Of a stretch of 64,000 nt of DNA, positions 1-64,000 are shown one piece after another. A program made the translations under genes and the position numbers. Position 1 is the first letter of the stretch. Each line of letters begins with the position of its first letter. The notes under the pieces were generated by a model, which did no database searches, had not been told where the DNA came from, and saw only the letters and a list, made by a program, of their open reading frames with translations. Source of the stretch: Mobula birostris (taxonomy: Eukaryota); the NCBI RefSeq assembly GCF_030028105.1, contig NC_092384.1, positions 3,701,665 through 3,765,664 of the forward strand. Direction: 5' to 3'.

Positions 1-233
1 CCCAATCTTCGCTCAGAACTCACTGGTGGATGTTTATTGGAGGAAAGGGGAACAAAAACAATTTATAGACGCCACTGCAGACAGAAGGATGAGGATTATA
101 ACTTCGGAGCAAGGTTCTGCCGAATTCCATATCCTCGGGGTGAGCTTCGGTGACTCTGGAATCTATTATTGCAGTGTGAGTGACTGGACAAGAAAATTTT
201 CCAATGGCAATGGCACGAGCGTTATTGTACACG
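1..233 (+). CDS. Gene 1 Ig V-set exon (germline-joined VJ type, NKp30/SIRP-like); 5' part lies upstream of the window
   Basis: Frame from nt 2 reads PIFAQNSLVDVYWRKGEQKQFIDATADRRMRIITSEQGSAEFHILGVSFGDSGIYYCSVSDWTRKFSNGNGTSVIVH. It has the V-set Trp, DSGIYYC and J-like GNGT motifs, and a phase-1 donor CACG|GTAAAT at 233/234. Confidence 0.93.
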
Positions 234-1399
234 GTAAATCTCACTCGGTGTGTCTTAGACAAATGCAACTATTAAATTTAGCGGAGCGCTTTAGATCTTG
301 ATAAAGTCGAAAAAGGGACTGCCACTCTACCCACAATAGTATTCTTCCGTTCGGGTTTGCATAACCACTCTTTACCGTTGGTGGAACAGTGTAATCCCCG
401 AAAGAACATTGTTTTCTCATTTCAAATAACTTTAAGCTCCTTTTTTATCTGGAGATTTAATTCATGGGATGTACATCTGATGAAGCACGTTAAGTCCGTA
501 GATAGGCAATTATTGAAATAGAATGTTACATGTGTTAACTGAAATTATTTCATCCGATTGTAGACCTGTGAGTTGCAGCTAATGACGTGTCTTTCGTAAG
601 CTAAGAGTTCAGCGATTACCTGCGGAATATCAAATCGATTCTGGAAAAAGTTCTAATGCTTGGTCAGCATATACAACGAATAACCGCTTCTTGGGTTTCC
701 AGCCGGGTACAAATATCAATTGTAACCGATGTATCGATTGCATACTCTGCCATTCTTAGAAAAGCCCGAGAAGAGTTTATTTGGAAACTCGAGTCTGTCT
801 GTCACTTTGCAAATGGAAAAAAAGAATAATGTTTGTTATATGTATTTAAATAATTCGCGAATGGAGAACTTCTAAACAGAATTAACTTCTAATCAGATTC
901 AGAATCAGTATTAAAATCATCGGCATACGTCGTGAAATTCGGTAACGTACCGGCAGCAGTACAATATAAAGCACAATAAAACGTAACAATATAGGAAAAA
1001 GATAAAATCAGTAAATAATTTAAAGTTGTCGTTCAGTCGTTAAGTCTTTAAGTCGAGTTCGACTCTTCGTGACGTCGTGGACCATAGGGTATACAGGGTG
1101 TTCATGGCGAGATACGGAATTAGATTGCCAGGCATTTGTCCCGCGCAGATACTGCTGCTGTCATGGCTGGTACCCGGCTGGGTTTGAACTCAGTTCCATC
1201 GGTCTTGGAGTCCAGTGCCGATGCACTGCGGTAGTGTTCATAGGTTCATTATCCATGAGAAATCGGATAGCAGAGAGGAAGAAATATTTCTTTGAATCGC
1301 AAAATGTGTCATCACGCTTTTATACCTCCTTCCTCACGATTAGAATGAGAAGTGGAAATGTCCTGGGTAATGGAAGTCCCTAATGATGGACGCAGCCCT

Positions 1400-2300
1400 C
1401 CCGAGACACTGCTACTTGAAGGTGTCATGGATACTATGGATGCTAGCACCCATGATAGAACTGACTCGTTATATAACTTACTGCAGCTTCTTTCGATCAG
1501 TACAGTAGTCGCTCCCCAGTATGCCAGGCGGTGATGCAACCTGTCAAAATGCTCTCATGGTACATGTTTAAAAGTTCTCGAGGCTCTTAGGTGACAAACC
1601 AAATCTCCTCAAATTTCCAATGAAATAAAGACACTATCTTGCCCCCATTATAGCAACGTCGATATGTTAGGACCAGGTTAGTTCCCCAGAGATATTGACA
1701 CCAAGGAACTTGAAATTGCCCACTCTCTCCAAATTTGAGGATTGGTTTATGACTCCTCTTCCTACTGTTTCTGAAGACCTCGGTCAACTTTCTTGTCTTA
1801 CTGACGTTGAGTGAAAGGTCGTTGCTGCAACTCCACTCAGCTGGTTAATATCGCTGTCTGCTGTACGTCCTCCCCTTTCCATCTGAGATTCTGCCAACAA
1901 TTGTTGTATCATTACCAAATGTATTGCTGACATTTTAGCTATTCCTAGCTACATAGCCATGGATATAGAGAGAGTAGAAAATTGGGCCAAGGGCACATTC
2001 CAGAGATGCACCAGTGTTGATCCTCAGTGAGGAGGAGTTATTGATACAAATTATTTTCTTCAGGTCAGCAAGTCGAGAATCCAATTTCAGAGTGAGGTAC
2101 AGAGACCCATAGCTTATCAATCAGACTGTAAGAATGATGGTGATAAACGCTGTAGTCAATAAACTGCAAACAGCATCGTGACAAGGTGTTGGTATTGTCC
2201 TGGTGATTTAAGGCCGTCTGATAATCCACTGATTGTGGTTCTAGTCCTGTGAGGTACCATATCAGCTGCCGTAGATTCTGATTCTGAAAAACACAGCAGC
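1400..2300. mobile_element. Rex/Babar-like LINE fragments
   Basis: Decayed pieces related to 41900-42330 and 58345-58830. Confidence 0.55.
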
Positions 2301-5300
2301 TTACACTATATGAATTCGTCCGTCAATACCTATTAGGAACCATCACACGGTTTTACAGTACCGTAGTGGTATTGACGGTTTTCTAGATTGTTCTCTGTTT
2401 TATAAAAACAACATAGTTTATTACTTAGTTTAGAATGCAGAATCTGTGCAATTCTATGCCCAATGAAGCAGTGGAGGCTACCTCAGTTAACATATTTAAG
2501 AGAAGGTTGGATAAGAGTTTTGCATATTACAGAAGTTAACGATTATGGAGAAAAATCAGGTTGATATGGAGATGAGTCCATGACCAGAGCATCCATAATC
2601 TTATTGAATGATGGAGAAGGCGCGATGGGTCAGATGGCCTTCTTCTGCTCCTATTTCTTATGTTCTTAAGTACTCAGTTATACAGTAGAAAGTGCAAAAG
2701 AGCAAAACAATGATATTATTAATTTAAACATATTAAACATTTCATGAAATTTTGCGAGTTTCAGTGGTGAATGCAGTATAGCATGTAATATAAGTTTGTC
2801 TTGGAGGCAGAGATTGGTAAAGTAAATGGCAGTATGTTTGCTCAGGATGGAAGGCAGAACACATTAAATCACACAATTGAGCATTGTACATATAATTAAT
2901 GCAACGTGTATCAAAAGATGGGTCCAAAGAAGGTAAAAATAGAAAGACTTGTTAAATTCAGAATTCCTAAATATTTAACGGTTGTAACCCTGCTTGGGAT
3001 GATATGTCCTTGTTGAAAAGCCCGGGGCATGGACTGTGGACAGACGAAATTCCTTTCTAAGCTGTCACTGGGAAATTTATAATTTATTTTGCTCAGCAAT
3101 TAAACCGTAATTTCTGGTCATCATTGTCATCAATGTATTGGAAGCAACCTATATTTAAATATGTGCCTCTTTTCACCTTGTGTCTGCATTACCGCATCAA
3201 GCAAGATTGAAAATTACTACAGCACTATGTTCCCCCCCAGAAAGGACGGTACTTTTCTTTTTGTTTCAATATTATTTTCCAGTTTTTTTTTTCCGGAGCT
3301 CAACGATGTTAGTCTGGAAAAAAAAAAAAATCCTTCTTTATATTCCGTTCTGAACGTCATGGAATTTTCATCATTTTGTTATAACTTGCTGCAGCCTCAG
3401 AGACAAAGCAAAAAAATAGAGCGTCCAAAACATTACACAAACAATGATCCGTGACATTTTAAAATAAATATTTCACCAGATTCATTTGAAATAATGGCAA
3501 ATGGTATAATACCTTTGGCAGATTTGCTTCATAAATTCTGTTCTGTTCACAAGAGAATTGCAGATTTTAGCTTTATTCTTTCATGTTTCCTGCAATTCCT
3601 GCTTATCATTTTCCTCCTGTTATTTATTCTTTTTTCATTCCCCTGGTTAAACCCGATTCCAGCAGGTCCGACATGCTGACTTCTACAATCTTGCTCTCTC
3701 GATCCTCTGCGTCCATCAAGCATTTTTTGTTTATTCCTTTACCTGCTGCAATACTATTTATTCCGTAAAGATAAGTTTACGTCAACTTCTGGAGCCATAG
3801 AGATCCTCTGATGAATATCTTCCACAGAACATCTAGGTATACAGATTCAGGATGTAGACCAGACATTCGGGTAGGATCGCTGAATTATTCCCCAGGAAGG
3901 ATGTGCTTGCGATTTGCACTGAGTGGATAACGGTATTTTTTTTTTCTTGAATTGGAAGCCGTTGCTCTACATAGGTTTGGGTTGGAGTTATGACGAAATA
4001 TCACGAAATATTTTGAGAACTCGTCAGAACGCAATCTTTCAGGCCTCTAGCAAAGTTGTCCGCAACCCTTTGTTTCAAACAAGGCAAGCATGTGGCTGAC
4101 GGTGTGTTGTGCTCAGGCTACACAGAACTTACAGCGGGTTCAGAGAATTAGAACACAGGAGTAGAACGTTGTGTGTTAAATAAGAGGAAATTTACTCTGA
4201 CACAACCAAAGAGAGGGGTCGAGTGTTTCGTCACTGGTGAGGGGTTGCAAGGATTTGGTAGTCACTGAGTTCTGTTCTTGTCTGTGAATGTTACACCTGA
4301 ACCCCGTCCGGTGAGGAAACCGCATACTGTCAGAGAGCATCAAAATGAATGACGGAAGAAACAGTTTATTAAGGAAATAATGAAATCCAAACATTATATA
4401 TTACAACACCTGAGATTCCAAGGCGTTATTGAAGGAATGACATGAAATGTCGCTAAATAACCTACACCAGAGCAACCTCACTGCGCTGCCTTTGGATCAT
4501 TAACTGTATTGATGTAGTAATGTATTCTTGTGATAGGCAACTGACAACTGGAAGCTTACTTTGAAACGATTCGCGTCTTAAGGAGCTGAGGACAATGACC
4601 AATTACAATCACGTCTTTCTTGTTGTTGCTGAATCTGACCAAGCTACACGAACGCCTGTGCTTCTGCTTAAATCGGATATTTTTTTTCTTGTTCATAACT
4701 AGATGGAGAGCAACTCTGCCGTGGATGGTCCCTAGAATGCCTGCGAAAGGAGGAGGGTTGGGCCAGAAATAATACTTACGTTAATTCTGGCTCGTTTTCT
4801 TACATCTCTGTTTTGTTTCATTTCCCATTGCCAACTATAATCAGTTTCCACTCCAAGCGGATTTGGCAAAATTATTTCTCCCCGGCAGCAAAGTCATGGT
4901 ACATTTCACCTTCCAACTTGAAAGTGAAAATGCAAATCGGCCATGATCTTTCAGTGTGTTAGAAAACATATTGTTCTTTTTCTTGCATGTTGACAGACAG
5001 GAGAAACTGCAGGAAACCAATTAACTGCTGAAATTGTAGGGTTATTAAAATGCACAAAAATAGTTTGAATTTTGTTCACACGCGTCGTAGATTTATGCAA
5101 CTTAGACCGTCACTTCTGAACCCAAATCTGACATGCAGAACACACCCCAATATCCCTAAACACATTTTCTTTTTTTTCTATTCATGCGCATGTTTGATTT
5201 TTTTTTTTTTTTTTTTGGTTTGGCATTCTCATTTTATCCCGCTTCCTCAGCTTCCTACTAGCATGTGTGTAGAAAAAAAAAACCTTTTAGGTTCAATTTA

Positions 5301-5319
5301 AACCTATGCACTTTTATTT

Positions 5320-5700
5320 AAAGTCCATCCCTCAGGTTGCAGACGCTGCAAATCTGGGAAGAAGACTTTGACTATCCACGTTATCTTGGTCCTTATAACT
5401 TCATAAGCATCTATCAGATCACCCTTCGACCTCTTTCTCTGCAGACAATGAGTCGTAGATTCTCCATGTAAATGAAACCCTCCAAACCCAGTGCTGCAGG
5501 CATTCATTCCAGATTAATGACGCCTATACTGGGGCGAGGCCAAGAGAACTACGGACAACACCTCAAGTATGTTCTCACCAACGGCTTTTGCAATTTCAGC
5601 CTGACGTCCCAATTCCTGACCAGCACAGGGAGGAATGTCAAACTGCCGTCTTCGCCATATTTCCCAACTGTGTCACTACTTTGAGGGATTAGGCACGTAC
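5320..5700 (-). mobile_element. CR1 3' fragment, reverse (paralog from about 63915)
   Basis: KGDLIDAYEV-type C-terminal ORF2 motif on the minus strand. Confidence 0.75.
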
Positions 5701-7530
5701 AGTACCAGGGTTCTGTTTATGTCAACACTCCCTATGGAACTCCCAATTACTGTTTAAGCTTTAGTTCAGTTTAATGTAGAAAATAGAGCACATCGCTATA
5801 CGTTATTTTTCGTATTGCAAACAGGTTTGTTCCGGGTAAACATGTTGGAACTAGGAGTCTTAATGCGACACCGATTAGAGCATTGTTGGATAACCAATCG
5901 TATGTGTGATGAATTCTGAGAGATTTAATTATTGCCCTTACAGGAATTTGATCAGTTGACATTTCAATGCCTGTCGATTTTACAGAATGATGTTGTGCCA
6001 CACTAATTTCAGCTAAGCATTGCAACACGCACAAGTTCCATATCCTCTCCATATATACTGATTTCCACCTCCAGTCCATTCAGATAGATATCTTTATTTC
6101 ATCCTCTCTAAATAATAACATATCATCAAACAAGTTACAGAACAGTTGATACAACACTTATTCCTGATTTTAAAGTGATATTTTTATTTCTGCTTATAAA
6201 TTGATCTGTTTTTCTCACTAAAACTAGTGTAGGATTTACACTCTGTACAAGAAGGAGATTTGTTCTCACAACAGCTTCTTGGGTTCTCTATTGCTGCTGA
6301 ATTACATTGTAAATTGATCGTTTTTTCCTTAAATGTTTTTTGATAGTAACACAATCTATTGTATTATGAATTACTCACTGCATCATTTTGCATCACTGTG
6401 TCATTAATCAAAATCTCGCACGTCCTTCTGCATTGTAAGATTTTGGCCGTTAACCATACTAGATAGTCTAGACCACCTTGCGTGCAAAACCTTCTTCCCT
6501 TAAGTTTCTCCAAGAATAGTTAACCTGCGTTTTGTTATCAACTCTTCCCGCTTTGCTTTGACTCAATCTCGCCCACCTGATTGGTTCTGTACCAATACCA
6601 ATCCGAGATGTGGAGCTGGTATCTGCAGTGAAGGTCCAAAATTCAAGGTTCAAGATTGCTTCATGTAATTTCCTGTACTCAGGTATAAAGGAGAATGAAA
6701 TAATTATTACGCAGGATCCGATACAATGCAACTAAACGCTTGATAACAACACAATTACAATAAAATACACAATAAATTTAATTGCATGCGTTAGCTAAGA
6801 GAGGTTTGCTCTACTATCAAATTATTTTTTTATATATATGTAACACGCTGTAAGTATATTGACGTGACTAAACGTGTATATATTTTCAATCGGTATGAAA
6901 ATTCGATGAAAGATATAATGGGATTCAAACTGAATTCAGTATTTGCAGAAATAATTCATTTGTTTTTGCAATAGGTACTGGGGTTCTGTTGTTTCGTCGT
7001 ATAACAATTACGGCATATAGAACATTAGAAGAATTACGAAGACCTAAGCCAAAATGCTTTACAACACAACACATTACAGAATGTGCAGAACGTTCTTACA
7101 ATGTAAATCCGATAATTTATAAAATGTGAATTTAAGGGTTAGATTAAACTAACAAAAACAAACTAACAAACTAACAAAAACAAACCATTCTTATTGTAGC
7201 TTTTTGCATGTGGAATAAAGAAAAAATAAATAGTGGTCACGGAGTCATGGGGTAACGCAGAAAGCTTTTATGTAATTTCTCCGTGATACCTTCACCTGAA
7301 ACTTCAGTGTTCTAGTCAATGAAAAAATAAAAAAAAACTAAGGAAAATGTACATCGCCACATAAAACTTCATGCTAAGATACGTAACCTGCTTGATTTGA
7401 GATTAATGTTTTCCAGTTAAATTCAAATTAACATTCCAGGTTGTGAAGAATAATTTTCTGTCAGCGATTATTTTCTCTGATAATGGTGCGTTTAGGCATG
7501 CTAGCTCTTTTTCTTTTAAATCATTTGCAG

Positions 7531-7809
7531 TTCCGCCGGTGCCGTTGAAAATCACCGAAGAGAACTCTCCTTCCGTGGCGCTGACGTGCACGACTACTGC
7601 TTTTTTCCCGAAGAACTATGAGCTCATATGGTATAAAAATGAAATGGAAATCACTTCTGGAATACATACCACACAAAAACAGAACGAGGAGGGATTATAT
7701 CTCGTTTCAAGCTCCCTCAATGTAACAGAAAGCTGGTCTGTTTATACTTGTCAGGTGTTTCATGAATCTATGAGGGCGCCAATATCCGAGTATTATAGAA
7801 TCCGATTGG
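7531..7809 (+). CDS. Gene 1 Ig C1-set exon
   Basis: Polypyrimidine tract TTTGCAG|TT, 279 nt phase 1-1, donor TTGG|GTAAGA. Reads (V)PPVPLKITEENSPSVALTCTTTAFFPKNYELIWYKNEMEITSGIHTTQKQNEEGLYLVSSSLNVTESWSVYTCQVFHESMRAPISEYYRIRL, with C1 motifs LTC...FFP...W, GLY.VSS.L.V and YTCQV.H. Confidence 0.92.
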
Positions 7810-7978
7810 GTAAGAGGCTTATATTCTCAACCGCTTGTTTTATGTCTGGCATTTATCAATCCCTCACAAACAGAGAAAAAGGGAACATATTCAAATGGGG
7901 AAAGGGAAATGTAAGGCGGTGGCTATACGAAGAAGAGTAAGATATCATATTATACTGCTGCTGTTTCCTGCTTCAAGG

Positions 7979-7984
7979 AATAAA
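7979..7984 (+). terminator. Candidate intronic polyadenylation signal after the C1 read-through stop
   Basis: AATAAA 38 nt after the in-frame TAA at 7938-7940. Motif only. Confidence 0.3.
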
Positions 7985-9001
7985 ATATGCAACAAAAATG
8001 GCGTAACTCCTTTACTTTTCCATATCAAGTATTTCTAAATCCCTGTTATCGACAATGCAGATTTGCCTTTTTTAATGTTACTTTACCTTTGCACAATCAG
8101 ATTCACTGAATTATATGATCACTGAATTATATGACCTGATATGAGTTGTTGTTTGGCAGTTGTACAATGCAGTCATAGACCATAAGTTATAGTGCAGTCA
8201 TAAGTTACATATATAAATCAGTAGTACAAAAATGTTTGCGTATGGAAAGAAAATGTTTCATATCGGTGTGTGGGGGTCTTCAGTTATCTCCTCCACCACG
8301 GAGCAAAGTGAAGAATGCATGCACTTTCGACTTCATCTCTAACAGAAATATACTTTCCTGGATCTTCTGTAACGCGTCGCAATCTTACTGCAATTGAACA
8401 CAATATCACAATATCAAAGACCATAGTTCAATAAAAATGCAGCATGACTTCACTTCTTTTAATTCCATATTTCTACCGACGAATGGCATAAGCCTTTTTA
8501 TCAACTTCGCAACTTACCCTGACATGTTATTATCAATAAAAGTAAGCACTTTTTCCGTTCATCTGGTTTAAAACAACATATTGATATCCCTAATTCTGCA
8601 CACCAAGCTGCTACACCTTATATTAGCCTGCCTGCCTATTATATCAGAGCTCGTATCTGCTAAATTTTGCCGGCACAACTCACAACACTACCTAGAAATT
8701 CTGTTTTGCGCCATCTTATTCTTTGACCTGAGATCGCTTGCGTGTATTTTCCAGCCCTCGTTTCAATCCATGCCTTGTCAACTTATTCAACAGTACAGAA
8801 TTATTGATGAAAGTAAGCGGAATTAAATGTTGATATTATTACTTATTAATGTCCTACGTATATCCACGTTTTATTTAAATTTGCAAGTTATTACTAAGGC
8901 AATTAGGTCAAGCTGTGAAAGAAAATATGGATCGCCTTCTTTACGTTCAATTGTTTAATCTGTTTAAAATGCTAATGTTTGACTTCTATTGCACACCTCA
9001 G

Positions 9002-9112
9002 GAAGCAGAGACAAGTTCATCTTAATCCTGACGGGTGCACTTGCAGCATGCGGAGCCATTATCCTAGTGCTGTTGTTACTTATGAGGCGCTGCAGAGTAG
9101 ACAGGACTGAAG
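9002..9112 (+). CDS. Gene 1 transmembrane exon (no charged TM residue)
   Basis: Acceptor CCTCAG|GA, donor GAAG|GTAAGA, 111 nt phase 1-1. Reads GSRDKFILILTGALAACGAIILVLLLLMRRCRVDRTE: a hydrophobic stretch followed by an RR stop-transfer. Confidence 0.88.
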
Positions 9113-9601
9113 GTAAGACGTTACAATGCCCTGGCCCATATTTAGTTTCACTAGCATATTGGAGTTAAAATGGCCGTGAGAAGGGTAAAACATCCATGAT
9201 GAGAAATACGTTTAGGTAGATGTGCTTGAGAGTCTATCTGACAGCTGAGTGTTGTGTGCAGAACAAGATTTAAAACGCATTTTACTCGATGTTACTGAAT
9301 TTTGCAACAACTAAAAACGGTATTGTTAACTCTGCAAGAAATGTTACAAATTTAGAACGTTTGTTGCCGCAGGACAACATATGCCAGCCACAGAGTTTGA
9401 GTAATTCTAGGCAATACAATAGGTCATTTTTTTATTACCAGTAACATCATCATTGGGTGGTTTGATAAAATGACAAGAATGGCATCAGATCACTGGCCTA
9501 TTTCGAACGGATCTGGTTGCTCCCGGAATATTCAATAACATTCGGTGCGCCTGTTCACATGCTGAGGATGAAATTGGTCACTTTTTTATTTCCTCTATTA
9601 G

Positions 9602-9645
9602 CAGCGGAAAATGATGAGAACTTAAGTCGCTACCTGGAAAATCAG
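9602..9645 (+). CDS. Gene 1 short cytoplasmic exon (Cyt1)
   Basis: Pyrimidine tract plus TAG/CAG tandem acceptor, donor CAG|GTAAGA, phase 1-0. Reads AAENDENLSRYLENQ. A paralog at 35546 keeps the same splice sites. Confidence 0.8.
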
Positions 9646-9734
9646 GTAAGATTAATATTATTATGACATATACAGGGGTTTACATATTTTGTACATACAC
9701 CTAATATCAGTAACACATAATTAGAGCAACAGAA

Positions 9735-10335
9735 TGGCTGTCACTTTGCGTGTAACACCTTATGTTCTAGGATCGCATGGTTCATTTTTGTTTTGTATCT
9801 CTGGCTTATGTAGTGCAGCATCTTCAGTGATATATTTATTCAGAGGAGTTTCACAAGGACAATTCCAGGAATGAAAGCTGTATCACACGAGGGAAGTTTG
9901 ATGACTCTGCATCTGTACTTGCTGGAATTCAAAAGGCTGAGGGGGATCTTACTGAAACCTTTCGAATGTTGAAAGGCCTAGACAAAGTAGATGTGGAAAT
10001 GATGTTTCCCGTGGTCGGAGAGTCTCGGACAAGACAGCAAAGCCTCAGGATAGACGGGCGCCCTTCCAGACCGAGAGGCGGAGAATGTTCTTTAGCCAAA
10101 AGTTGTGATTTTTTTTTCCCCGCATATCGCTGTGTAGGCCAATTCATTAGGTGTATTTAAGGCAGAGATGGACAGGCTCTTGATTGAACATGGCATCAAA
10201 AGTTACGGGAAGAAGGCCGGGAACTGGAGTTCAGGAGAAGAAAGTAAATGATTAGGCATGGTTGAATGGCAGAGCAAACTCGATGGGCCATATGGCTTAA
10301 TTCTGCTCCTATGTCTTATGGTCTTCTGGTCTTAT
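9735..10335 (+). mobile_element. CR1 3' end fragment (paralog about 35690-36280)
   Basis: MLKGLDKVDVEMMFPVVGESRTR and a typical CR1 tail. Confidence 0.85.
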
Positions 10336-10491
10336 TCAGGAACTCGTTAAGTTATCCAAGTCACTACATTTGATATTTTAACTAATCAGACTGAATGTGC
10401 GTGAATCATTTTACTTGAGTCCAGTCATTTTCTAATTGGACATTAATACTAACAAAATAAAGGTTAGGTCGGTAGCTACTGCAGTGGCATG

Positions 10492-10670
10492 CAATTGTTT
10501 GGACACCCCGGCCAAAATTTCTGTTACTGTGAATAGTTAAGTGAGTACAAGATGAACTGATCTCCAAAAGTCATAAAGTTAAATATGAAACATTATTTTC
10601 AACATTTTAAATTTAGAGTATTATTGTTGTTTTCTACAATTTTAGAGTGAAAAAATGAAAGGAGACAAAA
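10492..10670 (+). mobile_element. Tc1/mariner left end (TIR), continued at about 16785
   Basis: CAGTGGCATGCAA..TTTGGACACCCC TIR. The paralogous copy at 36416 is uninterrupted. Confidence 0.75.
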
Positions 10671-11189
10671 GGTCGCGATTTTGTGCAATTTGTTGCCACT
10701 TATAGCTGTGGAGGCCAGGTCATTGGTTGTATTTAAGGCAGAGATGGATTGATTCTTGATTGAGCATGGCATCAAAGGTTACGGGGACAAGGCCGGGAAC
10801 TAGAGTTGAGGAGGAGAAAATAAAGCAGAGCAGACTCGATGGGCCAGATGGCTTAATTCTACTCTGTGTCTTATGGTCTTATGATCTTATTCAGGAGCTG
10901 TTGAAGTTCCTGGTGCATTTGATATTTTTACCTTATCGGACTGAACCTGCGTGAATCATTTTACTTGAGGCCCATAATTTTCTATTTGGGCATTCGTACT
11001 AACAAAGTAATGTTTAGGATGGTAGATGGTGCTAATATTTGAGAGATTATGGTGTCGACGTCGTCAGACCCCACGACATGGGCGTCATCTTTAGAACGTG
11101 TCGACATCATAATCTGTCAGAATTCAGCACTAGACACCCTTCTATTTATTTCGTTAGTATATACGCACACACACACGTACACTTGCAAA

Positions 11190-12005
11190 GTGTATGGTTA
11201 TGCACATTGGCAGAAGAAATAAATGGACAGACTATTATTTAAATGGGAAGAGAATTCAAACTACTGAGATGCAACAGGACAGGGGAGTCCTCGTGCAGGA
11301 TACCCTTAAGGTTAAACTCCAGGTTGACTCGGTGGTGAAGAGGGCGAATGCAATGTTGGCATTTATTTCTAGAGGAATAGAGTACACTCGCAGGGATGTG
11401 ATGCTGAGGCTCTATAAGGCGCTGGTAAGACCTCACTTGGAGTACTGTGGGCACTTTTGGCCTCTTTTTTTTTTAAGAAAGGATGTGCTGATGTTGTAGA
11501 GGGTACAGAGAAGATTCACTAGAATGAGTCCGGGAATGAGAAGGTTAACATGTGTGGTACGTTTTCCCGCTCTCGGACTGTATTCCTTGGAGTTTAGAAG
11601 AATGAGGGGGACCTCATAGAAACATTCGGAATGTTGAAAGGCATGGACAGAGTGGATGTGGCAAAGTTGTTTCCCATGATGGGGGAGTCTGGAACGAGAC
11701 GTCATGACTTGAGGATTGAAGGGCGCCCATTCAGAACAGAGATGCGAAGATTTTTATTTTAGCCAGAGGGTGGTGAATCTATGGAATTTGTTGCCACAGG
11801 CGGCAGTGGAGGCCAAGTCATTGGGAGTATTTAAGGCAAAGATTGATATGTATCTGAGCAGTCAGGTCATCAAAGGTTATGGTGAGAAGGCGGGAGAATG
11901 GGACTAAATTGGAGAATGGATCAACTCATGATAAAATGGCCGAGCAGACTCGATGGGCCGAATGGACGAATTCTGCTCCTTTATCTTATGGTCTTATGGT
12001 CCTTA
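11190..12005 (+). mobile_element. CR1 3' fragment
   Basis: LYKALVRPHLEYC motif and CR1 tail. Confidence 0.88.
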
Positions 12006-12137
12006 TATATATTATATATTTATGCCATCATCATATCGATGCAATTACAAGGAAGGCATGGCAGAAACTATATTTGATTTGGAGTTTGAAGAGATTCGGC
12101 ATGTTATCAAAGACACTAGCAAGTCTGTACAGATATA

Positions 12138-13476
12138 CAGTGCCATGCAAAAGTTTTGGCACCCCGGTCAAAATTTCTGTTACTGTGCATAACTAAGCGA
12201 GTTAAAGATGACACATTTATTTAAAATTTAAACAGGATTACTTTTTCATTTCCATCGTTTGCAGTTTCAAAATAACAAAAAAAGAAAAGGTCCCGAAATA
12301 AAAGTTTGGGCACCCTGCATGGTCAGTACATAGAAACACCCTCTTTGGTAAGTATCACAGCTCGTAATCGCTTTTTGTAGCCAGCTAAGTGTCCTTCCAT
12401 TGTTGGGGTGATTTTCGCCAATTCTCCATGCAAAAGGCTTGTAGTTCTGTGAGATTCTTGGGCAATCTTGAACACACTGCTCCTTTGAGGTCTATCCATA
12501 AATTTTCGATGATGTTAAGGTCGGGGGACTGTAAGGACCATGGCAAAACTTTCAGCTTGCGCCTCTTGAGGTAGTCCGTTCTGGATTTTAATGTGTGTTT
12601 AAGATCATTATCCTGTTGTAGAAACCATCCTCTTTTCCTCTTCTGCTTTTTTGCAGACGGGGTGATGTTTGCTTCCATTATTTGCTGGTATTTAATTGAA
12701 TTCGTTCTTCCCTCTACTAGTGAAATCCTTCCCGTGCCCCCGGCTGCAACACAAGCTCAAAGCATGATCGATCCACCCCCGTGCTTAACAGTTGGGAGAG
12801 GTGTTCTTTTCATGAAATTCTCCACACGTTTTTCCCAAGCATACCTTTGCTTATTGTGGCCATAAAGTTCTATTTTAACTTCATCAGTCGACAGAACTTA
12901 TTTTCAAAATGCATCAGGCTTGTTTAGATGTTACTTTTCAAATGTGTGACGCTGACGTTTGTGGTGAGGATGCCGGAAAGGTTTTGGAGAACAAAGGATG
13001 TAGAATTGGATGAACAGTACCCCTCTCCAACTGTTAAGCGCGGGGTTGGACTAATCATGTTTTGGGCTTGTGTTGCAGCCAGTGACACAGGGAACATTTC
13101 ACTTGTAGAGGGAAGAATGAATTCAATTAATACCAGCAATTTCAGGAAGCAAACATCACACCGTCTGTAAAGAAGCTGAAGATAAAAAGAGAATGGCTTC
13201 TACAACAGGACAATGATACAGGGACTAAGGATCGATTAAAAAGAATCGATCTGTGATTATTAGTGCATGAAAGAGCGACCCTGTGAAGTCTACCAGTGTG
13301 TCTAACACTTGCCTGGTTTGGTAGATTATCACTTGAAGACGGCGCTCTGAAGTTGGTCACGTTTGGCCAACTTGGAAGTTTGGGAGGACATCGAAGAGGA
13401 TCGACGACGCCTGTCTACTTGGATTACGAGTCTCTCTGTCTCTCTCTGTCTCTCTCTGTCTCTCTCTGTCTCTGTC

Positions 13477-13515
<39 letters not shown>

Positions 13516-14030
13516 AATCCCGTGGACAGAACTGAATATCCTTACCACACTATCGTAAGACTGTATCAATTACCATCTAAGTTTGAAGAAGTTTGGGTTT
13601 TGTATTTAAACACCTATATATGAATAAACTCTGCTAACCTGTTTGATTTTCTGGCTTTATGTTACTCTATTACATAGCTACTAATACAATAGTGTTAGTT
13701 AACAGCAAAACCACACTCCAGGTGTCTTCCATTTTGCTGGTTCTTTTAAGCACGTTACGGGGTATGTAACTGTGGATAGCCCGCAAAAGAGCAGTGGATG
13801 CAAGACGGCCCAAGAATCATACAGAGCTAGAAGCCTTTTGCACAGAAGAATGGGCGGAAATCCCCCAAACAAGAATGGAAAGACTTTTAGCTGTCTGCAA
13901 AAAGCGTTTACAAGCTGTGATACTTGCCGAAGGGGGTGTTACTAAGTACTGACCAAGCAGGGTGGCCAATCTTTTGTTTCAGGCCCTTTTGTTATTTGGA
14001 AACTGTAAAAGATGGAAATAAAAATGTAAT
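12138..14030. mobile_element. Rearranged Tc1 fragments in both orientations
   Basis: TIR at 12138. A reverse-strand fragment reads FLQQDNDLKH...WSLQSPDLNIIENLW (12385-12678), and forward-strand fragments lie at 12960-13220 and 13790-14030. Confidence 0.8.
13431..13513. repeat. (TC)n/(TCTCTG)n microsatellite
   Basis: Direct reading. Confidence 0.95.
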
Positions 14031-14049
14031 ACTATTACAGCTACAGAAA

Positions 14050-16665
14050 GTGTGGGTAATGAAGCAGGATCTTCTTTTGAGTCAGTATGGGTGGAAGACA
14101 GGAACAGGAAGGAAGCAGTTACTCTATTGGGGGTATTCTACAGGCCCCCTGGTAGCAGCAGAGACACAGAGGAGCAGATTGGGTGACGGATTTTGGAAAG
14201 GTGCAAATATAACAGTGTTGTTGTCATGGGTGACTTTAACTTCCATAATATTGATTGGCACCTGATTAGGTTCAAGGGTTTATATGGGACAGAGTTTGGT
14301 AAATGTGTCCAGGACGGATTCCTGTCACAGTATGTGGACACGCCGACTAGGGGAAATGCCATACTAGATCTATTACAAGGTAATGAACAGGATCAGGTCA
14401 CAGAACTCTCAGTGGGTGAGCACTTGGGGGACAGTGACCACCACTCCCTGGCCGTTAGCATTATCATACAAAAGGATTGAATCAGAGAGGACAGTTTTTT
14501 TTTTAATTGGGGAAGGGCAAATTATGAGGCTAGAAGGCCAGAACCTGCTGGTGTGAATTGTGAAGATGTTTTTGAAGGGAAATATACCATGGACATGTGG
14601 TCGATGTTTAGAGATCTCTTGGAAGACGTGAGGGATAAGCATGTCCCGGTGAGGAAGATAAAGAATGGTAGGATGAAGTAACCATGGGTCACAAGTGCGG
14701 TGGAATATCTAGTCAGGTGGAAGAAGGCAGCATACATGAGGTTTAGGAAGCAAGGATCAGATGGGTCTATTGGGGAATATAGGGATTCAAGAAAGGAGCT
14801 TAGGAAGGGGCTGAGAAGAGCAAGAAGGGGGCATGAGAAGGCCTTGGCGAGTACGGTAAAGGAAAACCCCAAGACATTCTTCAATTATGTGAAGAACAAA
14901 AGCACGACAGGAGTGAAGGTAGGACCGATTAGAGATAAAAGTGCGAAGATGTGCCTGGAGGGTGTGGAAGTGAGCAAGGTCCTCAATGAATACTTTTCTT
15001 CGGTACTCACCAATGAGAGGGAATTTGATGATGGAGAGGACAATATGAGTGAGGTTGATGTTCTTGAGCATGCTGATATTAAGGGAGAGGATGTGTTGGA
15101 ACTGTTAAAATACATTAGGACGGATAAGTCCCCGGGGTCTGACGGAATATTCCCCCAGGCTGCTCCGCTAGGCAAGGGAGGAGATTACTGAGCCTCTGGC
15201 TAGGATCTTTATGTCCTCGTTGTCCACGGGGATGGTACCGGAGGTCTGGAGGGTGGCGAATATTGCCTCCTTGTTCAAAAAAGGTAGTAGGGATAGTCCG
15301 GGTAATTATAGACCAGTGAGCCTTGCGTCTGCTGTGGGAAATCTGTTGGAAAAGATTCTTCGAGATAGGATCTATGGGCATTTAGAGAATCATGGTCTGA
15401 TCAGGGACAGTCAGCATGGCTTTGTGAAGGGCAGATCGTGTCTAGCAAGCCTGATAATGTTCTTTGAGGAGGTGACCAGGCATATAGATGAAGGAAGTGC
15501 AGTGGATGTGATCTATATGAATTTTAGTAAGGCATTTGAAAAAAGTACCACACGGTACCTTCAGAAAGTCAGAAGGAATGGGATCCAGGGAAGTTTGGCC
15601 AGGTGGATTCAGAATTTGCTTGCCTGCATAGGGTAGAGGGTCGTGGTGGAGGGAGTACATTCAGATTGGAGGATTGTGACTAGTGGTGTCCCACAAGCAT
15701 CTGTTCTGTGATCTGTACCTTTCGTGATTTTTATTAACGAACTGGATGTGGGGTTAAAAGGGTGGGTTGGCAATTTTGCAGACGACACAAAGGTTGGTGG
15801 TGTTGTACATAGTGTAGAGGATTGTCGAAGATTGCAGACAGACATTGATATGATGCAGAAGTGGGCTGAGAAGTGGCAGATGGAATTCACTCCGTAGAAG
15901 TGTGAGGTGGTACACTTTGGAAAGATAAACTCCAAGGCAGCGTACAAAGTGAATGGCAGGATGCTTGGTAGTGTGGGGGAGCAGAGACATCTTTGGCACA
16001 TGTCCACAAATTCCTGCAGGTTGCATCACTTGTGGATAGGGTAGTGAAGAAAGTTTATGGGGTGTTAGCTTTCATAAGTCGAGGGATAGAGTTTAAGAGT
16101 CGCGATGTAATGATGCAGCTCTATAAAACTCTGGTTAGGCCACACTTGGAGTACTGTGTCCAGTTCTGGTCGCCTCACTATAGGAAGGATGTGGAAACAT
16201 TGGAAAGGGTGCAGAGGAGAATTACCAGGATGCTGCCTGGTTTAGAGAGTATGCATTATGATCAGAGATTGAGGGAGCTAGGACTTTACTCTTTGCAGAG
16301 AAGGAGGATGAGAGGAGACATGATAGAGCTGTACAAGGTAATAAGAGGAATAGATAGAGTGGATAGCCAGCTCCTCTTCTCCAGGGCACCACTGCTCAAT
16401 ACATGAGGACATGGCTTTAAGGTAAGGGGTGGGAAGTTCAAGGGGGGTATTAGAGGAAGGTTTTTTATTCAGCGAGTGGTTGGTGTATGGAATGCACTCC
16501 CTGAGTCAGTAGTGGGGGCAGATACACTAGTGAAGTTTAAGAACGTACTAGACAGTTATATGGAGGAATTTAAGTTGGGGGGTTATATTGGAGGCAGGGT
16601 TTGAGGATCGGCACAACATTGTGGGCCGAAGGGTCTGTACTATTCTATGCTATATGTTCTATGTA
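14050..16665 (+). mobile_element. CR1-type LINE, decayed ORF2 through 3' UTR
   Basis: Endonuclease motifs (VMGDFNF, SDH) and RT motifs (PGNYRPVSL, SQHGF, VDVIYMNFSKAF, LVRPHLEYCVQFWSP), broken by frameshifts. Confidence 0.92.
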
Positions 16666-16784
16666 ATCTTGCTTAAAATATTAAAGAAGTGTGTCATCTT
16701 TAATTTTATTCCCTTATGGTAACCAGGTAATCTATTACTCGCTCTGCTATTCACATAACAGAAATTTTGGCCGGGGTGCACTCG

Positions 16785-18043
16785 CTGTTAGGGCTATGGC
16801 TTGTCGCAATCATCGTTAGCAAACGCAAGGTGATGCAAATTTCAAAGCTTCATAAATGCCCTGACTACTCAATCCCTGTGCCAACAAAAGCATCCATGGG
16901 CTCCTATAAGCAGCGACCTAGCACTCTGAAAATTAAATTAAATGACGCCCAGAAAGCTGGAGAAGGGAAGGCTATAAGAAGATAGCGAAGCGTTTTCGGG
17001 TAGCTGTTTCCTCAGCCTGTAATGTAATTAGGAAATGACAGTTAACAGGTACAGTGGAGGTCAAATTAAGGTCTGGAAGACCAAGAAAACTTTCCAAGAG
17101 AACTGCTCGTAGGTTTGTTAGAAAGGCAAATCAACACTCACGTTTGACTTCAAAAGACGTTCAGGAAGATTTAGCAGACTCTAGTGGTGGTACACTGTTC
17201 TACTGTGCAGCGATATCTGCACAAATATAACCTTCATGGAGGAGTTATCAGAAGAAAACGTTTCCTGCGTCCTCACCATAAAAGTCAGCATCAGACGTTT
17301 GCAAAGTAACATCTAAACTAGCCTGATGCATTTTGAATACAAGTCCTGTGGACTGATGAAGTTAAGATAGGACTTTTTGGCCGCAATAAGCAAAGGTATA
17401 TTTAGAGTAAAAAAAAAAGGTGAGAAATTTCCTGAAAGAAACATCTCTCCCACTGTTAAGCACGGGGTGGATTGATCATGATTTGAGCTTGTGTTGCAGC
17501 CAGCGGCACGGAGACCATTACACCGGTAGAGGGAGGAATGAATTCAATTACATACCAGCAAATTCCGGAAGCAAACATCACACAGTCTGTAAAAAAGCTG
17601 AAGATGGAAAGAGGATGACTTCTACAACAGGATAATGATCCTGAATACACTTGAAAGTCCTCAATGGACTGCCTCAAGAGGCGCAACTGAGGATATCGTC
17701 ATGGCCCTCACAGTCCCCTGACATAAACATCATTGAAATTCAAAAGAGCAGTGCATGCAAGACGGCCCAAGAATCTCACAGAACTAGATACCTGCCAAAG
17801 TGGTTGTTACTAAGTACTGACAGGCAGGGTGCCCAAACTTTTGCTTCGGGCCCTTTTCCTTTGTTTTTTTTGGTATTTTCAATCTGTAAAAGATGGAAAT
17901 AAAAAAGTAAGCATGCTTAAAATATTAAAGAAATGCGTCATCTTTAACTTTACGTCTTTTCGAAATCAGGTCATCTTTTACTCGCGTATTCACAGTAACA
18001 GAAATTTTGAACAGGGATGCCCAAACATTTGCATGCCACTGTA
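16785..18043 (+). mobile_element. Tc1/mariner body and right TIR, decayed transposase
   Basis: HTH-region fragments, QQDNDP-like and WPSQSPDINIIE motifs, ending TTTGCATGCCACTG|TA. Confidence 0.85.
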
Positions 18044-18260
18044 TATATAGGCGAATACACGAGCTCACCAACTGTTTGGGAAAATCAGACGGACTGTTTT
18101 TTTTTTCTGTATACATTTATATCTTCCAATTTCCGTCAAGTAATCATGCGTTTCACAGGAATACAATGCACTGAAGGTACGATTAATCTTGTTTTCTGAT
18201 CCACAGTGTGTTGGTTATTGCAGAGTTAATTGAAATATAAAAAAAAATTGTTTTTCTCAG

Positions 18261-18377
18261 GCTTCCGAAATTCAGGATATCGGCAGTCCTTCTTATGCAG
18301 ATCTAGACTTTAGAAGGGATAATAAAAACAAGGAAGTCAGATCTGAAGCCGAACTCACTAATGCACTGGTAAGATAA
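18261..18377 (+). CDS. Gene 1 terminal cytoplasmic exon (Cyt2) with ITIM-like YADL
   Basis: Acceptor TTTTTCTCAG|GCT, phase 0 matching Cyt1. Reads ASEIQDIGSPSYADLDFRRDNKNKEVRSEAELTNALVR* with TAA at 18375-18377. Confidence 0.8.
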   Translation, partial: ASEIQDIGSPSYADLDFRRDNKNKEVRSEAELTNALVR

Positions 18378-18563
18378 AAGAGAGAGTTCACCGCACAAAT
18401 CAGTTTTTCAAAGTACTGGATCAGCAGCTCTTTACCTCTAATTATTGTTTCCACAGATCATACAAGGAACTGAGGATAAATTGATGTATGCATGCGTGAA
18501 TCTCGCCGCTTCTCAGAAAAACGCAAGAAGAGTGCAGAAGACTCATGGGACCGAGTATGCAGG

Positions 18564-18569
18564 AATAAA
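18564..18569 (+). terminator. Candidate polyadenylation signal of gene 1 (paralog 37597-37602)
   Basis: AATAAA about 190 nt after the stop, conserved in the duplicate. Motif only. Confidence 0.35.
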
Positions 18570-19259
18570 GATAAAGGAAAAGGCGAGAAAGCTGGAGACG
18601 AAAAGAGCACCATATAGCGATTGATAACTGTATTACACGTTACTGGCCATCGTCGTGTCCCAAGATCAATCATACTCTGTTACTGTTTCGAAACAACTGT
18701 GGAGTAAGCACAGGATTTTAATGAGAAATCACCAACTCCAACAAAACAAAAAAGCTACGGTTAATGGACCATTGAATCGGAGATTGTATTCGGGACAGCA
18801 AGAATATAGAAACGAAATCCCTATTAGCAGGCTTGGGCCCGCATCACACGACACTTTCCTATGTAATCGCTAGTTCAAATACATTTTAAGTGTTGGCTGT
18901 ATCTGCCTCCACAACCTTCCGGGCAGCTCATTCCAAATAAACTACACCCTATTACTTAAATACACACTCTTCTTTTAAAACTCAACACCATCATTTCAAA
19001 CAGTTCCTCTCAAGTTCTGGACTCCCCTGCCGTAGTAAAATTGCACTGTCTGTCTGCATTACATGTGCCTCTCATACGTAAATTAACTGACACAAAATCA
19101 TCCTCAACTTCGTAATCCGAACCTATCCAACTGCTCCTTACAACAACATTTCACTATTTCAGGCATCATCTATGATTCTTTTCTGATATCTCACCACTGT
19201 TCCACGTCTTGCGGAGAATGTAAATCTTCAGAATACATTAGCTTATATTTTGTCCAGCT

Positions 19260-22200
19260 GCGAAATGACGTCGACACAAATTAAGCTGGACAAGTAGGTA
19301 GTGTTGAGGAAGCAATGCTATGCAGCAGGACTTAGACAAATTCGGAGAATGGGCAAAACAGTACAGTACTGGGAAATGATTGATAATGCATTTTCGTAAA
19401 AGGAACAATACTGCGGACTATAATCTAAATGGAGTGAAGGTTCAAACATGAGAGGTGCAAATAGATTTCGGAGTACTCGTGCAAGACTGCCACATTGAGT
19501 CTGTGGTAAAGAAGGCAAATGTCATTTATTTCACCGGAGTAGAATAAAAGAGCAAGGAGGTAATGCTGAATCTTTATGAAACTAGTCAGACCGCAGTTGG
19601 AAAATTGTCAATGTTTTTTTTGCCCAATATCTCCGAAAGCATGTGGTGTAATTGGAGAGAGTTTAGAGGGGATTCACGAGGATAAAGGGGATTAGATACG
19701 AAGAGCATTTGGCAGCTTTGGACCTGTACTCATGGAAAATTGGAAGAATGTGTATGTGTGGCGGGGGGCGGGGGAGGGAGCTGGCGTTGGTTGATTTCAT
19801 TGCAACCTACCGAATGTATGGTAATATGGAGAGGATGTTTCCTATGGTGGGGGTGTCCGGAACAAAAGGGCACAGCCTCAAAGATGAGGGACGACACTGT
19901 AGAACAGAAGTAAGGCGGATTTTTATTTTAGCCAGAGAGTAGTAAATCTGTGGAATTCTCTGCCACAGAATGGGGTGGAGGCCAAGTTCGGACAAACATT
20001 TAAGGCGGAAGTTAACCGTTTCCTGACCAGTCATGGCATCAATGGATATGGCGAGAATGCAGATGATTGCGGTTGAGTGTGATCCCGGATCAGCTATGCT
20101 GGAATGGCAGAGCAGACTCGATGGGCTTTATGGTCTAATTCTTTTCCTTTGTCTTATGGTGGGGATATGGATAACAAAATACAGCAGGAGGTGGAAAAGA
20201 CGTGTCTGAAAGGCAATGTCTTGATAATGGTTAGGGTTTTGAAGATGAAAGTGGTCTGGGAAACTAGGTCAATACTGGACATCAAGACAGAGAATTTGTA
20301 GAATGTCTAAAGAATAGCTTTTCACAACAGCTTGTCGGTGAGCCCACTAGGTGATCCGCTGCGCTGAACTGCATATTGTGCAATGGTGTGGAGGTGATAA
20401 GAGAGCTTACGGTTAAGGAGTCCTCAGGGATAAGTGATCACAATATGATGGACTTCACATTGAAATTTGAAGGGAAAAATAAAATCCAATGTGTCGGTAT
20501 TTCGGTGGAATAAAGGAAATTACAATGGCATGAGCGGGGTTCTGGCCGAAGTTGACTGGAAACGGACAATTGCAGGAAAGACAACAGATGAGCAATGGTT
20601 GGAGTATCTGAGGAAAATGAGGGAAGTGCAAAACATATACATCCCAAATAAGAAATTTTCAAGGGAAGGAGGACACTACCGTGGCTGACAAGTGCAGTCA
20701 GAGCCAAAGTAAAAACAAAAGAGAGTGTCTACAAGGAAGCCAGAGCTAGTGGGGAGATAGAGGATTGGGGAGCTCTTAAAAACTTGCAGAAGTAAACAAA
20801 GGTCGTTAGAAAGGAAACGATGTATTTTGAGAGGAAGCTGGCTACTAATATCAAAGAAGATACTCAGAGCTTTTTTAAGTATATAAAGAATAGAAGAGAG
20901 TCGAGCGTAGACATAAGACCAAAATAAAATGATACTGCAGATACTGTTATCAGAGATGCAGAGATGGCAGAGGAACTGAATGCACATTTTGCATCCGTCA
21001 TCACAGTGGGAGACGTCTGCAGTAAAGCGGCCATTCATGAGTGTCAGGGAACTGAAGTCTGTGCAGTGAGAATTACGAATGAGAAGTTGCTCAGGATGCG
21101 TAATGGTCTGTGGGTGGATAAACCTCCTGACCCCCTTGGAGTGCATCCTCGGGTTCTGAAAGAAGTAGTTGGAGAGCTTGCGGAAGCATTAGCAATGATC
21201 TTTCAAGAATTGGTAGATTCTGGCAGTGCACCAGAAAATTGCAAATGTCACTCTGCTATTTAAGAAGGATGGGAAGTAGTATAAAGGAAACTATAGACCT
21301 GCTAGCCTGACATCAGTGGTTGGAAAGTTGTTGGAATCAATTGTTAGGAATGAGATTACACAGCACCTGGAGACATCTGACAATATAAACCAAAGCCAGC
21401 ATGGTTTGCTAAAAGGAAAAATCTACCTAACAAACCAGCTGCATTTATTTTAGTACATTACAAGCAGGGTAGACAAAGGAGATGCAGTAGACGTGATGTA
21501 CTTGGATTTTCAGAAGGCCTTTGACAAGGTGCCACACGTGAGGCTGTTCAGCAAGGTAAGAGCCCATTGAATTATAGGGAACTTAATAGCGTCGGGGAAC
21601 ATTGGCTGGTCGGCAGAAAACAGAGAGTGGGAATAATGAGATCCTATTCTGGCTGGCAGCCAGTTACCAGTGGAGTTCTACAGTGGTCGGTATTGGGACC
21701 ACTGCTTTTTAAGATGTACGTCAATGATTTCGAATGCGGTATTAATGGATTGGCTGCTAAATTTGCCGATGAAACAAATGTAAGTGGAGGAGAGAGTGGT
21801 CTTGAAGAAATAAAGAGCTGCAGAGAGACTTAGATAGTTTAGAGGAATGAGCAAAGAAGTGACAAATGAAATACAATGTTGGAAAGTGTATGGTTATGCA
21901 CTTTGCTGGAAGAAATAAACGGGTTGTCTATTATTAAGAGATGGAAAGATTTCAAAATACAGAGATGCAAAGGGAGTTGGAAGTTCTTGTGCAAGGTACC
22001 CTAAGCGTTAACCTCCAGGTCGAGTCCGTTGTGAAGAAGGCAAATGCAACGTTGGCATTGCTATCTAGAGGTATCAAATATAAGAGCAGGGACGTGATGT
22101 TGAGGCTCTGAAATGCACTCGTGAGACCACACTTGTATTATTCTGTGCAGTTTTTCGGCTGCTTATTTTAGAAAGGATATGCTGACATTGGAGAGGGTTC

Positions 22201-22700
22201 AGAGAAGATTCACGAAATTGATTCTGGGAATGAAAGGTTTACCGTATGAGGACACGCTTTGGCAGCTCTAGGGCTGGATTCCCTGGAGTTCAGGAGAATG
22301 AGGGGGCATCTCACAGAAACATTCCGAATGTTAAAACGCCTGAACAGATTTGATATGGCAAACTTATTTCCAATGGTAGAGGACTCTAGGACAAGAGGGT
22401 ATAACTTCAGGATTGAAGGTCGTCCTTTTAGAACTGAGCTACGGAGAAATTACTTTAGTCAGAAGGTGGTAAATATGGAATTTGTTGCCATAATCGGCTG
22501 TGGAAGCCAGGTCATTGGCTGTATTTAAGGCAAAGATTGATAGGCCTTTGATTAGCCAAACCATCAAAGGGTATGGGGTGAAAACAGGAGAGTGGAGATG
22601 ACTGGACGAATTGCATCAGTCTATGATTTAATGGCGGAGCAGACTGGATGACCCTAATGACCTATATCTGCTCCTATATCGTATGGTCTTCTGGTCTTAT
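19260..22700 (+). mobile_element. Two stacked CR1 LINE fragments (3' piece 19260-20160; ORF2 to 3' end 20170-22700)
   Basis: RT fragments (YRPASLTSVVGK, LDFQKAFDKVP, KFADET) with many stops. Confidence 0.88.
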
Positions 22701-24129
22701 CTCAATACCATGTCCTATGAGCCAAACCTATCAAGTGCCTTCTTCACTACCCTGTTCTAGAGTTTCAGCATGTTCTAGCGTGGTATGGATTTGCAACACA
22801 AGATCAAACTTCTAACTTTCATTTGCTCTATTTTTCATACAAGAGGAATAATCCCAAAATGTAGATGTCAGAATTTTATGGCTATCTACCACTCCACGAA
22901 TTATATAATTAGGTATCCATGTTGCAATCGCAACTTGTCAATAGCAAACATCCCGAAAGAATAAAAATCATCCAGTTGTCAAGTTTGTCCACTATCAAGA
23001 AAACCATTTTAGATCCAGTTTGCTAACACGGTTTTTCTTCGTGCTTTAACATACCGGAACTGAGTACAATTTGAAATCTTGTCAAAAGTATTACAGGAGT
23101 TGATGTAAACTAATCTACTGCGTCGTTATATCCCATTTTCTAAGCTCCTTATATTACAGTGTGAACACTCTGCTGCACAGAACCGAGTCATTCGGCTCGT
23201 CTAGCTTACTCTATTGGCCACTGTTCACCCATGTCATCAGCAAATGTTCAAATTATTCTTCCGTGTCTCCAGGGAAAAGGAAATAAAATAACTGGTCGAC
23301 AATGTTTTATTTACTCGCAGTGTGCATATGCTGTAGAGAATAATTTGAAAGATCTAGTTTTGCAGGGATCTCTATATTTTCTTTCCGAATTTGAACACAT
23401 TTCACACCCTCCATTTATCAATATAGCCAGCATTTGTAAATTCGCCCATCGATGATCTGCGCTCATGATTTGTGCAATTTAGCAAGCAAAGTTTGGAATG
23501 CCAAACGTCCAGCAGTAATGTCTTATCCCATAGCGTTGTTATTTCTTCAAATAATTTCAGAATTTTCATATTGCATGCTCATCTGTGTACACAATTCGGG
23601 CTGTAAGCATATTATGAGCAAGAACCAATAGAAATAAGGCAAGTGCAAGCGGAGTAGACATTATTTTGACTGTGCCAGTGTTTAAAAAGGCTTTGGCTCA
23701 TCAGTCCTGGGCGAACTAACGTATCTGGTGAGTTTAGATACAGAGAATATAGACACTTACAGCATATTACAGGATTTTAGGCCCACAACGTCGTGCCGAC
23801 CATATAACCTACTCTAGAAACTGCCAAGAACTTCCCTGGCGCATAGCCCGCTATATTTCTAAGCTTCATGCACCTAACTAAAATGATGTAAAATGCCCTA
23901 TCGCATTCGCGTCCATCACCGTGGCCGGCAGTGCATTCCACCCACACCACTTTCTGTGAAAAGGTTACCCTGGGCATTCCTCACGGTACCTATTTCCAAG
24001 CACCTTAAAACTATGCCTCATCGTGTTAGCCATTTCAGCCCTGGGAAAATAGCTTTGGCTATTCACGATCAATACCCCTCATCAACTTTTTCTTCCTTCT
24101 TGTTTGTTCATTCCTCGCCTGCTAGGACA

Positions 24130-26620
24130 CAGTAGTGCAATGAGAATGGCTCCAGGAGCAGTGTTCTGTACTGTGTGTAGGATGCAAGAAGTCTTAGATG
24201 CCCACAGTCTCCCGGATGAACATACCGACACCATGTGCACCGAGTTGCTGAGAAAATGTATGAAGGAACTGAAACTGCAGCTCTGTGACGTTCGATTCAC
24301 ACTGAAGAATGAGGAACTGATAGATAGGAGCTACATGGAGGAAGTCACCTCTGTATTGCAGGAGACAGGTAATTGGATAACTATTAAGAGGAGGAAGAGA
24401 AATGAACAGCCAGTGCATAGTAAGCCTGCGGCCGTTTTTCCCAATAATAAGTGCACATATTCAGATACTGTTAAAGGCAACATCGTGCTAGGAGTGAGCC
24501 ACAGTGACCGGGTCTCTGGCACTAACTCTGCTGTTGTAGCTCAGAAGAACAGACAAGTGAACAGGACTGCAGTGCTGATAGTAGATCCCACAGTCAAAGA
24601 GGCAGAGAGGAGATTCTGTGTGTGTGTGTGTGTTGGAGACACCCGGACTGCATGTTGCCTCTCCAGCGCCATGATCATCGATGTCTGAGATCGGTCCCAT
24701 GGCAGTCTCAAGGACGACTGTGCACACCCAGATGCCTTGTTGCATATTGGCATCAATGAGATAGGCGACAAAGACAGGAGGTCTGGAAGAAGGAATTTAG
24801 AGATTGGGTAGAACGCTGAAAACAGGACCTCCCAGATAGTGATCTGTGAATTGCTGCGTGTGCCACATGCAAGTTAGAATAAAAATTGGACGATTTGGCA
24901 GGTGAATGCTGTGGCTAAGGAACTGGTGCATGGAATATAGATTCAGACATATGGTCATTGGAATCTCTTCTGGGGTAAAGGGACAGGTTACACATGAAAC
25001 CAAGGGGTTCCATAATCTTGCGGATAGGTTTGCTAAGAGTTGTTCGGGAGTAGTAAGGTTGTGGTCTACAAGTCAGGACGGGAGACAGAAAATGCAGCCT
25101 GAAATTAAATGTTGCAACAGTCGTGGGGGATTTTGATATGCAGGTAAATCGGGAAAATAAGTTTGGTGCTGGAATCCATGAAAGGAAATTTCCAGCAAAC
25201 CTATGAGGTGGCTTTTTAGAGGAACTAGCTGTTAACCGTTTACACCAACTAGCAGGAAAATTAGCTATTCTGGATGTTGTGCAGTTAACCGGAAAGATGA
25301 GAGAGCTTAAGGTAAAAGTACTCCTATTGGACAGCTGTTAAAATATACCAGAATTCGCGCTAAGCTAAGCTAAAGTCAAAGGCATTACCAGGCAATTACT
25401 GAGGCATGAGAGAGCACTTGGTCAAAATCACTGGAAATGAAAACTGGCAGGAATGACGGCTGAGCAGTAAAGGTGGAATTTCTGCAAGCAAATCGACTGT
25501 GACTACACCACACATGAGGCTGCTTAACAAATTATGAGCCTATGTTAATACAGGAAATATCCTAGGATGGATAAAGTAGTTTTCAATTGTCAGGAGAAAA
25601 AGAGTGGGAATAAAGGGAGCCATTTCTGGTTGACTAGGGTTGACTATTGGTGTTTCACAGGGGCCTCTGTTGGGGTTACTTTTGTACGTTATATGTCAAT
25701 GATTTCGATGACAGAATTGATGGCTTTCGTTCAAGATTTGCCGACGATATGAAGATACGTAAAAGGGCAGGTTGTTTTGAAGAACTGGAGAAGCTACAAA
25801 AGGACGTAAATTTATCATGAGAATGGACAAAGAAAGGTAAGATGGTATACAGTGTCAGGAAAATGTACAGTCATGCACTTGGTTAGAAGAAATAAAATAA
25901 TGACTATTTTCTAAATCGAGAGTAATTTTTTTAAAAATGAGTGGTAGTGCAACTTGGGAGTCCCTATTAGTTAGTTTGCGGGTTGAGTCTGTGGTGAGCA
26001 ACGCAATTTCAATGTTGGCATTCATCCCAAGAGGAGGGAATAAAAAAAAAATACCGAGAGGTATTGTTGAGACTTTATATAGTACTGGCATGGCCTCTGT
26101 TGGAGTATTATGAGCATGATTGGCCCTGTTATCATAGAAAGACTGTGCTGGCACTGGAAAGGTTTCAAAGGAAGTTCACCGAAATGATTGCAGAATTGAA
26201 CGGCTTCTCATATGAACAGTCGTTGATGGCTCTGGGCCTGCATTCACTACAATTCATTGAAACCGGTCGAATGGTGAAAGGCATTGATCGAGTGGAGATG
26301 GATAGCATGTTTTCGGTGGCTAGAGACACTATGACCTGAGGTCACAGGGTCTTTTTAGAACATATATGAGGAGGAATTTCTTCACCCAGAGGGTAGTGAA
26401 CCTATGGAATTCGGTGACACAGGTGGTTGTGGGGGCCAAATGTTTACCTATATTTAAGGCAGAGGTTGATAGCCTTTTATTGGTCAAGGGATGAATGGAA
26501 ACAGGAAGAGGCAGGTGATTGGGGCTGAGAGGAAAAGTGTATCAGCCATGCTGAAATGATAGAGCAGCCTCGGTGGGCCAAATAGCCTAATTCTGTTCCT
26601 AAATCTTATGGTCTTACGCA
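24130..26620 (+). mobile_element. Internally deleted CR1 LINE retaining ORF1 remnants (Cys-rich N-terminus, esterase-like region) and 3' ORF2 pieces
   Basis: AVFCTVCRMQEV zinc-finger-like start, LLHIGINE and VICELLRVPHA esterase-like remnants, and an RT 3' end at 25500-26620. Confidence 0.7.
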
Positions 26621-27465
26621 TTGCTTACTGAGTTCCTCTAACATTTGGTATGTGCTAATTATTTATACTTCTCATCATGCAGAAACAACTGATTTGGCTT
26701 TAATTGTCCTTTGGGGGATTAATAAAAATATTTATTTAATGTCTATTGCCGCTTAGCAACGCCACAGTTTGCCCCTCTTATCATTCTGCCGTTAATTTAC
26801 GTGTGAAATCTCAGTGTGAAATGTCTTACTGCTGGTTTATTTCTGAACAGTTACAATTCATAACAGAATGTATTGTGTTATCCCACCACTTTGTGGCCAC
26901 CATCTGTTAATAAACAAAATAGCTGGCATCACCGTTAACGAAATATCATGTATTTCAACAGAAAAGGATGCAAAGTAAATTGAAAGCTATTTCCAATCTG
27001 TTTGAGTAATCATTTTAATTCGTTCACGAGTGACAGGGGCCATGGACAATGTATTAATTGTCCAACCACAAATACTTCTGAACTGTAGAAGAACTTAAAA
27101 TCTTTCTGGGTGAAGAAACATTATAGACAAGTTTCCTTTCCTGAAAATCTAACAGTTTTGTCTTTCCCAGTAACGAGCGTAATTTGCTGCTTTCAAGTAT
27201 ATTTAACTATTATTGAGGCGGGAAAAAATTCTAAGCAGCAGCCGACAGAATAGATCAAGCCGACTCAGAGAGTTGTTTCAGGTTAGATTAATCCCTACAT
27301 ATCCAAAGAGCCTTAAATTGTTTCACAATTATAATTTAAATTTATTGAATTGGTCTCTACAAACAGCATTCCAGGCAAATTTCTTCCTGTGTCTTGGAAC
27401 ATGTAACAATAAGAAACCAAAAGATCAATTATAATCACTGCTGTAAATGGTGATTTTAAATTTCG

Positions 27466-27595
27466 NNNNNNNNNNNNNNNNNNNNNNNNNNNNNNNNNNN
27501 NNNNNNNNNNNNNNNNNNNNNNNNNNNNNNNNNNNNNNNNNNNNNNNNNNNNNNNNNNNNNNNNNNNNNNNNNNNNNNNNNNNNNNNNNNNNNNN
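27466..27595. other. Assembly gap (130 N)
   Basis: Run of N; the true length is unknown. Confidence 1.
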
Positions 27596-28636
27596 CGACC
27601 CGAAACATCGACTCTACCTCTTCCTAGAGATTCTGCCTGACCTGCTGCATTCACCAGCAACTTTTATGTGTGTTGCTTGAAATTCCAGCATCTGCAGATT
27701 TCCTCGTGTTTGCGTTGAGAACCTAAATTAGTTGCATGGCCTTTTCCGTATTCTGCCGTATTAAACCGTGGCGTTCTCTCTTCACATATGCTCTGATACT
27801 GAAGTCACACATTCTCTCAGAATACTTCGGTTGGTAACGGATAAATAACATGCATCCCAGACATGTAACACTGAACGTCCTTCTCCTATTGTAGGAAATT
27901 TATGCTCCTTACGTTGGTGCACAATGTCTACATGCTGCAGTACCCAAATACGAATCTCAATTCGGAATACAAGTAGCTGGAAAACAGCCTGCTACTCAAT
28001 AAATATTATCACTTCAAAATCGGAATAAGAATGATATTTAGGTTCAATATCACCAGCATATGCCGAGAATTTCTTGTTTTGCGGCAGCATTGCATTGCAA
28101 TAGATAATACACAAAAAAAAACTAGATAGGTTGTGCAAAAAGAGAGCAAAAATGGTGAAGAAGTGAAGGTGGCTTCCATGTCCATTCAGAAATATGAGAC
28201 CGCAAAAACGTTAAGTATGTCTGTCCAGTCTCTTAACTATCCTCGTTGACGTTAACAATAAGTAGTTGGCATGCCCTGTGTGATCCACGTACTTAATGAT
28301 CGATTCCGTTTCTCTGTGACAGCGTCTTTTGAAGATGTGTTGATACTGGAGATGCTCGTGCCCGTCAGACAATAGACCATAAGACACCGGAACAGAATCA
28401 GGCCATTCAGCCCATCGCATCTGCTCTGTCATCCCATCAAGGCTGATCCCACTTCCCACTCATACTCACACATCTGCCTCCTCGCCATATTCTTTGTTGC
28501 CGTAAACGATCAAGAAACGATCAATCCGCGTTAAATACTGCATACCCACGCTGTTGGCCTCCACTGAAGTCAGTGGCAGAATATTCCACAGATTTACCAG
28601 TCTTTGGCAAAAACAATCCTTCCTTACCCCTGTTCT

Positions 28637-31600
28637 TGTCATGGTCCGGTCCGTGAAGTCCGCATTCCGGTTCATGGTCTGGTCCGTGGACTCAGGACTC
28701 CGGGTCTTCTAGCTGTCCCTAGATTGACTAAATCAAAGGCACCTGATTCCCATCTTTGGGATGGCAACATAAGCAGCCTTGGGATTGCGTGTGGGCTGCT
28801 GGTTTGTCTTGTCAGTCCCCCTTAGAACAATCTGCTGGTGGAAGGTTAGTGAAACCATTTGTGATCTCTAGGCCTGGTTAGAGCACAACTGCTTCATGGA
28901 GCCTTGTTGCCACTTGTTGGAGCTGTCTTTGCGGTTTGGATTCGGCTGGTTCCCGGGCCAGCTGAGTGGCTGCCAGCCACTCCGAGCTAGGGAGGGATCC
29001 GGCTGTTTCTGTAGCCAGCTGAGGTTGCTGGCTGAACTGAGACTCGGAGCTACCCCGGAGCAGAGATGGAACTGTCTGTTGTTCTTTGGTGTTTGTCTTT
29101 TCTTGTCCTCGCCTCCGTAGGGTAAGTCAGGCCGTCTTGTCGTTGCCCTGCGGGGGGACCTGCCTTGTCTTTGCCTCTGTTGGGTAAGTCTGGCTGCCCT
29201 GCCATTACCCAACAGATGGACCTGTCACACCCTGCTGTGGAGTAGTTTGACTCCCAACTTGTCTTATGATAAGCCCCGGCTCTATATCTACGTTCCGTCC
29301 TGTCTCATGTTAGTCTCGTGTTAAAGATGTCCCGCCTTGTCGAAGGATAAGTCCCCACTCTAGGCTGATGTTTAGTTCCCAGTCTGTGTCTGAGCTCTGA
29401 GAACCCAGGCCTCGACGATCCCGCAGCCAAGCTCCTAGAACCCCAGCCTCGACGGTCCAGCAGCCAAGCTCCAAGAAGCCCAGACTCGAGAATCCCGCAG
29501 CCAAGATCCAAGAACCCCAGCCTCGAGGATCTCGCAGCCAAGCTCCAAGAGCCCCAGCCTCGAGGATCTCGCAGCCAAGCTCCAAGAGCCCCAGCCTCGA
29601 GGATCTCGCAGCCAAGCTCCAAGAGCCCCAACCTCGAGGATCTCGCAGCCAAGCTCCAAGAGCCCGAGCCTCGAGGATCTCGCAGCCAAGCTCCACGAGC
29701 CCCAGCCTCGAGGATCTCGCAGCCAAGCTCCACGAGCCCCAGCCTCGAGGATCTCGCAGCCAAGCTCCACGAGCCCCAGCCTCGAGGATCTCGCAGCCAA
29801 GCTCCACGAGCCCCAGCCTCGAGGATCTCGCAGCCAAGCTCCACGAGCCCCAGCCTCGAGGATCTCGCAGCCAAGCTCCACGAGCCCCAGCCTCGAGGAT
29901 CTCGCAGCCAAGCTCCACGAGCCCCAGCCTCGTGGATCTCGCAGCCAAGCTCCACGAGCCCCAGCCTCCAGGATCTCGCAGCCAAGCTCCACGAGCCCCA
30001 GCCTCGAGGATCTCGCAGCCAAGCTCCACGAGCCCCAGCCTCGAGGATCTCGCAGCCAAGCTCCACGAGCCCCAGCCTCGAGGATCTCGCAGCCAAGCTC
30101 CACGAGCCCCAGCCTCGAGGATCTCGCAGCCAAGCTCCACGAGCCCCAGCCTCGAGGATCCCGCAGCCAAGCTCCACGAGCCCCAGCCTCGAGGATCCCG
30201 CAGCCAAGCTCCAAGAGCCCCAGCCTCGAGGATCCCGCAGCCAAGCTCCAAGAGCCCCAGCCTCGAGGATCCCGCAGCCAAGCTCCAAGAGCCCCAGCCT
30301 CGAGGATCCCGCAGCCAAGCTCCAAGAGCCCCAGCCTCGAGGATCCCGCAGCCAAGCTCCAAGAGCCCCAGCCTCGAGGATCCCGCAGCCAAGCTCCAAG
30401 AGCCCCAGCCTCGAGGATCTCGCTCCAAGAGCCCCAGCCTCGAGGATCTCGCAGCCAAGCTCCAAGAGCCCCAGCCTCGAGGATCTCGCAGCCAAGCTCC
30501 ACGAGCCCCAGCCTCGAGGATCTCGCAACCAAGTTCCACGAGCCCCAGCCTCGAGGATCTCGCAGCCAAGCTCCACGAGCCCCAGCCTCGTGGATCTCGC
30601 AGCCAAGCTCCACGAGCCCCAGCCTCGAGGATCTCGCAGCCAAGCTCCACGAGCCCCATACCTCGAGGATCTCGCAGCCAAGCTCCACGAGCCCCAGCCT
30701 CGAGGATCTCGCAGCCAAGCTCCACGAGCCCCAGCCTCGAGGATCTCGCAGCCAAGCTCCACGAGCCCCAGCCTCGAGGATCTCGCAGCCAAGCTCCACG
30801 AGCCCCAGCCTCGAGGATCTCGCAGCCAAGCTCCACGAGCCCCAGCCTCGAGGATCTCGCAGCCAAGCTCCACGAGCCCCAGCCTCGAGGATCTCGCAGC
30901 CAAGCTCCACGAGCCCCAGCCTCGAGGATCTCGCAGCCAAGCTCCACGAGCCCCAGCCTCGAGGATCTCGCAGCCAAGCTCCGCGAGCCCCAGCCTCGAG
31001 GATCTCGCAGCCAACCTCCAAGAGCCCCTGCCTCGTGGATCTCGCAGCCAAGCTCCGCGAGCCCCAGCCTCGAGGATCTCGCAGCCAAGCTCCACGAGCC
31101 CCAGCCTCGAGGATCTCGCAGCCAAGCTCCACGAGCCCCAGCCTCGAGGATCTCGCAGCCAAGCTCCACGAGCCCCAGCCTCGAGGATCTCGCAGCCAAG
31201 CTCCACGAGCCCCAGCCTCGAGGATCTCGCAGCCAAGCTCCACGAGCCCCAGCCTCGAGGATCTCGCAGCCAAGCTCCACGAGCCCCAGCCTCGAGGATC
31301 TCGCAGCCAAGCTCCACGAGCCCCAGCCTCGAGGATCTCGCAGCCAAGCTCCACGAGCCCCAGCCTCGAGGATCACGCAGCCAAGCTCCACGAGCCCCAG
31401 CCTCGAGGATCTCGCAGCCAAGCTCCAAGAACCCCAGCCTCGTGGATCTCGCAACCAAGCACCAAGAACCCCAGCCTCGTGGATCTCGCAGCCAAGCTCC
31501 AAGAACCCCAGCCTCGAGGATCCCGGGGCAATGTCATGTCCTTGCCTGGATCTGACGTCGGAGCAGTCCGAGGCAAGACTCGGTTTCTGGGTCCTTGTCC

Positions 31601-31801
31601 ATTCTCGTCCTCGGAGTCCAAGCCTTGTCTCCTAGACCATGGTTCCTTCGCCTGGCCCCGCTTTCTCTAGCCCAAGTCTGCATTCTTGTGCCTGCTCCTG
31701 GTCTGAAACCTGTCATGTCCCTACTCTAGACAAGTCCTTTTCCTTGTAATTCAGTGTCTGTGTCTTGCATTTGAGTCCATTCCCAGCACCACAGTGTGAT
31801 A
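28637..31801 (-). mobile_element. Family-1-related solo LTR carrying a large minisatellite expansion, inserted in a CR1 3' end
   Basis: Termini TGTCATGG...GTGTGATA match family 1 in reverse. Flanks are GTTCT/GCTCT (TSD with one mismatch), and the host LINE sequence is continuous across the insertion. Confidence 0.75.
29400..31525. repeat. 37-bp GC-rich minisatellite, about 57 copies
   Basis: Unit CCCAGCCTCGAGGATCTCGCAGCCAAGCTCCACGAGC (e.g. starts at 29701 and 29738). It yields 37-aa periodic ORFs. Confidence 0.98.
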
Positions 31802-34800
31802 GCTCTAAAATGTCACCACTCAGTTTTGAGGCTGTGCCCTCTAGTTCTCTATTTCCCCCACCTTGGGAAACATTATCTCCATATCCACCATACCTCGTCC
31901 ATTCACCATCCGGTAGGTATCAATGAGATCCCAACTCATTCTTTTCCATTCCACTAAGTACAGGCCCCAGCTGCCAAACGCTCCTGATATTTAACCCTCT
32001 TAATTCCTGGAATCATCCTCTGGACTCTTTCCAATGACAACATATTCTTACCGAGATATGGGGCCAAAACTGCAGCCAATATTCCCGGCAACCTGACGAA
32101 TGTTTTACAAAGGTTCAGAGTTATCTTCTGGCTTTTATATTCGTTTTCCTTTGATATAAATGTCAACATTGCAATTATCATCTTTACCACGGACTCTACC
32201 TGTAAATTTACCTTCTGGGAGTCTTGCACGAAATCTCCTAAGTCCTTCCGCCCCTCCGATGTGTAAACCTTCTCCCTATTTAGATAATAGTCCTCATTAT
32301 TGTTTCTTTTACCAAAATGCATTATCATACATTTCTCAACATTATATTCCACCTGCCATATTTGCCCATTCTTCTAATTTGTCTAAGTCTTGCTGCATCT
32401 GCATTGCTTCGACAGCACTACCTAACCCTCCATGGATCTTCGTATCATTCGAAACCCGCCACAAGACCATCAATTCTATTATCTAGATCGCTGACAAATA
32501 TTGTGAGAAGCAGTGGTCCCAATACTGACCCTTGAGGAAAACCAGAAAAAACCCTTTTATTTCTACTCCTGCCCCCTATCTCTCAGCCACTCCTCCACCA
32601 ATGTCAGTATCATTCCTGTAACGCCATAGGATCTTGTTACGTAGTATCATGTTTGGCAAGTTATCAAGTGCCTTCTGAAAATCCCAGTAAATGTCATTCA
32701 CTGCCTCTCCTTTCTCCACCCTGCTTTGTTATATCCTTGAAGGACTATTACAGATTGGTCAGGTAAGATTCCCCTTGAGAGAAACCACACCAACTTTGAC
32801 GTATTTTATCATTAGTCTCTAAGTATCTTAAAACCTCATACTTAATAACATACTCTAAACATTTCCCAACAACTGCGGTTAGGCTACCAGGCTTATAATT
32901 TTCATTATTTTGCCTTCCTCCATCCTTAAGGGGTTGGGTAACATTTGCAATCTTTCAGTCTTCCGAGACCATGCCAGAATCAAGTGATTCTTGAAAGATT
33001 ACGAGCAACGCATCCGCTATCTCTTCAGCAACCTCTCTCAGGACTCTGGGACCGACCGACCATAACACCGTTCAGTTTACCTCGCACGTTTTAACGTTTT
33101 AATAGCAGTGACACTCAGTCCTGCTCCCTGACAATCACAGCCCTCTGCCAGACAGCTAGTGTCTTCCACTGTAAAAACAGATGCAAAATACCTTTTAGTT
33201 CATCTGCGATTTCTTTGCCCCCCAATATCAACTCTTAGCTCCCTGTCACCTTTATATAACCGACAAAAATTGGCATCCTGCTTTATATGTCATATGCGGG
33301 TGTGGCGCTGGAAGCGGACCCAAATGCAAGACACAGGCACTACAGTACAAGGAACTGGACAGGACTAGAGCCGAGAGTTAGGGACGTGACTGATTGCAGA
33401 CAAGGAGCTGGGACAAGAACACTGACTTGGGCTAGGACATTATGCTAGGATCAGGACTAGGAGCCTGGCCTTGGACTCCGAGCCGGAGACTGAACAAGGA
33501 CCCAGAACCTGGGTCTTGACATGGGCTCGGTAACCGGAACTAAGCGAGGACATGACGTGGCTACAGGACTGGACATGCCTTGGGTTCTTCATGGCTTGGT
33601 TACTTCATGGTTTGGGCACTTCTAGGCGAGGACATGACAAGGCTTGTTTTCGGACTCCGAGCCAGAGACTAGACAAGGACCCAGAACCTGGGACTTAACT
33701 CGAACTCGGACTCCGGAATTAGGCGAAGACATGACGTGGTCTTGGGAGAAAGGACTTGGCGAAGCTGCAGGACAGAATGCAAGATTCCTGGGCAAGACGA
33801 GAGAACTCCAGTACAGGACGATGGAACTCCAGCACAGGACGACGCACATGGAGAGGATGAGGCATATGGCAGGACGAGAACACAAAGCCTTGACTTGGAC
33901 AAGACGAGGTTCTTGGACATAACTTAGACAGGCCGAGGTACAAGGACAGGACGAGACCGCGAAGCCTCGCCTTGGTCTTGGGAGACAGGAACGCAGAGCC
34001 TTGGTAGAGGGAGACATGAACGCAGAGCCTTGGTCGAGGGAGAACAGGAAGATGGGACACAGAGCCGGGACCCCTCCTTGGAAACAGGACGTAGGGCCGG
34101 GACTCATACGCAGAATGCTGAACACGACGAGACAGTTCCCAACACTAGGTAGCGGGAAACGGCCGGAACTACCTAGCGAAGGCGTAGACACAAAATCAGC
34201 TACAAACAACGAAAGACAATTCCTTATCTAGGCACAGCAAGGCTCCTGTCTGCTCCGGCGGTAGAACTTGACAGGCGAGGACGCAGACGAGGTTGCAGGC
34301 AGGGCTTCAGGGAGAAGTTGCAGGCAAGACTGCAGGAAGAGGCTTCACTTAACGCTTCAGGCAGAGGTTGCATGCAAGTCTTCAGGCAGAAGGTGAAGGG
34401 AAGGGAAGGGAACAGTCCAGCAAATGAAGCTGAACTCAGGAGCTACTTATGTAGCCAGCTCAAAATCAGAATAATGTGCCTCAATTAAGGCACACAACAG
34501 GACAAGGGAAAACTGGAAAACCTGGAATACGGATCTCTCGACCGGAACGTGAACCGGAATGCAGGCTTCCCAGACATCCCGGCTAGTATCCTCCTGTGTA
34601 CATTAAGCTCCCTAATAAGATCTGACTTGTAATTCAACAACCAATCTAGGATGACCTTTCCGTAGTAGGTTCAAGCACAAGCTGCTCTAGGAAGCCATCT
34701 GGTAGGTATTCAACAAATTCCCTTTCTTGCGATCCGGGTCCAACATGATTTTCCTAATTCCTTGCATATTGAAGTCTCTTATTACAAATGTGTCATCCCC

Positions 34801-35230
34801 TTATTACACACCTTTTCAATCTCTCTTCGCAATCTCGACTCCACATATTATCCACTATTTGAGGGCCGATATAAGATTCCCATATTGTTTTTGTTTTAAC
34901 CTTTATAGTCTCTTGACTCCGACCACAAAGATTCATCAGTCTCTGATCCGATGTCACCTCTTTCTGAAGATGTAATCCCATCCCTTATCAACAGATATCA
35001 CCAACCGCTTATGACTTCCTGACTGTCTTGTCGATGTAAATTATATCCTCTGATGTTCAGCTTCCAACTAGGGGTTTCATTTAGCCATGACTCAGTGATA
35101 CCCACAACGTTGTACAGACAAGTGCGCCACAGGTTCGTCCACATTATTCCAAATGGTACGCACATTTAAATACAGGAACTTCAGTCCTGCATTGTTAATC
35201 CTTTTGAATTTTGCTTCTGTGGTACAATTT
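31802..35230 (-). mobile_element. Reverse CR1 LINE fragments interrupted by the LTR at 33288
   Basis: MEYNVEKCMIMHFG and ERVQRMIPG motifs, with endonuclease-region pieces at 34580-35230. Confidence 0.8.
33288..34576 (+). mobile_element. Solo LTR (family 1) inserted in a reverse CR1 fragment
   Basis: Begins TGTCATATG...CCAAATGCAAGACACAGG and is similar throughout to 38087-39318. No clear TSD, so the 3' boundary is approximate. Confidence 0.75.
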
Positions 35231-35545
35231 AACTCTTTGCTCCGTCTACAGTTTTTACCGTTTGTGTATTGTTAACTCTGCAAGAAGTGTTACAAATTTA
35301 GAGTGTTTGTTGCCGCAGAAGAACATGTGCCAGCCACAGAGTTGAATAATTCTAGGCAGTACACTAGGTCATTTTTCATCACCAGTAATATCAGCATTTG
35401 GGTGCTTTGATAAAATGACAATAATGACATTACATCACTGGCCGATTTCGAACGGATCTTGTTGCTTCTGGATTATGTAATCGCATTCGGTGCACCTGTT
35501 CAAACGCTGAGGATGAAATTAGTCACTTTTTATTTCCTCTAGTAG

Positions 35546-35589
35546 CAGCTGAAAATGATGAGACCTTAAGTCGCTACCAGGAAAATCAG
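35546..35589 (+). CDS. Duplicated short cytoplasmic exon (Cyt1')
   Basis: Same 44-nt length and phase as 9602-9645, intact AG and CAG|GTAAGA. Reads AAENDETLSRYQENQ. Confidence 0.65.
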
Positions 35590-36415
35590 GTAAGATTAAT
35601 ATTATTATGACATATATAGAGGTTTACATATTTTACACATACACCCTATATCAGTGGCACATAATTAGAGAAACGGAATGGCTGTCACTTTGCATGTAAC
35701 ACCTTGTGTTCTAGGATCGCATGGTTCATTTTTTGTTTTGTATCTCTGGCTTATGCAGTGCAGCATCTTCAGCGATTTATTTATTCAGAGGAGTTTCGCA
35801 AGGGCGATTCCAGGAATGAAAGCTGTATCACAAGAGGAAAGCTTGATGGCTCTGGGTCTGCACTTGCGGGAATTCAAAAGGCTGAGGTCGATATCATTGA
35901 AGCCTTTCGAATGTTGAAAGTCCAAGACAGAGTAGATTTGGAAAGGATGTTTTCCATGGTCGGAGAGTCTCGGCCAAGACAGTAAAGACTCAGGATAGAG
36001 GGGCGCCCTTTCAAAACAGAGATGTGGATTTTTTTTTTTTTTGTCGAATGTTGTGAATGTGTGGAATTTGTTGCCACATATCGCTGTGGAGGCAATTCAT
36101 TTCGTGTACTTAAGGTAGAGATGGGCAGGCTCTTGATTGAACATGGCATCGAAACTTACGGAAAGAAGGCTGGGTCTGGAGTTGAGGAGAAGAAAATAAA
36201 GTAGTAGGCATGGTTGAATGGCAGAGCAAACTCGAATGGCCAGATGGCTTAATTCTGCTCCTATGTCTTATGGTCTTCTGCTCTAATTGAGGAACTCATT
36301 AAGTTCTCCAAGATACTGCATTTGATATTTTGAACTAATCAGACTTGAGTCCCGTCATTTTCTAACTGGGCATTTGTACTAACAAAATAAAGGTCAGGAC
36401 AATAGCTAGTGCAGT

Positions 36416-37075
36416 GGCATGCAAAGGTTTAGGCACGCCTGGTCAAAATTTCTGTTACTGTGAATAGTTAAGCGAGTAGAAGATGAATTGATCTCCAAAA
36501 GTCATGAAGTTAAATATGAAACTTTCTTTTCAACATTTTAAGTTTAGAGTATTATTTTTGTTCTGTAAAATTTTAGAATGAAAAAAGGAAAGGATCGTGA
36601 TGCAAAAGTTTGGGCACCCTAAGAGACTTGAGCTCTCAGATAACTTTTACCAAGGTCGCAGACCTTAATTAGCCTGTTAGGGGTATTTCGTGTTTACAAT
36701 CATCGTTAGGAAAGGCCAAGTGATGAAAATGTTAGAGCTTTACAAATACCTTGACTCCTGAAACCTTGTCCCAATAATCAGCATCCTTGGGCTCCTCTAA
36801 GCAGCGACATAAAACTCTGAAAATTAAAATAAATGATGCCCACAAAGCAGGAGAAGGCTATAAGAAGATAGCAAAGCGTTTTTAAATAGCAGTTTCCTCA
36901 ATTCGTAATGTAATTAAAAGATGGCAGTTAACAGGAACGGTGAAGGTCAAGTTGAGGTCTTTGGAAGAGCACGAAAATTTTCCGTGAGAACTGCCAGTAG
37001 GATTGCAAGAAAGGCAAATGAAAGTCCCGTTTGACTGCAAAAGACCTTCAGGAAGATTTAGCAGACTCTGAAGTT
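36416..37075 (+). mobile_element. Tc1 left part (TIR and transposase N-terminus), truncated
   Basis: CAGTGGCATGCAAA TIR and a frame encoding AHKAGEGYKKIAKRF. Confidence 0.8.
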
Positions 37076-37296
37076 TATATATACACACGAGCTCACCAAT
37101 TGTTTTGGAAAAAAAGACGTACTGGATTTTTTTTTCTGTATGCATTTGCATTTTCCAATTTCCGTCATGGTGATGATGCGTTTCATAGGAATATAACGCA
37201 CTTGGACCCGAAGAAGTTCCGAAAGATCTTGTTTTCTGGTCCGCAGCATGTTGGTATTTGCAGTGTTAATTGAGGTATAAAAATTGTTTTTCTCAG

Positions 37297-37413
37297 GCAT
37301 CGGAAAGACAAGATGTCGGCAGTCCTTCTTATGCGGATCTAAACTTTAAAAGCGATAATAAAAACAAGGAAGTCAGATCTGAAGCCGAACTCACTAATGC
37401 ACTGGTAAGATAA
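37297..37413 (+). CDS. Duplicated terminal cytoplasmic exon (Cyt2')
   Basis: Acceptor TTTTTCTCAG|GCA. Reads ASERQDVGSPSYADLNFKSDNKNKEVRSEAELTNALVR*, with an intact frame. Confidence 0.65.
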   Translation, partial: ASERQDVGSPSYADLNFKSDNKNKEVRSEAELTNALVR

Positions 37414-38086
37414 AAGAGAGAGTTCGCTGCACAAGTCAGTTTTCCAAAGTAGTGGATCAGCAGCTCCTTATCTCTAACTATTGTTTCCATAGATCATGCA
37501 AGGAACTGAGGATAAACTTATGTATGCATTTGTGGATCTCGCCGCTTCTCAGAAAAACGCAAGAGTGCAGAAGACTCATGAGACCGAGTATGCAGGAATA
37601 AAGATAAAGGAAGAGGCGACAAATCTGGAAACGAAAAGAACAGCGTATAGCCATTGATAATTGTATTACACGCTACTGGCCATCGTGGTGTCCCGAGATC
37701 AATCATACTATGTTACTGTTTTGTAACAACTGTGGAGTAAGCATAGGATTTTAATGAGAAATCAACAACTCCAACAACACGAAGAAGCTAAGATTAAAGA
37801 ACCATTAAATAGAAGGTTGTATTTAGCCCTTCAAGTATATAGAAACGAAGTCCCTATTAGAAGCATTGGGCCCGCATCACACGACACTTTCCTACATAAT
37901 CACCAGTTCAAATACATTTTAACTGTTGGTTGTAGCTGCCTCCATTACCTTCCGGGCAGCTCATTCCAAATAAACTACACCCTATTACTTGAATACACAC
38001 TCTTCTTTTAAATATCACCCTGTCATTTCGAACAGTTGTTCTCAAGTTCCGGACTCCCCAGCCGTAGTAAAATCGCACTGTCTATC

Positions 38087-39318
38087 TGTCACAACGGGGG
38101 CGTTGAAGGCAGCACCAAATGCAAGACACGGACACTGAAGTACAAGGAACAGGAGACGACGAGAGACTGGGGTTAGGGACGTAACTGGATGCAGACTAGG
38201 AGCTGAGACAGGAGCAAAGACTTGGGCTAGGACATTGGCTAGGCAAGCAGGACCAGGACAAGGAACTGGGAGCTAAGAGCCTGGGCCTGGACCCCGAGTG
38301 AGAGACGGGACAAGCGCCCAGAAACTGGATCTTGACTCGGGCTCGGACCCTGGAAGTAGGCGAGGACATGGCACGCCTACAGGACAGGACATGGCTTGGG
38401 TCCCTCGAGGCTTGGGTTCGGACTCCGAGCCAGAGACCGGACAAGGACACAGAACATGGGACTTAACTCGGACTCCGGAACTATGCGAAGAAATTACATG
38501 GTTTTGGGAGACAGAACTAGGCGAGGCTACAAGTCAGAACGAGGGACTCCTGGGCAAGACCAGGGAACTCCAATACAAGACGAGGGAACTCCAACACAGG
38601 ACGACGCACATGGACATGACGAGAACACGAAGCCTTTGACTTGGTCGACGGAGACAGGAACGCAGAGCCTCGTTCGAGAGAGACAGGAGTGCAGAGACAT
38701 GGAATTCAGAGCCGGGATCCCTCCTTGGGTACAGGACTTGGGGCCGGGGTTCTACACAGAGCAAAGACCCCTCCTAGAGAGCAGGACGTAGAGCCGTGTG
38801 TCATACACAGAACACAGAGAGAAAGCTATCAACACAAGGTAGCGGCAAACGGCCGAACCTACCTATTGACGGCGTGGACATAGAGAAACAGTTCTGAACA
38901 ACGACAGGCAGTCTCATATCCAGACTCAACAAGGCTCCAGTCTTGCTCCAACGGTTGAACTTGACAGTGGTTCAGGCGAGGCTTCAGGCGAGACAAAGGG
39001 TGCAGGTGAGGCAAGACTTGAAGGCGAGGCAAGGCAAGGCTACAGACACTAGATGCAGAGCAAGGCTTAAGGCACCAGTTGTAGGGCAAGGCTTCAGGAG
39101 GAACGGACGAGAAGGGATCCAGACAGGGGGTTTTAACGGGAACAATCCAGCAACTGAAGCTGAATTAGGGAGCTATTTATGTAGCCAGCACAAAATGCGA
39201 ATCAGCTGCCTCAATTAGAGCACCCAACAGAAAAGAAAAAAAAGCTGAAAATCTGGAATAAGGAACGATGGACCGGACGGTGGACCGGAATCCGGAGTTC
39301 ACGGACTGGACCATAACA
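38087..39318 (+). mobile_element. Solo LTR (family 1) with 5-bp TSD
   Basis: Ends TGTCACAAC...CATAACA, flanked by CTATC on both sides. The empty site (CTGTC) is at paralogous 19050-19054. Confidence 0.9.
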
Positions 39319-40238
39319 CTATCTGCCTTACATGCGCCTCTCATACACAAACAAACTTCCACAAGGTCATCCTCAACATCGTAATCCCAACCTATCCACT
39401 TGCTCCTTAAAACTACATCTTAACATTTCAGACAACATCTATACGTCGGCCTGATCTATTCTGTTTGCTGCTTCTGAGATCTTTTCCGCAACAATATAAG
39501 TTAACTATACTTGAAAGTAGCAAATTTAAGCTCATTAATGGTAACGCCAAAACTGTCAGATTTTCAGGAAAGGCAACCTGTCTATATGTATCTGCACCGC
39601 AGCAATCTTTTAAGTTCCTCTACAGTTCAGAAGCAATTATGGTTGGGCAATGAATACATTCTCCATGACGTGAACCACTCGTGAACAAATTACACTGATT
39701 ACTCAAACAGATTGGAAATAGCCTTCAAGTTACTTTGCATCCTTTCCTTTGAAATAAATGATATTTGTTCAACGGTGTTGCCCCCTATTTTGTTTATTAA
39801 CGGATGGTAGCCACAAAGTGGTGGGATAACACAATCCATACTGTTACGAATTGTAACGGTTTAGAAGTCTAGAGGACATTATTGCATGATATTATGTACA
39901 GCCTTCTTCTACCTATGAGCGGTGCTTAGGAGCTCTGCTGATCTTGCAGACCCATTCATTACTATAGGCACAGCGTACGTGACTAAAAACACGTAACAAA
40001 AATATTGCTGGAGTTTGAACTTAGGACTAGATTTTCAACCAACAGGAGCACGGCGTAAATTTGTGCCATAGCATTCTTGTTGAGACTTTATCAAGGACTA
40101 GATTCCAAGACTTGCAAGGACTTATTGGTAAATTCTAAGAGCATTCACAATTGATAAGATTACTCCCTACATATCGAACTAATCTTAAATTCTTCTGCAG
40201 TTATAAATTAAATTAATTGAATTAATCTCTATAAACAG

Positions 40239-40341
40239 CAACACACATCAAAGTTGCTGGTGAACGCAGCAGGCCAGGCAGCATCTGTAGGAAGAGGTGC
40301 AGTCGACGTTTCAGGCCGAGACCCTTCGTCAGGACCTTCGT
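40239..40341 (+). mobile_element. 103-bp Penelope-terminus-derived insertion with 10-bp TSD
   Basis: CTATAAACAG flanks both sides (40229-40238, 40342-40351). The empty site is at paralogous 27357-27366. Confidence 0.8.
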
Positions 40342-40479
40342 CTATAAACAGTATTCCAGGAAAGGTTCTTCCTGTGTTTCGGAAGATGTAACAATAGGAA
40401 ACCAAAACATCAATTATAATCACTGCTGTAAATGGTGATCCCAAATGTTGGCTATTGCATCAATGAGCCGGTGCTCTGA

Positions 40480-41760
40480 TAGATTGCCCGATAACACAAA
40501 CAAGAAAAACACCTGCAGATGCTGGTAAGTCAAGCAGCACACACAAAACGCTGGTGAAACACATCAGGACAGGTAACATCTATAGGAAGAAGTACAGTCG
40601 ATGTTTCGGGTCGAGACCCTTCATCAAGACTAACGAGAAAAAAATAGATAGTAGAAGCATAGAAAGTGGAAGGGAAGTGGGGACACCCAAACTCATAGGA
40701 GAAGACAGGAGAGGGACGTATGAAACCATGAGCAGGGAAGTTGATTGGCAAAAGGGATACAAGGCTGTTGAAGGGGGAGTACCAGGGACGGAAGTTCTTG
40801 GAAGAAACAAAGGGGGAGGGAAGACCCAAAGGATGATGGAGAACAGGCAAGAAGTTATTATGAGAAGGAAAGAGAGAAATAAAGAAATAAATACATGAAT
40901 GATTATGAATTGGGTAAGAAGGAGAGGAGGGGCATCAATGGATGTTAGAGAAATCGATGTTCATGACATCAGCTTCGAGGCAAACCAGACGGAATATAAA
41001 GTGTTCTTCCTCCAACCTGAGTGTGGCTTCATCTCGGCAGTGGAGGAGGCCATGGATTCACATATCGGAATAGGAATGGGACGTGGAATTAAAATGCGTG
41101 GCCACTGGGAAATCCTGCTTTCTCTGGCGGGCAGAACGTAGATGTTCAGTGAAGCGATCTCCCAAGTTGCATCTGGTCTCACAAATATGTAGAAGGCCAC
41201 ACCGGGAGCACCGGACAGAGTATATCATACCGGTAGACTGACAACTGAGCTGTCGCTTCACCTGGAAGGACTGTCTGGGACCCTGAATGGTGGTGAGAGA
41301 GGAAGTGTAATGGCGGCAGTTGTTCCGCTTACAGGGATAAGTGCCAGGAGAGAGATCGGTGGGAAGGGATGGGGGCGGGGCGAGAGCGGGGGTGGGGAAC
41401 AAATGGACAAGGGAGTCGCGTAGGGGGCTATCCCTGCGGAAAGCAGAAACTTGGTAGTAGGGAAAGGTGTGCTTGGTGGTGGGATCCCGTTGCAGATGAC
41501 GGAAGTTACCGAGAATTATATGTTGGACACGGAGGCTGGTGGGGTGGTAGGTGAGGACAAGGGGGGCCCTATCCCTACTGAGGTAGCGGGAGGATGGGGT
41601 GACAGCACATGTGCGTGAAATGGGAGAGATTCGTTTGAGGGCAGAGTTGATGGTAGAGGAAGGGAATACCATTCCTTTAATAAAGGAAGGCATCTCCTAC
41701 GTCTTGGAATAAAATGCCTCATTCTGAGAGCAGGTGCGGTGGAGACGGGGCAATTGAATG
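40480..41760 (-). mobile_element. Penelope-like element 3' part with GIY-YIG endonuclease remnant
   Basis: Reads PLVLTYHPTS...FQVKRQLSCQSTGMIYSVRCSRCGLLHICETRCNLGDRFTEHLRS. Confidence 0.85.
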
Positions 41761-42349
41761 AAGGTGATGGCATTATTACAAGTGACAGGATGGGAAGAGG
41801 AATCCTTTTCTGAGTGTCATTAAGTGGAAGTTTGTTGCTGCTACACCACTGAAGAAACTGGTCTGTCTCACACCTGTACACCTCCTATTCGCCATCTGAC
41901 AATAGCTGTGCTTAGTCTCACGGTCATAATTGCAGAACGAGACAGTACAGCAGTGGACTGTACACGTATCCTTGATGTGTGTCAGTGTTAATCGTCAGTG
42001 ATCAAGATTTTCAATCCGCTGTGAATAAGGTGATCTGATGAGTAAGTGAAGAGTCCACTTGCAGAAGGGCGTGCAGAGGTCCAGGCTTTGGAATTGTTGA
42101 CTAGTACTGAGAATATGATGTTGTTGTATTCTGATGAGTAATCAATAACCAGCAAGCTAACGTGGGTATTGTTAGTGTTCAGATGATCCAAGGCCAAGCT
42201 AGTGATAATAGATTAACTGTAGACATAATGTGGCAATTGGCAAATTTCAGCGGGTCGAGCTCCATGCCAAGGAATGAATTGGTTCAGGCCACAGCCAAGC
42301 TCTCATAGCACTAAGGAACGTTAGGTCTGAGTGCAACTGGGAGATAGTT

Positions 42350-44260
42350 GTTGAGCCAACTGAGCCTGCCCTTCTTGGGAACTGCATTTCTCGGACATTT
42401 GCCCTCAGCCCACCTTCCCGCCGTCTTAAAAGGATAGACTTCATTTTCTCGTCCCTACTACCCGAGTAGGCTTTGCACCCTACACATTATTCTCTGCATG
42501 CTCCTCCATCTTCTACTGAATCTTACCACAAGACACCTCCTTACCTCATCCACACCCTCCAATCTCCGATTTCCCCAAGGATATTTCCATTCGTATTCCC
42601 TTGTCCATCAGTCCCGCACTGTAAGCTCTCTCTTGGCATTTGTTTCCAGAACAAACGAATTGATTCACCTCCTGTATACTTCGGTCACCACCCAGCTGGT
42701 TACATCTATCACCATCTAGCCAGTCTTTTTGCTCACCCCAAACTTCTTAGCCTCGCGTCTTCACCCTCCTTTCCAGTCTTGATGTAAGGTCTAGCCCTGA
42801 AACGTCCACTATTAATTCGCCTATGCTTGCCCTACTGCATTCCTCCATATTTGCTTTTTGTGTGATGGTCTGGATTTCCAGCATCTGCACAGCCCGTTGT
42901 ATTTATAACAGATTGATCGGTTTCGGAAGAAAATAATCTTGCCGGAAAACAGGAGGATGAAGAAGTCCGGTGGCGAGAAATCGAATGCACCGCTCAACTA
43001 TCGGTTAACCCGAACTTGTTTTTTTTTTTTTTTTGCCGATTCAAAGAGGCCATATCATGAACAACAAATGTACAGACGGGATTGGACATGAATCTTTGCT
43101 TCAACTTAATGGAATTGCATTGCAACTCTTGTGATTGCAGAGGGATTTTTTTTCTTACATTCAATCGGAAATGCTTTAGTTTGAAATAAGAGAAAATTTT
43201 CAGCTGCTGGAAATCAAAGTAATGCACACAAAATATGGAATACGCAACAAACCAGGCAGAATTTGTAAAAAAGAGTGGGCAGTCGAAGTTTGCGGCCGAA
43301 ACCCCTCACCAGGGTGGGATGTAGAAATCAGTAGTCGGTGTAAGGAAGTGTGCGGAGGAGTGGAAGAAGCAGAAAGTAGGAGGTGATAGGTCAAAATGGG
43401 AAAGGGGAGGAATAAAGTAAAGAGGTGCAACGGTGATTGGCGAAAGAGTGAAAGGCTGGAGACTGGGTGTCTGATGGGAGAGGACAGAGGCCGTGGATGA
43501 AAGTGAAAGGGGATGAGCACCAGAGTGGGGTGATGGGGAGGTCATGGTGTAAGGACAGAGTGGGAAACGCGAATGGAGAATGGTGAAGGCAGGGGGGTGC
43601 AATTACTGGAATCGAAAAATCGATGTCATGCCATCGAGCTGGAGGCTACCCTGAGGGAATATATGGTGTCGATCTTACACCCTGACTGTGGTTTCATCGC
43701 TGCAATAGAGGAGGCCATAGGCTGCCATGTCGAAATGGGATGGGAAGTAGAACTGAACTGAGTGGCCAGCAGGAGATTCCGCTTTCTTTTGGCGGACGGA
43801 GCGTAGGTGGTCGACGAAGCAGGCACGACGCCACTCAATATGCGTCAGGTCTCACTGATTACATTACCCCAGAAGCACCGGATGCAATAATAACATACCA
43901 ACCCACCAGCATCCGCATTCAGCACAAAATATACACCAACCTCCATCATCTACAGTGTTCGCTCCTCCAATCACAACTTTCCTTCTCCTCCACACCACGT
44001 TCTGCTTTCTGCAGCGATCGCTCCCTACATCACTTCCTTGTCCACTTATTCCCCGTTAGTGATCTCTCTGCTAGCATTTATCCTTGCCAGCGAAGGAAGT
44101 GGCACTTTCCCTTGCAAACCACATCTGCCGTACACCTCCACCCTCACTACTATTCAGTGCCCAATTAGTCCTTCCAAGTGAAGCGACACTTCACGTGTTA
44201 GTCTGTTGGTGTCATCAACTGTTTCCGGTGCTCCTGCTTTAACACGTCCGGTGTGTCGTG
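42350..44260. mobile_element. Further Penelope-like fragments in both orientations
   Basis: Matches to the 40480-41760 family at 42350-42900 (+), 43200-43850 (-) and 43880-44260 (+). Confidence 0.7.
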
Positions 44261-45435
44261 GCCTTTCAACATAAGACCATAAGACCATCAGATACAGGGA
44301 CAGAAGTGGGCCACTCGGCCCAACCAGTCTGCTCCGCCATCGAATCATGGGGGGCTGATTCAGTTCTTTCAGTCAGTTTTACTGCACTACCTTCTAGCCA
44401 CACCCTTTGATGCCCTGTCTCATGAAGAATCTGTCTATCTCTGCCTTCATTGCACCCAATGACTTGGCCTCCACCGTTATGGCCCCTTCTGGCAATGCCC
44501 CACCTTGCTATTTACCTCAGAAATTGGCCCTCAATCACTCGTTTAATTTCATATCATCCCATTTCCACTAAATACTCACGCCTGCTTTCCATCAGGAAAT
44601 GCAGGATCAAGACCCTGTGATCACAACAAGGAGCTGCCAGTTCGTTGGTCTACTCTGGTGTGAGTAAATTCGTTTCATGTTTCTTAGGCCCGTCAATTCT
44701 CAGTCTAGCAACGTTCCTGGATTCTCTCCAAACCCAAGACTTCGAGTAAAGACTCTGCTGGAAACCGATTCCACGCTCACCACGGCAATACCGCCTCCCG
44801 ACTCTGCCCCCGCGCCCGTGTTCTGCACTTGGGTTTGTTCACCGCCACCCTCGTGTAACAGAACTAACCGGCCATAACGAACTCAGAGCACACGGATTCC
44901 GTACAACAGGCCTTCGTCAGCCGGAATTACCTACTGGGCACCCATGAACTACTTAGGGACGTCCCAGAAAACCTTCGGACGCTATTCATGAATGTACGGA
45001 AGGTCAGTGAGCAGGTGGACCTCATATCACAGGCCTATCAAGCCATATTGATGACCCTCTTCTGGAACGTTTCCAATGTCCGAACATTCTTCCTTAGAGA
45101 AGAGCCCAAATATGCTCACAATACTCCATCTAAAGCCGCACTACCACTTTATAAAGCTTTAACATTACTTCCTTATTTTTTTTATATAATCTAGTCCTCG
45201 CGAAATAATATAAATACTGTATGTTCTTTTCTCACCACCGACTCAAACCATATATATATATTTTTTTTTAATGGAATCATTGACGAGAACTCCAAAGTCC
45301 CTTTGCACGTCAGGTATTCCCACTTTCTCTCTGCCTGCAAAACAGTCTACCCTTTTATTTCTTCATCTGAAGCGCACGACGATCCAATTAAGGACATTTT
45401 ATTCCAACTGCAACTTCTCTGCCTATTACCCTAAT

Positions 45436-46767
45436 TATCATGGTCTGGTCCATGAAATCCGCATTCCGGTTCACGGTACGGTCCGTATTCCTTAATTCAG
45501 GTTATCCGCTTTTCCCCGGTTTCTTTTGTGACAGCTGATTCTCTTTTCTGCTGGCTTCATAAATAACTTTAGGATTCAGCCTCAGTCTTCTGGATTGTTC
45601 CTGTCCATACTCCCGTCTGAATCCCTTCCCTTCCCCTGCCTCGCCGGAAACCTTGCCTCGCTTCGCCTCTTCTGAAGCCTTGCCTCGCCTGCCCTCGCCT
45701 GTAACCCTCGCCTGAACCGCTGTCAAGTTCCATCGCCGGAGCAAGGAAAGGAACTGTCCGTTGTTGTTATGAACTCTCTCTGTGTCCACGCCTTCGCTAG
45801 GTAGATCCGGCCGTCTGCTGCTACCTTGTGTTGGGAACTGTTTTGTGGTTCTGTACCCAAGGAGGGGTCCCGGCTCTGTGTTCTGTGCATGAGTCCCGGC
45901 CCTATATACTGTTTCCAAGGAGTGGTGCCTCCTTTGTTTTCCATGTTCCTGTCTCTCCCTCGACCAAGGCTTTGCTTTCCTGTCTCTCCTTCGACCAAGG
46001 CTTTGCGTTCCTCTCTCTCCATCTACCAAGGCTCTGCGTTCCTGTCTCTCCTTCGACCAGGGCTCTGCGTTCCTGTCTCTCCCCTGACCAAGTTAATGCT
46101 TCGGGATCTCGTCAAGTCCTAACCATGATCTAAGAACCTCGTCCTTTCCAAGCCATGGCTTTCTGTTCTCGTCTTGTCCATGTGTCTCCCCCAGCCCAGG
46201 AGTACCGTGCCCAGCCCAGTGTTGGGGTTCACTCGTCCTCTGCTGGTGTTCCCACCTACTGTACTGGGCTTCCCTTGTCCTGTCCAGGAGTCTCACGTCC
46301 AGTCCTGTTGCCACTCCTTTTCCTGTAGCCACGTCTTATCCTCGTCTACTTCTGGAGTACGAGCCCGAGTCAAGTCCCAGGTTCTGGAACGTGCCCCAGT
46401 CTCTGGCTCGGAGTCCATACCCAAGCCTCAAAGTACCCTAGCCTTGACGAACGCAAGCCTCGTCATGTCTAATCTCAGGTCCGGGATCATAGCCCGTGTC
46501 AAGACCCAGGTTTCATGGTCCTTGTCCAGTTTCTGGCTCGGAGTTCAAGCCCAGGCTCTTAGTTCCTATTTCTACGTCCTGGTTCCACTATCCTAGTCAA
46601 GCTCCTAGCCCAGGCCCTGTATCCCTGTCTCGTTCAGGGCCTGTGTCATGTCCAGCGTCCTTTTTCCCCCCCACTTCCCTTGCTTCCTTGACTAACCTAG
46701 TCGTGTTCCTAGTAGTTCAATGGCTGTGTCTTGCTTTTGGGTCCGTTACCAGCGCCCCCGTATGACT
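45436..46767 (-). mobile_element. Solo LTR (family 1), reverse orientation
   Basis: Reverse-complement match to 38087-39318. Flanks are CTAAT/CGAAT (TSD with one mismatch). Contains internal ~30-bp repeats at 45955-46085. Confidence 0.78.
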
Positions 46768-46873
46768 CGAATCTTCTGTAGCATCCCTACTTTCTCAAAA
46801 CTACCTGCTTCTCCACCTATCTTTTTTACCGTCTGCAAACTTAGCGACAAATTCATGAATTCCGTACTTCAAA

Positions 46874-48060
46874 TGTAACCCTCAGGTTCTGCCGACTGCG
46901 TAATTCTAGGGAAGACAATCTCTAGTCCCACCAAACGTGTGAGATTGAGGTGCAAGTCCAACTGTTTGTGTGGATGCTGCGTGATGTGTCACCCTGTTAG
47001 AAATCAGTACCACGAAATAACTGACAGTACACCAAATGAAATTAAGCCATTTAGTTTTATAATTGTTAAGTTTACTGAAGTGTTAGTAAAGTAAAACAAA
47101 AAGAAAAGGGCCCATTTTAAGAAACAATCTATTGTGTACAAGTTGGAGCTCATAGTTTTCCTTCTGCTGGTTCTCCACCAATTTCCACGGGCTTCGTTGA
47201 TTGCCGGCACCACTGCATCTCCATTCCTTTCAGGTGTCTACAACCTCTCCTTTCTCCTATCCCCTCTCTCCGTCTTCCACCGAACAAAAGACACAGATCA
47301 CTTCGGTTTCAGGCACACGGCAGAAAAACACTCCTAAAATTAGACGTCTCATATTCCAAAGCCTCCGTTATCTCTAACCATAACCCAAACACTGCTGCTA
47401 CAGACAGACCATTACATTAGCAGTGCTGCGAACGACCATTACACTAGAAGCTAAACGTTTCCTAGGGTGGTACACTATCCCCCCACCAAACGTTGTCATA
47501 TCCTCATGACATTGAAATAAATTGCCAACCCTTCATGCAAAGCACCAAGTCCAAACCAGGTGTAAAAGGCAGTGACATAGATCCCAAAGGTGTTAAGTGC
47601 CACATTTTGTTCCCTCGGTGCTACATGGACCAGCCTATCCGGTGGTCGCGTGATTCTTTGAGACCTCCGTACCCCCTCACCTACACCTTCAGGTTCCAAT
47701 ACTACCTGGGATACTTCTGGTCTACCAGACCAGGACTCACCTCATGCCCTCCTGCAACTCTGTCCCTTGGCTGAGCCTCGCTTCATCCCTTGCATGGTGC
47801 CGTTGAATCCCAGTCCCCAGGCTGTCTACAGATAGACCCGATTTCACCAAATGTGCCTTCTTACATGGTTGGTAACACTTGCGTTGTCTTGAACGATGAG
47901 TTGACATGACAGATAAAGGCAACTTCCGAAGATTGCCACGTGATAAAATAAACATGGTCATTTTCATAATCAGCAGCCTAAAGTCCATAAGGTGCATACT
48001 AAGGTGTTAAGTAAGAAAAGTCTTATTTTACCAAGTTTTACCGAAGCCTTTCCTGAACAA
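46874..48060 (-). mobile_element. Truncated Gypsy family 2: 3' LTR (46874-47474), PPT and 3' internal fragment
   Basis: Reverse complement of the family 2 LTR. CTATCCCCCCACC is the reversed PPT. Confidence 0.75.
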
Positions 48061-48264
48061 TGCACAACAGTAGAATCAGAATCAGAATCAGGTTTATTAT
48101 CTCCGACATGTGCCGTGAAATTTGTTAGCTTGGCAGCAGCAGTTCATTGCAATACATAATCTAGAAGAGAAAATAAATAAATAAATAAACAAACAAACAA
48201 ACAAACAAATAATAAGTAAACAAGCAAATGAATTGCAGTATACATGTAATGAATATATTTTAAA

Positions 48265-48873
48265 ACGTCTGTAATGGCTTCTTTGCCATGTTTCACTGCC
48301 AATGCTAATGTAATGGCTTTACTGTAATGTTCACTGCTGATGTAACGGTTTCTCTGTAGCAGAAATGTTTGAGCTATGGCTGGAGATATTTATGCATGTT
48401 AGCCAATTAGGATTCTGTTGCCCTGTCTGGTGATTCCGGAAGCTGTTGGTTTCGCGGGCGTTTGCGAGAGGGAGAGAGAAGGATGAAGAAAGAAGACGCA
48501 AATGGAGAGATTCGGTAGGCCGCCAGACAGAGTGGACTCCGATCGGGCGTCCGAAGGTCGTTTACACTCGGAGGAGATCGAATGGTGGAAGGAAGACTAC
48601 TGAGTGAGCTCCAACGATTGCGCACAGACTGTTTAATAAGATTCGCCACATTTTTCTTTTATATTTTGTTTCTCTACCAACCACATGGTCAAAGTAAGAG
48701 TTATAAAGCTTAATCCTTTAATCGCATTTTGTGTACTGCTTGTTATTTTGGGGACCTGATTTGTGACAGGTGACATATCACGCAGCAATCACCCAAACGA
48801 AATTTCTGAAGTTTGGCCGGGCAAGGGGGTTATCACCCCCGAGATCAAGGCGCTAGGCGAAGAGAGTGTTACA
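48265..48873 (+). mobile_element. Family 2 Gypsy LTR copy
   Basis: Shares TTTCACTGCTAATGTAATGG, GAGCTCCAAC and ATCACGCAGC blocks with 53694-54200, and ends GTGTTACA. Confidence 0.65.
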
Positions 48874-48929
48874 CGGGCAAAAGCAGAAATACTGTATATT
48901 AAAATAAAAGTGTGGTATGGTCCAGGGGT

Positions 48930-50270
48930 TCAGTGTCCATTTAGAATTCGGATGGTAGAGGGATAAAAGTAGTTCCTGAATTGCAGAATATGTGTCTTCC
49001 GGTTTCTGTACCTCCTACCTGACGATAACAATGAGAAAAGGGCTCGCCCTGGGTGCTGGATATGAAGTAGGCTAGTACCCAAGATGGAGTTGGCTAGATT
49101 TACAACCCTCTGCAACTTCCTTTGGTCCTGCGCTGTAGCGCCCCCCCCACCACCCCCGTATCAGACAGTGATGCAGGCTGACAGAATGTTCTCCACAGTA
49201 CAATATAGAAGTATTTGAGTGTATTTTTTGACTGGCCAAATCCTTTCAAACTCCTAATGTAGTATAGGCGCTCTCTTGCTTTATTTATATCTACATCGAT
49301 ATGTTGGGACCAGATTAGTTCCTCGGAGATCTTGACAGCCAAGAACTTACAACTGTTCAATCTCTCCACTTCTGATTCCTCTATGAGGATTGGTATCTGT
49401 TCCTTTGTCTTACCCTTCCTGATTTCCACAATCAGCTGTTTGACGTTGAGTGCCAGGTTGTTGTAGCGGCACTACTCCACTAGTTGGCATATCACACTCC
49501 TGTACGCCCTCTCGTCACCACCCGAGGTTCTGCCAACAACAGTTGTATCGTCAGCAAATTTATAGATGGTGTTGGAGCTATTCCTAGCCACACAGTCATG
49601 TGTATATCGAGAGTAGAGCAGTGGACACAGCTCACACCCCTGAGGTGCGGCAGTGTTGATCGCCTGCGAGGAGGATATGTTGTCATCATTCTGCACAGAT
49701 TGTGTTCTTTCCGTTAGGAAGTCGAGGATCCAATTACAGGGGTACAGTGGCCCAGGTTCTGCAACTTCTCAATCAGGATTGTGGGAATGTTTGTATTAAA
49801 TGCTCAGCTTTAATCGATGGAAAGCTTCCTGACATAGGTGTTTGTGTTGGCCAGGTGGTATAAAGCCGTGCGGAGAGCCACTGAGATTGCGTCTGCCGTT
49901 GAGCTCTTGTGGCGATAGGCAAATTGCAATGGGTCCAGGTCCTTGCTAATAGGAGCTCAGTCCAGTCATGGCCAACCTCTCAAAATATTTTATTATTCTC
50001 GATGTGAATGCAACCGGGCGATGGTCATTAAGGCAACCCACATTATTCTTCCTAGGCGCTGGTATAATTGTTGCCTTTTTAAAGCAAGTGGGAATTTCCA
50101 TCCGCAGTAGTGAGACATTGAAAGTGTCCTCGAATACGTCTGCTAGTTGGCTAGCACAGGTTTTCAGAGCCTTACCCGGTACCCCATCCGGACCTTCCGC
50201 CTTGCAAGGGTTCACCCTCTCGATAGACAGCCTAACAGCGGTCTGTAAGACAGAGATCATAGCAATGTTG
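48930..50270 (-). mobile_element. Rex/Babar-type LINE RT fragment
   Basis: KAEGPDGVPG...LNDHRPVAFTS..KYFERL, APQGCELCPLLYS.YTHDC and KFADDTTVVG motifs. Confidence 0.8.
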
Positions 50271-50339
50271 CAATCCTCCTGTTCCTCAGCTGTGTTTCAG
50301 ACTGCCATAAATACCTGCGCTAAAACCTATACGATTCCT

Positions 50340-53300
50340 GCGATAGCTCACCACATAGAACATAGTACATAGAAAAGTATAGCAGGGTAACATGTCATAC
50401 GGCCATAATGTTGAGCCGATCCAGCAAAAACCTAAGTTAAAAAAAATCCAAAAACGAATTCCTCCACATCTCCCCATCTTCCTCATATTCATATGCCTAT
50501 CAAGACGACGCTTAAAAACTTCAAACGTATTTTCCTCTACCGCCATATCAGACGCTGCATTAAGGGCATCCACCATTCTCCGGGTTTAAAAAAAAAACTT
50601 TCTCATACCCTTTGAAGCTATTCTCTTACATTCGATGCGTGCTATTTGGCGAATCAAGAACTTATCTATCTATGCCTTAAATGCGACCAATAAATTGGCC
50701 TCCACAGCCAAACCTGGCAACGAATTCCACAGATTTATCACCCTCTGACTAAAGTAATTTCTCCGCAACTCTGTTCTAAGTGGATGTTGTTCAATCCTGA
50801 AGTCGTGCCCTCGTGTCCTAGACACCCTCACCATGAAAATAACTTTGCCATATCTATTCTCTGCAGGCCATTGAATATTCGGAAAGTTTCTATGAGATCC
50901 CCCCTCATTCTCCTGAACTGCAGAGAATACAGCCCAAGAGCTTCCAGTCGTTTTTCAAGCATTAACCCTTTCGTTCCTGGAATTGTTCTCGTGAATCTTG
51001 ACCTAACACTCTCCAATGTCAATATATCGTTTCTAAAATAAGGAGTCCAAAACTGCACACAATACTCCAAGTGTTGTCTTACGGGTACTTAAAGAGCCTC
51101 AACATCACACACCTGTTTTTATATTCTATAACTCTAAAAAAAAATGCCAACAATGCATTCGTCTTTTTCACCACCGATTCAACTTGAAGGTTAACATTTA
51201 GGGTATCGTGCACAAGGGTTCCCAAGTCCCTTTGCATTTCTGCATTTTGAATTGGTTCCCCATCCATTGTATTTAATTTGCCACTTCTTTGCCCCTTCCT
51301 CTAAACTACCTAATTCCCTCTTCAGGCTCCTTGTTTCCTCAACACTATCCCCCTATCTTTGTATCATCGACAAATTTAGCCACAAGTCCATTAATCCCAC
51401 AGTGCCCATCATTGCCAGACATCGTAAATAGCAGTAGTCCCAGCACCGAACCAGTCGAACTCCACTGGTAACATGCAAACAGCCAGAACAGGATCTCTTT
51501 ATTTCCACATTCTGTTTTCTGCCGATCAGCCAATGCTCCACCCATGCTAGCAACTCTTCTGTAATTCCATGGGCTCTATCTTACTGAACAGCCTCATGTA
51601 CAGAACCTTCTCAAAGGACTTCTGAAAATGCAAGTACAACACGTCTACTGCATCTCCTTTGTCTACGCTGCTTGTAATTTCCTCAAACACTGCAGTATGC
51701 GAATCGGGCAGAAAATTCCTTTCAGGAAATCATGGTGGCTTTGTCCAATCTTGTAATGTGCCTCCAGGTAGTCCGTTATGTCATCCCCAACAATCAATTC
51801 CAACAACTTCCCAACGACTAACAGGTCTATGATTTCCTTTCTGCTGCCACCCACCTTTCTTAAATAGTGGAGTAACTTTCTCAATTTTTCAGTCATCCGG
51901 TATTATGCCAGAATCTATCGATTCTTGAAAGATCATTATTAATGACTCTGCAGTCTCTGCAGCTAGTTCTTGCAGACCCAAGGGTGCAGTCCAACGGTTC
52001 TAGGAGACTTATCCACGCTCAGAACCTTAAGCGTCCTGAGCACCTTCTCACTCATAATTTTCACTGCACATACTTCATTTCCCTCCCACTCTTGAATGTC
52101 CTATATACTGCAGATGCCTTCCACTGTAAAAACTGATACAAAATACACATTCAATTCCTCTGTCATCTCTGAATCCCTCATTAAAATATCTGCAGCGTCA
52201 AAAATACTTTGACTGATAAAAACAAGCATCACTTAACCTTTGTTAACCGCACTATCGACTTGAAACACCTCACCTTTATCAGGGTAAAAATAATCATCTT
52301 GTCAGCCCTGTGGATTTATCCACCCAAATTGGATCAGCATTTCAAGATCTCCTCCTTGTTAATCAATGCATGAGCTCATCGTTGTCAAGCCAAGTGCAAC
52401 GCCGCCAACGCCTGGTAATATCTTTCTGATCTCTCTCGCTTCGATTAAAACTTGACCACGGTGATTATCATGACGACCAGTTTGGTCTACTGCTCTTATT
52501 ATATCTGTAGAAATGCTGCTATTCCCCTTCACAATGTCCAATAGTGCAAACTTATGGCCTCATGATTTCACTCTTTAGTGTCTCTCTCATTTCATACACT
52601 TGCCAAGTAACCCATTTGTTCTTTGTTGTCTGTATATTAGATAGAATAGAATACTACAGCAGAGTGCAGGCCCTTTGGCCCACAATGTTGTGCCAACTCT
52701 CAAACCCTGCCTCCTATATAAGCCCCACATTAAATTCCTCCATATACCTGTCTGGTAGTCCCTTAAATTTCACTAGTGCATCTGCCTTCACCACTGACTC
52801 AAGCAGTGCATTCCACGCACCAACCACTCTCTGAGTGAAAAAAAATCCTCTAATATCCCCCTTGAACTTCACACCCTTACTTTAAAGCCATGTCCGCTTT
52901 CATTGGGCAGTTGTGCCCTGGCTAAGAGGCGCTGTCTATCCACTTTATCTATTCCTCTTAATATCTTGTATACTTCTATCATGTCTCCTCTCATCCTCCT
53001 TCTCTCCAAAGAGTAAAGCCCTTGCTCCCTTAATCTCGGATCATAATCCATGCTCTCTAAACCAGGCTGCATCCTGGTAAATCTCCTCTGTGCCCTTTCG
53101 AATGCTACCAGATCCTTCCTATAGTGAGGCGACCAGAACTAGACGGAGTACTCCAAGTGTGGCCAAACCAGAGTTTTATAGAGCTGCATCATTACCTCGA
53201 GATTCTTAAGCTCTATCTCTCGACTAATGAAACCTAACATCCCATAAGCTTTCTTAACTAACCTATCTACCTGCGCAGCAACTTTCAGGAATCCGTAGAC

Positions 53301-53693
53301 ATGTACCCGCAGATCGCTCTGCTCCTCCACACTTCCAAATATCCTGCCATTTACATTGTACCCTGACTTGGAGCTTGTCCTTCCAAGGTGTACCAGGTCA
53401 CACTTTTCTGAGTTGAACTTCATCTGAAACTTCTCAGCTCGTTTCTGCATCCTATCAATGTCTCCCTGCAATATATGCTATGTAGTTCTTTCTTATTTTA
53501 AGCCAGGCTTCAGATATCTCTCGATAACAAAGGGTCAGTAAACCTGTTTGCCTTGTGTTTTATTCTGACAGGTACATTCAGACGTGGTGGTCCCGAAATT
53601 TCTGAAGCCCACCCATTCATTTGCCAGAAAAGAACCTGAGCCAATACACCCTTTCCAATCCTGTCTGATAACGTCAAAATTGGCCATTCTCTG
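50340..53693 (-). mobile_element. Stacked reverse CR1 LINE fragments
   Basis: MEYCVQFWTPY, VAKFVDDTKIGG and LYKTLVWPHLEY motifs. Confidence 0.85.
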
Positions 53694-56600
53694 TGCAACG
53701 CCCTGGAGAAGGTTTCACTGCTAATGTAATGGTTTCTCTGTGGCGGCAGTGTTTGGCTTATAACTAGAGATAACGGGGGCTTTGGAATGTGCGGCGTCCA
53801 GTGAGAGGAGAGTTTTACTCTCTCGTGTGCCCCACAATGGAGAGGAGGTCGATTGCAGACGGAGTGGACTTGTAATGTGTGTCGACGAGGCCTGGGGAAA
53901 ATCGAATAAGAATGAACGGACGGGGAAATCGTGAGCTCCAACGTGCGCAATAGACTGTTTATTAAAAATGGGCCCATTTTCTTCTTTTTTTTTGTTTTCT
54001 TTGCTAGCCTTTCAGTCAAATTAAGTATTATAAACCTCAACGTTTAATTGCATATGGCGTACAGTTCGTTATTTCGTAGTACCGATTTGTAACAGTGAAA
54101 ACCATCACGCAGCATCCACACAAACGAGATTTCACCACTTTCGCGAGGGCGGCGACTGTCTTCTCCTAGACTAATGCAACCCGCCGAAACTAAGGGTTAC
54201 AGTTGTGAATGTATCGTTCCGGAATTGGTTTCGTTGAATGCTGTGTGATTACCCTGAGCATTGGACCAGTGGGTTTTGTGTTTTAACTCTGTGCTAGTAT
54301 GGATGTGGCCGGGTGGAGTGATGGTGTTCATCCACGGGTGTTACCGGTAATTAATTCGGGCGTGTTGAGTGGGATAGATATTCGTACTCCGATGAATTGT
54401 TAATTCGCCAGGTAAATACTGTTAAAGTTGTCGGAAAAAGTGTGATTATAGAGTGGAGGGGTTTGATAAACTGGCGGGCACAGATCTCGTTTCACTGCAG
54501 ACCATCTCTGACGTAACGGCAGCGGAGCGGGCCGAATCACCAGACGAGTTTCCCGTAGCTAGGATCGGAAATTTCAAAGACAGGGTTCTATTGTTTCTGA
54601 GAATTGAGGGGAAGGAGAGGCCGGTATTGTCTGTTACACTGTGGTGAATAGGGATACTTCAGGCGGCAGTTTGAACGACAGGAAACACTGCGGGGAGTGA
54701 GCCTACGGGTACCTGAGCAGAGCGACTCGTTGGGAATCCTTAAAAGAGACCCAGTGAAGGATAGCGAGGAGTATCGGTGAGGCGTGGGGGGCATATTTCT
54801 CGCAATATAGTAAGGAACACTCGAAAGCAAAGAACCCTATTTCTTAAGGCTTAATGGGGCTAAGCTCCAGCGTATCGCTACTGATAGAAGGTATTTATAC
54901 TGGAGCCATACTTGAGACAGAGTCGCAATTCACTTTGTTCTACCGTTCATTTTACAAGCATTAACGCCATTCAGTGCACTGGGTATCTGGGGTTTTATTG
55001 CGGCTGGTTATCCGTATGATGGTTACTTGTCAGTAAAACTAGAGCTTTCGGAGGCCGACGTGGGAGTGGCTGAGGGGCTTGATACATTACCGCTAGGCTG
55101 TCCGGACCCCGATGAGAAGGGCGGTGATTCAATTCTTGTGGAGACCAACACTCTTATGGTGATGAGACTCATGGGAGCCTGTAACGATAAAGCTGAAGAG
55201 AGCTTCTTGAGAAGATTGTCCGTTCACGCGGCTTTTCGAGCTGCTTGTGAGGAAGTGCGTGGCTGCATTTGGCTGGGAAACAAATTTAGACGAGGGACTG
55301 TGTGGCTCTTCAGTCCAAGCCAATCATGTTACGGCCCGGGGAAGTACCGAGAGTAATGGGAAACCCCACATTTTCCAGAATGCCCGAGGGCGAGGCCTTC
55401 TTGGTGGGTGCTCCGGAAGACCACGAAGAGGAGTCGGGAATGCCTGCTGTGGTACTGGTGAGGCCCGAACTGCAGAAGCGCTCGATTGTAGAGGCGAACA
55501 AGATGGGAGAGATTGTCAGAAATACTACTAAGTGGGAGGTCACATTCAAGCGGGGGCTTCCCCTGGTGCATCTTTTCCCGGAAACGGTAGTGCTTGTGTC
55601 CCTGTGAGACAAGCGGGGGAGAAATGATCTGAAAAGGGCGGAAAGTTGACCGCTGAGTCATTCAACTTCGGGGACTCCCAGGTACCAGCGGGTTATAGAG
55701 CAAGTTAATAGAGAAGATGTTGAAGCTGGGAGATGTCTTTTCCACTGACGAGTTTAATGTGGGTTGTTCCAAGAGCTCTATGCAGGTGACCAAAGACACC
55801 CTGTTCAGGGAGAGGTCACAGCAACTGGCTCCTGCAGAGGTGGAAGACGTTCGGTAGCATTCTGTAAGTTGAAGGAAGCTGAGATCATCATCGAGTCCAA
55901 AAGCCCCTATGCGTCACACAATAGTGGTGGACAGAAAAAAGAATGGGAAGGTATGGATATGTGTGGACTATAGGACTCTGAACATGCGTACCTTCTCCGA
56001 CCAATATATTGTCCCAAGGATCGAAGAAGCGCTGGCCTGTCTGGGTCGTCCAAAGTAGTTTAGTGTGCTGGACTTCAGGAGTGGATATTATCTGATCACC
56101 ATGACTGAGGCTGACAAAGAGAAGACGGCATTTTTATGTCACCAGGGATTCTTCAGGTTCGAAGGGCTGCCTAGGGCATATCAGGTCTGCCTGCAAACTT
56201 CCAAGCGTCATGGGGCATATGAGCTTTCTTGAAGTACTGGTGTATCTGGATGAATGCATAGTGTGTAGGTCCACATTGAAAAAACATGAAGCGGAGCTCA
56301 GTCAAGGGACATAGCGGTCCGAGTTTCGGTAGGGACGAGTGATAGGACAGGGGAAGCCTTGCCAGGTAGACCACAAGTATCCAAAGTAGTGGCGAAACAT
56401 GAAGAGGTAGATGAGGGACTATGGAGGTCTCACATATCAGAAGGCTACGGGATGAGCTGGCCTATATAGCACTGGGGAAACGGAGTGTGACCCAAATTGC
56501 TTTGGGGAGCTATGTCACTGCCTTTTAAACCTGGGTTGGACTTTGTATCCTGACAGAAGGGATGGCAAATTATCACAAAGTTATCAGGATATGACTAAGT

Positions 56601-57167
56601 TTAGTGGGTGGAGCGTGTTACGCCCTAGGAAAGGTTTCACTGCTAATCTGATGGTATCTCTGTAGCAACAGTGTTTGCGTTATGACTAACGGAAGCTTTG
56701 GAATGTGTGGCGTCCAATGGGGGAAGTTTTTTTTTTGTTTGTTTGTTTTTCCTGTGTTCCTGAGAAGTAGGCAGACACGGTTTTTGTTTCGGCGGAGGGT
56801 GCAGAGAGAAGAAAGAAGGGCGAGGATATAGACTACAGTATGTCGTGGACTTGGAATGGGATCGGGACTCAACAACAGCCGGGGGATATCGATGGAGAAC
56901 GAACGGACGGGAAAATCGTGAGGTCCAATGAGTGCATCAGAATGTTTCCTTAAAATGGGCCTTTTTTTACTAACCCGATCGTCAAATTAAGGATCATAAA
57001 GCTCAATCATTTAATTGCATGTAGTGTACTGTTCGTTATTTCGTGGTACTGATTTTTAACAGGTGAAAACATCAGGCAGCATCCACACAAATGAGATTTC
57101 ACCAACTGGCGTGGGCGACGACTGTGTTCTCCTAGACTAACGCAGCCCATTGAGCCTGGGGGTTATA
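53694..57167 (+). mobile_element. Decayed, internally deleted Gypsy-type LTR retrotransposon (family 2) with both LTRs
   Basis: Similar LTRs at about 53694-54200 and 56614-57167, with a purine-rich PPT before the 3' LTR. The interior holds PNMA-like gag fragments (55027-55660) and RT fragments (SKSPYAS, CVDYRTLN, VLDFRSGY; 55800-56300). Flanks are TCTG/TCTA. Confidence 0.82.
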
Positions 57168-57365
57168 TCTAATTTAAATATTTACCCCAAGGAACAAAAA
57201 CCTATCTTTCCGCCAAATTATAATCAAATTAATGGAATTATCGTCAGATACATTTTTTTCCCCCAAACACATTTTTGTTACCTGCCCTGGCTCATTTCGT
57301 ATCCTTCGGATAACAGCAATACCGTTAGGTCGTCTGTTATTTTAATGTTCTGCACATCGCCGCAA

Positions 57366-57383
57366 TGACGTCAAAGTGAAACC
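57366..57383 (+). promoter_or_regulatory. CRE palindrome abutting an IRF-binding-like motif, about 150 nt upstream of the leader A ATG
   Basis: TGACGTCA (57366-57373) runs directly into AAAGTGAAACC and is conserved in the cassette B copy. Function is inferred from motif only. Confidence 0.55.
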
Positions 57384-57518
57384 AGGATGTAAGGGTTGTG
57401 CAGTCTATTTGCAAAACCATTTCCACAGGACCCTCGAAAAAGCTTCTCATCACTGTGCAATGTGATTGAACTTTTGAGATACGGTCAATACTTTCTGATT
57501 TAATCACTTTCATTCACA

Positions 57519-57573
57519 ATGCATATATTTGATAAGCTGCTTAATCTCTTCGTTCTGCAGATTGTGTACACAG
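57519..57573 (+). CDS. Leader (signal peptide) exon of cassette A
   Basis: ATG at 57519 reads MHIFDKLLNLFVLQIVYT, followed by a phase-1 donor ACAG|GTATGT that joins in frame to the V exon at 57823. Confidence 0.82.
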
Positions 57574-57822
57574 GTATGTATACAATTCCGTCGTTGATCT
57601 AGAATAATGAGTTGTGAGATATTCAGAAATAGTTTGTGACAAGCAACTGCCTAAGAAGTAAACCGCAGTTTTGTTGTTTTAAATTGATTTACTTTACTCA
57701 CAGTCGAATGGATCTATTTCTGTCACAGTGATATTATAAACGCATATTTTGATTTTATTATGTTTCTCAATAAACCCAACCATTATACTCTGATAACGAT
57801 TGTTTTTTTTTTCATCTGACAG

Positions 57823-58143
57823 TTGCTGACAGGGCGTCGTTCACAGTGCGCCAGGTTCCTGTGCAGGTGACTAAGGCAGAAGGTGCAAATGTGTCAATTT
57901 ACTGCACCTACTTAATCTGCGCTCAGAACACATCGATGTCTGTTTATTGGTGGAAAGAGGGAGAAAAACAATATTTAGATCCTATTGCAGACAGAAGGAT
58001 GAGTATTATAACGACAAAGCAAGGTTTTGTCGAATTCCTTATCTTCGGCCTGAGATTCGGAGACTCCGGAATCTATTATTGCAGTGTGAGAGACTGGACA
58101 AGAAAGTTTTTCCAAAGCAATGGCACGAGCGTTTTTGTACACG
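57823..58143 (+). CDS. V-set exon of cassette A (VJ type)
   Basis: Acceptor T-tract CATCTGACAG|TT, 321 nt phase 1-1. Reads VADRASFTVRQVPVQVTKAEGANVSIYCTYLICAQNTSMSVYWWKEGEKQYLDPIADRRMSIITTKQGFVEFLIFGLRFGDSGIYYCSVRDWTRKFFQSNGTSVFVH. Donor CACG|GTAATT. Confidence 0.92.
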
Positions 58144-60068
58144 GTAATTCTTACTCGGCGTGTCTTAGACAAATGTAACTAATAAATTAAACAGATCGCG
58201 TTAGATATTGATAAAGTACAATAAGAGACTGCCTCTCCATCCACAGTAGTATTCTTCATTTCGGGTTTGAATAACCACTGTTTACTGTTGGTGGAACAGT
58301 GGAATCTCGGAAAGAACATGATGTTGAGTGCACGGTTATTGCAGCAACGCCACTCTGCTAGCTGATACAGCTCGCTCTTGTATGTCCCCCCCCCTTTCCA
58401 TCAGAAACTCTGCCAACAATTGTTGTATCATTACCAAATGTATTGATGACATTTTAGCTATGCCTAGCCACATAGCCATGGGTATAGAGAGAGCAGAGCT
58501 GTGGGTTAAGGACACATCCCAGTGGTGCGCCAGTGTTGATAATCTCTGAGTAGGAGTCATTAATACAAAGTGTGGTCTCAGGTTAGAAAATTCGAGAATC
58601 AAATTGCAGGGGAAATACAGCTTATCCTATACCATAGCTTATCCATATGATGGTGATAAAAAAAATAATAAAAAAAAAACTCTAGTCAACGAATTGCAGA
58701 CAGCATCGTGACAAAGTTTTGGTATTGTCCTGGTGATCTAAGGCCGTCTGTGGAGCCGTTGCCTGTGATTCTAGTCCTGTGAGCTGCCATATCTGCTGCC
58801 ATCAATTCTAATTCTAAAAAAACTGCAGTAGCGTGCACTAGATACAGTACCTGTCTAAACTGTCAATGAGAAATTTATAATTTATTTTGCTTATCGATGA
58901 AATCTACAATTTCTGGTCATCATTCAGCCATATATTTGAGGCAACATTTTTAAATTACGCGTTCTCTTTTCACCTTACGCCTGAATTACTGCATCAATTA
59001 CTATAGTACTATATTGCCCAAAAAAGACTATTATTCTTTTTGTTCCAACATCATTTTCAAATCTTTCCCTCAAGTTAGAAACGTTATCCAGAAAAAAAAA
59101 ATCCTACTTTATATTCCTTACTGAACTGCAGGGAATTTTCATCATTTTGTTATAACTTGCTGCAGCCTCAGAGACAAAGCAAGAACGTATAGCGTCCAAC
59201 ACAACAAACATATAATAATCCGTGATATTTAAAAATAAATATTTCACCAGATCCATTCGCAATAATGGAAAATCGTATAATAGCTCTGGCACATTTGCTC
59301 TATAAATTCTGTTCTAATCACAAGAGAATCAAATACCTCAGCTTTATTCTTTCACTCGTACTGCAATCCCTGCCTGTCATGTTCCTCCTGTTACTTATTC
59401 TTTTTCATTCACCTGGTTACCCCTGATTGCAGCAAGGTCCAACATGCTGTCTTCCACAATCATGAGCTGTCGATCCTCTGTGTCCAACAACCATTTTTTT
59501 TTCTGTCACTGGTGAAGGGTTACAAGGTTTTAGTAGTCACTGAGTTCTGTTCCTGTATGTGAATGCTACACCTGAACCCCACCCGTTGAGTTAATCGCAT
59601 TATGTCAGACAGCATCAAAATGAATGTCGGAAGAAACAGTTTATTGGGGAAATAATGGAAATTCAATCATTATAAATTACAACACCTGATATGCCATGCC
59701 ATCATTGAAGGAATGACATTAAATGTCACTAAATACCCTACCCCGGAACAATCTCACTACGCTGTGTTTGGTTCATTAATTTTATTGATGTGTTAATATA
59801 TGCTTGTTGTAGGCAACTGAGAACTGGAATTTTATTTTGAAATGATTCGGGTCCTAACGAGCTCAGGACAATGACCAATTACAATCACTTCTTTATTGTT
59901 GTTGCTGAATCTTTCCGCCTAATGATAATCAAAATAATGGAATTATCGTCAGATACAATTTTTCCCCAAACTCATTTCTGTTACCTGCCCTGTCTCATTT
60001 CATACCCTCCTGATAACATCTGTACCATTAGGTCGTCTGTTATTTTAAATTTCTGCACATCGCCGCAA

Positions 60069-60086
60069 TGACGTCAAAGTGAAACC
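60069..60086 (+). promoter_or_regulatory. CRE plus IRF-like motif upstream of leader B
   Basis: Identical TGACGTCAAAGTGAAACC. Confidence 0.55.
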
Positions 60087-60220
60087 AAGATGTAAGGGTT
60101 GTGCAGTCTATTTGCAAAACCATTTCCACACGACCCTCGAACAGCTTCTCATCACTGTGCTATGTGATTGAACTTTTGAAACACCGTTAATACTGTCTGA
60201 TTTCATCACTTTTAATCAAA

Positions 60221-60275
60221 ATGCATATATTTCATAAGCTCCTTAACCACTTCGTCCTGCAGATTGTGTCCACAG
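60221..60275 (+). CDS. Leader exon of cassette B
   Basis: Reads MHIFHKLLNHFVLQIVST, with donor ACAG|GTATGT. Paralog of 57519-57573. Confidence 0.82.
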
Positions 60276-60524
60276 GTATGTATACAATTCCGTCGTTGAT
60301 CTGCAATAACGAGTTGCGAGATATTCAGAAATAGTTTGTGAAAAGCAGCTGCCCAAGAAGTAAACCGCAGTTTTGTTATTTTAAATTGATTTACTTTACT
60401 CACAGTCGAATGGATCTATTTCTGTCACAGTGATATTATAAACGCATATTTTAATTTTAATATGTTTCTTAATGAAGCCAACCATTATACTCTGATAACG
60501 ATTGTTTTTTTTTTCATCTGACAG

Positions 60525-60845
60525 TTGCTGACAGGGCGTCGTTCACAGTGCGCCAGGTTCCTGTGCAGGTGACTAAGGCAGAAGGTGCAAATGTGTCAAT
60601 TTACTGCACCTACTTAATCTGCGCTGAGAACACATCGGTGTCTGTTTATTGGTGGAAAGAGGGACAAAAACAATATTTAGATCCTACTGCAGACAGAAGA
60701 ATGAGTATCATAACTACAGAGCAAGGTTTTGCCGAATTCCATATCTTTGGCGTGAGATTCGGAGACTCCGGAATCTATTATTGCAGTGTGAGAGACTGGA
60801 CAAGAAAGTTTTTCCGAGGCAATGGCACGAGCGTTTTTGTACACG
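60525..60845 (+). CDS. V-set exon of cassette B (VJ type)
   Basis: 321 nt phase 1-1, ending ...CSVRDWTRKFFRGNGTSVFVH. It differs from the cassette A V exon at 14 nt by manual alignment. Confidence 0.92.
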
Positions 60846-63800
60846 GTAATTCTTACTCGGCGTGTCTTAGACAAATGTAACTAATAAATTAAACAGGTCG
60901 CGTTAGATATTGATAAAGTACAATAAGAGACTGCTTCTCCATCCACAGTAGTATTCTTCATTTCGGGTTTGAATAACCACTGTTTACTGTTGGTGGAACA
61001 GTGGAATCTCGGAAAGAACATGATGTTGAGTGCACGGTTGTTGCAGCAACGCCACTCTGCTAGCTGATATAGCTCGCTCTTGTACGCCCTCCCCTTTCCA
61101 TCAGAGATTCTGCCAGCAATTGTTATATCATTACCAAATATACGTTTGTCTTGGAAGCAGAGATTGGTAAAATAAGTAGCAGTATGTTTGTTCAGTATGG
61201 AGGACAGAACACATTAAATCACACAATTGAGCATTGTACAGATAATTAAGGAAATGTGACAAAAAGGTGGGTCCAAAGGATGTAAAAATAGAAATACTTG
61301 TTAAATTCAGAATTCCTAAATATTTAACAATTGTAACCCTCCTTGCGATTGCATATCCATGTTTAAAAGCCCGGGTCAGGGACTGTGAACAGAAGAAATA
61401 CCAGTCTAAGCTGTCATTGGGAAACGTGTAATTTCTTTTACTCATCGATGAAACCCGTAATTTCTGGTCATCATTGAACCATATATCTAAAGCAACTTTT
61501 ATTTTTAATTATGTCCCCTCTTTTCATCTTACATCTGAATTACCGCATCGAGCTAGATTGCAAATGACTAAAGCACTATATTGTCCAGAAAGGGGCTGTA
61601 TTATTCTTTTTGTTCCAACATCATTTTCAAGTCTTTCCCTCAACTCAGAGACGTTACCCTTAAAAAAAAAGAAAATCCTTCTTTATATTCAATACTGAGC
61701 TGCAGGGAATTTTCATCATTTTGTCATAACTTGTTGTAGCCTCAGAGACAAAGAAAAAACATAACGTCCAAAACAACAAACAAATAATGATCCGTGATTT
61801 TTTAAAAATAAATATTTCACCAGATTCATTTGAAATAATGGAAAATTGTATAATATGTTTGGCATGTTTGCTTTGTAAATTCTGTTCTGATTACAAGAGA
61901 ATCAAAGATTTTAGCTTTATCATTCCACTCTTACTGCAATCCCTGCCTAATTTTTTTTTTCTTGTTACCTATTCTTTTTCATTCCCTTGGTTTCCCCTGA
62001 TTCCAGCATGGTTCAATATGCTGACTTCCACAATCATGCGCTCTCAGTCCTCTCCGTCCATCAATCATTTCTTTTTTATTCGTTGACCTGTTGTAATGTT
62101 ATTTATTCCGGAATTATCCTTTTACTGCAACTTCTGGAGCCATGCAGAGCCTCTGATGAATTTCGTCCACAGAGCATCTAGGTATGCAGACTCGGGGTGT
62201 AGACCAGACAGCCGGGTAGGATCGGTGAATTATTCCCCAGTAAGGATGGAGTTGCGATTTGCAGTGTGTGGATACCTGTATATTTTCTTGAATTGGAAGC
62301 CTTTGCTCTACATAGGTTAGGGTTGTAGTGATGACGAAATATCACGGAATATTTTGAGATCTCGTCAAAACACAATCTTCCAGGCCTCTATCAAAGTTTC
62401 CCGCAACCTTTGTTTCAAACAATGCAATCACATGGTTATGCTCAGGCGACGCAGAACTTGCAGCGGGTTCAGGGAATTAGAACATAGGGGTAGAACGTTG
62501 TGCGTTAAATAAGTAGTAATTTACTCTGACACAACCAAAGAGAGGGGTCGAGTGTTTCGTCACTGGTGAGGGGTTGCAAGGGTTTGGTAGTCACTGAGTT
62601 CTGTTCTTGTCTGTGAATGTTACACCTGAACCCCGTCCGGTGAGGAAAATCGCGTACTGTCAGAGAGCAGCAAAATGAATGACGGAAGAAACAGTTTATT
62701 AAGGAAATAATGGAAAACCAAACAATAATAATTACAACACCTTATATTCCAAGGCATTATTGAAGGAATGACATTAAATGTCGCTAAATAACTTACCCCA
62801 GAACAAGCTCACTACGCTGTGCTTGGATCTTTCATTTTTTTGATCTAGTATTTTACTCTTATTATGGGCAACTGACAACTGGAAGTTTACTTTGAAATGA
62901 TTCCCGTCTGAACGAGGTCAGGACAATGACAAATTGCAATCACTTCTTTCTTGTAGTTGCTGAATATGACCTTGCTCTACGAACGCTTGTGCTTCTTCTT
63001 AATTCGGATATTTTTCTTCTTCATAACTAGATCCTGATAAACTCTGCCACGGACGGGCTCTAGAATGCCTGCGAAAGAAGGAGAGTTGAGCATAGGGCTA
63101 GCAAATCCACCCCGTACAAACGCAGAGTTACAGAAATATCGCCAGAGGCCCCAGAGACCATACTGCCGCGATAGCGTAGTGCTAGCGTGCTGCGATTTAG
63201 CTTGGGGCGTGCAAGAGTTCGGAGTTAGGTTTCAGTGCCGTCTCTAAGGAGTTTTCTATGTTCTCCGCATGTAAAACGTATGTTTTCCCCAAGTTCTTCG
63301 GTTTCTTCCCACAATCCAACGATGTTCCTGGTACATTAGTTGGTCATTGGAAATGGTCCTTGATTAGTTTAGGGTAAATCAGATTTGACGGGGGCCACTG
63401 AGGCTGACTCGAAGGGTCGGAATGAGATACTTCGTGCCGTATCGCTAATATATAAATCCCTTGGATCGGAGAGATCTTCGCTAAGAAGATGTATGATGGG
63501 ATACACCTGGTGAGAATTTGAAGGCCTGCCCCAAGACAGCGGACTTTAGCGATCTGAAAAAGAAAAGGAAAATCTTGCATATTGACAGACAGGAGAGAAC
63601 TTCAGGAAGCATTTTAACCGCTGCAATTGTAAGATTATTAAAATGTACGAAAATAGTTTGAATATTTTCACAGGAGTCGTAGATTTATACAACCTAGACG
63701 TACAATACTCAACCCAAATCTGACATGCCGAACAAACCCCAATATCCCTGACCACATTTTTTTTCAATTCGTTCGCACGTCTGAATGTTTTGTTTATGGC

Positions 63801-64000
63801 ATTTTCATTTTATCACGCTTCTTCAGCTTCCTTGTGCATGCCTTTACATGTACCTACTACCAAGTGAGCAGAAAAAGGTACCTTTTAAGTTCAATTTAAA
63901 CCTACGCCCATTCATTTTAAGTCCATCCCTCCAGTTGCAGGCACAGAGAATCTGGGAAGAAGACGCTGATTATCCACGTTATCTAGGCCCTTATAACTTC
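60846..64000 (+). repeat. Paralog of the gene 1 V-C1 intron (234 to about 5400)
   Basis: Colinear matches: 60846-61025 with 234-420, 61140 onward with 2795 onward, 62520-62712 with 4190-4382, and 63880-64000 with 5285-5403. Confidence 0.9.
63165..63450 (+). mobile_element. Decayed tRNA-derived SINE (V-SINE/HE1-like)
   Basis: A/B-box-like head, then GGAGTTTTCTATGTTCTCCGCATGT and TTCCCACAATCCAACGATGT core. It is absent from the paralogous 4750-4950. Confidence 0.65.

Follow-up and report, generated by a model that had tools for sequence, protein, structure and literature searches.

What kind of receptor is encoded at the beginning of this stretch of giant manta ray (Mobula birostris) DNA, and to which of the known immunoglobulin-type receptors is it related? 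A preliminary description of the stretch (64,000 nucleotides, hereafter the window) had proposed a non-rearranging receptor composed of a V domain with a J-like end, a C1 domain, a transmembrane (TM) segment and an inhibitory-type tail, and belonging to a multigene family. This outline is borne out. As we argue below, the gene likely encodes a SIRP-like inhibitory receptor, part of a paired-receptor multigene family of cartilaginous fishes that is sister to the SIRPs of bony vertebrates. The receptor is useful but no new kind of molecule, and public annotation already predicts the gene.

Gene structure and expression

The locus is a gene of six coding exons for a type I membrane receptor, the parts of which follow one another as leader, germline-joined VJ-type V domain, a single C1-set domain, uncharged TM segment and disordered tail (Table 1). 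The window start truncates the V exon, and the leader and codons 1-48 are located some 0.37 kb upstream of the window; the exon closes with SNGNGTSVIVH, a J-like G strand, and a GT donor in phase 1 comes next. Joining 2-233, 7531-7809, 9002-9112, 9602-9645 and 18261-18377 yields a single open frame with AG/GT at each boundary, as the preliminary description had it for five exons. While exons, frame and boundaries stand, the 3' end at 18377 does not: a GT donor directly follows 18368, the 'VR*' stop of the earlier frame is intronic, and a sixth coding exon of 55 codons plus stop was missed. The splice leading to it, 18368>18457, is present in RNA contigs of three runs, and the 3' UTR extends to at least 18979. 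The model derived from the window is the public model P0157 (361 aa). The gene, which according to the preliminary description is missed by the ORF track, is not hidden: it is publicly predicted with two isoforms, the second of which (P0162, 268 aa) skips the C1 exon.

Table 1. Coding features of the receptor gene, in window coordinates.
Feature	Position	Strand	Remarks
V exon, 3' part	1..233	+	codons from base 2; residues 49-125 of the 361-aa product
Cryptic donor GTGAGT in V exon	177..182	+	directly after YYCS
C1-set domain exon, begins VPPVPLKI	7531..7809	+	phase 1-1; absent from the 268-aa isoform
Stalk, uncharged TM helix (residues 224-246) and membrane-proximal basic stretch	9002..9112	+	
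Cytoplasmic exon 1 (AENDENLSRYLENQ)	9602..9645	+	joint 9112>9602 in three RNA runs
Cytoplasmic exon 2, ITIM-like PSYADL (Y282)	18261..18368	+	3' boundary 18368, not 18377
Cytoplasmic exon 3	18457..18624	+	ITIM LMYACV (Y317), ITSM TEYAGI (Y340), stop 18622-18624

The gene is real and expressed. Joints 7809>9002 (in runs X1 and X2) and 9112>9602 are read directly in RNA contigs from three runs, and joints of the 9002..9112 exon occur in X1-X3. In addition, a loose RNA end at 7530 reads the last 29 bases of the V exon, another at 9646 corresponds to the first bases of exon 5, and a further one lies at 18257. Because direct joints are thus complemented by loose ends matching the end of exon 1 and the start of exon 5, all four junctions initially proposed (233>7531, 7809>9002, 9112>9602 and 9645>18261) hold. 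A processed retrocopy was considered and rejected for X2: although flagged 'probably DNA', this run contains spliced contigs, and we read it as RNA because it covers exons only and no introns. Two splice variants affect the ectodomain. An RNA contig joins the V exon to 9002 without the C1 exon, in agreement with P0162. Use of the cryptic donor in the V exon removes 57 nt in frame, comprising the CDR3-like loop and the G strand; this product is minor (in X3, a loose end at 7531 reads window bases 147-176 at a depth of 3.4 versus 10.9).

Domains and tail motifs

Across the full protein, Pfam detects a V-set domain at 41 bits (cut-off 26) and a C1-set domain (PF07654) at 50.6-53.1 bits (gathering score 21; 53 bits on the second exon alone). 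CD80-like C2-set_2 is matched as well, at 30-33 bits, approximately 20 bits below C1-set. The gene contains a single C1 exon (7531-7809), and AlphaFold predicts two confident Ig domains, a TM helix (221-257) and a disordered tail. In keeping with the original reading of an uncharged TM, there is no charged residue in 224-246. V and J-like strand share one exon that ends in a splice donor, with no heptamer-nonamer recombination signal (RSS) at the V end; the G-x-G of the G strand is invariant in the family. CACAGTG heptamers were considered as RSS candidates and dismissed; near V exons, they occur only in the 5' coding part of two downstream V cassettes, with no nonamer.

The tail contains five tyrosines rather than the two first reported, since the frame continues past 18368 into the sixth coding exon. 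This missed exon carries both a canonical ITIM, LMYACV (Y317), and an ITSM, TEYAGI (Y340), 23 residues apart. Taking [ILVS]xYxx[ILV] as the ITIM consensus and defining an ITIM/ITSM pair as an ITIM and TxYxx[IV] separated by 20-30 residues, LMYACV and TEYAGI form such a pair. YADL, previously regarded as the ITIM, has a proline at -2; PSYADL (Y282) therefore lies outside the consensus and is ITIM-like only. At the equivalent position, the -2 residue is V or L in the chimaera members compared and in several sharks, and P in other sharks. The module LxYAxx[LV]-23 residues-[TA]EYAx[IL] recurs across much of the family, and a lungfish SIRP-alpha-like protein has the same tail module in the form ITYATL-23-TEYAEV. 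Judging by these conserved ITIM-type motifs, which are spaced as in the lungfish SIRP-alpha-like protein, the tail appears to be of the inhibitory type, with putative recruitment of SHP-1/SHP-2.

A multigene family of cartilaginous fishes

The manta gene is one copy of a large tandem multigene family of cartilaginous fishes. Relatives are present in rays, sharks and chimaeras, namely in Mobula, Hemitrygon, Amblyraja, Leucoraja, Narcine, Heterodontus, Heptranchias, Carcharodon, Cetorhinus, Scyliorhinus, Chiloscyllium, Stegostoma, Mustelus and Callorhinchus. Their automatic names are inconsistent, mostly 'SIRP-alpha-like', but also tapasin-related-like, CD276 homolog, NCR3LG1-like and Ig lambda-like. 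Only one skate model among those of the family has a duplicated C1. Word-indexed protein searches recovered only cartilaginous-fish members and one weak teleost match, with no SIRP or NCR3 references. The literature covered by full-text searches, to which the shark NCR3 paper does not belong, yielded no description of a SIRP-like V-C1-ITIM family in chondrichthyans.

Other members (P0163, P0024, P0071, P0146) carry an arginine in the TM and lack a tyrosine tail, which makes it probable that the family operates in inhibitory/activating pairs, much as SIRP-alpha and SIRP-beta do. With dN/dS ranging from 0.48 to 0.85 among the three V exons of the window, and at 0.31 for tail exon 5, no positive selection is shown. 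Elsewhere in the window, a 37-bp satellite accounts for the long ORFs at 29.3-31.6 kb; the other ORFs, sought as synteny markers, gave no Pfam match.

Relationship to SIRP and alternative readings

The preliminary description had looked to a phylogeny to place the gene. Ours, which covers the C1 domain only, recovers the family as monophyletic (99/95) and sister to the SIRP C1 domains of lungfish and coelacanth (97/86) rather than nested within the SIRPs. Outside this joint clade fall Ig lambda C, the C1-set domains of a teleost Ig-like protein, multi-C1 UrIg2-like proteins, beta-2-microglobulin-like sequences and MHC-I alpha-3. The coelacanth reference is a true SIRP, matching human SIRP-alpha at 181 bits, and identity to it over V-C1 is only 26%. 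Among named references, SIRP scores highest with the family HMMs for both V and C1, the coelacanth SIRP V being the best non-family V match (30 bits). The family profile matches d1-d2 of human SIRP-alpha (2WNG) collinearly at 59.0 bits; of the individual C1 domains in the five top-ranked chains compared per domain, SIRP-alpha d3 scores best (43.7 bits). In the ESM Atlas, the top named clusters are SIRP-alpha-like and SIRP alpha (both 0.96). The resemblance to SIRP noted at the outset is thus upheld for the C1 domain (by tree and family profile) and for the tail motifs. What finds no support in the form first given is the notion of a unique hybrid or a special relic of a pre-RAG ancestor: the gene is one member of a family found throughout cartilaginous fishes, with a C1 domain sister to that of SIRP.

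Several observations argue against a SIRP-like receptor, the reading we consider likely. The manta gene has a single C1 domain where SIRP-alpha has two; the C1 tree comprises only about 100 columns and a limited set of references, without TCR C, IgH C, tapasin, B7-H6 or MHC II, and support for the SIRP group itself is only 85/72; and a survey from 2026 places the origin of the SIRP family in tetrapods (PMC13262535). Moreover, the best structural matches of the V domain are not SIRPs. In Foldseek searches with a V-only model, the domain appears closest to NKp30, CD79B and CD8-beta, and the top 21 Swiss-Prot matches include five NCR3 orthologues (TM 0.69-0.74, 18-24% identity), which agrees with the original view of an NKp30-like V domain. 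Might the gene then belong to the NCR3 (NKp30) family of sharks, reportedly described by Kinlein et al. in 2021, with an acquired or retained C1 exon and a C1-less isoform as its NKp30-like form? NKp30 does reach the highest TM-scores, GNGT is present in the G strand, and the V-TM-tail isoform is both annotated and present in RNA. However, by E-value NKp30 is second after CD79B, and little separates it from CD79B, CD8-beta and TCR V (1e-9 to 5e-8). Nor is GNGT the NKp30-type mark it was taken for: GNG[TS] is not specific to NKp30, and coelacanth SIRP carries GNGS. Given, further, that the C1 domain groups with SIRP and that an uncharged TM with an ITIM plus ITSM tail reverses the design of NKp30, we consider membership of the NCR3 family unlikely.

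Ig light chains, for their part, score slightly above SIRP-alpha in the family profile (65.6 and 61.8 bits for the Ig lambda and kappa V-C pairs; 54.7 for the UrIg2 V-C1 pair), the best PDB matches of the single-sequence V domain are shark IgNAR V and TCR V-alpha, and V and J occupy a single exon that lacks an RSS, all of which would fit a surviving relic of the pre-RAG VJ-C1 precursor of antigen receptors, nearer to Ig/TCR than to any innate receptor. Yet a special nearness to antigen receptors does not emerge, since Ig light chains, SIRP-alpha and UrIg2 score about equally (55-66 bits) and are separated by only a few bits. The PDB is overwhelmingly composed of antibodies, which dominate single-sequence searches, and the C1 tree places the family on the SIRP side, apart from Ig lambda C and UrIg2-like proteins. 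The published candidates for such a precursor are UrIg and UrIg2, with three or more C1 domains (PMC12227049), and we regard the relic reading as very unlikely. A B7/butyrophilin-type ligand (V-C, TM, short tail), as the automatic names CD276 homolog and NCR3LG1-like imply, seems highly improbable. PD-L1 (7e-18) and CD276 (6e-17) head the Swiss-Prot matches to the two-domain model, and there is the additional match to C2-set_2. The two-domain Foldseek search does not discriminate among V-C families, with PD-L1, CD276, SIRP-alpha, butyrophilins, TAPBPL and B7-H6 all at 1e-14 to 1e-18, an observation to be set against the SIRP-like reading. The lead of C1-set over C2-set_2, the conserved ITIM/ITSM pair, the ranking of SIRP-alpha rather than B7 proteins by the family profile among non-Ig PDB chains, and the precedence of SIRP clusters in the ESM Atlas all speak against a B7-type ligand.

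Possible mechanism and evolutionary meaning

What is established of the SIRP-like reading (the structure and splicing of the gene, the types of its domains, the conservation of its motifs and its family relationships) allows a mode of action to be sketched. The V domain would bind a cell-surface ligand, whereupon Src-family kinases would phosphorylate Y317 and Y340. This pair, 23 residues apart, could dock the tandem SH2 domains of SHP-1, SHP-2 or SHP-2L and so dampen activation of the cell bearing the receptor, presumably a leukocyte. Skipping of the C1 exon produces a shorter, NKp30-shaped V-TM-tail form.

To our minds, the sister relationship of the C1 domains suggests that SIRP-type paired receptors predate the split between cartilaginous and bony fishes, as opposed to the tetrapod date of the survey (PMC13262535). 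One could go further and see in the family the direct counterpart (co-orthologue) of the SIRPs of bony vertebrates; on that view, its NKp30-like V domain would imply that SIRP and NKp30 both descend from one VJ-C1 inhibitory receptor, the NKp30 type arising via loss of the C1 exon. We find this rather doubtful; if true, the origin of the SIRP lineage would move from tetrapods back to the jawed-vertebrate ancestor, and the C1-skipping isoform would be a living model of C1-exon loss toward NKp30. Irrespective of that proposal, the tree provides first evidence for the family C1 domain as sister of SIRP C1 domains, and comparative immunology gains, for one member of an inconsistently named family, a gene model that is checked and supported by RNA. 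The picture of antigen-receptor origin is unchanged.

Comparison with known systems

Like the manta gene, UrIg and UrIg2 have a germline-joined VJ exon followed by one or more C1-set exons and are found only in cartilaginous fish, and the family profile matches the UrIg2 V-C1 pair. Where the manta gene has a single C1, UrIg and UrIg2 have between three and eleven, and they lack an ITIM tail (PMC12227049); multi-C1 UrIg2-like proteins fall outside the clade of family and SIRP. Ig light chains and TCR chains, the top PDB matches by fold and profile, share the two-domain V-C1 ectodomain and the G-x-G bulge in the G strand. They differ in having split V and J segments with RSS, where the manta gene has both in one exon; the manta receptor is, in addition, membrane-anchored with a signalling tail of its own, and its C domain is not nearest to Ig lambda C in the tree. 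The tails of PD-1 and BTLA, in which an ITIM is followed some 23-25 residues on by (T/V)EYAxI and which engage the tandem SH2 domains of SHP-2 (PMC12151841), have the ITIM-ITSM spacing in common with the manta gene. The ectodomain of PD-1, a single V with no C1, is unrelated.

With NKp30 (NCR3) the manta gene shares a non-rearranging VJ-type V domain with a GNGT-type G strand and, in its C1-less isoform, the V-stalk-TM shape. NKp30 has a single V ectodomain, no C1 domain, no known ITIM and a TM arginine for pairing with CD3-zeta/FcR-gamma, whereas the main manta isoform has V plus C1, an uncharged TM and an inhibitory-type tail with ITIM and ITSM. SIRP-alpha (SHPS-1, PTPNS1) differs in having two C1 domains (V-C1-C1) and four tyrosine motifs, where ray members have two to three, and the V domain of the manta receptor is structurally nearer to NKp30. 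In common with the SIRP-alpha family, however, the manta gene has a VJ-type V followed by C1-set sequence and an uncharged TM, its tail corresponds to the xTYAxL and TEYAx[IV] ITIM-type motifs approximately 23 residues apart, and some members of its family, as in the case of SIRP-beta, combine a charged TM with the lack of a tail.

Structure and transcripts of gene 1

Gene 1, the receptor gene at the start of the window, reads as a single open frame when 2-233, 7531-7809, 9002-9112, 9602-9645 and 18261-18377 are joined, with consensus AG/GT at all proposed exon boundaries. The locus is present in four public runs, all from one study, and RNA contigs cover its exons and not its introns. The joints 7809>9002 and 9112>9602 are read directly in these contigs, while the RNA overhang before 7531 consists of the last bases of exon 1 and that after 9645 of the first bases of exon 5; all four junctions named in the preliminary description (233>7531, 7809>9002, 9112>9602 and 9645>18261) are therefore confirmed. 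RNA also contains a form without C1, in which the end of the V exon is joined to 9002. The leader and first 48 codons fall outside the window, about 0.37 kb upstream. Pfam identifies the second exon as C1-set (53 bits, cut-off 21) and the truncated first exon as a V-set fragment, the full protein reaching 41 bits for V-set (cut-off 26).

That the receptor is non-rearranging also holds: V and a J-like strand occupy one exon with a splice donor at its end, and no heptamer-nonamer signal was found at the V end of gene 1 in the window sequence. Note that the V exon contains a strong cryptic donor, GTGAGT (177-182), directly after its YYCS codons, which is where a V segment stops in rearranging receptors. 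Use of this donor is seen in one RNA contig, with in-frame loss of 19 residues (the CDR3-like loop and G strand).

The 3' end, by contrast with the junctions, had been misplaced. The 'VR*' ending originally proposed is intronic: a donor (GTAAGA) stands directly after 18368, and RNA contigs of three runs splice 18368>18457. The open exon downstream, conserved in a paralogous tail copy at 37.3 kb (92% DNA identity, with an in-frame 3-nt indel), encodes a canonical ITIM and then an ITSM, 23 residues apart (see table). The YADL motif, initially taken for an ITIM, is present, but PSYADL is only ITIM-like because it has proline at -2, a position that is V or L in many relatives in the family alignment. 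The transmembrane segment (residues 224-246) is indeed uncharged. With its 3' end corrected, the original observation is real.

Features of the window beyond the first five exons of gene 1
Feature	Position	Description
Sixth exon of gene 1	18457-18624	55 residues; LMYACV (ITIM) and TEYAGI (ITSM); sequence, RNA splice
Satellite	29404-31522	37-bp unit, 57 copies, 96% matching, GC-rich
Second set of tail exons	35545-35589, 37297-37404, 37493-37657	open frames, AG/GT sites; ~92% DNA identity to gene 1 tail
Two tandem leader-plus-V cassettes	57519-58142 and 60221-60844	~2.7 kb apart

The C1 exon, used as query in an exhaustive search, returned a 361-aa Mobula birostris protein of 86% identity, and a search with this relative returned two entries of gene 1 itself, on the same 86.2-Mb contig of GCA_030028105.1. 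One predicted protein, P0157 (361 aa), is identical to the six-exon model and the other, P0162 (268 aa), is gene 1 without the C1 exon, so that both isoforms are already public predictions. Gene 1 adds one member, already predicted, to a known kind of receptor.

The family and its paralogues

Protein searches recovered relatives of the same layout from rays, skates, many sharks and the chimaera Callorhinchus, under conflicting automatic names (SIRP-alpha-like, tapasin-related-like, CD276 homolog, NCR3LG1-like, Ig lambda-like and MHC-like). Across an alignment of 17 members, the D-x-G-x-Y-x-C of the V domain, the G-x-G of the J-like strand, and the C1 cysteines and tryptophan are invariant. Some members carry Arg in the transmembrane segment and end after it, lacking a tyrosine tail; the family therefore looks like a set of inhibitory/activating paired receptors.

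No V, C1 or transmembrane exons were found in the 16 kb upstream of the second tail set, a stretch with a satellite and, at 27466-27595, a gap in the assembly. At 29.3-31.6 kb the 37-bp satellite gives rise to long but spurious ORFs on both strands. A contig from X1, one of the public RNA runs, jumps at 18979 from the 3' UTR of gene 1 into that of the second tail copy, which may therefore be transcribed, unless the contig is chimeric. Between the V exons of the two cassettes there are 10 non-synonymous and 4 synonymous differences; the first cassette has a broken J-like G-x-G (QSNGT), and the C1, transmembrane and tail exons of both would lie past the window end. Another RNA contig, running from exon 4 (9645) directly into exon-6-like sequence two bases off both window copies, represents a paralogue in which exon 5 is skipped or absent, as in the M. 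hypostoma protein P0160.

P0002, a paralogue on the same contig, shares 100% protein identity with gene 1 in the tail and 72% in V, whereas in the cross-species orthologue the tail (84%) is less similar than V (93%). This contrast suggests that tails have been gene-converted or that tail exons are shared among paralogues. At other loci, P0001 and P0003-P0005 come from elasmobranchs, at least one of them from Mobula birostris; these proteins are 900-1600 aa long, contain 7-13 C1 domains in tandem and are labelled 'titin-like' or 'uncharacterized'. With V domains ending in WCGCG-type strands, they look like UrIg2 orthologues.

Closest relatives

When the family profile was compared with PDB, collinear V-C1 matches scored 65.6 bits for Ig lambda, 61.8 for Ig kappa, 59.0 for human SIRP-alpha d1-d2 and 54.7 for UrIg2, and, of the single C1 domains in the five highest-ranked chains with alignments shown, SIRP-alpha d3 scored best (43.7 bits). 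Among named references, coelacanth and lungfish SIRP top the family HMMs (C1 53-54 bits, V 26-30 bits), the coelacanth reference being a genuine SIRP (181 bits to human SIRP-alpha). When 65 C1 domains are placed in a maximum-likelihood tree, those of the family are monophyletic (99/95) and form one clade with 16 sarcopterygian SIRP C1 domains (97/86), outside which fall Ig lambda C, the C1-set domains of a teleost Ig-like protein, multi-C1 UrIg2-like, beta-2-microglobulin-like and MHC-I alpha-3 domains. The top clusters in an ESM Atlas feature search are SIRP-alpha-like and SIRP alpha (each 0.96), and a lungfish SIRP-alpha-like protein has the tail module xTYAxL-23 residues-TEYAx[IV] in common with the family.

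For the V domain alone, by contrast, the AlphaFold model (pLDDT 84) best matches CD79B, NKp30, CD8-beta and TCR V, with the highest TM-scores to five NCR3 orthologues (0.69-0.74). In the two-domain model all V-C families match about equally. Given the structure matches and the SIRP searches, the picture of an NKp30-like V joined to a SIRP-like body describes the similarities fairly, with NCR3 TM-scores behind the one half and the SIRP C1 tree and tail behind the other. It is limited by the GNG[TS] motif, which is also carried by coelacanth SIRP and so is not specific to NKp30. The further reading of the gene as a hybrid or an ancestor is not supported as stated, leaving the initial interpretation partly supported; the gene is best filed under a SIRP-like lineage.

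Putative signalling and comparison with known receptors

Taking the anatomy of the receptor together with established ITIM/ITSM biology, binding of a putative ligand by the V domain would lead to phosphorylation of Y317 (ITIM) and Y340 (ITSM), the pair would recruit SHP-1, SHP-2 or SHP-2L through their tandem SH2 domains, and phosphatase recruitment would inhibit the cell. These phosphatases have retained their SH2 binding residues from sharks through to mammals; in PD-1 the ITSM consensus is (T/V)EYATI (PMC12151841).

Our literature search found no paper on the family, although work on shark NCR3 family genes might include V-C1 forms. In a 2026 survey the origin of SIRP is placed in tetrapods (PMC13262535), whereas the present results make a modest evolutionary point: SIRP-type receptors may go back further than is now stated. 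Non-rearranging VJ-C1 genes have been published from elasmobranchs as UrIg and UrIg2, but these carry between three and eleven C1 domains and lack an ITIM tail (PMC12227049; PMC10751288), whereas gene 1 has an ITIM tail.
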